Source: Saccostrea cucullata (Eukaryota). Taken from it: a stretch of 64,000 nucleotides of DNA. The stretch covers positions 62,001 to 126,000 of the forward strand of contig NW_026935527.1 of the NCBI RefSeq assembly GCF_032062105.1. The letters are read 5' to 3'. A program made the translations under genes and the position numbers. Positions within the stretch are counted from its first letter, which is position 1, and every line of letters starts with the position of its first letter. This document shows positions 1 to 64,000 of the stretch, piece after piece. The notes beneath the pieces were generated by a model. It had not been told where the DNA came from. It saw only the letters and a list, made by a program, of their open reading frames with translations, and did not search any database.

Positions 1-11630: not shown

Positions 11631-11887
11631 CAGTGGCGGATCCAGGAATTTCGTAACGGGGGAGGGGGGGAGGGGCGCAGTAGGAGGCAGAGGGGTCAGG
11701 TAGCTGTGCCCCAGTGGGTCTAAGACAAGGTTCTTTTTGGGGGTCCGGTTGACACGTTCTTACAAATAAGAGATGTTTAATTTTTCCCTTGATTTTAGGA
11801 TAATGGACATATAAATTTTACATACAAAATTTTCAAACGGGGTGGCGGGGGCGCACACCCTGCTCGCCCGCCCTGGATCCACCTTTG
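11631..11887. mobile_element. MITE with CAGTGGCGGATCCAGG TIRs, imperfect 5-bp TSD
   Basis: cagtggcggatccagg ... cctggatccacctttg; flanks ccagt/ctagt. Confidence 0.7.
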
Positions 11888-12059
11888 CTAGTTAAAACAA
11901 AGTAAGTTCGATCCGCCTACGGTACCTATACTGGATTGCTAAACTTCATAAGAATCCTCACAAACAAAGATACATTGCCAAATTCATTAGCCCCTTTTTT
12001 AAAAAAAATACTTCTTTAAAAGAGCAATTTCAGACGTATTGTGCTACAACATATTTTAG

Positions 12060-12450
12060 AGGAGACTAGAGGTAGTGTTAAAACCTAAAAAGAACTTTGA
12101 GATAGAATTAGAATTGTGATAGGTACTTATTGTTCCCTTTTAAGCAACCGATCTTTTTTTATATACCTATGAAGCAGAATTTACTCAAAATCTACAGGAG
12201 AATAAAACACTAGCTGCAGTATTCTAGAGCCCTGAGCATGATCAAATTTTTAACCAAGACAGGCTACTATCAGATAAGTTGATGTTATAGGACTTTCAAC
12301 AACCTCGTTTGCAGTCAGCATTTAAAAAATTCTGTGGTTGATTTTTAATCAAATATATCTGTCATTAGGAGTGTTTTGATTGACCTATTTCATTCCAAAT
12401 GTTAGGCATCTATTCGTATACTAAATCTGACTACGGAATGATCCGTACAG
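12060..12450 (+). mobile_element. Degenerate Penelope-like RT 3' fragment
   Basis: Similarity to 31690-31930 (ataagttgatgttatagga...aaattctgtggttga...actacgga). Confidence 0.5.
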
Positions 12451-12479
12451 AAGCGTATAAGTGCTAAGGCACTGTTTCA

Positions 12480-13460
12480 AATTTTTCTTTTTTATCACTT
12501 TTATCTATAAATTTTACACATTTAAAACCTGTAAACAAACTTTAATTATGTGAAAAAAAATAGTATAAATTCCACTGATAAACACGGCAAATGTTGTTTT
12601 CTCTTATTAAAATTTGCATTTAAAAGTTGGCATAATAAAACAACAAACTCAGAATCTTCATTTGACATAATCCATGTAAACAGGTCAACATTGTTAAGCA
12701 GTATCAAATTAGGAAAGGTTTTAAAGATTTTATCTAAAAACTCTCTTCTTGAGTCATTATAAAGTGGACATTTTAGCAAAAAATGCAATTCATCCTCAGT
12801 TGGATTTGAGGTGCAGTAACGACAGACTCTCTCACACCTGGGAAGAATTTCATTTTTACCACATTTAATAAGTTTCCTTTCATATCTACCCGTTTCTACC
12901 CTTAAACAATGATTACTAATTCTGAATTTTGCGAGAATTACCCGATTGTCTCGGTTTTTCATATTCAAGTATTTTTCAAAATAAAAAGACCTTTTATACT
13001 TAAAATATGTAATTAATTTACCAAAGCCTTCCAAATAATTGGTATGAATATCGTTCCAAGTGTTAAAAAAACTATTATTGAGTTGTCTTTTCATGTACAA
13101 TTTAAATTTGTTTTCACTTAGTTTTTTACAAAGGGACAAATTAATATTAAGTTTTTCACTGTAGAATAATATACTGGAGTACCAATCACTGTTGATGATG
13201 TTTGATTTGCACTCATTGAGAGCTGCTTTCAGTAGGTTAGATGATGTATGTTCTAGTCTATACCAGTACATGAATATTTGCTTTAACATGTCTATATATA
13301 ATGGGTACCTCCCTAGTTCAGAATAGATTCCTACATTTGTACAAGATTTAGATACACCCACAATGTATTTACAGAATTTCATATTGAGTTTTTCACCTTC
13401 CCAATCTTTAAATATATCAAAAAGAGAGATATTTTTCCTTTTTGGAGTAACATTAATAAT
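12480..13460 (-). mobile_element. 5'-truncated non-LTR retrotransposon (RTE-X-like), RT C-terminal region with zinc finger; ORF 12546-13382
   Basis: KFCKYIVGV...SELGRYPL...FRISNHCLRVETGRY...RVCRYC...EDELHFLLKCPLY. Confidence 0.85.
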
Positions 13461-13461
13461 A

Positions 13462-13604
13462 CATTGCCGTCGGTAGCGAATTGAAAGTGGATACCCCCCC
13501 CCCCCCCCCCCAGATAAGCCCCTATTTCAATGCCTATATTATTATGTCTTTGCAAAACATTGTGTGACTACCACACCCCCCACCCCCCGGTACAGATGCC
13601 TATG
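13462..13604. mobile_element. MITE of the same family as 6884-7033, adjacent to or inserted in the LINE relic
   Basis: cattgccgtcgg...aaagtgg...tttcaatgcctat...gatgcctatg aligns with 6884-7033. Confidence 0.65.
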
Positions 13605-13780
13605 CTACACCCAAATATATGTATTTGCATAACTGGTATGACGCTAAAAACTTTCAATAAATTCTAGTTTACGTAGAATGCACGCAAACTGGCAAAAATT
13701 AGGTACAGTAAAACACTTCAGAAAAAAAGAATTTTCAAAGTATGGAAAAATCAAAATCGCTCAATTTTACACCCTGAAGT

Positions 13781-14517
13781 CACAGGTACTTGTGGACAGG
13801 ACCCCCCCCCCCCCCACTGATATTCAACCCCTGGGCTTATTGGACATTTTTTTCAAAAATTCAAAAATGATATTTATTACACTTATTCATCATGTGTACG
13901 TAATGAAATAATCGTCAAAACCCCAAAACAATCGCTCCACAACAAAAAAAAATACCCCACTAAGGCCACTATACATTATAAGGGAGAAAGGTATGCCACT
14001 CCAGTTTGAAATTTCCCTAAGTAAAAGCAACGGAAGTGCATAGAGAATGTTGATAACACCCAAGAGAGATTATTATGTCAGGCCAAAACTCTCTCGGACG
14101 TTATCCTAATAAGTGAAACATTTTCTATGCACTTCCGTTGCGATTACCTAGGGAAATTTCAACGTTCTGACTGGAAAACTGTTTAAGGAGATAATCAGAT
14201 ATTGTGGGATTCTTACGAGATGCAGAGTTAATCCGATAGCATGCACTAAGACAGAAATATATGTAGAGACGATATGAATCGACATTTTAGGTTGAAATAA
14301 AATAAATACATGTTTTTAAACCCAGAAAGATCAGTGGAGGTACAAGGTAAACATACCTTTCTCCCTTATAATGTATAGTGGGGTATTTTTTATTTTTTTT
14401 TTTGGTGGAGCGATTGTTTAGGGGTTTTGACGATTTTTTCATATTGTACACATGATGAATAAGTGTAATAAATATACTTTTTGAAAAAAATGTCTGATTA
14501 GCCGAGGGGTTGAATAT

Positions 14518-14564
<47 letters not shown>

Positions 14565-14589
14565 GGGGTCCTGTCCACAAGTACCTGTG
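13781..14589. mobile_element. Non-autonomous DNA transposon with ~215-bp TIRs, 8-bp TSD (CCTGAAGT) and an internal hairpin; hAT- or P/Galileo-like
   Basis: cacaggtacttgtggacaggaccc...aagggagaaaggtatg (13781-13995) mirrored at 14352-14589; cctgaagt at 13773-13780 and 14590-14597; inner IR 14008-14160. Confidence 0.9.
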
Positions 14590-14684
14590 CCTGAAGTCAC
14601 CTCATCACCGAAGAGTTATCAAACATGGTTCAATTATTTATCATACCCAAGATTTACAAGAATATTGACAAAGCCATACACATT

Positions 14685-14741
14685 TTTTCAAAGTGCGTTA
14701 ATATGGTCGTCATTAACGCACTTTGAAAAGAAATTTTATTT

Positions 14742-14787
<46 letters not shown>

Positions 14788-14828
14788 AAAATTTCAAAGT
14801 GCCTAATTTTTCAAAGTGCGTTGTAACA
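14685..14828. repeat. Inverted arrays of tttcaaagtgcgtt subrepeats (DNA transposon end)
   Basis: Six alternating tttcaaagtgcgtt / aacgcactttgaaa units ending gttgtaaca. Confidence 0.6.
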
Positions 14829-15104
14829 ATGCATGCATGGGCCAAAACGCAGTGTACTAGTACTCTCTCAATAATAAATACATTATAGACTTCTTCTACC
14901 GCCCTTGTACTTATTTTCACATGTATGTTGCAGATAAAACATCATGATAAAGTGTAAATTTTTACAGAGATTCTGCCACATGCCATACGACTGACTTATG
15001 TTTAATATTTTCGTGACAAATGAGGAAGTGCGAATCTTTAAGTCTTTCAATGGTTTCTTCCATTCTGAGTGTAAGATCTCTTCTTTGTAGCTGTTTGTAC
15101 AATA

Positions 15105-16980
15105 GTAGCATCGATCCATTTCAAATAGCTATAGGCGTCCGTCAAGGGGATAATTTGAGTCCCTCCTTATTTAAAATATTTATCAATGACTTTCCTTCAT
15201 ATTTAGATTCATGTATTGATGAAGTATCGCTTCAGACACAAACTGTTAATTGTTTAATGTATGCAGATGACATTGTTATTTTATCCTCATCAGCTAAAGG
15301 TATACAAGCAAGACTCGCTAAACTTGAAAAGTATTGCTCTGATTGGTGTTTAAAGGTAAACATTCAAAAAACAAAAGTCATGATCTTTAATAAGGCTGGT
15401 CGTAATATTACACAAAAACTAATGTTTCAAAATAATATATATGATAGAATGTGTGCCCAGCTACAAATATCTTGGAGTCCACCTAAGTGTATCTGGCAAA
15501 GATATTTTTCACATTTTTCACATTTAATTGTGGTTTTACACCTTTTGAATGGATTTTCAGCATAGGAGACACCTGGATTTCTTTCTTTGAATTTCAAATG
15601 CCTTTCATTGCACACAACACACACATGATCTTTCCCTTCTCCAACATCAGGTAAGTGATTTAGACCATCCAGCTTTCATGTAGCAAGATTAGAGCTTTAT
15701 AAAAAAACATTAAAAGCATATTATAAACTAAGAAAGGATTTTATTGATTTAAACCCTGGGATTAAAACCAGTATACATGTATTTGACTCTACCATTAAAC
15801 CAATTCTTTTGTATAATGCAGAGGTGTGGGGTGCAAGTAATATAAATACTAAAAAATTCCTAAACTGCCAAAATTTAACAGTTGAAGACTGCTTTAAAAA
15901 TCTACCCTGTGAAAGAATACATCTTAAATTCTGTAAATATATTCTCTGCGTTCATAAGAAAAGCACAAATTTTGCAGTACTGTCTGAATTGGGAAGGTTC
16001 CCCCTGCATTATGATATTGCCAGGTTGTTGATTAAAAGTTGGTATAGATTTGAGAATTTGTCCATAGAATTTCCTTTACTTAAAGATGCATATGAATGTA
16101 GTAAAAAGCTTTTTGTGAATGGAAAGAACTCATGGTTTGCATTTATACAGAAATTAAGAAAATTACTGAATATTAAAGATGTATCTTACTTTGGATACGT
16201 TACGGTGTTCCAAACCATCTTCTTCACTTATAGAAAAATTCAAATATCTTCTGATTTGCATAACACCGGTCTCTCGTTACTTGTTATGGGACATATAAAT
16301 TTAAGTCATTTTGTCATAAAATTTTATTAGATTATTATGTGAAGAAATGGTATACAAGTTATAAAAGTTACACCGATGGCAAATTATCCACATATGTGAA
16401 ACTCAAACAAAATTGGGGTTATGAGAATTATTTATCAGTTGTTAAAAATTTTCATCACAGAAAATCTTTATGTAAATTAAGAATTTCCTGCCACAGATTA
16501 CAAATTGAAGTGGGTAGATTTACCAATATTCCTCGAGAAGATCGATTATGTAATAGATGTAATTCTAACAACATAGATGATGAAACTCATTTTTTAATAA
16601 CATGTAAAAAATTTGATCATCAAAGAAAAGAAATGTTTCAGTTAATTAATCATAAATTTCCACTATTTTCAGCTTTAGATGATGAACAAAAACTTTATTG
16701 GTTACTCAATACAGAAGATAAGGAAACTCTTAATTTTGTGGGCAAATTTACAAATGATAACATGTTATAGTACCATTAGTCTTTTACACATACATGCATA
16801 TTTGATGTATTCCTTTTAGACAGGATTATTGTTGAAATGATTTATGTCAATTACTAATTGTATAATTGTTTTGCTATTCATTGGCTTATCTTTTCCTTAT
16901 TATTGTAACAATTTCATACTTGTCTGTTATGGGCTCTAAATTAGAAATAAAATGTTCTGTTCTGTTCTGTTCTATTCTTA
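15105..16980 (+). mobile_element. 5'-truncated, frameshifted non-LTR retrotransposon (RTE-X-like): RT core, C-terminal Zn finger, 3'UTR and (TGTTC)n tail
   Basis: GVRQGDNLSPSLF, YADD, YKYLGV, LYNAEVWG, SELGRFPL, RISCHRLQIEVGRF...CNRC...DDETHFLITC; AATAAA followed by tgttctgttctgttc at 16947-16978. Confidence 0.9.
15498..15670 (-). mobile_element. Fragment of a piggyBac-type transposase C-terminal Cys-rich domain inserted in the LINE RT
   Basis: Minus strand reads LDGLNHLPDVGEGKDHVCVVCNERH...RCKTTIKCEKCEKYLC; removing it rejoins the LINE frame YKYLGVHLSVSG|SFHVARLELYKK. Confidence 0.7.
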
Positions 16981-17257
16981 TGCTTAAAAATTCACTTGGT
17001 TTAAGATTTCTTTAAAATTTTATAGACTGACTGAAATTATTATTGTCCAAATTCTTTAAAAAAATTCTAGACAAAATTTGGTCATATAAACTTCACCTTA
17101 GCTGCAGAACTGTAGCTTCTTAACCTATCAACAGTTTCGGAATAAATTACAGAATTTTGAAGGAGACGCGAGATTTTGCACGGTGTCTTGAAAGATAACA
17201 GTTACCTAAAATATAAAAATTGATTGTTACCTATGTTTAAGTTTAGCGATCTCAACA

Positions 17258-17733
17258 CCATGATTAAAATTGTCAACATTACAGACACGTAGCAACAGTG
17301 GGGGCCGGGGGGGGGGGGGGGGGGGCTAACCCCCTTTTTTCCCAACATTACTTTTACTATTGAAAATATTCATTGAAAGACAGTTTGCCCCCCCCCCCCC
17401 CCCAGTTTTTACAACGGTAAATTGATATAAGGGAAATGTAGTATTGTATGAAAAAATTGAACTGAAAGAAATCCGCAGCTGAAAAAAGTTGGTATCCATG
17501 ATTAAAATTGTCAACATTACAGACACGTAGCAACAGTGGGGGCCGGGGGGGGGGGGGCGGCTAACCCCCCTTTTTTTCCCAACATTACTTTTACTATTGA
17601 AAATGTTCATTGAAAGACAGTTTGCCCCCCCCCCCACCCCAGTTTTTACAACGGTAAATTGATATAAGGGAAATGTAGTATTGTACGAAAAAATTGAACT
17701 GAAAGAAATCCGCAGCTGAAAAAAGTTGGTATC
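17258..17733. repeat. 238-bp direct tandem duplication
   Basis: 17258-17495 and 17496-17733 are near-identical apart from homopolymer lengths and a few substitutions. Confidence 0.95.
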
Positions 17734-17892
17734 AAGCCCCCCCACACCACCACCACCACCACCACGAAATAGGATTTTCGATTTTGGGCAATGTTTTTTT
17801 TTTGTTTTGCTTGTCAACCTTTTCCAGGTTAGCCAAAAAAAAAAATTTGGGCTGGCCCACCCCCCACTTTCAAAAACGATGCTACTTGCCTG
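17520..17892. mobile_element. MITE with CAG...CTG ends and 5-bp TSD (CATTA)
   Basis: catta|cagacacgtagcaac ... gatgctacttgcctg|catta. Confidence 0.75.
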
Positions 17893-20089
17893 CATTAAAT
17901 CTTCGCAAAAGTTTCTGCTAATACGGTAATGACACTATCGAAATGTTACCCCCCCCCCCCCCCCCCGAATCATCAGGAAGTTATATTTCATAGAAATTTC
18001 CATCGGGTCCTGATCATATATATTTATAATTATGTTGGAGCACTTTAAAGCTATCAAAATTAAACATGATGTGCCAATCACTCGTGTGTCTAATTACGGT
18101 TCATTATAACTAAATTATAACAGGAAAATATGCCCTTCCCGCTCGTTTTGTGACTGCTTGTAAATGTTTAACCTTTACACCCCATTATCAATTAAGCCCT
18201 TCATTATTTAGCCTCATTCGTCAGAATATTTAAAACCACTCTTCTTACTGACAAATAACGGCTTCTTTGAATTTGTCAGGTGTAGACTGAAATAGGTTTT
18301 CCTCAAAACCATATGACTAATTCAATCTATTAAGTATATTATTACTTTTACTCAAAAAATTTAACTGCATCAGAGAAAACTTGATCCCCACTCATATCTT
18401 GTTTATTATTTCAATAATTTTTCCGGTATTCTCTAGATTTTACAATATATCAAATGTTAACGTATATACCTGAATAAATAACATCATACAACCATCGCAG
18501 GGGACCAATTTTATGATTTTTCTGTTTAACTGAAAATAAATGAGCAAGACATATCTAAAATATGTTTTAAGTTGGGTTTTCTAGGAAACAACTGTTTACT
18601 TGGAAGTTAAGGGGTTCAAAAATATGAAGGAAATGCATATGTTTCAAAAAACCTACAACATCTGATTTTGATCCCTCCGATGTGTAACCGCACGTATTCA
18701 AAATTGCACACAATAATCGAAAAGGAACTTAAAATATTTATCTATCTGACAAACATTTAGATTAATTATTAATAGGAAGTGAATTTGATTAAAATTTAGG
18801 AAATGTGAACTAGCTATAGAAATAAAGAACAATAATTATGCCACAAAATGAATAAAGCACAAAGTAATCTAATTGAAATAATATTGCATTCTCATTGCTA
18901 ACCTGTGCACGTCAAGTGTCTCGTAGTGCTATCAATCGATCATGTTTCAGTGTGGTTCATGAAAGGGACAGTTAAAGACGAGAGATAATTAAAAGACACC
19001 ACAACTTATCATAGTGACGATACAGACAGATAAACTGTTTATAAATGATTTAGCTCATTCAGGAACATAAAATGTTGATAAGTTTTCCATATATTAATCT
19101 TTTTTTTTTTTTTGAAAAATCAAACTTTCTGACACATGAAGAATCCTTCAGAAAAGACATGTATCTCGATTTGTGAACTAAAAACTTTCAACTCATCCTA
19201 CATGAAAGCATAATGTCTAGATAAAAATTGATGCAGCAAAATTTATTTGAACTCAACACGAAATAACAATTAAAGTCTTGAACTATCATCAAATTATGCA
19301 GCTACAAAATGAGGAACTATTAAACTGGGTTTAAAAATGATTTTTTTTTAAATCTACTGGATTTTGTTTGTTTGTTTGTTTTTCTGTGACTTGCAGTAGA
19401 CTTTTACTCTGGAAAATACAGTATATCAGAAAAAGTGAAGGCAATTTGGATTTTCCAAAATTAATAGTTGCAGAGAAATTACCGAAGAAATTAAATCATT
19501 CAAAGTAAATATATATGATTAAAAGCTGAGGAAATGTATAAATTAGCCTTGATTTATCGTATCTCCTTTAAAAATCAGCATTTTTTTAATTTATTTTTTT
19601 TTTATTTTGGTAATGACCTTGTTTGCAAGTACAAATTACGCTTCAATGGGGTTTTTTGGGACTGAGGTTTTCCCCACAACATTTAAGGTTATTGCTGTTT
19701 TACCATTTTGACTACGGATTACTCCGTTTATCCGTTCAATACTTACTGTACATGTAGGACTCCTGACGGGTCGACAGGGGACGCGTTCTCGTCCTAGGTA
19801 ACTGATCCCAGGTGTTTAAAGAGGGTCTGGATTCTTTGCCCTGTTTTTTTGTTGAAAATTTGAGTACCGTTATACCCTTATGGTTACCCAAGATAATCTG
19901 ATTTATTTAATCAGGGTCTTATCTTTAAGATTAAGGCCATGTCATGATGGTTATGAGTAAAGAAAAATGCGAAGGGATTTTTTCTAGGAATTTTACGAAG
20001 CATAAACAGGGGATATCGAACGAGTGAAGTTATACCTAATGTTTCGTAAAAGCTTGTAAATGAATCATGATCCTGTTTCTCCTGTAATC

Positions 20090-20230
20090 CAGCTGCCTGC
20101 TGAAGAGATGTTTGCTTTGCTCCTCACAATTTGGTCAAAGATCTGAACGAGGAGTCATGTACTTGATATGCGAACAGCAATACTTCCAAAGAAGTTTGAA
20201 CCAACATGCCGTTGGTTCGTTTCTGTTGCC
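20090..20230 (-). mobile_element. Degenerate DDE transposase fragment (Sola-like)
   Basis: Minus frame WFKLLWKYCCSHIKYMTPRSDL*PNCEE resembles the F..LW....P.I....P..DLC..C motif, recalled from Sola-type transposases. Confidence 0.35.
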
Positions 20231-22072
20231 TACGAGAAATGCAGTAAACACGTTTTGCCAGATGATAGCAAAAAATATAATAAATTGTAAATGGTGGAAC
20301 ATACAGTGTACCTTTGGTTTGAAAAGGGTCGCACTAAAAATTATTTGGTGTCATGTGCAAATTACTTAATAGGCGTACATTAAACCAAGTCCCCGGAACC
20401 ATCTCTAACTCAGGAAGCTCAAAACAATCATAAACATGTATATTATTAAAATCTAATTTTTCTTTGGTTATTAAGTTATTAATAATTAGTCCTATATCCT
20501 GAAAAAATACGTTTGCGATGTTTATAATCGTCTTTTATCCTGTTGAGGTTGGAAAACGTCATCGTGTTTAAAGTTACGACAATTTTTAAGATGCAAGTTA
20601 AGACGGCTCTTTGAAGCAATTAAATGACTAAGATAAGTCGTACAATGCTTTAGGCTTAAGACAGCTTCATCACCATTCCATACTTACAGAGAATAAGAGG
20701 GATGTACACGTGTTGCTGTTTAAATTAAAAAAAAAAAACCAAAATCGCTTCCCTTGAGTTTTGCCTCAAAACTAAGCGCGTTGCATTAAATTAGAATTGC
20801 GTAAATTTTCATCTGATGATAAAATTGAATAGATATCTGATTATATATAATAATGTTGTATATATTTTTAAAATTTTTCCCTCTCTGCTCTCCCAGTAGT
20901 AAGTTGCCTTATTACAATGTGGAAGGTTCCTAGATGTCACACGTGCATACCTGATGCCTGACAATGCGGTGAGATCAGGAATACAGTGAGTGCTTGACTT
21001 TCTATTTGAAATCGCCTACAAAGTGTACTGATTTTTTTAAAGTGTACTTTAAAGTGTACTGTTGATTTTTTTAATGAAAATAATAACACTTCCGTTTAGC
21101 GATTTCCCTTCAACATATCTTAACATTTAAAATGACGGGCCGTTGTCCAAAAAGAAAGGACACTGTTCCACAATAGTCGGAAAAAACAGCTCGCATTGTG
21201 ACCACAGAACCATTACCTCTCATAAGTTTTATTTTGTCATGTGTGACCTTTAGTATAATTAATTTTCGACACATATCATAATGCACTCAGTTCAGAGAAA
21301 AAGCCACTGAAATAATCATACAGTCATCAAATCATTGAGGAACTCTCGCTTCATGTTTACAAATCAGGGAAGAATTGACTCTCGGACTCTGTATGCAGAA
21401 TATTAACTTGCTTAACTTAATACATTAGATAAGATTGAAATGAAGCATTTTCAGATTGTTAAGATATTTATTATGCTACACATCAGTCCTCCGGAAGATT
21501 TTTTAAATATTCATATCAAAACCGTCGAAAGAAATATTCTTTAAAAAATTGAGCAAATTATTGATATTTACTTATTACATGCCATAAACCATAAATTGGA
21601 ACAAACATGCCTATAAATCAAGTCGTTATTTCTTAAATATTTCGGTGTATCCCCGACATTTTCTATAAATAATTACCTTTGTTGATTAACGCTTATGATA
21701 CCTGGAAATCCACTAAATGTGTACGAGAAGATATTAATTTAAGTATGTTAAATACTTTAATTTTTAATCTTGGCTCGAAACTTTTGTCATAAAAACAAAT
21801 TAATGTAAAAAAAAAAAATGTGAAAAGAAAAGAATGCACTTCAAAAGTGTGATTTTTTTTTTTTCGATTAAAGGCAAATGCCATGAATCAATTTTTCTTT
21901 GTTTTTTTGTTTTTTTTCCCGCTACATTAATGTAATTTTCAGAATTGGCTTTCTATTGTTGATAGACTCAACTCTATTGTATATTTTCTCCACCATGATT
22001 GATTGATTGTGCATAATTATTATAAAATTCGCTATTATTTAAGGATAACCTGATTTGTTCATAAATTCCAGG

Positions 22073-22245
22073 TACAGTTAAACACGCTTATAACGAACTG
22101 CTTAGGGACCAACAATTCTGATACGCTATATAAACTTAATTCGCTATATTCGTTCAGTTCGCAATTCTTATGAAACCTATGGGGGAAAATTAACTTTTCT
22201 ATAAGCGTATATTCAGTATAAGCGGGTTCGCTTTAATCACTTTTG
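22073..22245. mobile_element. Tc1/pogo-like MITE remnant
   Basis: ta|cagttaaacacgcttataacgaa start with repeated ttcgctata(a) subunits. Confidence 0.45.
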
Positions 22246-22822
22246 TCTTCGACCTCATGTGGCCGGGAAATAAACATTCATTCTACATTCTGCATGTGTA
22301 AAATGCAGAATAGTTCGTATAGTTTGGTTTCCTTAGATAAGAATCTCTTGTAATATTTTGTCTCTCAACTAACATGTTTTAATTAAAAAGACTTTTATTA
22401 TGAAAAAACAGTGAGATCATAGTACACAAAAAACGAAAACAAAAAAATTAACAGAAATAAATAAAACATATGTATAAAGAAAGGACATGAACTTCGGGAA
22501 GGATCACATTCAATCTGACTCAAACTGGTTAACAGTGCATGCATTAAATATTCGTTCAAATACAATTTTGTTCATGTTAAACACCCCGAATTAAACACCA
22601 AATGTATGTTTTCTCACGGCTTTACACATTTATTTTGAAATACAGTTTAAATTGCGCCCCCCCCCCCACTCCTGAATTTGCCGAAAGAAATATTGATGAC
22701 AATTTCTTCATAGGATTATAGTCGTACTGTTCTTTAAAGTAAAAGAAGTTTTGCAAGAAAAAAAATAACAAAAAGTACCAATTCCAAATAATTTACTTTA
22801 TGATATAAGGGTTTAGTATCAT

Positions 22823-25800
22823 TTACTCCCATGGCCACTTATTTTGATGATCACAGACAAATGTTATAGGGATATTACCAACCCCGAACAGTGGGCCTTT
22901 ATCTATGTGGACGCTAAATGCTGCGGCAACGGCGCTGGCGTACGTGGAGCTGAACATAAATGGAAACTCCGTGGTTACCTCGAAGGTTCCTGAGCACGGC
23001 TCGTAGTCCTTTCCATTAGTACCCGGGACAGGACAAGCAACGTGGCAAGATCGCCCACAAGTGTCGAAGGCTGTCAAAATAACTTTTGTTGGTTTTTCCT
23101 CAGTTGGTTTTTTAATGGCGATGTAACTGACGGATGAGTAAATGGGTTGTCTCTCATCAATGATAGCGTAATCCTTGTATCTCCCAGCATAGTTTAAACC
23201 GTCTGACTGAACATAAACCTTGGCAGCACCTGAGCCAGAGGAACTACATGTTTTCTTGTATTCAACTTGATTATGGATCCCGATTTCATCGGCAATTTGT
23301 CGGAAGTTTTCTATATCATACATATCCTTGGTACCGTTTTGCCCAGGAAAAGTGGCATGGAAGTTGAATCCCTTTGGTCGTTCAAAAAGAACTTTGATAT
23401 TTAACCATGCCCAGTTGGTCATATCCACTCGTCCATCTATGATAAATGTATTTTGATAAGCCTGGTCCAGCGTGGAGAGGGCTGTTTCACTAGACTGAAG
23501 AACGTTCAATGTTTTATTATCGACATTTTCATCGGTCAATGATTGTGGACGAGTTGTAGGCTCCGATGGACTCGAAGCTGTTGGAGGAAGTTTTGGGCCA
23601 TAAACTGTGCCTTGTTGTTGATCAACACTTCGCTTCTTCCTGGACATCCAAAAGAAGTTCGATCTTGTCCTTGGTGCGATGGATCTGGAAACACACACTT
23701 GATTCCTGCAAATCAGATAAGGACTTCCATCGCAATTGGGACATCTAGGCATCGGTCTATAGGTGACCATTCTATCGTAGGTGTCTGACAAAGCTTCTAA
23801 GTTTGAAATTGGGCGGAGGAAAGGTCTGAAATCTGCTCTTTGGAAGAATTCGTGACCATTTGGCACATCATGACCCATGGGGTAATCCCTCTGTGGATCT
23901 ACCCCCCTTGTTCTTTGAAGACCTTTAAAGGCTATCCATATAAGAGTAAAAAATGAATGGATGAAGTAGAAGAGAGGATCAAACCAAGCAGTATTGAGGC
24001 GAGCCATATGTCCATCTACCCAGTTGTGTACACCATTGTGATGAACCTCGACAGAAAAGACAGATAGTCCTCTGCTTGGCTCTGAAATTTCAGCTAGTCT
24101 CCTTCTGCTCAACATTGCACGGATTCCCTGTTTTCTGGCCAAAGATTCACCAGCTAAAATGAAACGATTAAATTCAAAATATGCAGAACTGTAATGAAAC
24201 CCAACATACTGAGGTATTAATGGAGAAATACTAGCAAATAAACGTTCACCGAACAAAAAAATTAGGAATCAGCACAATATTTATTCTTCAAAATGTCAAC
24301 ACATTTAGACGTTTCTTCTATTAAAGGTAAACTGATAACTTCCAGTACGTACCTGATCCGATATTTCGGATGATGGGCGTCCCGATAATTGTTCTCCATT
24401 GACCAAATGGACCGTCTCTGACGGCACCATTGCCGCTCCCAAAGAACAGAGGAGACCAAATGATTGAGTTTGTGGGATCGTTCATATCGGCATCCATTGT
24501 CATATCCCAGTAAGCCAAAGGGGTACGACAGGCTGTTTCCATACTGAAAAAAAAGTCCTAATTATTCCTTAAAAATGTACTTTATGGGGAGAGAAGTACT
24601 CAGTATTAGGATTCTTTTTAGGATTAGAAAAGAAAGTATATTTACATTAACATCATAAGAGCATGTCTTGGAAAGAAACCAGGACCACCGTGCATGTTTT
24701 CAGCTGCTCTTCCAGTGTGCAAAGAACCAATCAAATCGTAGGTACTCATACTTGAATCAATGGACTGAAAACAGAAAAAATAATTAATAGAGAGAAAGAA
24801 AGGGGATTTTTTTGCTGCTGAATTACTCATATGTGATAGGTGATGTTCTACACAAGTTCCGTGTCAATGTCGTTTTTATGAATGATTAATAAATTGTCAA
24901 AATGGGTTCTCCACAAGAAATGATTTGCAGTTATCAAAGGTCGTCTGACGAACGACTACGTATATCTGTCAACACCTGTGGTAGGGTGAAGTTGAAATTG
25001 AGAATGACAGCTAAATGATTTTTTAAGACAAACATTAAGTTTCTCATTTGACAATAATTCAGGCGTTAATGATTTTTATGCGATCAGCTATAAATACGAT
25101 GTATTCTAGGCACTTTCTGTCAAAGTGATCTTGACAATTAAAACTTGATTAAAGAATGACAATTAAAAACAAATTTAAGCTTCAAAAACATGATGTTACC
25201 TGGAAATTAAGAAATTGAAATGCGACCCATGTTTCTTTTCATGAACATATTCTAATGTGGGTAATTTGTGAAGTATAGCTGACACAAATGCAATTTTTTG
25301 CTGAATGCAGACGGACTTTTAAAAATTTAATTAAAGGTGCAATACATTTATAATGATGGAAAAATAGTCGTTAAAAATCTTTCAATATCAAAACAAAGTA
25401 AAAAAGGAAGTTAATGGTTATCTAGAAAATACATTTAGAACCAATTCTCATCCTGCTCTTGTTTACTAATTACTAAGTTTTGAACCCTACTCGCTTTGAA
25501 CAATGGTTGGAAGGGTTAAAACATTAAACTAGTTTATCTTCATTTGACTGAAATAAAATAAACTGCTTTTTAAATAAATCACTTTTCACCTCTCATTGTC
25601 CAGCTTCAAAGTCTGGTTCAACGTGTTCTTTTTTAAAAACATACAAGGTATTCTAAATTATCTTATTCAGCCAGGTCTTATTGGATCAGTATGTGTCTCT
25701 TTACATTTTGAATGTAAGAATATTTCCTTTTTTAAAAAAACTTACATAATCATTCTTTAATCTGGTAAAACAGCTGGTGAGTCTCAGTAACTGCGCTCTT

Positions 25801-26174
25801 GATAATGTCCTGACTTCCTGCCGAATTCTCCATGTTTGGATAACCTGTCTTTTGCTCCTCGGTTTCTCATGGTTCTTTTTAATCTCGTGAATTTCTCCAT
25901 CGAGTTGTCTGAAAAGGGATTCCAGGTACCTAACGCCATCTTTTGTGATGTTATGTGTGAACCTAGGTTCATCCATATTTAAGGCTAGTTTGGTAAAGCA
26001 GTAGTTTTGGATGAACTGGCCTGGTGTATCTGACATACTGACATTAATGGACTTGTACATGAAACACTCTTGTAATGCCTTGGGTGTTGGGATCGGTGTC
26101 ATCAACCCTGGAACGGTTGGCAGGGCAACGAGTGCCAAAACCATACAAAGCATGGCCGCTCTTCCTCGATTCAT
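22823..26174 (-). CDS. tyr: Secreted tyrosinase-like protein (type-3 copper), 689 aa; coding exons 26174-25746, 24764-24646, 24543-24353, 24153-22823
   Basis: Signal peptide MNRGRAAMLCMVLALVALP; RSKR furin site; RQEVRTLS; CuA LHTG...MHGGPGFFPRH; AYWD; FFGSGNGAVRDGPF; CuB HHNGVHNWVDGHM...AWFDPLFYFIH; RKKR then the Cys-containing C-terminal domain typical of bivalve tyrosinases, ending WPWE. All GT-AG with phases 0,2,1. Confidence 0.95.
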
Positions 26175-26909
26175 CTGTGGTTGGGAAGGGAAAAGAAAAT
26201 GTTTTATTACGTACATTAATTATATTATCTAATATTACTAAAATGCATCCTTATTCTATATTTGAGAATGATTACTTTATACTAAACAGAACCACGAATG
26301 AAAAAGTACAGATCATTGCAAAATACATTTATTCTATTGGGAAAGGGAAATTCTTTTTGATTAAAGAAACCCAAATAGCTAAAGTTGTTAATATCCTGTT
26401 ACGTCCGTCAAGGAAAAACCACATAGCAGATTTTGTGTCTAACTCGTTTTAAAAATGATTACATAAGCTAAAAAAGATTTGTGTAAAATATAAATGTTGC
26501 TTTCTATATAACTAACGTGCGTTTTAGCTTTACGTTTAATGTTTTTTTTTAATCAAATTAACTTCACTTATTTATCTTTTAATTAATAAATAAGAATTGT
26601 TTGGATAAAACATTATTTTTATTGAATTATTCTTGGCCTCAACAGCAGACAAGGCTAACATTTGGAAAATGATGAAAAATAAACTAAAAAAAAAATAGGC
26701 AAAAAGATCAATTCCAGCCAGACTTGTCTGAGACAATATCTTTATATCCTGTATATTTCCTCATGAAAGGGTCCATTCATTTTAAGCAAGAAAAAAGACA
26801 CTAAATGAAATCCAAAATTCAATCTTAAAGTATTCTATTCAAGATTAGCATCCATGTGTCTCATCTCCAGCGAAAAGATGAAAATTTAAGGTAAGAACCT
26901 AGAGCCTAC

Positions 26910-26980
26910 CTTCCCCACCGCTCCTAATTTCCAGGTAAAAGTCACGGTCCCTTTCAACTGTTACCTGTAAATATATATAG
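26910..26980 (-). promoter_or_regulatory. Candidate tyrosinase TATA box and short non-coding exon 1
   Basis: CTATATATATTT on the minus strand at ~26969-26980 and a donor AAG|GTAGGC at 26910; the ATG exon starts immediately after an acceptor, so an upstream exon is implied. Confidence 0.55.
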
Positions 26981-29900
26981 CATGCCAAGTGAACATCATG
27001 AAATCTGATTGGACTTTGAGATTTCTTAAAAATTTGAATACGAGACTTTAAGAAACAATTATGAAGCTGTCAAAAAATTAGAAGTTTAATAAAATTATTA
27101 ATAATAAAGGGCGTTTCTTTGTCCTTGCTTGTCGATTGTTAGGTACATCTTCCAGGTTAAACACTGACATGCTGTTCTTTCGCCATGATTTGATGGCATA
27201 TTTTTTTCAGCTTGTATGTTGCAATGAATGGTGTAATTGGAATTTATATCATTTTTTAAAATCAGATGTTCTTTAATACTTGAAAAAATTACAATAAGAT
27301 GACATTTGAAATAATCAGTCGCACATTTTTTTTTTATTATCATTTTTTGTATATAAACGTATAGGCTGTGGTAAAACAATTATAAAAAAAATACACAAAT
27401 GAGATTATTAAAAAAAAAAAACAACAGAAATGAATAGGTTTCAGTAAAAAAAAAAATCTTCATTTAGAGGAGTGAAATGTTTTAAAGTAATCGTATATTG
27501 TATGGATTCTTTTGGTACAAATATTATTGTGTTTACTTCTTTTTAACTGTACTCGTTAAGTAAAGACTTGTGCGTAAATTTTGATCTGAACAAAATTCAG
27601 CAGAATTAATACAATTAAAGAAAATGGTACAAATACTTTTCTTTTATTTAGAAGAATTATGAGAAATCTACAGAATGAATAGTACTTTGATATTTTTCTG
27701 CATTCTACATTAATTCAGTCAATGAATAAGTTATGATCGATCGTTCTCAAAATCAATAAAAGTTTTTCAAAAATGATCCAAATGTATTTTGGTTTGATTA
27801 GCCCTTTATACTTTTCAAAAGGTTACTTTTAAAAACTGTACTGTAAAATACTGAAAATTATCATTTTGTGTCGTGCTATTTTCAGATCAATAAAGCAAAT
27901 GATTTCCTAATTGAAATATTTTCCTATATAAATGAATATAGTTTTGTTATAAATGCCAAGAATAGTATGTGAAGATTTTACATGTATAAGCAAGAGTCCT
28001 AAAATTCAACCAAATATCAGAAGCAGAATGCAAGAGGTTGAAGCGTTTGGATTTGAGTTGACATAACTTTGGATCTTTTTTAATTTTACCATAAAAATCC
28101 TTAGTTTGAATTTCAAGAAAAATAGTTAAAACATACGGAATTGTCAGAGATCTTAAATAAAAAAAAAGGACCAATTGTTGTATCAAATCAGGCCAAATCT
28201 CACAAATTCCTTGTAAATATATGTTAATTATATATTAACAACATTTATATGAAAAAGAAATTGAACTTTGATATTTTCAAATGTTTGGGAATCAAATCTT
28301 GTTGGATAAAGGTTATCTCACTGTCAATTCCCGAATTGATCATAATTATAGAAAGACAGGCGGACAGGTTGATTAAATCCTTATCCAACCAGACTATAGT
28401 AAGAGCATTTTTATTTGAAGCAATTTATTCCAAAACAACGTGTACTTGTAATTTTTATAATTACTTAAAATAATATCCAGAATGCTTCTAGATCATGGCT
28501 TTCAAAAAAAGGGAAAAAAAGACTTATTAAAAAGGATAAAGAAAATATTTGGATAGAAATCAAATTTGTTTTTCTAATAAGGTTATGGCATAAATCATTT
28601 TGGCCTAATTTTTCAAGAACATTATATCAAACGAGATGTTGAATTTTGTTATTCTAATATTACCCTCAACAAAGAACCTTTCTGCAGTTCAAATGCTTCA
28701 TATACAATTTAAGTGAAATAAAAATGTCTTTTTCTTGTATGGAGACATTCTTATGGATTAAATGATAAAAATTAACAGAGTAGTAGGTAACATATGGATT
28801 TACTCAGAATACATCAAATCAAAAGAGAATGCTTTTGCACACCAGGGCAAAATTTCCCAGGAGTAAAAATAATCATGAATGAATTTTCATTTAAACAAGG
28901 TAATTATGATAATAAAAAATTATAATATTTCCCATTTCAAATTCTTCTGAGAGGTTTTTTTTAAAAAATACACATGTTTTTCTTTATTCTTGTCAGTTGA
29001 CTAGAAAACAACATATACTCGCAGTACTCAGTACTTGTATATAGTTTGAGATTAGCAGTTGCATAAATTTACTCAAATCTATCAAATTCGTAAATAAAAG
29101 TTATATATCAAATACTGAAATTATTTCATAAATGTTTATCTAACCAGATGGTAGATGTTGACATTTGAAATGAAAAATATTATATTAAAGGTAAGTGAAT
29201 TTTATGTATCATATATCTATATATTATTTGTTTAATTCACAAGCACAATAATCATAACAAATTATTAATTTTTTTAAAAATTTAGGTACATTCAACTGTT
29301 GTTTAATTTTACTGTGTTTAATGAAATATCATGAGTGCTATGTTAAATATGTTTTACAATTGGATATACATTTCATTTCAATATGGCTTTTTGCAAATAA
29401 TTTCATCTATTGTCCTTAAAATGAACAATATTATTAGTTCTCCGTGAATTTATCATATTTATTTTGATATGCTTGGATAATATTCATGCTAATTTACTGA
29501 TAGAATTATTTCAAGTTAGTTTCTCATACTACATAACTGTGAAAAGACATATTTCAAAGAAACAGCCAACATTAAAATAGAAGAAAAACAGGAAAATCAA
29601 AACCAATCTGCAGAGATCATTTTTATTTTCAGGGTTAGCATTACTTTTTATCCATTATACGATATTTTATATCTATTCATTGCATATGATGTCTCTTGTA
29701 ATTGATGGAAAATAGAATAAATTTTGTTTTCTTCTGAAATAACTTATTAACAACCAAATTCTTAAACCTAAGACTCTTTAATTAATTTGATGTTTACGTT
29801 ATTGAAAAGTACATGAAAATAAAAGATATGAGGTAGCATAGGCCCTAAATAGATCGTGAATATACAATTTTTAAGATATATAGCATTGAAAATATGGCAA

Positions 29901-31663
29901 GAAACTATTCCTCTTTCTTTTCATGGACAATGAATGAAAACCTCCTTTCTATGAAAACATTTCTATTTTTTTTAGGCAGCAACAAAACAAAGAATCTAAA
30001 TATGACGAGGGAAGGAAAGTTCGTTGGGTAAGTAAATGTTTTGATTCTTTTATGGATAAAACAAAAGACGTTCCATAAAATAGCTGACAACTCAGCATTA
30101 TCACCTGAATATATTGTTGTACATACTTTAACATTAAAAGCGTGGAAACCAGCATTTTTTCATATGATCGCTACTTTGAACAATGTTTTCTATGCTACTA
30201 CATCTAAGCACCTTACCCAAATACGACTCTAACTGCTCAGTTTTACAGGAAACATATAAAGCTTTCAGAGCACAGGCACTTGTTCCTTTAATAAATTTTC
30301 AACCTATAATATAATGAAAACACATAGTATCTAACCCCAAAATAACATGGCGTATATACATCTCCCAGAATTGAAGTCATTTACACTTTCAGGGAAATTG
30401 CACTGGCACATGTTCTCTCTACGATAAATCTACATAACCGTTTATGTCATGCTTATCTTTATTCTCTTTATTCTCTGTTTACAAGGTCAAAATTCTTCTG
30501 AAAAGACTGTACTTAAAAATTTGACTCAAAATAAAACATGTACTTTTTGCGGACAATGAGCAAAATTACAAATAAAATTTTAATTCTATTTTTTCAATAT
30601 TGCAATGAATAAATAAAATTTGTTTACATTTTATCTTCTAGGGAAAAAAATAACAATCGTTTTCTGATGAAATTTTAGAAACTGATTTTTAATAATCAAT
30701 CAATGTCCAAGAACATATTACGCCAGATTAAAACCATTACATATCACTTCGTGGTGGAGACGAATTTTCCAGCCGGAGTTCGGTCTGTTTACGGAGATAA
30801 CGACAAGCATGGCATATATGCATATGGTTGTGTGGATGAATTATCGTGAAAGAGAATGGTAATGAGTATTTAGCCAGAATTTTTTTCCTAAAAAGTGTAA
30901 GTTAATTTAATTCGGGTGGTGATGGTGGGGTGTTTTGTTTTTAATGTTATTTGGAGTTTGATACCTTGTCCTTTCATACTTTGGGAAACAAGTGCCTGTG
31001 TGATTCAAAGGCCTTGTAAAAAGAGCTCATTACATCCTCCTTTACAACTTTCACATTTTTTTTACTCGAATAAACTCCGTCTTGACGAATGATGGATACT
31101 TTATAAGGCAATTATTTTTAAACACAATGGTGTACAGAATATAAACAAATATATTTAGGCTTGGAAAAGACATGCAAGAAAACATACCGACGAGTGAATA
31201 ATAAGATATTCTGACAATTAAACTTCAACATTTCGGTTTAAAATGACATTATCTACATCCTGTTATATAGAATATATTTTTTTCCTTCATGTAAATGAAT
31301 CTCTTTTAAATTCAAGACCATTTCCAGAACTACGACCCTAAGCTCCAGTCATTTCAGCAATTACATCCAGGCCAATAAAACGCATGATTTAGGCTTTGGT
31401 AGGTGGATTGCGTCTTAGCTTTTTTCTGAGTTTAGCTTCTGTTGAGTTTTCATATTTAATTTGAATGCTGATTTCCGCTCCCGTTGGGTTGATCACTGGC
31501 AAATTCCGGTAACTGAGAATAAACCTCATCTCCAATACCATCACCATTTGCACCATTACAAAATAGGGTTTTTGAGTTTGGGCTGTTCACTTTTTGTGGT
31601 GAGGGATTTAAAATTTATTTTTTTTAGGATGCCATCCCCCCTCACTTTGAAAATAGCTTCTAC

Positions 31664-32075
31664 GGACCTGTCCCTATCAAGCGAGAAGAAAGATGTATAA
31701 ACAATTTCTTAAACGAGGTAAATTATTGACAAACAAGTTGATGAAACAAGAATATCAGCAGTCTCGTTTAAGGTCATCATTTCGTAAGTTCTATGGTCGA
31801 TACAATGACCGTGTCAGCAAATACAATTTATCATTGTGTCAAATGCTGACAGACGTTTTTCATACTAATTTGTTAGTCCATTATTTATACAGTGAATTGA
31901 CGACGGATTTTTCCGTTATTTCCCGATCATGACAAGTGTGACCGGTCAGCAAGGGATGCTCACTCCTCCATGGCACCTGATCCCACCTCTGATTTTTAGA
32001 GGTCCGTGTTTGCTCTGCTCCTATTTTCTATTGTTTAATGGACTTTGATATTGAATACTGTTCGTTATCTCAATA
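31664..32075 (+). mobile_element. Penelope-like retroelement 3' fragment (RT C-terminus plus conserved 3' module)
   Basis: YKQFLKRGKLLTNKLMKQEYQQSRLRSSFRKFYGRYND, followed by gtgaccggtcagcaagggatgctcactcctccatggcacctgatcccacc...actgttcgttatc. Confidence 0.7.
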
Positions 32076-35000
32076 TCCTTGATGTACAAATTAAAATTAC
32101 AATTTGATTATTTTTGCAAACTTTGTATTTAGATTGTTAGAAAAGATCTCAGTTTCCCATGAAGAGCTTGGTATATGTACTTTTGCACAATAAAAATCAT
32201 TTACTTTCATGTATCTGAGTTACTGTTTTATGTGTTTAGTTACAAAATGAAATGTGTGCTAAAACAGTTTACGAAACCATTTCCCTGGACCCTATTTACT
32301 CCGGATTAAAAATTGCTTTCAAAGTATCTTGTTTGCATGACTTATTTTCTGTTCACAATTCGTTCTCTCGGAATAAGTTTTTTTTTTTCCAAAAAAAGTA
32401 AAAAGACAACTGCATATTCTTGATATACTACTGCAGAAAAAAAATATATAATATTTAAAGCAAATTGTTAAGAACACAATACTTACAACATTTGCAAGAA
32501 GTTTCCCGTTGAAGTGAAAAGAAGCAATATACATATAACACATTTTAAGAAAGATACATAATGTATATACCAATGCCTACATGTATTTCCATATTTAAGA
32601 ATAAACATGTGGAATTTTATTTGGGGAATTCGAAAATAAAAAAAAGTCATTCGTCATAAATATAATGGATATATATTTTTTTTTCGAACGGAAACTCCAA
32701 ATTTTATTAAATGCAAATGACAATCACACATTTCATGTTAAGGAATGAATATAAATTAAGAAATGAAAATAGAAACATTATTGAGTGGATCTGAATACAA
32801 TTAGAAAGAAATCAATGCTTATAGCAAATATGTTTATTGGTATTAAATACTACTGCTAGACCACACAATCTAGATATCGGACAACAGGGAAGACAAAAAA
32901 CATGCCTACGTGCATGTATAAACGTATTTCTTACTTCATGTGTAAATTTTCACGCATGGACTGTTTAACAAAATGATTAAAAAGATTCACCTTCATTGTC
33001 ACATTTCACCAACGTTTAACAGTAAAGGTAAAAAGCCTTATAAAAACATTGATTCCGTTCTTTCAATACTGATATTTGTAGTAACTGTTGTAACAATTAT
33101 TAGAGCTACGGCCTTTTATTATCCACAAACATGTTTTGTTCTTCCTTCGGAAAAATATTCTATCAATCGTATATATTTCTTTTTAAAGAATCTACTCCTA
33201 ATAGCTACTATTGATTTCTACAAATGATATTTTTTAAAAGATGTTCCATATGATTTATTTCAATATCTAATGTATTGCTACTTCCTGGATAAAGATTCAT
33301 GATATGTATAAGAATAATTGATTTTTCTGTTTAATAGTTAAATAATTAGGGAAAAAAGTTATTTATCAATATTTTTACTAAGGTTTGTTATCTCCCATTG
33401 AAGCTGAGTGCCTCCTTTCAAACCTCCTTTGGTAATGCCTTGGTTAGTTGGTTAGTTCCACTGAAACGGCGCTTTGGAATTTGAGGGATAAAAACGAACA
33501 GCTATGATTTTTTCAAGAGGAAAATTATATCTAAAGATAGTTATGTAAAATCAGTTAACTTGGTAAACAAATATAAAGGATTTTTGGTCGAAGAAAACAA
33601 ACCTGGTAAACAGAATGCAAACGTTGACCAGTGCAAATGGTTCCAAGATCATTCTCGAGTTGCAAAGGAGGGAACATATGTGTACGTACATTTAAGTGAG
33701 AATACGTGAATTTGAAGTCTTCTTAACAACTGTCAAAAGGAAATATCATAATAATTTCTCATTCGTTGTTGTCACATGAATAATCATGGGTTTTTGTTGT
33801 GTAAATACTAAATAAAAGGTTAGAAACAGTGTTGAGTGCTGTAAAGTTTTTCCATGTACAAAATGCATGTATATAAACAGAAGTGACATTCAGATCAAGG
33901 CATGTCCATTAATCTGTTATTACCTTACATATTAACTCTACAATTTTTTGTAAATATATTTATCTATATTCTAAATGTTTTCGTTATTTTGCTTAGTTGA
34001 TTTCTATTTAAAGAATCACTAATGAGCCAAAAACACCAATCAGATCCCTAGATTTGCATGCATATGAATTATGTAGCATTATCCTCTCCTCTACAAATAC
34101 ACGTTAAAAAACCCAAATGATCATCATGATCGTACATAAGTACATTAATTTCTTTCTACGAAGAACAAGAAAATAATTTATTGATTTATTTTAGTTTTAT
34201 GTGACAATCGTTATATATTTAAAGTCTCTTTATCATACTTATTACTTTTAGTCACATTAAAGACAATAATTAGAAATCAATTTAGCAGAATTCATTTTAA
34301 TTTGCTATAAAGTAATTTTGTAGATTATAAATTGTCGTGCAATCTCTTTAATTCGCCAGAAAGTAGGGTTTCCAGTTTTTTAAGATTTCCATCTTTCAAA
34401 GTTTTAAATGGATTATTAAACTGTCTGTACTACAGAAGTAAGTACATATGTAGAACCGTGACAGATTGAAATGAACAGTCCTGTAAATGCATGTACATGT
34501 ACATGTGTTTTTTTGCAGATTTTTTTTTTAAAACGGGTATGGTGTTTCCATTGAGAGTTTATGCAAAATTAGTCATAATATCAATGAAATACGCGTATGG
34601 ACACAGTATTCAAACTCAAAGATCTATAAAGCAATCCAAAATATTTTGTTTTCATAGCAGTATCAAAATAATAAAAGTATTGTTATTAAATTCTTTCATG
34701 TTTAAAAACTCTTCCATGTATGTTTTAGAAATGATAATGGAATAATGTCTTTGTTATAGATGACTGCTTCAGAAGCTATATAATCGTACTCCAATGTATT
34801 CAGAAAGTAGTATTATTTTATTTCTTTTATTTCAGCGCTTCACTTCACTTACTTCACTATACTTATTTCTTTTGTTGTTGCTTAGATTATACATAATTTA
34901 AAGGAAATCATGTTTGAAAGTCTTAAAATTAAAATTATAAAACTCAAGTTTTTTTTATTAGCACGTTCAGTGCAATGAACAAGAGGCATACGTTTTGCAA

Positions 35001-36449
35001 CATGGATGACAACAATCTTTGGCAAAAGCTTTATCTACTTACAATCAGTAGAAAGTTAAGACAAGGGTATTGTCCATGGGAAACAGAATCATTAAGAGTA
35101 AAATGACTTAATAAACATTATTTATGTATCTTAGGTCATGTTTTGCGAATGTTTGTAATTTGTCACATCTTATAATGATATTATAACTGTAATTAACTTA
35201 TTTCTGACAAATTGTGATTACTATAACCGAAAAAGAAGAAGTAAAAATAGATCAAATATAATATATAAAGAAAATGACTGATCAGAAAAAAGAAGAGTGA
35301 AAATATTTACATAATTATTCCGCCATATAAAACTATAAATGTAATTTAAAAATTTGAATTAATTGAAATCATCTACCAAGCAGAAAAGAAAATCCCCTCT
35401 CTGCATGAGAAAATTGTAAACAAATTGCATTAAAGCTGAGTCTGGGTCATTTAATAGTGTTTCTTTAATGCATTCAAACAGTAAAGCCCTCTGAGAGAAG
35501 TTGTTTCAGTATAAAACACATGTCCTTGCGCCAATTGTCACATGTTTTCGTTTCCTGGAATGCCCTTAACGTTGTAGTGAACCTGGAATTTACAAGAAAA
35601 CGTGATTGACACAGAATAATAATTTTCTTGCTGGTCAATGTATAAAACTTTTCGAAAACAAAAACAAAAATTTAGACTAAAAAACAAGTACATGTACCTA
35701 CGGCGACTTATATACATTACACGAATTTAAATTGATTTTAAAAAATGATGAAAATAAAATTAAAAATTATAAACGTGAGGAAGACCAAACAAGGCACCTT
35801 GTCAAATACTCATGTAACACCTTGATATGATGTGGTTGTTTGTTTTAAATTTTCATTTTTAGATTTTTCACGTTTACACTATTATCAATTTTTACACGTG
35901 ACTGACGCAGCGAAAACCTTTGTGCAATGACTCAAGTGATTTTTTCCTCCACGGTATCAAAAAAGAGAATAAAGTGTGTAAAATGAATGCGTGATGAAGG
36001 AAGCCTGCATACACAATATCTGACATTTACGTCTCTCAATTAAAGTTTACACAATTAATACCAAATTATTTTCAAACCCGGAAGATTGTTCATCTGTTGA
36101 ACATTACATTATGGTTGACATTAACTCAAACATTGTAACATCTAAGTTTCAAAGATACTATTTTGATAAAAAGCTTCTGCAGTAAATCACTAATGTACTA
36201 GAATCCTTCTTAATATAACTCAATAGCAGAAAGAACTCAGATACTATCTTTTTAAATATTGAAATAAAAATAAAATAAAATTACTAGTACTATACATGCT
36301 CCTATTTTGAACTGCTCCTATTTTGTATTGTTTTATGGACATTTGATCTTGAATACTGTTCGTTATGTGTCATTGATGTCAGTAGTATGCAGTGAGCCAA
36401 AGCAATACTGGCGGATTCTACTATCATACCTACAATAAAAAGTGAATGT

Positions 36450-36743
36450 AAAACTAGAGGTATTGTGAGCAATGATCCTCCCATATGATTATAATGGCAA
36501 AGTCCATGTTTTGCTGTGGCCGGGAAACCCAAAATATGTGTCGGATCAAAAAATAAAATAGAAGGTGCATAATGGCAATATGTAATAAAGATTCTGTGAA
36601 GGTTTCATTAAATTTCACTCAGTGGTATAAGAGGAGTTGCGGATAAGAGATGGGTACCCCAAAGCGTAACAGACGGACGGACGTACAGACGGACGGACAT
36701 ACCGATTAAAGTATACCCTCCCACTTTTCAAGCGGGGGGTATA
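36450..36743. mobile_element. Short pearl/CvA-like HINE with (ACGG)n microsatellite
   Basis: aaaactagagg start; gacggacggacgtacagacggacggac; terminal hairpin tataccctccc...gggggtata. Confidence 0.65.
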
Positions 36744-37239
36744 ATGAAATACCGTACAACGTATGAATTAAACTTTAATTATTTTAAGTATGAAGTAATT
36801 TTGATATATTGTTTTTACAAGTGCAAATTGACAATTGTCTTCAAATGTATTTTGTATCTTTATTTATTACAACAGAAAGAAATAATTCACAGGAATGATT
36901 GAGCTATTTTTGCACTAGCAATAAATCTACCTAAGGATTTAACGTTTCTCTGAAATAACTAATGGCGAGAAAAATTATTTATTTGGGTTGCCTTCAATGT
37001 AGAAATAAAAACAAATTTCAGTAGAATAATCATGTTTTTTAAATTTGGTATTGTTAACATTTCTGGAGCCACTAAATGGACTCTTATTAATAAAATGATT
37101 AACAATGAGATGCATTAGGTCTTTAGACAAATGCTTCTGAATTAAAAACAGAAAGGAAATTTTCACATTTTAAGATAACCCGCTCATCATCGAAACTACT
37201 TGTTAAAAATAACTGATTCTACATTCAGTACTCTGATAT

Positions 37240-37860
37240 TGATATAAAAAAGATAGTGGTGTTCCTCGCTGATAAAATTTAAGCAGTATTCAGACGATAT
37301 CTTCCAACAAACTGCAGAAGTCCCGATGGACACTAATATTAATCCTTTATTAACTGAGCTGATTTGTTTTTATGAAGCAGAATTAATTTAAATACTTCTA
37401 CATCAGAAGAATAAAACACTTGCTGTGATTTTCTACTTAACATTCAGGCAATCTAATAGGTTTTATCAATAAACAAAAGTTATACCCATTCATATGTGGA
37501 CACTTTATATATCCGTGAAATAAAAGACACCACAGAGTCTGTTACCTCTGATTCATATTTAGGAGTTCTACTGACTATTCAAGATAAGGAACAGTAAGGG
37601 ACAATTAATAACTAAGTTGTGTGAGAATGAGATGTGAGATTGCTTCTCCATAGTCAACTTTCCTTATTTAAGTAATAACATTCTGTTTCATTTCTAGTTG
37701 GTGTTTATATCGCCCAAGTTATATTCGCTACTCGGAAGCATACTCTAATTTCAATCAAATTTTAAATCGAAATAGGCTTCTCACAGTTAAGTTAATTTAA
37801 CAGTGATTTCGACCATCTTGTTCAAAGTAAGCATGCAATTCGTAAAGTCTATGGTAGTAT
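37240..37860 (+). mobile_element. Degenerate Penelope-like RT fragment
   Basis: Remnants of conserved RT coding: tcttccaacaa...cccgatgg, aaaagacaccacagagtct, ccatagtcaactttcc, ggtgtttatatc, aagtctatggt. Confidence 0.55.
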
Positions 37861-37989
37861 TTTCAGACGACACCACTTGCCGGATGGGGGCTGCAACGTA
37901 AGACAACGTTAATTGTAATTGAGTAGTGCAGGCTCTTTTCTGTGACGAGGAACTTTAGCGTATAAGTCTTATCCGCAGGACGGTTTCTA

Positions 37990-38125
37990 CGTCCAGCAAT
38001 GGGATTCAGGGATAAAAGCACAAACAATACACATCTATGAACAGGGCATAAACACATCTCTGGAAATGGCACCAGTGGGATCAAACACCTAGGAGAAGAA
38101 AGCATCCCCTGCTGACCAGTCATTG
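37990..38125 (-). mobile_element. Penelope-like 3' module, reverse orientation
   Basis: Reverse complement of tgggatcaaacacctaggagaagaaagcatcccctgctgaccagtca. Confidence 0.55.
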
Positions 38126-41100
38126 ATCAGATATAGACAGAATATTCTACTGTTAAAGTTTGTCATGTTTGTATAAAACAAAAAAATACGTTTAAAAATG
38201 TTTTGAAACGTACATGTCAGCCCCAATACGATGCAGAGTTAGATTGTACTTGCTAACTAGTTTATTACAACGCCTATAAAAATGGCGAAGTTTGTGAAAT
38301 CACTGTAAACTGAACTTATCTGTCAGTAACCTTAGAGCATGATTTTATATTTCAAGTAAGCTTGGGGTGATAAAAACCATATGAACGTGTTAACAAAATC
38401 AACTATATATTTTAAGTAAAATTGATGATGGAAAAAAACTAAAGATATATCGTTTGTCATCTATCAAGTTGTTAGTTGGTCTTGATAACCTTTTCTAAAT
38501 CAACCATTTAAATAGGAAGCAGACATGTCAGACTCTATACCTTTTATTTTGAATTCTCTGGGAATTTTCAAGTTGGCATATAGATGGAAGTAAATGATAA
38601 ACCGTTGTCAGTACATCTGAATTTCGATCTGAAAGTCAAACCAAGTGTCTCCTTCTTCTGCAGAAGTTTGCTTCAAAGGAATATTGATTAAAACAAGTTA
38701 GTGTCCACAGGATTTCCATCAGTTTTGGGAAGTCCGGGTCCCCAAAGACTACATAAAAGTGTCAGTAAGTAAACCCAGCAAACGTTTTATATCAACTTCG
38801 GAGTGCATCTTAGCTAAATCAGAGCAATTTTTAACAAACTAACTCATGAAAACAGCTAAAAATATCTATGATATGTTTTTGAAATACTCTATATCCTTAT
38901 TCCATGTGAAACTAAAATGGTGTTAGTTCGTGACAAAAATAGAATAAAAGTCGTGCAAATTAAAAGAAACTAAACACAAATAATCGTGTGAAAGGAAACT
39001 AAACTAAAGCAATCCCATGGGTCACAATACTTATCCGAGTAACTTTGGCTCTGAGACATAAGAAATACTAGAAGACGTTTTATCTTATTTCCATATCAAA
39101 CTTGAATAATGAGGAATGGGATAAAATCTAATACATGGTGATAATTTTATGTTACTGACCACGGTGCTCTTTGGAATATTGTATGTAATATTTTCATATA
39201 ACTCCGCTTAAGCGACTAAACCCTCTTGGGGCCTCAAATTAGGCCCCGCTGGAGCCCCTTCCACAAGAAATATGAAGAGGAAACAATGTATTTACAAGGG
39301 GATGTTGCATATCAATATGACCCACTGTGACCTTTTGGTTTTAATAGGAATATTGAAAAATACTTTATATTCTAACGGAAAGAAGTCTCGGGTCTGTAAT
39401 CCCATTAACAATATTAACTTGACACTGACAATGTTTTATATAACCCCCTGACCTTTTTTGATAGAATTGAGACTTTTCCTTGTTCGGAGACATTATACTG
39501 TATTTATAGACGTTAAATTAGAGGGTTTGTCACACAGTGATTTCTCAATGTATAATTGTTTAGAACTAACGTGATTTCAAAACATAATATAAAAAAGAAA
39601 GTAATTAAATATGCAATTTTGTTGAAGAGGAAAATATCACGATTTTTTCTTGTACTTTTTTGACATTGTGTCCCAGATTCCGTATACAAATTAAAAGAGT
39701 AAAATATCTTAAAAATAAATTTCATATAGAGTGCAAATGAATTAGCAATATTGAATATGAATAGAGAAGTATAAAGGAAAATGTAATAATCTTAAGTAGA
39801 TTCCCTGATAATTTTGAAGAGGAGTTTTGAGCTATATAGGGGGCAAACTTTCTAGTGTCCCGATGTTTTCATTTTATGCTATCACTTCTCGTCTTAAAGT
39901 CTATACATAAGATAGCAACTGGTCAAATCAATATTAAAGGTATATATTTAGAATTTTTTCTTTTCAAATTCTTATTGTTAATCAAATTACAATAAGTGCT
40001 TTAAAGTAAAGGATTAAATCTTTCTACGGTTTGTAGTCTTATATCTCTAAATAATAATTCTTTTGCGACATAAGTAAATTCAAATAACAAAAACATGAAA
40101 AATATATTACAAATTACAAATTATCTGCATTGAGAAAAACAAACAAGCAACATCAAAAAACAATAGATGTTAGTGAAGCATTGGCATTCTATATAATTAG
40201 GATAATTAACTCAGGTACAGCACTCTATATAAATTGGGACAATAAATAAATTATAATAACACCCTTTAGAAAAAGGTGTTCACAAACCTTTCCAAGAATC
40301 ATACAGCTTATGTATATTGATATATAGACATACTTTGCTACGTTTATTTTATAAATCACGTTTATCAAATTTTACACATCAAAATTAATGTTTTGTCATG
40401 CCGCTTGATTGTACTTTAAATCAACATGATTTATGTTTTGCAGTACTATTGCGATATTCTTGTACTTAAAAGTTACAGATAATATTCCGTAGATGACAGG
40501 GAAGAGTTAAAAGTTTTAACTAGGTCACCTTGCTCATCAATCAAAAAGATTCCTTCTGTTACTTAAATCTGTTTTTACTTAACACTGAAACATAGGATGA
40601 AGTTATCGAAAAATTAAGTTTGTTGTATAAAGAACATAGCCATCTGATTATCTCACGACTTAAAAAAGATACGATTAAAACAACAAGCAAATAGAACTCC
40701 GTATTCAAGCAATTCAAATGGAAACTGTTTTACATGATATAGATTAGATTATATTTTTTTTTTCCATTTTTGTGTGGTTCAGCATTTCTTAATATTAAGT
40801 TAGATGCAAAAGAATTAATGTTGAATCTATGTAAAAAAAATACTTTATATTAGACACTGCATTTGACTGATCAATACGATAAAAACCCTTGTGTTATATA
40901 GTCCTTGTCGAAGTGAGCATGGGAGATAATGAGTAACTAGCTCTGATCTGTCTAACTTGGTGAAGGTACAATATTACCTGGCCAACAGAGGCAAATCGGC
41001 ACTACATGAGGACAAAAACTTAAGTTATTCTATAAATGAAAATGACGTTAAACGTTCATTCATAAATATTATCATTGTATTAACAGCTTTATTTACTTTT

Positions 41101-44073
41101 CTAAATAGGCTTAGCGGGGTTTTTTTAAAATCAATTTCATTTACGTGGATTTACAATATTTCTGAAAGAGAAAATGAGCGATTATTAATGTTTTAAAAGA
41201 TGGAATTTTCAGTACACATTAATTTCACTGTATATAAAATATCATATTATAAAAACATTTGAAATATTTAGCTTCTTAATATACAGATATAACAATGAAT
41301 TATTTAGCATTTGTGTAATATTTGACGTAGCTAGTAGTTTTCGCCGAATAGTACTTTATCCTAAGCGGTTATCAATTTCCAGGAAATCAATCGCTGTGGC
41401 AACAATGGACATGAACAAATAGGTTAGATTCTACATGTGACAAACCATTAGTTTTACCTGTACAATATATGTGACATTCTCCAAGCAAAGTTTGTAAGTC
41501 AAGAGTTAAAAGTTTTCTGTGGATAGGGTTATTGACCTTTTTCTAAAATTTTACTCGTATATATAAACTTTCACGAGCACAAAATTACATTTGTAACTTA
41601 ATGGAAGTTATAAACAGAATAAAATTTTGGTGTAAGTCATAAGTTCTTTTGTAAGACTGTCCCAAGATCCAACCTATCAGTTTCCTATTGCCCACTGAGT
41701 ACTTTACCGACATTGATCTGTACGTGCTTCTCATTTTATTCTTTTATATTATATTATTTAAAGTCTAATAATGTTAGGATTCTTGAATGTTTCAAATGTT
41801 CTTCTTTTTTTTAGAATTATATAGAAGTCTATATTTAAGGAGATAGATAAAACATAGTAAGGGGAAGTAATCAAATGTTGAACCCGTATTTGATTAATTA
41901 ATCTGGATTTTGAACAAAGGTATTTAGACTTAATCAATATTTTTATCTAGTGATAAGGATTACTCGAAGTATTGGAATATAGCAATTTTTAAAATGCTTG
42001 AAAGAATTAAAAAAAAGTCTGAATCTCTTAACATTTAAACCTGTCCTTTCGGTTAATTTGTCTGACAAGGCAAAAGGAAATTTAATTTCAGGTAATGATA
42101 TTCGGTTGTTTATTAAGGTCATCGGTCGAAATATTTAGATTTATGTTTTTTTTTCTTAAGAATACACAAACTTTTTTCTTCGAATATAAAATTTATGGTT
42201 TTATGAGACATATGACATTAAAAGAAAACAGAGATTGATAGTCGCTATGTGTTTTGGCTTGCCAATTTGCTTTTCTTTTAAATTGCGCAACAAATACCGT
42301 TTCAGATAAAGTAATGATTCCCTTTTGTTTGCAAAAAATAATTTTTAGGGTTATATTGCCTATATTGAACAGATAGATATATAAATCTTAAAATTATAAT
42401 ATTTGTTTTTAGTCTTGGTCAGGATTAGTTTTACAAAAACCCGCTGATTTATTTAAACAATCAAAATTTCTAAGGGTATGGAACACGAAAAAAAGCACAC
42501 TGAACAGACATACTCTTTAGAGGGAGCATCGTATTGTCATTCCTCAAGTAATAAATGTAGGGATACTAGTAAATAACTAATCTGTGGGAGGGGATCCATC
42601 TAAAGGATACTTTTATGAGCGCATTCAATTTATTTAATTTCAGACTCTGGTTAAATGAAGTAAAAAAAACACCTTATCCAGTCAGAGAGAAATGGTCTGT
42701 AAGGAAAGAAAAATATTCAACATGTTATAATGATTCTGTTATAACTAGTGATAGAATTATCTTTATGTAGGCGTAATTATTTATTAATCATGATAATTGA
42801 CGATATTTACTATTTTAATGTCAATTGCGTGTTGGCCTTAGTGACTTAAATTAATATTACTTTAAAATAATCTTATATATGTATGTTCACAGAAGTAAAA
42901 TGTCACAGAAATATTTCTCTTTTATAATTTTAAATAGTATTCTTAATAAAGACGTCTTTAAAAACGAATTAAATGTACAAGGATCTAGGCTGTATATTAA
43001 AATCAGTCCAATTATGACAAAGCTTTTTATTTTTAATATTGCTTAGAAATATATAATTACCAAGGCCTTGAATTATAATAAACGTGCTTTCAAAATATAG
43101 ATTTTGAATTGTAATAAACGTGCTATCAAAATACAACCCAATTTTTTTCTTATTCAATTCCATTTTGGTTGTTCTATATAACTATTTTAAGAGTAACCTT
43201 CTTGTTAAGGTATATTCCAGAAATGTAATGGGAAAATGCCCACGGATCTAATAGTTAGATAGTGGTTTTTACCAAGGTCAACGGTCGACATATTTAGTTC
43301 ATTAAAAATTTACAAACAAATATCGCACTCTTAAAATGTAAGGTAGAGTTTTTATGAGACATATGCTATTCATCAACAATAAAAAAAAGTCAAACAAAAT
43401 GTTAGAAAAGTGTTGTAAAGATGGATGTAGCTTTGAACATCAGATCGGTTTGACGATACCACAAATGACAAAACGTAATTATAATAGCAGCAAATGTAAT
43501 TAAAGAACTTCTCAAACTACTGCAAAACACTCGATTTTTCGCTATGTGGATTACTTCGGTATATTATGCACTTGCATATATGATTCTTTATGACGACTTC
43601 TTTTTAAAAGAAAATGGTCTGATTTCTGGTAAGACCTTCGTACATTATACGTGTTCTAATTGCACCCCGCTATAAACAGACCTCACTTGACACAAAATAT
43701 TAGTATTCTTATTTTTAAAAAAATGTACGTTTAAAAGAAGAAGAAGAATTCTTCACACACATATACAAATTCTTCTTCCAAAACAAATCACATTGACCGG
43801 ACGGTCTAAATTCAAATATAAGGGTTTTAACTAGGCTTGTATTATGAATCCTTTTTATCAAGTTTTTATTTACTCCAATATGCTAGACAATAAAACACTG
43901 AATGTTGATGAAACTTCAAACATCATGTATAGAAATGATATAAAGAAATATATTTTTTATAATAATTAATGCTTTATCATTATATCATAATTGATGTACT
44001 TGGAATTTTAAAAATCGACTTAAACAAAACAAAACAAATTTTCAAGTAGTACAACTCTTTATTTAGTCTACAT

Positions 44074-45101
44074 TTAATAAGAACAGTGGCATGGTTTTCC
44101 CTGCGAAATAGAAAATTTCCAATCAGTTACTCAATGTTCACATTAATGTTTTAAATTTAGTTGTCAGTGCAATTGTAAATATATTCCCTGACACTTACCA
44201 GTGGTCTCTCGCAAACGTAATGATTAGCCTGGCCACAGCTGTCAACATGCCAATGGAATTTGTATGATCTCCAGAAAACACCACAGTTGTAGTCGCCATG
44301 TTCATGATAAACTGGTTCCTGGCCGTACCAGTCAAATTTGTGGCATGGCTTGACGGTGAATCCCCAGCACCATCTATGTTTATTTGGTCTCAGAACGTCA
44401 TTCAAAGCCAGCCATGCACCTCTTCTGTCTGAATGGCAAATGTATATATAGTTTTAACAAGTACTCACTGTACTCGTTAAGATTTTACACTGTTTTTTTA
44501 TTGTATGAAAGATGTGAGGGTAACAAACTAGTATTCTAGCTCAAATATGTATGTGTTATGTATATTTATGACTTACATCCATAAATGCTGCACATATGTC
44601 TTACGTATGTGTTTTCATGGGACTGGTCAATGGACACCAGGTATCCTCCCATAGCGACACATCTCATCTGTAACAAAGTAAATAAAACCATTGGTTAAAG
44701 AAAGACCCATTACAATATGCATGATATGAAATAAAACAAAGTTTTTTAAATACACTTATCCTAGATAAAGGGTTCGTACAAAAAAACAATTGCCACAAGT
44801 AAGGCAAATTATGCTTACAGAAGCTCTGTACCAGTTGAGTTTGTCTCTGCTGAACCAGTAACACCGTTTATTGTACTGATGCCATCCGTATGGGCATCCA
44901 CCAGAAACAACTTTGGCGGCAGCATACTTAAAGGCCCTGTACTTGGGAGCATTGCCGTAACTGGCCTCAGATACTTTAGGAAATAAAAATATGTGGCAAA
45001 TCATATTATTCTTTTTATAATTTTTGTAAATACTTGTAGTGGAAATACATACCAGCTAGGAATGTGGAAACCAGCAAAAGCAAAGCGACAAGTGTGTTCA
45101 T
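44074..45101 (-). CDS. Secreted C-type lectin-domain protein A1 (perlucin-like), 183 aa; exons 45101-45053, 44973-44819, 44667-44577, 44428-44199, 44100-44074
   Basis: MNTLVALLLLVSTFLA signal; CPYGWHQYNKRCYWFS...WYRASMRCVAMGGYLVSIDQSHEN...WLALND...EPV...NCGVF...WHVDSC...YVCE...GKPCHCSY*. All GT-AG, frame intact. Confidence 0.93.
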
Positions 45102-45482
45102 GATTGAAACTTTTCTCAATGTCCTAACTCACACTTTCATCGTGTATATATACCAAATGCAAAAGAAATCAATTCCTCATCATACATGCATATGAACAGT
45201 TGTTAAACACAATAAGAAGAAACGCCTCTTTCCATTTGCTTCATGATGAACATGAGTTTCCATGCTAGATTTCCAGAGAGTCATCGTATGCCTATAACAT
45301 ATAATCGGCTTAAGATGCAAAACAGATGTCTACATTGTTTTAAACATAAGTAATGTAAGAAATACCAAAAAATACGACAAGTAAAGGGCGTTCCAAATAT
45401 GCTTTTGGAATTTGCTGAGCACTCGAAAGAACATATATATAAGAGGGATTGTTGGCTTCGTCTCGAGTACTCTTAAGTCACC
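45102..45482. promoter_or_regulatory. 381-bp divergent (bidirectional) promoter region with two TATA boxes
   Basis: tatatata at ~45146-45153 (about 45 bp from the A1 ATG) and tatatataag at ~45435-45443 (about 40 bp from the B1 ATG). Confidence 0.65.
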
Positions 45483-46613
45483 ATGAACGCCTTCCTTGCT
45501 CTCTGTCTTCTGTTCAGCGTTATTGCCGGTGAATCATTTATCAAAATTCTTTCTTTCGATAGTTGAAAATTTTTATAAGTTTTAAGATTGCTTAAGCTTT
45601 GTTTTAATTCCTTTACAGTTGAAGGCAGTTATGACTATGCTCCCAAATACAGCAGTTTTGGATATGTTGCCGCCAAAGTCGCTAAAGGGAGTTGTCCTTA
45701 TGGCTGGACTTTGTATCACGGGACCTGTTATTATTTCAGCAGAGACAGACTGTCATGGTGGCAGGCTTCTGTAATTTAAGCTTTTGAACAGATGATATAC
45801 TGGGGTATAGCGTGAAAATAAGAGAATCCGTGTTTGATTAGAATTCTTGCTTTATTTTCCCTTAAACTGTTTCAGATGAAATGTGCCTCTATGGGAGGAT
45901 TTTTATGTAATGTTGACGAGGCTCACGAAAACACATACATCAGACATCATCTTGCTATGTACGGAGGTACGTTAACAATGGTACACTAAAACGGTGTTAA
46001 AAAATAAATGTGTGCAACGAAAATAGAAGTACTCAATTTGAAATACATATATGACAATATTTCTTATTTTCAAAAGAATATAGATGTAAAATATATCCAG
46101 TTACGCTATCTTAACAAATTGCCTAGCTAAAAAGTTTTTTAAAAAATTAAAGCTCTGAAGAAATTAACATATTTTTTCTATGCATCCGATGGAATATTCT
46201 TATCAAGAGCATGGCAAGAGAATCACATAATTTTATGTTTACAAAATAATTATAGTAAAGCCTGGAGCCTGGATGGCCCTGAACGACTGCCTCTACCCCA
46301 ACGCCCACAGATGGAACTGGGGATTCACCAAGAGGCAATGCCACAAGTTTGACTGGTACGGTAACGAACCTGTGTACCACAAAAAAGGAGACTGGAATTG
46401 TGGAGCTTTCTGGTCTAGCTACAAATATCATTGGCATGTCGATAGCTGTGCTCAGAGAAACTACTATGTCTGTGAAATGAAATTGGTAAAAAATTTTATT
46501 ATTTGTTGCATTAGGTGATGTCTAATTGTACTTGCATGATACATTCAAAGTTTATCATTTATTCATATATTATTTCTTTTATACAGGGAAAACCATGCAG
46601 ATGCCAGTATTAA
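45483..46613 (+). CDS. Secreted C-type lectin-domain protein B1 (perlucin-like), 181 aa; exons 45483-45528, 45619-45770, 45876-45966, 46256-46485, 46587-46613
   Basis: MNAFLALCLLFSVIA signal; CPYGWTLYHGTCYYFS...WWQASMKCASMGGFLCNVDEAHEN...WMALND...EPV...NCGAF...WHVDSC...YVCE...GKPCRCQY*; AATAAA at 46631. Confidence 0.93.
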
Positions 46614-47989
46614 TTCAATGTGAATTTCTTAATAAAAACTTCCTCAAGAAATATATCCAATTGTTAATAATGTTGTGTTATCTATCTGAATCTTTTGACA
46701 AAGAGCCATAAATATGTAAATGAGAAATTCAATAAATTTAGAAAAAAAATCAATGAAATTGACTAATAAAATTGGGTCTAGGAATTAGATATGAACGTAG
46801 AACGTCTTAGGACAAGACAGTTTTTAAAATTGCACTAGTTCAGTATTAAATATCCCTATGAAAGACAAGAAATTAATAACTAATTTATGTAATTTGACGC
46901 ATTAAAATACCCAGGGATTCATTTAAAAATCCCAAACCTCATTCAACATTCGATATTTGAAATACGCGATCGGAAATTCAAAAGTCAAGATTCTATACAT
47001 CAACTATATAAGTTACTATTTAGAAGGCATTTCACAATTACCCTTTGCTAACTCTTGAGAGTCAAGAAATCACATTTGAAAAATCAATATTGCAAGAAAG
47101 AATGTCAAAAAATAGCAAAATTATATAAAACAGATTGTTTGATTAGTTTAGCAAATTGTCATTAAACATTCTATACTGCCTAAAAACGAAAAAATTGATT
47201 TATAATAAGAATATTAGACTCTTATATTGACGAATGAGCATTGTTGGATGTCATAAATCAATGCACACAAAAAAATGTTAACATTTTTTTCACTGGATAA
47301 TAAATATTTGTCGATTTTTATTTTAGATAATTCTTTACAAAAATTAGATTTATCAATTTTCTTTGAATACACCTGATAGGTATTTTAAAAATGCGCTAGA
47401 ATATTATTTAAATTAATAGCCTTCATACGCAATGACATCAGAATATATTGGAAGTTACAAACGAAAGCGAATTTCATGCCAAGAAACGTACATTTAGAAT
47501 GATGCATCCATTTTTGGTGTGGTTTTTTAAAATTTAAATACATTTCCTATTAATTTCTTGGTTCTTAGAGTAGATAATTAATGTTTTTCAAATTTAAATT
47601 GAAAGTTTTTTTATTTAAATAACTATGTTCTTTAAGTACGTTCTATTTCATTCTGAGTCCAGGTGTGTCTACGTTTCTTGGATAATCATGCAAATGATAT
47701 TTACGGTAATACACCTGATCATTTAATTATAAAAATTCGAAAAAGCTTTTTAAAATACAAACTATTTAAAAAGAAAACATCATTCTTATCCATTGAATCA
47801 GTTATTTTGCCAAATTGAATAATAAACGTTTAAAAATAAATTCATTTTTAAGAATCATCATAGATGCCAGATTTTCCTTGTGTCAAAATATCATACGATT
47901 TGGTTTCTATGATATTTAACTTAAATCTAACATGCTCCTGAGAGAGACTAGTAATGAAAAATATGGAGATTACAATTAGAATTCAAGCT

Positions 47990-48490
47990 CAGGGATCAGA
48001 GATCGAATCAGATGCAATGGAGATGTGAGCATCCCTTTGCCGACCGTTAACTTGTCATGATCGGGAAATAGTAGAATATTTCATCATTTGAATGTAAAAC
48101 GTCAGTCAGCATTGGACTTAAAGATAGATTGTACTTGCTTATAAGGTCATTCTATCGACCAAAGAACTTGCGAATAGATGACTTATCGAGACTGTTGATA
48201 TTCTTGTTTCATCAACTTGTCTGTCAATAACTTACCTCGTTTTAGAAATTGTTCGTGCGTACAGCATGCTCTTAAACCAACTGAGAGATATGAACTACAA
48301 ATGCAGGTGAAAGTGGTATATTGCTATATATTGGATGAAGGATTTGTATTGCGATATACTGTGATGATTTTAGTTGTATGGCAATATGTATTACAATATT
48401 TTCAACGAAAATTTAAATGGTATGCTTTATTATCTTAATTTCTCGTTACATGCAGATTGTACACAACTCTGATAAATGACCAAGAAAAAA
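47990..48490 (-). mobile_element. Degenerate Penelope-like fragment joined to a hAT-MITE-derived segment
   Basis: atcagatgcaatggagatgtgagcatccc (reverse 3' module), reverse RT tail, then gtattgcgatata...caatattttcaacgaaa matching 57488-57552. Confidence 0.55.
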
Positions 48491-49357
48491 TGTTTCTTGA
48501 TATCATTACACTTATACAACAAAGATCCCCTACAACAGTTTTTACCTTCCTGTTTGGCAAAATCGTGAATGTTTCCGACGTCTTAAACTTTATACTTTAA
48601 ATCAAAAGTCATAAGTCCAAGTACTAGTAATTTCTCTCATATGGGTACTAAAAACGTATTGAAATACATTTTCTCATCATTCTGCAATACATAATACTTG
48701 CTTTTTTAAAGCTTGGAAAGCATTAAAAATTTAGGAAATAGCTGTTTTACCACAAAATTCAATGCAAAAAGTAATATGAAGATTTGTTCTCTTTAATTAT
48801 CATATCCTGTGGACAGTGGTTAAAAAAAGTTTAAGGTTCATTAACCCTCTGCTCACTCATATAAAATGTTGTTTGAACCTTAATGATTTTTCAAGAGAAA
48901 TGCAAACAATTGTACCATAGCTTGGGGGCAAAATTAGACAAAAAAGGAACTTCCACCTGGCAAATCAATAAAGAAATAATAGACATTTTGGTCATAAAGA
49001 GTTTTCTCTCTTATCAGGGTATCAATGAACCTTAAATGGTTAAGTTATTATAAAATAAAGGGAACGTTATGTGCATTTAGTCAGGAGAAAAAAGTAAAAG
49101 GATATTTTTGTGATCATGTCGACCTGGGACCTGAAATTACATAATTTTCCTAATGGTTTCATTATTTAAAGTGACATTTCCAGATAAAGTTTAAAATGAA
49201 CATCTGGCAGGAGGAGAGAGAGATTTTACATGAAGGAAGAAATGCAATTGATAGGACACAAATAAATGTACCAGTTATCCTGAATTTCACGTAAGTATTA
49301 AATAATGATTGTCTTAACAATTTCACATGTATAAGCTCAAGGGTTTATAATAATGAA

Positions 49358-49519
49358 NNNNNNNNNNNNNNNNNNNNNNNNNNNNNNNNNNNNNNNNNNN
49401 NNNNNNNNNNNNNNNNNNNNNNNNNNNNNNNNNNNNNNNNNNNNNNNNNNNNNNNNNNNNNNNNNNNNNNNNNNNNNNNNNNNNNNNNNNNNNNNNNNNN
49501 NNNNNNNNNNNNNNNNNNN
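49358..49519. other. Assembly gap (162 N)
   Basis: Run of N that truncates the last exon of lectin B2. Confidence 1.
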
Positions 49520-51676
49520 GGCATCTACAAGGTTTTTCCCTGAAATACAAATTTAAAATATAAATATATACACTCATACAACAAAAACCACTATCAAATT
49601 CAGAGTAGTCAAAATACCAGGTATATATATGAATATTCGAAAAATAAAATTACATCACCGCAACTTTACAGAAAGTCCCCAGAAAATCAAATAATGACGT
49701 TTATTATATAAAAAAAAGGAAATTACCAATTTCATTTCACAGACATAGTAGTTTCTCTGAGCACAGCTATCGACATGCCAGTAGTATTTGTAATGCTGCC
49801 AGAAAACTCCACAGTTCCAGTCCCCCTCTGTATGATATACGGGCTCGTTACCGTGCCTCGTTAGGGTAAAGGCAGTCGTTCAGGGCCATCCAGGCTCAAG
49901 GTGTTACTATTATTAAATAGAAATTGTATATCCTCGAGTATGCGAATTATAACATGGCATAGTTCACCTACATATTAGACGGAATGAAAACAACTAGAAA
50001 CCATTTCCCAGTTGCAGGAAAAAGATGAAAAAAAATTTATACATTTTGTATCACAAAAAGGGTGAAGATAAACAATAATATATATATATACTCTATTGAT
50101 TCATAAACAGAGATAAGATCAGGGGGTCGTAACATAAAGGCTACTTAAGTTTAAGACAGTGCTTAAGTACGACTTAAGCACAGTATAAAACTTAAGACGT
50201 AACTAGAAGCGTACTAAGATTTGGCAATCTTAGCAAAACTTAGGCAGCCGTTAAAGGTGACTTAAGTATAACTTAACTTTCGTATGCATATATTTAGAAC
50301 TATTCTATGTTAACTTTTGGTGTTAAAGCATTCCTCTATTCATATTATGCTTTAAAGAATATAATAATTCCTAGTAAATACTATTATTAGAATTTTTTGG
50401 TTCGGAGGTTGGGGTGGTTACTGATCAATTATTCCACTATTACTGTAACGATTTTACAAAGAACAAATGATTATCTATTGGGTCCGCTTAGGATTCCTTC
50501 CTAAGAATCACGTTTATAATAGAAATAAAACAAACTTCAATAACAATGGCGAACAACTGACTGAATTCACTATATATATTTTTCCTAGGTCCTATCTGGA
50601 TAATGATTAGAAAACTAACTATAAAACAAACTATAACAACAGAATCACTAACAATCAAGCAAATAATCAAATATAAAACCTATCCCTGTAGTTGCAGACT
50701 GAGTGGTATAACCAACAATTATGTTGTTTCCCGACACAGTCTGCAACTACCTAAAAAGCACCCCCTAAAAGTCACTGAGACACCTTTATTAAAAGTCACC
50801 AAGACACTATATAAAATAAGTCACCAAGACACTATAGTCACTGAGACACATACAAGGAACTAGATTCTTAAGCTGAGTGGTCTAACGAATAATTCTGTTG
50901 TTTCCCGACACAGCCCAAGAACCTAGCCCAGGAGGTGTTACTCAAACGATGAGTAACGACCAAGTAACCAAATACTTCACGGGTGTTTGTATTTATACTC
51001 TTTCTACTTCCAAATGATTGGATAATAATTTGCAAACTCTGATGGCTATAATGTAAACGTTGATTGGTTATTATCAAATTATTCTATTGGACGATTTCAA
51101 AGGCATTTCAATCCACTATGATTATTCTATTTCATTACATTACTCTCAAGACACCGTCAAGTCATGTAAATGCAAAATTTAATTTTAGAGATACGTCTGA
51201 AATTAGTGGGACCTAAATCGGTTATAAACAATCCACTAATCACTATAAGTAAATTGAACACAGTTATAGTCTTAATCATGGATCTGCATGTTGACTTTAA
51301 AAATATGAGATGAAATAGATTTTTAAACACAGAAAAAATATTTGGGAGTAAGAGGATGAGGAGCAAAAACTAATAAAGAGTACTAGTGTCTGTAAATAAA
51401 AATATGTAGAACGACAAGCGCGATCTTTGCAGTCTTTGCTTGCTGACATGTACTGATACATCGGGGGGGGGTCTAAATGGTGAAAATGTTTTGTACTTTT
51501 TGTAGAGTTTTAATTTCAAGTAGACAGACGTTCGGTTCGCTGATATTAGATAAGACGCCGAGGTGAGAAGACGTGCTTAAATTTGGCTCCTGATTTTACC
51601 TGAGCTACCTGTGCAATTACTCTGATTGGATTACAAAATAAGTCCTGTTTTCAATAATCACTATGTAGTAAATCAA

Positions 51677-53159
51677 ATGATGGATGTGAGTTCAAGTTCC
51701 AGTCTTTTTAGATCATTTCTGGATTCTTTTACTGGATTCACAAATCCAATAAATGACAATCATGATGACGTGCATATTAATGTGGACATACCAAGCTTTC
51801 TAAAAGTCACCACCAATAAGAGGAGCTTTACTGTGAACTTTGACCAAGAAAAATATGAAATTATTTTTTCATATTTGCAACAGGAATTGTTATGTGAGAA
51901 AACTACTAAGGGAGATGGCCATATTTTTTAAGACTAGTTGTAGATCTGTTACAGCTACAATTTACAGAAGTACCTCGGTACTCCATATTCAGGGGAGTAC
52001 AGCATCATCATGGTGCGAGAAATTCATTGAGGAAATAAGTGTTTACGCATGTGACACGAATGAAACAAATATCATTATTTCCCAACCGCCGCCACAAATG
52101 GCATCTACGCCAAGGAGGAACCTATCGAATTATGCTCCGTGTAATGAAACTCAAGAATGCAGCAGGTGCTGTAATTCTGCCTTACGCGTGGAGGAACTTT
52201 CATCAATTGTTCAACGCTTAACGCAGGAAATCGAGTCGTTAAAAAAGGAACTGAGTGAAAATGCAAATAAACGTGTAACCAGTTCAAGTACTCAGACAAC
52301 CTGTACAGTCCTCAAACATAAAGGCAATTGTACAAATGATCTGCCAAAGGCTTCTAACAATGTCACTTCTAGACATGTACAGTGTAATGAAGTTATACCA
52401 GAAGTATCTATGAAAGAAGGCTCTACAAACACAGAACCACAACAACCTGTGCACCGGAAACTAGGAAACAGTTCCGTCCAGAAACAACGTAATTCCACAT
52501 CTAGCAACCAGCAGAAAACTACACTCCTGATCGGAAGTTCAATTCTGCAACGTATTAAAACCCGTGGGTTATGTTCAAATGTTAGTGTGAGTACCAACAG
52601 AGGAGCCAGCATTTCTTATATTCGTAAGAAATTGCAGCAATACGATGTGTCTTCTCTAGAAAATGTCATAATTCAGGCTGGAGGAAATGATGCCTCAAAT
52701 AAACGGAATATGGAAGCAGTAGAAAATGACTTTTCCGAGATAATAATGGATCTGAAGAAGAGGAATTCAAATATTAATGTTTTCATTTGTGAAGTCATGC
52801 CTCGAAAAGATGCATTGATCATTGATGTGAATGAAGCTATCCGTTTTGTGTGCGAAGAGTATGGTGCGACAGTGATTAAATCAAGTCAAATTTTCAAAGC
52901 CTGGAATTCCCCTTTATACTGGAAGGACGGTATACATTTATCTGACCAAGGAACCGCCTCTCTGTTGAAACTATACAATAAGCATGTCCCAGTTCTGAAG
53001 CAACATCAAGTACCGGCTCCCTCCGCATCGATAAAATATACGTGCTGCTACTTCTGTGGAGAACAAGGCCATTCATCCAGGAATTGTAGACATGGGAGCA
53101 AAGTAGACTGTTGGCAGTGTGGGGAACCTGGCCACAAACAAAAGTTCTGTCCGTACTAG
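51677..53159 (+). CDS. LINE ORF1p: coiled coil + SGNH/GDSL esterase + two C-terminal CCHC zinc knuckles; one +1 frameshift at ~51924-51931
   Basis: VEELSSIVQRLTQEIESLKKEL; LLIGSSI / RGA / AGGND / DGIHL esterase blocks; CYFCGEQGHSSRNC and CWQCGEPGHKQKFC. Confidence 0.85.
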
Positions 53160-53467
53160 AATAGGGGCAACGAATGTCTGGCCGAATATACAGAGAGTAT
53201 TTCATTAAGTCTGCAAAATAACTTTTTACCTCTCGAAACTTTATGTTCAGAATGCAACAAAAATTCATGTAAATGTATCTTAAAAAATTCTCAAATAGAA
53301 TTTTTAGCTGCCAAAAATATACATTATCTCAAAACTAAGCAAAAATCTAATTCTAAACAGGAGATAAACAAAAGCCTAGCCCTGAAAGTCTAAATTCTAC
53401 CAAAGCAATAAACATCTCTAATAAATGTGCCCCGACAAATTCTGGTTTTGGTCTAGTTAAAAAAGGT

Positions 53468-56293
53468 TTGCGTTTCGGAAATTTTAACGTGTGTCATCTT
53501 TTACCCAAATTAGACGAAATGAAATTAATTTTACAAAATGAACGATCTATGGATGTGTTGGGGCTTTGTGAATCTTTTTTAAATGAACAAATTAGTGACG
53601 CAGATTTGAATATAGATGGTTATGTACTTGAAAGAAAAGATCGACAAAATAAGGGAGGTGGTGGAATAGTTATTTATGTCTCAAATAATCTATCCTATAA
53701 GCGTCGACAAGATTTAGAAATTAGTAACATAGAAACAATATGGTTAGAAATCAATTTAAAAAACACAAAGCCTATCCTCTATTGTTCTGCATATCGCCCA
53801 CCATCTGCACCCACCTGCTGGGTGGAGGACCTAGCTAGGGAGATAAATCGTGCCTCCTGCTGTGATGACCAAGAAATCATACTTACAGGTGACTTTAATA
53901 TTGATCTACTAAAAGACCCCCCTCTATCCTGGACATCTGCACTAGAAGAATTTGGACTAACTCAATTAATTACCACACCTACTAGAATTACTAACACCTC
54001 ATCTACCCTTATTGATCATTTCTACACTACCCAACCTGACCTCATCTGTGAAATCCAAGTACCACCCATAGCTATGTCTGACCATTACCCTGTTTGTGCA
54101 ACACGCAGATCTAACAGCATGCAGCGTAAGGGAAAACACACTGAAATTCAATACCGCGACTTTAAGAATTTTAATGAAGAAAAATTTCTTTCCGATTTAA
54201 AAAGTGTCAATTTTGATGCCCTTACGAATTTGGACAATCCTAACGATATCTTAGCGAACTTTTACAATATGTTTAATACTATTCTAAATAGTCACGCTAA
54301 AGTAAAGACTAAACGTGTGAAAACTGAGTCTCGTCCAAAATGGTTAACACAAGAAATTAATGATGCTAGACAATTACGAGATTACTATCATCAACACAAA
54401 GACTTTGAAAATTTTCGACATTGGAGGAATAAAGTTACGCTTTTGATTAATAATGCTAAATGTACTTATTATAAATCAGCTATTGAGGAGAGCTCTAATC
54501 CTAAAGAACTCTGGAGCTATCTGAACCATTTATCCTCAAAGCCAAAATATTTTTTTCCTACTCATATTAAGGACAACGGATCAGAAATTAACGATACACA
54601 AGGTATTGTCAATGTTTTTAATGAACACTTTACAAAAATTTCTAGCAATTTATTAAATGAATTACCAAAGCGTAACTTTAAACCAGAAAAGTTGAAAGAA
54701 TTCACAAAGTCAAAACTTAATGATGAAAATGTATTTAGCTTACTTCCTATAAGACAAGACGAGGTCTTCTCAATGCTATGCAAACTTGACATTAATAAAT
54801 CGGCAGGTATAGATTTCATTGGTCCCCGCCTCTTAAGACTCTCTGCTGATATAATTTCTAAGCCTATAACTCATCTAATTAACACTAGCATTACTAATGG
54901 CATCTTTCCTTTGCATCTGAAACAAGCTAAAGTCACCCCTATATATAAAAAGGGCGATAAAAATGATCCAAGTAATTACAGACCAATATCAATCTTACCG
55001 ACTTTATCAAAAATTTTTGAAAAACATGTTGCTAATCAAGTACGTGAATTCACCAGAGCTTTTGACCTCATTACAAACTCACAGAGTGGCTTTAGGGAAT
55101 TCCACTCTTGCCAAACGGCACTTACCAAACTTACTGACAGCTGGTTGCATGCAATGGATCAAGGGAATCTCACTGGCATAGCATTTCTAGATTTCAGTAA
55201 AGCATTTGATTTAGTCAGTCATGATCTCTTAATTGAGAAATTGAGGCACTATAACTTTGATTCACTTACAATTAAATGGTTTCAGTCTTATTTAAATGAA
55301 AGAACCCAAAGTGTTAAAATTGGTGCATGTTCTTCTGATATCTTACCTATCACAGCAGGGGTGCCCCAGGGATCTATTTTAGGTCCACTGCTATTTTTAT
55401 TGTACATAAATGACCTCCCCCTATGTGTCAATCACTGTAATATTGATATGTTTGCAGATGATGCAACTCTGCATTTATCTGATAACAATGTACATAATAT
55501 TGAAACATTTTTGAATTATGATTTATGCGAAATTGAAAACTGGTGTTTACAGAACCAAATGATTCTGAACACGAACAAATCAAAATCTATGCTTATGTGT
55601 ACACAACAAAAAAGGTCAAAATTAGATATTCCAGAACTTAATACAGAAATTTCTGGAGAAAAGCTTGAAAATGTTAATGTTGAAAAACTTTTAGGTGTCT
55701 ATATAGATCAAAATCTTCATTATAATTATCATGTAGATTCAGTTTGTAAATCCTTAACATACAAGTTATTTACACTCCGTAAAATTAAGAAATTTCTTCC
55801 ATTAAATACCAGAAAACTTTTTTATAATGCATATATTTTGCCTTCAATAAACTATTGTCTTACAATATGGGGCAATGCATCTAAAACTAGCATTGAAAGA
55901 ATTCATAAACTTCAGAAACGGGCTGCTAGAATTATTCTTGATGCAGCACCCGACGAACAATCAAAACCTTTGTTTGAAAAACTGGGATGGCTAAATGTAT
56001 TTGAATTAGTCACTCTACATAAGTGTAATTTATTGTACAAAACTTTTTATGGTATGAGCCCCGAATATCTCCAGGACCTTTTTGTTTTTCATAGCAATGA
56101 TTCCTATTCCTTACGTTCAGAATTAAATTATAATCTTCGTTTACCAAAACATAGAACAATTTTATTTACAAATTCTATTCAATATTCAGGTGTAAATTTA
56201 TGGAATAACCTACCATTACATATAAAATTATCACCAACCTTACCTATTTTTAGACGAAATGTAGAAAAAATTATAATTAGCCAACGTATGTAA
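53468..56293 (+). CDS. LINE ORF2p: apurinic-like endonuclease + reverse transcriptase, uninterrupted ~941 aa
   Basis: NV, LCES, YRPP, GDFN, LIDH, SDH (APE); NYRPIS, QSGFR, DFSKAFD, GVPQGSILGPLLF, FADD, KLLGV (RT). Confidence 0.95.
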   Translation: MRFGNFNVCHLLPKLDEMKLILQNERSMDVLGLCESFLNEQISDADLNIDGYVLERKDRQNKGGGGIVIYVSNNLSYKRRQDLEISNIETIWLEINLKNTKPILYCSAYRPPSAPTCWVEDLAREINRASCCDDQEIILTGDFNIDLLKDPPLSWTSALEEFGLTQLITTPTRITNTSSTLIDHFYTTQPDLICEIQVPPIAMSDHYPVCATRRSNSMQRKGKHTEIQYRDFKNFNEEKFLSDLKSVNFDALTNLDNPNDILANFYNMFNTILNSHAKVKTKRVKTESRPKWLTQEINDARQLRDYYHQHKDFENFRHWRNKVTLLINNAKCTYYKSAIEESSNPKELWSYLNHLSSKPKYFFPTHIKDNGSEINDTQGIVNVFNEHFTKISSNLLNELPKRNFKPEKLKEFTKSKLNDENVFSLLPIRQDEVFSMLCKLDINKSAGIDFIGPRLLRLSADIISKPITHLINTSITNGIFPLHLKQAKVTPIYKKGDKNDPSNYRPISILPTLSKIFEKHVANQVREFTRAFDLITNSQSGFREFHSCQTALTKLTDSWLHAMDQGNLTGIAFLDFSKAFDLVSHDLLIEKLRHYNFDSLTIKWFQSYLNERTQSVKIGACSSDILPITAGVPQGSILGPLLFLLYINDLPLCVNHCNIDMFADDATLHLSDNNVHNIETFLNYDLCEIENWCLQNQMILNTNKSKSMLMCTQQKRSKLDIPELNTEISGEKLENVNVEKLLGVYIDQNLHYNYHVDSVCKSLTYKLFTLRKIKKFLPLNTRKLFYNAYILPSINYCLTIWGNASKTSIERIHKLQKRAARIILDAAPDEQSKPLFEKLGWLNVFELVTLHKCNLLYKTFYGMSPEYLQDLFVFHSNDSYSLRSELNYNLRLPKHRTILFTNSIQYSGVNLWNNLPLHIKLSPTLPIFRRNVEKIIISQRM

Positions 56294-56553
56294 ATAAATG
56301 TTTGAATATGTCCTTTGTACAAAATGTTTGACTATTACTATTGTTTAAGACAATGTCTCTTGAACAATTAATATTGACTTCTTTATTAATTTTGAATCTA
56401 TATCTCATTTAGATGTACATTACATTATGCACTAACGAACTCTACATGTTTTATCTTTGATTGTATCATTTTATGTAATATGTTGTTTGAAATTAGAAGG
56501 CCCCGGGGAAGAATAGTACCTGGTACTAATCGGGTTACCTTCTCTAAATAAAG

Positions 56554-56586
<33 letters not shown>

Positions 56587-57055
56587 CTTGTCATGTCTAC
56601 GAGAGTAACAAAGCAAGTGAACATTTGTCAATACAAAAGAACAATAAACGATAACTGAAAACATCGCAGCTTCGAGGGATAAACAAAAGTCCAACATTTA
56701 CAATGAACCACAAGTCACCGCTTTGTGACCATAACAAAATTAAATCTTTGATACGAAATCTCATCTTACAGAACTAAAACGATAGGTAACGACATTAACT
56801 TTAATACATATTTGATTAATACGTAATCGAATCATTTTCTAGCAATATATCTGAATAAAATGAAAAAAATATAGGGTAATTCAAAGGAAATATCTCTAAC
56901 ATAAGTTTGACTTAGCTAGGACCTAGCTAAGTTCGTTTTATGTTACGGTTTAAGACATACTTAAGTAGTACTAAGACAGGTCCTAAGATTGTGCCTAAAA
57001 CGTACTTATGACCCTACTTAAGTCAAAAACTTAACAAGCTTTATGTTACGAGACC

Positions 57056-57460
57056 CAGGTGCTCAGGAGATGGTAGCATCCCTCTGACGACCGGGCACAC
57101 CCATCGTGGGTCCCGTGTACTCATTGGGTAGACGGAACGTTTTATATAGTCAAAATTCAGTAGTAAAATATAGGCCTTAGAATTGGTATGAAAAACGTCA
57201 ACCAAAATACAATCAAATAGCCAGAATACAACCAAATGATAGGTTATTTTGTTCAAACAAGGTCCTTATTACAACCAAAGAATTTATGAAATGTTGACTT
57301 TTAAAGAGGTTGTTGAAATCCTTGTATCATCGACTTATTTTGAGTAATTTCCTTCGGTTAAATGATCATACTCGTAGCAAACTCTTGAGTATCAAATTAG
57401 TTGAGAGGTGTAAACACCATATGCAGGTGATAGCGGCATATTACTACATAACTAAGGAAA
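57056..57460 (-). mobile_element. Penelope-like remnant (reverse), host of the Harbinger and hAT insertions
   Basis: gtgctcaggagatggtagcatccc...accgggcacacc is the reverse 3' module; reverse RT tail continues to 57460 and resumes at 58438. Confidence 0.6.
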
Positions 57461-58429
57461 TAGGGCTGGGTATTGACCAGAGATTTCGTATTGCGATATA
57501 TCGCGATATTTTAACTGTATTGCGATATGTATTGCAATATTTTCAACGAAACTAATAATGGCATATTCTTATTATATTACCTTTAATTTAGATGCAGAAA
57601 GTTCATAACTATGATCAGTAACCAAAAAAAAATAATCTTTAGTTATGCTCTGAAAGAAGAAGGTATGGTTTTAGCTTTCTTGCGCCCTAAAAATGTAATG
57701 ACATCAAAAAGTTTTGAAACTGGCTTAAATATTAGATAAATATATGACTGTGATAAATCTGGAAAGAATATAGCATGAAGGTTTACCATTCTGCAATTAT
57801 GACGTCATTAATGTGAAGCATTTCTCTATTTTCAACAGAAAAAGCCTCAAAATGGCCCATTTCAAGGGTGATTTTCCTTTAGAAAACAGTGTTCACAGCC
57901 GTCGCCCACACTTATTTTTTGATATTTTGTGCAAAATTCAATAACAAATCACATATCTCAAAATCTGTGTGGGCAATGCCTGTGGACAATGTTTTCTGAA
58001 AGGAAATTCCATTGAAAATTGATGTCTTCAGCAACTTTTTAAGAAAATACGGGAAAATGCACATGTTTATGACGTCATAATTAGCATTTAAAAACATATG
58101 TGAGAAAAATTATTTGTATGATTTTTTCTGCTTTGAATTTTAATTATTTAAAAAGCATGAGTTTTCAACTTTTACACCAGTTTCATTTTTTAGAAAATCA
58201 CAGGGCAAAATTTGTATGGAAACCATACCTTGCTCTTCACCCACAAGACAGCTTCTTTTGTACTTTTTGGCTTCATAACAAATCTTTCTTACATTGATTT
58301 TTATATTTAATGATAAAATTCCCTAGTCTAAGTTTTTGGCCGGTATATCGATATTACAAAAACGTATTGCGATATTTTTTGTCATTGTATTGCAATATAC
58401 CGAAATATCGATATTATTGCCCAGCCCTA
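57461..58429. mobile_element. hAT-type MITE with 8-bp TSD (TAAGGAAA), containing a further nested TIR element (~57661-58230)
   Basis: tagggctggg ... cccagcccta; taaggaaa at 57453-57460 and 58430-58437; inner aggtatggttt ... aaaccatacct. Confidence 0.85.
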
Positions 58430-59118
58430 TAAGGAAAGTTGACGATGAAAATGTTAAAATCATCTTGTTTGACCAACAACAGAATTCTTAGAACACGGAC
58501 CCCTCAAAATTTCTTGAGTAGGATCAGTTGACTAGTAGTAGTGAACATGCTTTCTTGGATGGTTACTGACACCGTGAACCCTATGTATTGATCAAGTAGA
58601 CGGAACATTCAATAGTCAAATGTAAAAAGAAATCATCTCCTAAAATAATTATTATAGAGATATTTCCTTGACCTACCTCCATACATTTCGAGGTCCGATG
58701 TATGTATTTTCATGGGCCTCGTCAACATTACATAAAAATCCTCCTATAGAAGCACATTTAATCTAAAATGTCAAATCAAATTCCGTGACTCGCAATCTGG
58801 TTTTAGTGAACAAAACAAATCTTACTTATTTATTATTCAAATTGTGAATTTCATTAAATAAATAACCACAGTTATAAGCATGAAAAATTATATTGAAAAA
58901 AATCTTTCTGAGATAAAAGGAAAAGGGGGCTTTTTTTTATTTCCAAAGCTTGATATTGCTAAAATAATCAAACTAATATTTACGGACGCCTGCCACCATG
59001 ATAGTCTGTCTCTGCTGAAATAATAACAGGTCCCGTGATACAAACTCCAGCCATAAGAACAAGACCTTTTAGCAACTTTGGCGGCAACATATCCAAAACT
59101 GCTGTATTTGGGAGCTTA

Positions 59119-59579
59119 GTATACAGTTATCCACTGGTTGTGAGTGGGATAGATCTTTTATCAAACCCGCGACAGGGAACTATTCCCCGCGGGCTTGCCC
59201 GAGGGAAATAGTTCCTGTCAAGGGTTTGATAAAATAGCTATCCCACTCACAACCAGTGGATAAGCGTTTTATCATACTGATGTATGATATAATTTTTGAA
59301 TGATGAATATGTTTGGAGTAAGATAATACTGCAAGAATAATCTGAAATCCTGATGACGTCACAATGCTACTGAAGTCATTATGACATCAACATTCTATAG
59401 ATTTATTGCTGGAAATCAAAATTGGCGGCAAAAAATGCATGAAAATTTTCCGAGGGGTGGTTAGCAAAAACTATATCCCGGGGTATAGCTTTCCTATGCA
59501 TGGAAATTTTCAGACTATAAAAGATAGTTATTTTACCTTCTGAACTTTATATAGGAAACATTTTAACCGAAGTATAATA
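59119..59579. mobile_element. ~460-bp element with a long subterminal hairpin (Crypton-like), inserted in lectin B2 exon 2
   Basis: ttatccactggttgtgagtgggatag...ctatcccactcacaaccagtggataa hairpin (59128-59263); the flanks rejoin to B-type exon 2. Confidence 0.75.
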
Positions 59580-60050
59580 TTCATAGCTAGCTTTCACTGT
59601 AATTAAGATATAATAGAATTATTTGAATAGATTAAAAGAAAAAAGTTTCTTTCAATTTGCTTTGTCTTTTAAGATATTACAAAGTGCGAAGATAAGTAGA
59701 CAATTCATGACTGTAGCTTTTAGCATATTGCTAACGTTACATATTCTGTTCTTTTTACCGAGTTTCGTATCGTTTTCTTACATATGTGAAATGTAAATAT
59801 TCACGCCCTTTTCGTGTCAAAACATGCAGGAAAACTGTATTGTACTGATCGAAGGGAAAGAATAGAAGAACAGTATATGTATTGAATCGCAAATGGATAT
59901 GGGAGATATCGGGGCGGGAATTGAGTCCGTGTAAATGTGATATTATACCAAGACATAAAATGCATTGACCCTAATCAAATATGGTTGAATAGAAGTATAT
60001 ATATCGAGGACAATTTAAGAAACAAGTAGGTTTCCAAAATAGGCTTCAGC

Positions 60051-61244
60051 ATGAATACAGTGATTTTTGCTTGCCTTTTGCTCTCTGCAACACTTGCTAG
60101 TAAGTAAAACAATTAACAAACTGCGATATACATGATATAGTCATTCCTTATTGAGTATGTTTTACTCAGTTAATACAAGGGTGGGAAGAGAATAGAAAAT
60201 GTCTTCATCTTATGCTATTAATCTTGTAACAAAATATTTCAAAGTTATAAGTTAGCTAAAACAACAAAAAATATTCCATTAATGGGCGCAAATTTCATAA
60301 ATCCCCTGGTATATCAAATAAAAATGCTTTATCTATGTTTTTTTAATTTTTTCTTGTAGTCTCACAAGCTAGCTATAACATAAGACCAAGGTACAGTGCC
60401 TTTAAGTATGCTGCTGCCAAAGTTATTTCTGGTGGCTGCCCTTATGGATGGCATCAGTACAATAAACGTTGTTATTGGTTCAGGAGAGACAAACTGAACT
60501 GATACAGAGCTTCTGTAAGTAAAAAAAAAATATTTCAATATTTTTTTAAACAAAAAACCCCATTCTAAGAAAACCTGAATAAGCAGTGATTACAAACTAC
60601 TTAGTATTTAAAACGGTACTTTTTTTTTAAATTATACACAGTCTAACACGACTCAAACTATTCAGAGAATTTACGTATAATCGATATAGATGAGATGTGT
60701 CGCCATGGGAGGTTACCTGGTGTCCATTGACCAGTCCCACGAAAACACCTACGTAAGACATATGTGCAGCATTTACGGATGTAAGTCGTTGCTATCTATT
60801 AAGATTTGTTATCAAATATCAGCTCTCAATGAATCATAAATACAACTGATTGAAACTATGAAAACATGTGCAATTCAGATAGAAGAGGAGCATGGTTGGC
60901 TTTAAATGACGTTCTGAGACCAAACAAACATAGATGGTGCTGGGGATTTACGGTCAAGCCATGCCACAAATTTGACTGGTACGGTCAGGAACCAGTTTAT
61001 CATGAACATGGCGACTACAACTGCGGTGTATTCTGGAGATCATACAAATACCACTGGCATGTTGACAGCTGTGGTCAGGCTAACAACTATGTCTGCGAGA
61101 GACCACTGGTATGTCTCTTTAAGATACTGAGATTTATCTTTACCTAAAAGAAAATCAATACATGAATTTGAACATTTTTGAATCGTATTAACTGATTGGA
61201 AATTTTCTATTTTGCAGGGAAAACCATGCCGCTGTTCTTATTAG
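60051..61244 (+). pseudogene. C-type lectin A2 (paralog of A1) with a single in-frame TGA at 60500-60502; exons 60051-60099, 60360-60514, 60690-60780, 60879-61108, 61218-61244
   Basis: Same exon sizes as A1 (49/155/91/230/27), intact splice sites, and KLN*YRAS where A1 has KLNWYRAS. Could be a null allele or a sequencing error. Confidence 0.85.
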
Positions 61245-61627
61245 AAATGTATCTTAAATAAAGGGCTGAAATACTTGATCGGGTATTGTGTTGTTGTCAG
61301 TCAGCAAATATTACATTTATACATTTACATCATAACAAAGCATGTGAATAAGAAAGTATGTTCGACTTTTCTTGAAGTTATATTAACTTTGATCCGGGTT
61401 TTAGAATACTGGACAATACAAAGCTCACTGATGATGATTCAACACTGGGTAATATATTTGAGCTTAAGATTGTCAATATTCAATTGAAAAAGAAATAAAT
61501 GATTGTAGATTTTTTTTAATTTGAAAGGAATTAGTGATATCTGCAATTATTGATCTTTGTTGTTAATTTCTAAAAGTCTAAATGTGGTAGTTAGATCCAG
61601 AAGTTTCCAAATTGTTTGGTTGATTTG

Positions 61628-61760
61628 GAGAGACCGGCCGGCAGGAGGTGCTCACTCCTCCATGGCACGTGATCCCATCGCTGATATTTAAGAGGACCGT
61701 ATTTGCTCTGCCCCTTATTTGAATGGAATTTTTAGTTTAAAACTGTTCGTTATCTTCGTA
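61628..61760 (+). mobile_element. Penelope-like 3' module copy
   Basis: gaccggccggcaggaggtgctcactcctccatggcacgtgatccc...actgttcgttatc. Confidence 0.6.
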
Positions 61761-63339
61761 TATTTTATCACTTTTGATGTCAAAAATTAAATAACTTTAC
61801 CAAAGTTTCATTACATTCTAAATAATATGAATAGTATTGCATTCATTGGTAGTAAATACTGTGCCTTGTCTTATTGAATTACATTCTGATTCAAAAGAAT
61901 CTTTTAATTTTTAAATGTTATCTATATTAATTTATAAGATATAAAAGGAAGGTTTGGTGTCAACAAGGCCTTAACAGTGTGCCTGGTTATTTAATCCCAT
62001 TGATTAATGCCTATATTTTTCAAACATTCATTCATTTATATCTATAAGGAAGTATCTGACCTTTCAATCTTTTATGCAATAATACCATTAATAGTCACAG
62101 TAATTAAATAAATAAAACAGGATTATATTATCTGGGTTTACGTTTATTGATCGAACATTATACTTCAGACCTTTTTCTCCACACCAGATTGTACAAAAAT
62201 AGAATTATTTCAGTTTTCTGAACAAGTTTCTTTTTTATTTTTCTTTGAGAAAAAAATCATTGTCTGAAATATAAAGGTAACGAACTATAGAACCAAGCTT
62301 AAAATCTATTGGAGAATACAAACACAGGCCAATTAAACTCCAAAAGCAGAAGAAAAGCAAAACAAACAACAACAAAACAAACAAACAAACAAACAAAAAC
62401 CAAAACTAAACCAAAAAAATTCAAATTGGGAGAGTTTGTTTTGGCTGAAGAAAGAGACCAGTAGAATAAATGAATGAAAGTTTAGAATTGTCATAGAAAT
62501 TTTCGCATTAGAATATTCAGCAACCTCAATAAGAACAAAGAAAAGTAACTCCAATGTGGAAACCTATTGTGAAAAGTTAAATGATATAGGTATGTTATTT
62601 CATTTTGTTTTACAAGTAATTAAGAAGCATGTTTATAATATGTGTTTAAGGATCCTCAGCCAGGATAACTCTAATAATTATTCTTTCATTTAAAAAGTCT
62701 TAAATAAATCTGAACTTACCAATAATAAATGATACCTTTTACTTCTACATGTAATATTTAAAGAATTTAAATACAGTATAAGTAAAAAATGTCTTTTTCG
62801 CCAAATGCCCAGATAACTATAGTTTTTTCCTAAAATATATTTGTTGATGAATGTTTCATCAGAAAATAATAGTTGTTGCTTTCATTTGCATTTTCTGAAA
62901 AAAAAATCCTGTATAACATAATAAAAGTATATTATTTTACTTTAATGTAATACCATTGATATATACTAACGGTCATTTTTGTGAGCAACTTCTAACCTTC
63001 AAAAACTGAAGATCGGACATTGTTCTTGATAAATGTGATCACGTGATACAGGCACTCACGTAACATGCTCCGTAGCATTCTGTTCATAGAAGCTAGAATA
63101 GTTTTCCGAGTCTTATATTTCTTACCAGGTAATTTTATTTTTTTTAACAAAAACAGTACATTTGTCAGAAATGGCCTAATCTTGGAAATAGGATGGTCGG
63201 ATAAGAATATCCTTACCCCAGCATCCTCTGTCTTAGAATTTTTATCCTATATGGATATAAATTGGGCGTCTTCTTTTAATCATATCTGATATGATATATC
63301 TAACTTGGCGATCTTTCATAACAAATTACTCAACTAATT

Positions 63340-63480
63340 ACACATCTCCTCCACAGCTTGCTTTCACTGGGCATCAGAATAAACTTCATTTTTAACCATC
63401 TCCCTTCCTTCATTAAAGCATTCAATCACAATAATGATTGACCTTCTAGAAAGCCTTTTGTCTTCATAAATCGTATACAA
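63340..63480 (-). mobile_element. Highly degenerate mariner-type transposase HTH fragment
   Basis: Minus frame IYEDKRLSRRS...FNEGREMVKNE resembles the mariner motif VYGD..LSR..V..W...FKEGRESVEDE. Confidence 0.35.
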
Positions 63481-64000
63481 ATTATTATAGGCTACTGCAA
63501 CGAACTTTCAAAGTTAAGCATTAAATTTTACAGTCGTTCGTTGCTCGAGTAAGACAGTGTCAACCATTTTTTGCCACAAGTCACCTACATATTAAAGTCA
63601 TTTCACATTGTGACGTCATCATCATGAAGCAAAACTCATAATTTTTATGAAAATAATAATAATGAAACAGCATTCAACAAAACATTAACTATATAAATAT
63701 TATTCCTCTCCAGTACGGAGTCCCGTTCATAGTAAATGCAGTCTTCAATCTCGAGGAAATTTAGCAAATGAACTATTTATATTGAAATGAGGAAAGTTAT
63801 TTTTTTTCGAGAGTCCACTTTTGGGAGAGAGAAGAGAAAGTTTGTGCCTGATGGTATTATTTTGTTAAACGTAATACACAGGCAGTTAAATCTATATAAA
63901 TATCAGAATGGTTGAATAAGTCATATATAAATGTTTATATATTTGAATATTTACATGAAAAAATATGAAAAGCAGTTAAGTAGTGGACAGGTTTCTTCAG

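Follow-up and report, generated by a model that had tools for sequence, protein, structure and literature searches.

In head-to-head gene pairs of the COL4A1/COL4A2 type, two paralogous subunit genes share a short bidirectional promoter, the unit has been duplicated as a whole and the products form a proven heteromer. [quoted passage not shown] Snake-venom snaclecs, too, comprise two paralogous CTLD chains that have lost sugar binding and carry extra cysteines. Their chains match only the N-terminal half of A1, the A gene of the intact pair, at E ~1e-6, far behind mannose-receptor-family and DC-SIGN domains, and they differ from the oyster genes in that the A cysteine count is even in most oyster species.

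Two further systems pair CTLD proteins or their genes. [quoted passage not shown] 2019) are, as summarized in PMC12842671, composed of distinct A and B chains linked by interchain disulfides; like A and B they have non-canonical motifs, and their binding is Ca2+-independent. In that same summary they differ by an N-terminal position of the interchain cysteines and by the existence of a B:B homodimer as well, and a gene-pair architecture is not part of the account. This clam is a heterodont, phylogenetically distant from oysters, and the likeness to A/B entails no specific sequence relationship. In C. elegans, paired clec genes form divergent CTLD pairs with a putative shared promoter, of which both members are required for one function, heterodimerisation being only proposed (bioRxiv 10.1101/2024.09.05.611528). 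Unlike A and B, to which they are not orthologous, these are transmembrane pathogen-sensing receptors of independent origin.

Within oysters, the Crassostrea gigas cluster CGI_10006917-10006922 (PMC6337334, PMC7574277) is probably an orthologous array of secreted single-CTLD proteins. This perlucin-like cluster is pediveliger-specific (Foulon et al. 2019, PMC6337334), and three of its members reach their highest protein level at settlement (Trigg et al. 2020, PMC7574277). Both papers treat the genes as a candidate list, with no A/B subtypes, head-to-head pairing or shared spacers. In Magallana gigas, A and B are located in one cluster, share 75-84% identity with A1/B1 and go by the same NCBI/UniProt names. 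The link from the CGI genes to A/B follows a name match (K1REI9, 'Asialoglycoprotein receptor 2', lies in the B cluster) and gene clustering rather than sequence mapping; the identifiers CGI_10006917-22 do not occur in the supplements of PMC7574277, and no mention of K1REI9 was found in the literature. The label 'perlucin-like', after an abalone nacre protein, is an NCBI name transferred by similarity only.

A reported identity of 44-48% links the C. gigas cluster to the C-terminal CTLD of apfp-1 from Atrina pectinata (PMC6337334), a foot-secreted structural/adhesive interface protein (PMC4912638). An S. cucullata relative (P0008, 502 aa) shares the apfp-1 layout, in which a CTLD follows an N-terminal region rich in Tyr, Lys and Arg. 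A and B differ from apfp-1 by having no DOPA-type N-terminal domain and no canonical motifs, apfp-1 being described as mannose-binding (PMC4912638). A sequence-only reading of the locus had known of no such unit in bivalves. This needs qualification: the clam SPL-1 A/B heterodimer, as outlined in PMC12842671, and the probable C. gigas orthologues (PMC6337334) are published, while the paired gene architecture appeared in no paper found.

An intact gene pair and its mirror image

The window, meaning the whole stretch of S. cucullata DNA analysed (64,000 nucleotides), contains an intact head-to-head CTLD gene pair, A1(-)/B1(+), for which gene models were built from the sequence:

44074-45101, minus strand: A1, 183 aa; exons 45053-45101, 44819-44973, 44577-44667, 44199-44428 and 44074-44100
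45102-45482: pair-1 spacer, exactly 381 bp from ATG to ATG, putative divergent promoter region
45483-46613, plus strand: B1, 181 aa; exons 45483-45528, 45619-45770, 45876-45966, 46256-46485 and 46587-46613

These models confirm the earlier description of two distinct CTLD paralogs with the same intron phases, lying 381 bp apart with two TATA boxes. Intron phases are 1,0,1,0 in both genes and all introns are GT-AG; the TATA-like runs, at 45145-45152 (-) and 45434-45442 (+), each lie ~50 nt 5' of their own ATG. The A1 model matches NCBI XP_062581327.1 (P0081) at 100% identity and predicts a signal peptide, a CTLD and, encoded by a separate 27-nt exon, a GKPCxCxY tail. A1 and B1 are 63% identical; no identical database entry for B1 was returned by searches exon by exon or with database proteins as queries.

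A1 scores 42.7 bits against Pfam Lectin_C (cut-off 22.6), single exons alone fall under that cut-off, and PF00059 is present in all full-length relatives. Six cysteines (A1 residues 43, 54, 71, 147, 163 and 171) are invariant in 29/29 aligned A and B sequences and correspond to the six of the long-form CTLD, with the pairing C0-C0', C1-C4 and C2-C3 assumed from the family pattern. At Ca2+ site 2 of classical C-type lectins, with positions placed by eye against the CTLD consensus, after mannose-binding protein A, EPV and W-H-V(-D) replace EPN/QPD and WND. Extra cysteines that are fully conserved within one clade occur at residue 119 in A and at residues 79 and 110 in B. All species have 11 cysteines in B. 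The A protein has 10 of them in Ostrea, Crassostrea and Magallana; a count of 11 is confined to Saccostrea A1 and A2 and S. cucullata A3.

Five A/B head-to-head pairs (5/5 units) make up a 42-kb array on the S. cucullata contig; their spacers measure 381, 341, 334, 311 and 309 bp, and no intronless copy of the family was found in this genome. The sequence-only reading had called for a synteny search in other bivalves, and pairs are indeed present in four further oyster species, S. echinata (spacers 343-382 bp), Ostrea edulis, Magallana gigas and Crassostrea virginica, giving five species and four genera in all. Every sampled unit in the five species is A/B head-to-head, in either orientation, and no orphan A or B was found among ~16 sampled units in four genera. 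The arrangement is thus a divergent gene pair, head-to-head with <1 kb between starts and conserved across species. In the tree, where the A clade has a support of 99/98 and members from all five species, A and B are distinct, old paralog clades; both their split and the head-to-head unit are older than the divergence of the four sampled oyster genera. The family is narrow, with 25 matches at E<=1e-3 among 1.84 billion representatives. B-like C2/C3 (contig C3700), sister to B in the tree, have no A partner, so pairing is no rule in the wider family.

Omega values of 0.03-0.08 between orthologues and paralogs indicate strong purifying selection. For instance, B1 has an omega of 0.043 against its S. 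echinata orthologue, and all 26 sites that differ between S. echinata B1 and B3 are synonymous (26/26). Gene conversion alone was rejected as the source of paralog similarity, given a dS of 0.14-0.37 with many synonymous differences and almost no replacements. Orthologous spacers are 79-81% identical between the two Saccostrea species (pair 1, 81%; pair 2, 79%) compared with ~74% for A1 intron-rich regions. Between pairs, the pair-2 spacer is 55% identical to that of pair 3 and 44% to that of pair 1, the latter without detectable similarity, and no motif common to the five spacers could be aligned beyond the TATA runs.

Pair 2, B2(-)/A2(+), is arranged as a mirror image, and both of its members are disabled in this genome:

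49358-49519: assembly gap (N), which removes the end of the last B2 exon and starts 21 nt into the 27-nt coding exon
49520-59709, minus strand: B2, multiply broken pseudogene with at least five independent disabling lesions
49520-49540, minus strand: B2 exon 5 remnant, with one base not present in B1 or S. echinata B2, continuing into the gap
49727-49906, minus strand: B2 exon 4 remnant, 180 nt versus 230, with an in-frame TGA at 49896-49898 and a 50-nt deletion
49907-58676, minus strand: B2 intron 3, ~8.8 kb versus 227 bp in S. echinata, enlarged by inserted repeats
51840-56293, plus strand: LINE within B2 intron 3, with ORF1 (51840-53159) and ORF2 (53468-56293) both open
58677-58762, minus strand: B2 exon 3 remnant, 86 nt versus 91, frameshifted by a 5-nt deletion
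58984-59120, minus strand: B2 exon 2 remnant, lacking the acceptor site and first 15 nt
59121-59579: dispersed ~460-bp repeat, opening with a 137-bp hairpin (59127-59263)
59683-59709, minus strand: B2 exon 1 remnant, with the ATG at 59709 and the first 9 signal-peptide codons
59710-60050: pair-2 spacer, 341 bp; A-side TATA retained, B-side TATA-like motif changed relative to S. echinata
60051-61244, plus strand: A2; exons 60051-60099, 60360-60514, 60690-60780, 60879-61108 and 61218-61244

The second pair had initially been read as inverted, with a ~340-bp spacer and both members broken, which holds in each respect, with 341 bp, multiple lesions in B2 and one stop in A2. Its proposed origin as an inverted duplicate of pair 1 fits in part: for most of their length both genes resemble pair 1 most closely, whereas the spacer and exon 2 of A2 are nearer to pair 3. 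The assembly gap does not affect this picture. Its flanks (49214-49345 and 49520-49857) align with 8226-8358 and 8416-8734 of the S. echinata sequence L040, in the same order and on the same strand; the join is therefore sound and the mirror-image order does not depend on a doubtful one, and the reading frame across the gap is immaterial because B2 is already broken upstream.

Separate losses of B2 and A2

The S. echinata orthologue of pair 2 is intact, with a spacer of 343 bp, and the pair therefore broke only in the S. cucullata lineage. B2, with multiple lesions and an intact orthologue at the same S. echinata position, is a unitary (lineage-specific) pseudogene. The ~460-bp repeat (937 first-look candidates; scored copies ~90% identical), together with unassigned sequence up to 59682, stands in place of ~140 bp of B2 that ran from the end of exon 1 through intron 1 into the start of exon 2. 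The LINE encodes a GDSL esterase domain and a zinc knuckle in ORF1, and endonuclease and reverse transcriptase domains in ORF2.

A2 has a single lesion, a TGA at 60500-60502 in exon 2, and retains all splice sites, the start codon, the TATA box and the poly(A) signal. The NCBI annotation (XP_062581330.1, P0077) covers only 115 aa, from the exon-3 Met. Recoding of the TGA was considered and rejected, as every paralog has a conserved Trp at this position.

It had been supposed that the two genes were decaying together and that A2 lost constraint once B2 died. Neither supposition survives the substitution counts. The dN of B2 against its orthologue is 0.067, four-fold the 0.017 of B1, and this comes on top of its lesions. 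A2 evolves as an intact gene, with an omega of 0.054 against its S. echinata orthologue, similar to that of intact genes, and with no excess on its own branch (4 non-synonymous and 9 synonymous changes, versus 4 and 12 on the S. echinata branch). From these values, A2 remained fully constrained long after the death of B2, and on the same evidence the two genes were disabled at very different times. B2 would have been lost first, through the repeat insertion at its 5' end, deletions and a stop codon, while the single stop of A2 would have been gained only very recently.

It is possible, if somewhat unlikely, that A2 is not truly dead and that its TGA stems from an error in the assembly or from one allele of a polymorphism, the oyster being highly heterozygous, leaving B2 as the only pseudogene, with no co-decay at all. 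The complete set of splice sites and gene signals, the low omega and the lack of excess replacements would all suit a living gene; against it, the NCBI annotation likewise skips the stop, yielding a product that starts downstream, and the assembly holds no second haplotype copy of A2 for comparison. This reading is compatible with any of those that follow.

Readings of the paired arrangement

Taken together, it is fairly probable that A1 and B1 are co-regulated, divergently transcribed secreted paralogs with a non-canonical C-type-lectin fold, probably serving in larval settlement, and that pair 2 is being lost, B2 first. The unit would most likely persist through a shared 0.3-0.4-kb promoter region with a TATA on each side, a sharing suggested by geometry and conservation only, which would supply the same cells with both proteins simultaneously. 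In M. gigas, spliced mRNAs of A and of B are found together in two public libraries (SRR20648585 and SRR20648589, for which run metadata were not found). By orthology with C. gigas the timing would probably be larval settlement, and the proteins may then form part of the foot secretion, the cement or the shell-adhesive interface. Covalent cross-linking into a larger assembly, favoured over a strict 1:1 A:B dimer, is probably the role of the conserved C-terminal GKPCxCxY tail and of the odd cysteine in B.

A stronger proposal, that of the sequence-only reading, is that A and B are obligate subunits of one secreted heteromer whose stoichiometry the unit keeps, so that it arises and dies as a pair; this seems unlikely. 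Strict A/B alternation in all sampled units of five species speaks for it, as do the conserved clade-specific cysteines and the disabling of A2 as well as B2 in the only lineage in which pair 2 is broken; there are also precedents in the clam SPL-1 heterodimer, as PMC12842671 outlines it, and in the C. elegans clec pairs, where both genes are required (bioRxiv 2024.09.05.611528). The snaclec-type cysteine argument raised in its favour is weakened, however. The B count is always odd, but the even A count in three other genera does not predict a 1:1 interchain disulfide of that type, and one unpaired cysteine per chain, the snaclec rule, does not hold for A there. A shared promoter would account for the conservation without any binding, and C2, of the sister clade of B, works without an A neighbour. 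The long constraint on A2 after the death of B2 is uninformative rather than contrary, since other B genes could partner with it; because four more intact B genes lie close by, pair 2 does not inform the heterodimer idea in either direction. Distinctly unlikely is the fuller version, in which A and B together form an obligate heteromeric, disulfide-cross-linked block of the larval cement or shell-adhesive interface and the unit serves to fix their stoichiometry, arising, inverting and disappearing as a whole.

Very improbable, finally, is a passive architecture, an ancient inverted duplication followed by 3-8-kb segmental copying, with no regulatory or physical meaning, among ordinary expanded immune lectins: bivalve CTLD families are greatly expanded and undergo tandem duplication (reviewed in PMC12842671), units face both ways and the spacers of different pairs share no alignable motif, but this would leave unexplained the lack of orphans despite the old A/B split, the absent sugar/Ca2+ motifs, the spacer length of 0.3-0.4 kb in 5/5 S. 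cucullata and two measured S. echinata pairs, and a published stage-specific expression in C. gigas that points to settlement rather than immunity (PMC6337334, PMC7574277).

The cement of oyster larvae is difficult to extract, and most of what is known of its proteins is still deduced from transcriptomes. With its conservation, very strong purifying selection and probable link to settlement, the two-gene unit offers a short list of proteins and a 0.3-kb promoter as candidates, of use in adhesion biology, as hatchery settlement markers and as a putative compact, stage-specific bidirectional promoter. The broken pair 2 is a small natural experiment: A2 was long constrained without a neighbouring B of its own, so cis-pairing is dispensable for A function, at least while other pairs remain. 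Were the obligate heteromeric block to prove true, the unit would be to invertebrates a parallel to the gene pairs of collagen IV, and the material it builds is one of interest to biomimetics.

Divergent lectin pairs and the oyster array

[quoted passage not shown]

A1, 44074-45101, minus strand: complete, five exons, 183 aa
B1, 45483-46613, plus strand: complete, five exons, 181 aa
B2, 49520-59709, minus strand: multiply broken
A2, 60051-61244, plus strand: five exons, splice sites, TATA box and poly(A) signal all present

Gene models were made by reading both strands, with splice sites checked by script and searches run with single exons or database proteins. The head-to-head arrangement of A1 and B1 noticed in the sequence-only reading is confirmed: these are distinct paralogs (63% protein identity) with identical intron phases (1,0,1,0), GT-AG at every intron, start codons exactly 381 bp apart and a TATA-like run about 50 nt upstream of each ATG. 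Their exons measure 49/46, 155/152, 91/91, 230/230 and 27/27 nt (A1/B1), and the A1 model is identical to the NCBI protein XP_062581327.1. The product of each gene comprises a signal peptide and one C-type-lectin-like domain, followed by a GKPCxCxY tail of 8 residues from a separate exon. A1 scores above the Pfam Lectin_C cut-off at full length but not exon by exon.

The second pair stands in mirror-image order with a spacer of 341 bp, close to the ~340 bp first noted; B2 is multiply broken and A2 has one stop. A run of N (49358-49519) begins 21 nt into the last coding exon of B2. In S. echinata, the two flanks of this gap align to adjoining stretches of the orthologous locus L040, at 8226-8358 and 8416-8734, with order and strand preserved, so the scaffold join is sound and the mirror-image order is no assembly artefact. 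The reading frame across the gap is immaterial because B2 is already broken upstream.

Whole-assembly searches with the A1 exon-4 peptide and the A1 protein reveal five units on the contig, beginning with pairs 1 and 2: A1<- ->B1, B2<- ->A2, B3<- ->A3, A4<- ->B4 and A5<- ->B5. The three intact pairs 3-5 lie just outside the window and have spacers of 334, 311 and 309 bp. Four unpaired relatives, C1-C4 (contig C3700, 22001-62000), share the exon phases of A and B, lack an A partner and carry additional N-terminal regions. A GKPCxCQ[YL] tail exon is present in C1-C3 and was not detected in C4, which has a long Lys/Ser/Thr-rich extension in exon 2. C2 and C3 are near-identical tandem copies equal to the protein P0002, whose N-terminal part is Cys-rich and then Gly-rich. 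An isolated A-like exon-4 fragment (C14391, 42758-42953; ~81% identical) has a frame break, with no partner detected within its 3-kb locus.

The family is narrow, with 25 matches at E<=1e-3 among 1.84 billion representatives; the named relatives are all oyster 'perlucin-like' proteins, plus one Pinctada protein. The linkage of A to B that the sequence-only reading would expect in related species is present in all four other oysters sampled: at loci from S. echinata, Ostrea edulis, Magallana gigas and Crassostrea virginica, A and B alternate head-to-head in units of both orientations. The spacer of one O. edulis unit extends to several kb. At the M. gigas locus L041 (2702-5530), the annotations of one A gene and its B partner share ~270 bp of 5' sequence; the divergent transcripts of such a pair could thus overlap in that species. 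Pinctada has two undifferentiated copies ~9 kb apart. In a maximum-likelihood tree of 38 proteins, with the partial C1 model replaced by the protein P0009 and B2 omitted as too broken, A forms a clade (support 99/98) containing all five species, and its sister group is B together with the unpaired C2 type. The S. echinata B1 and B3 genes (L040, 1247-2786 and 15728-16955) encode identical mature proteins with 26 synonymous differences (dS 0.37), a likeness that reflects unusually strong purifying selection and no recent gene conversion.

Origin and separate fates of B2 and A2

The sequence-only reading took pair 2 to be an inverted copy of pair 1. In favor of this, the B2 exons are nearest B1 (93% and 82%, versus 77-80% for B3-B5), and A2 aligns to A1 over one continuous 950-bp stretch spanning exons, introns and 3' UTR. 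By contrast, A2 exon 2 matches A3 at 90% identity, and the spacer of pair 2 is nearer that of pair 3 (55% identity) than that of pair 1 (44%, no more than unrelated spacers score in that alignment). The history of pair 2 is mosaic, and duplication as a unit with inversion is plausible, if not cleanly demonstrable.

B2 carries at least five disabling lesions. Near its 5' end, ~140 bp running from late exon 1 through intron 1 to nucleotide 15 of exon 2 has been swapped for 562 bp, of which at least 459 bp is a dispersed repeat that occurs in hundreds of copies. This ~460-bp repeat (59121-59579), which destroyed the 5' end of B2, opens with a 137-bp near-perfect hairpin (59127-59263) and is probably a non-autonomous transposable element; a first look yielded 937 candidate copies genome-wide, and those scored are ~90% identical. 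Further damage comprises a 5-nt deletion in exon 3, an in-frame stop and a 50-nt deletion in exon 4, one extra base in exon 5 and an altered TATA motif on the B side of the spacer. Intron 3 has grown to ~8.8 kb versus 227 bp in S. echinata and contains an apparently intact LINE (51840-56293, plus strand) with two open ORFs, ORF1 (439 aa) encoding a GDSL esterase domain and a zinc knuckle and ORF2 (941 aa) endonuclease and reverse transcriptase domains. Elsewhere in the window (12546-16770), several reverse-transcriptase-like ORFs on both strands are probably remains of other retroelements. The sole lesion of A2 is a TGA at 60500-60502, where every paralog has Trp; the NCBI annotation (XP_062581330.1) covers only 115 residues, downstream of this stop.

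The S. echinata locus is syntenic, with the counterparts of A1(-), B1(+), B2(-) and A2(+). In that species B2 and A2 are each fully intact and stand 343 bp apart, so the mirror-image pair is older than the split of the Saccostrea species (dS ~0.45) and was broken on the S. cucullata side only.

Divergence of S. cucullata genes from their S. echinata orthologues
A2: dN 0.025, dS 0.47, omega 0.054
A3: dN 0.036, dS 0.42, omega 0.084
B1, all codons: dN 0.019, dS 0.44, omega 0.043
B1, alignable codons: dN 0.017, dS 0.40, omega 0.042
B2, alignable codons: dN 0.067, dS 0.54, omega 0.124

These values contradict the proposal that the two genes decayed together. The lesions and raised dN of B2, with no excess of changes in A2, indicate that B2 died a considerable time ago. 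Over the same span, a neutral A2 would be expected to gain ~19 more replacements as well as indels, and none are observed. Nor did A2 lose constraint once its B partner had died, as had been supposed: when changes are polarised by outgroup, its S. cucullata branch has 4 non-synonymous (including the stop) and 9 synonymous changes, much like the S. echinata branch (4 and 12). A2 may have been constrained until very recently, or its stop may be an allele or an error. Pair 2 is no test of a heterodimer either way because four intact B genes nearby could supply a partner.

Cysteines and the case for an A:B complex

Nine cysteines are common to all A and B proteins; residue 119 is a further one in A, as are residues 79 and 110 in B. 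The notion of two complementary chains, each with an odd number of cysteines, holds for Saccostrea copies with an 11-cysteine A but not for the other three genera: B has 11 in all species, A of Ostrea, Crassostrea and Magallana has 10, and the eleventh A cysteine (residue 94) is confined to A1 and A2 of Saccostrea and A3 of S. cucullata. Of the canonical motifs, neither EPN/QPD nor WND is present: these positions, placed by inspection, read EPV and W-H-V. By sequence, the closest solved domains are those of the mannose-receptor family and DC-SIGN, and snaclec chains are distant. There are known precedents: clam SPL-1 is described in PMC12842671 as an A/B heterodimer, and paired clec genes of C. 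elegans lie on putative bidirectional promoters (bioRxiv 2024.09.05.611528). An A:B heteromer is a hypothesis of rather low probability.

Expression and a possible adhesive setting

In C. gigas, a cluster of five consecutively numbered perlucin-like CTLD genes was singled out as pediveliger-specific, with 44-48% identity to the Atrina foot protein apfp-1 (Foulon et al., PMC6337334), and three of the cluster's proteins peak at settlement (Trigg et al., PMC7574277). The M. gigas A and B proteins are named like members of this cluster, a putative link by name, and UniProt K1REI9 falls in the B cluster. Two Logan contigs from separate libraries, L050 (SRR20648589) and L051 (SRR20648585), contain spliced M. 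gigas A and B cDNAs fused head-to-head on opposite strands. Their junction is identical and non-canonical, with B exon 1 and most of the spacer missing. Such a fusion may be chimeric, formed from two abundant mRNAs, or may derive from an unknown processed copy; at minimum, A and B mRNAs co-occur in the same samples.

At 22823-26216 (minus strand), ~18 kb upstream of the lectin array, is a gene with a tyrosinase domain. An exon ORF of 477 aa in it matches Pfam Tyrosinase (E 4.5e-10), and an exon upstream resembles a signal peptide. Settlement-stage candidates published for C. gigas likewise include tyrosinases. A 502-aa S. cucullata relative (XP_062581476.1; C17696, near 587776-587991) joins a long Tyr/Lys/Arg-rich N-terminal region to the same CTLD and a GKPCKCRY tail, a layout resembling that of apfp-1. 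The nearby tyrosinase gene and this relative fit, circumstantially, an adhesive or structural context. Taken together, A1/B1 and pair 2 are an ordinary-to-interesting part of a conserved array of oyster genes, known in part already through expression studies.
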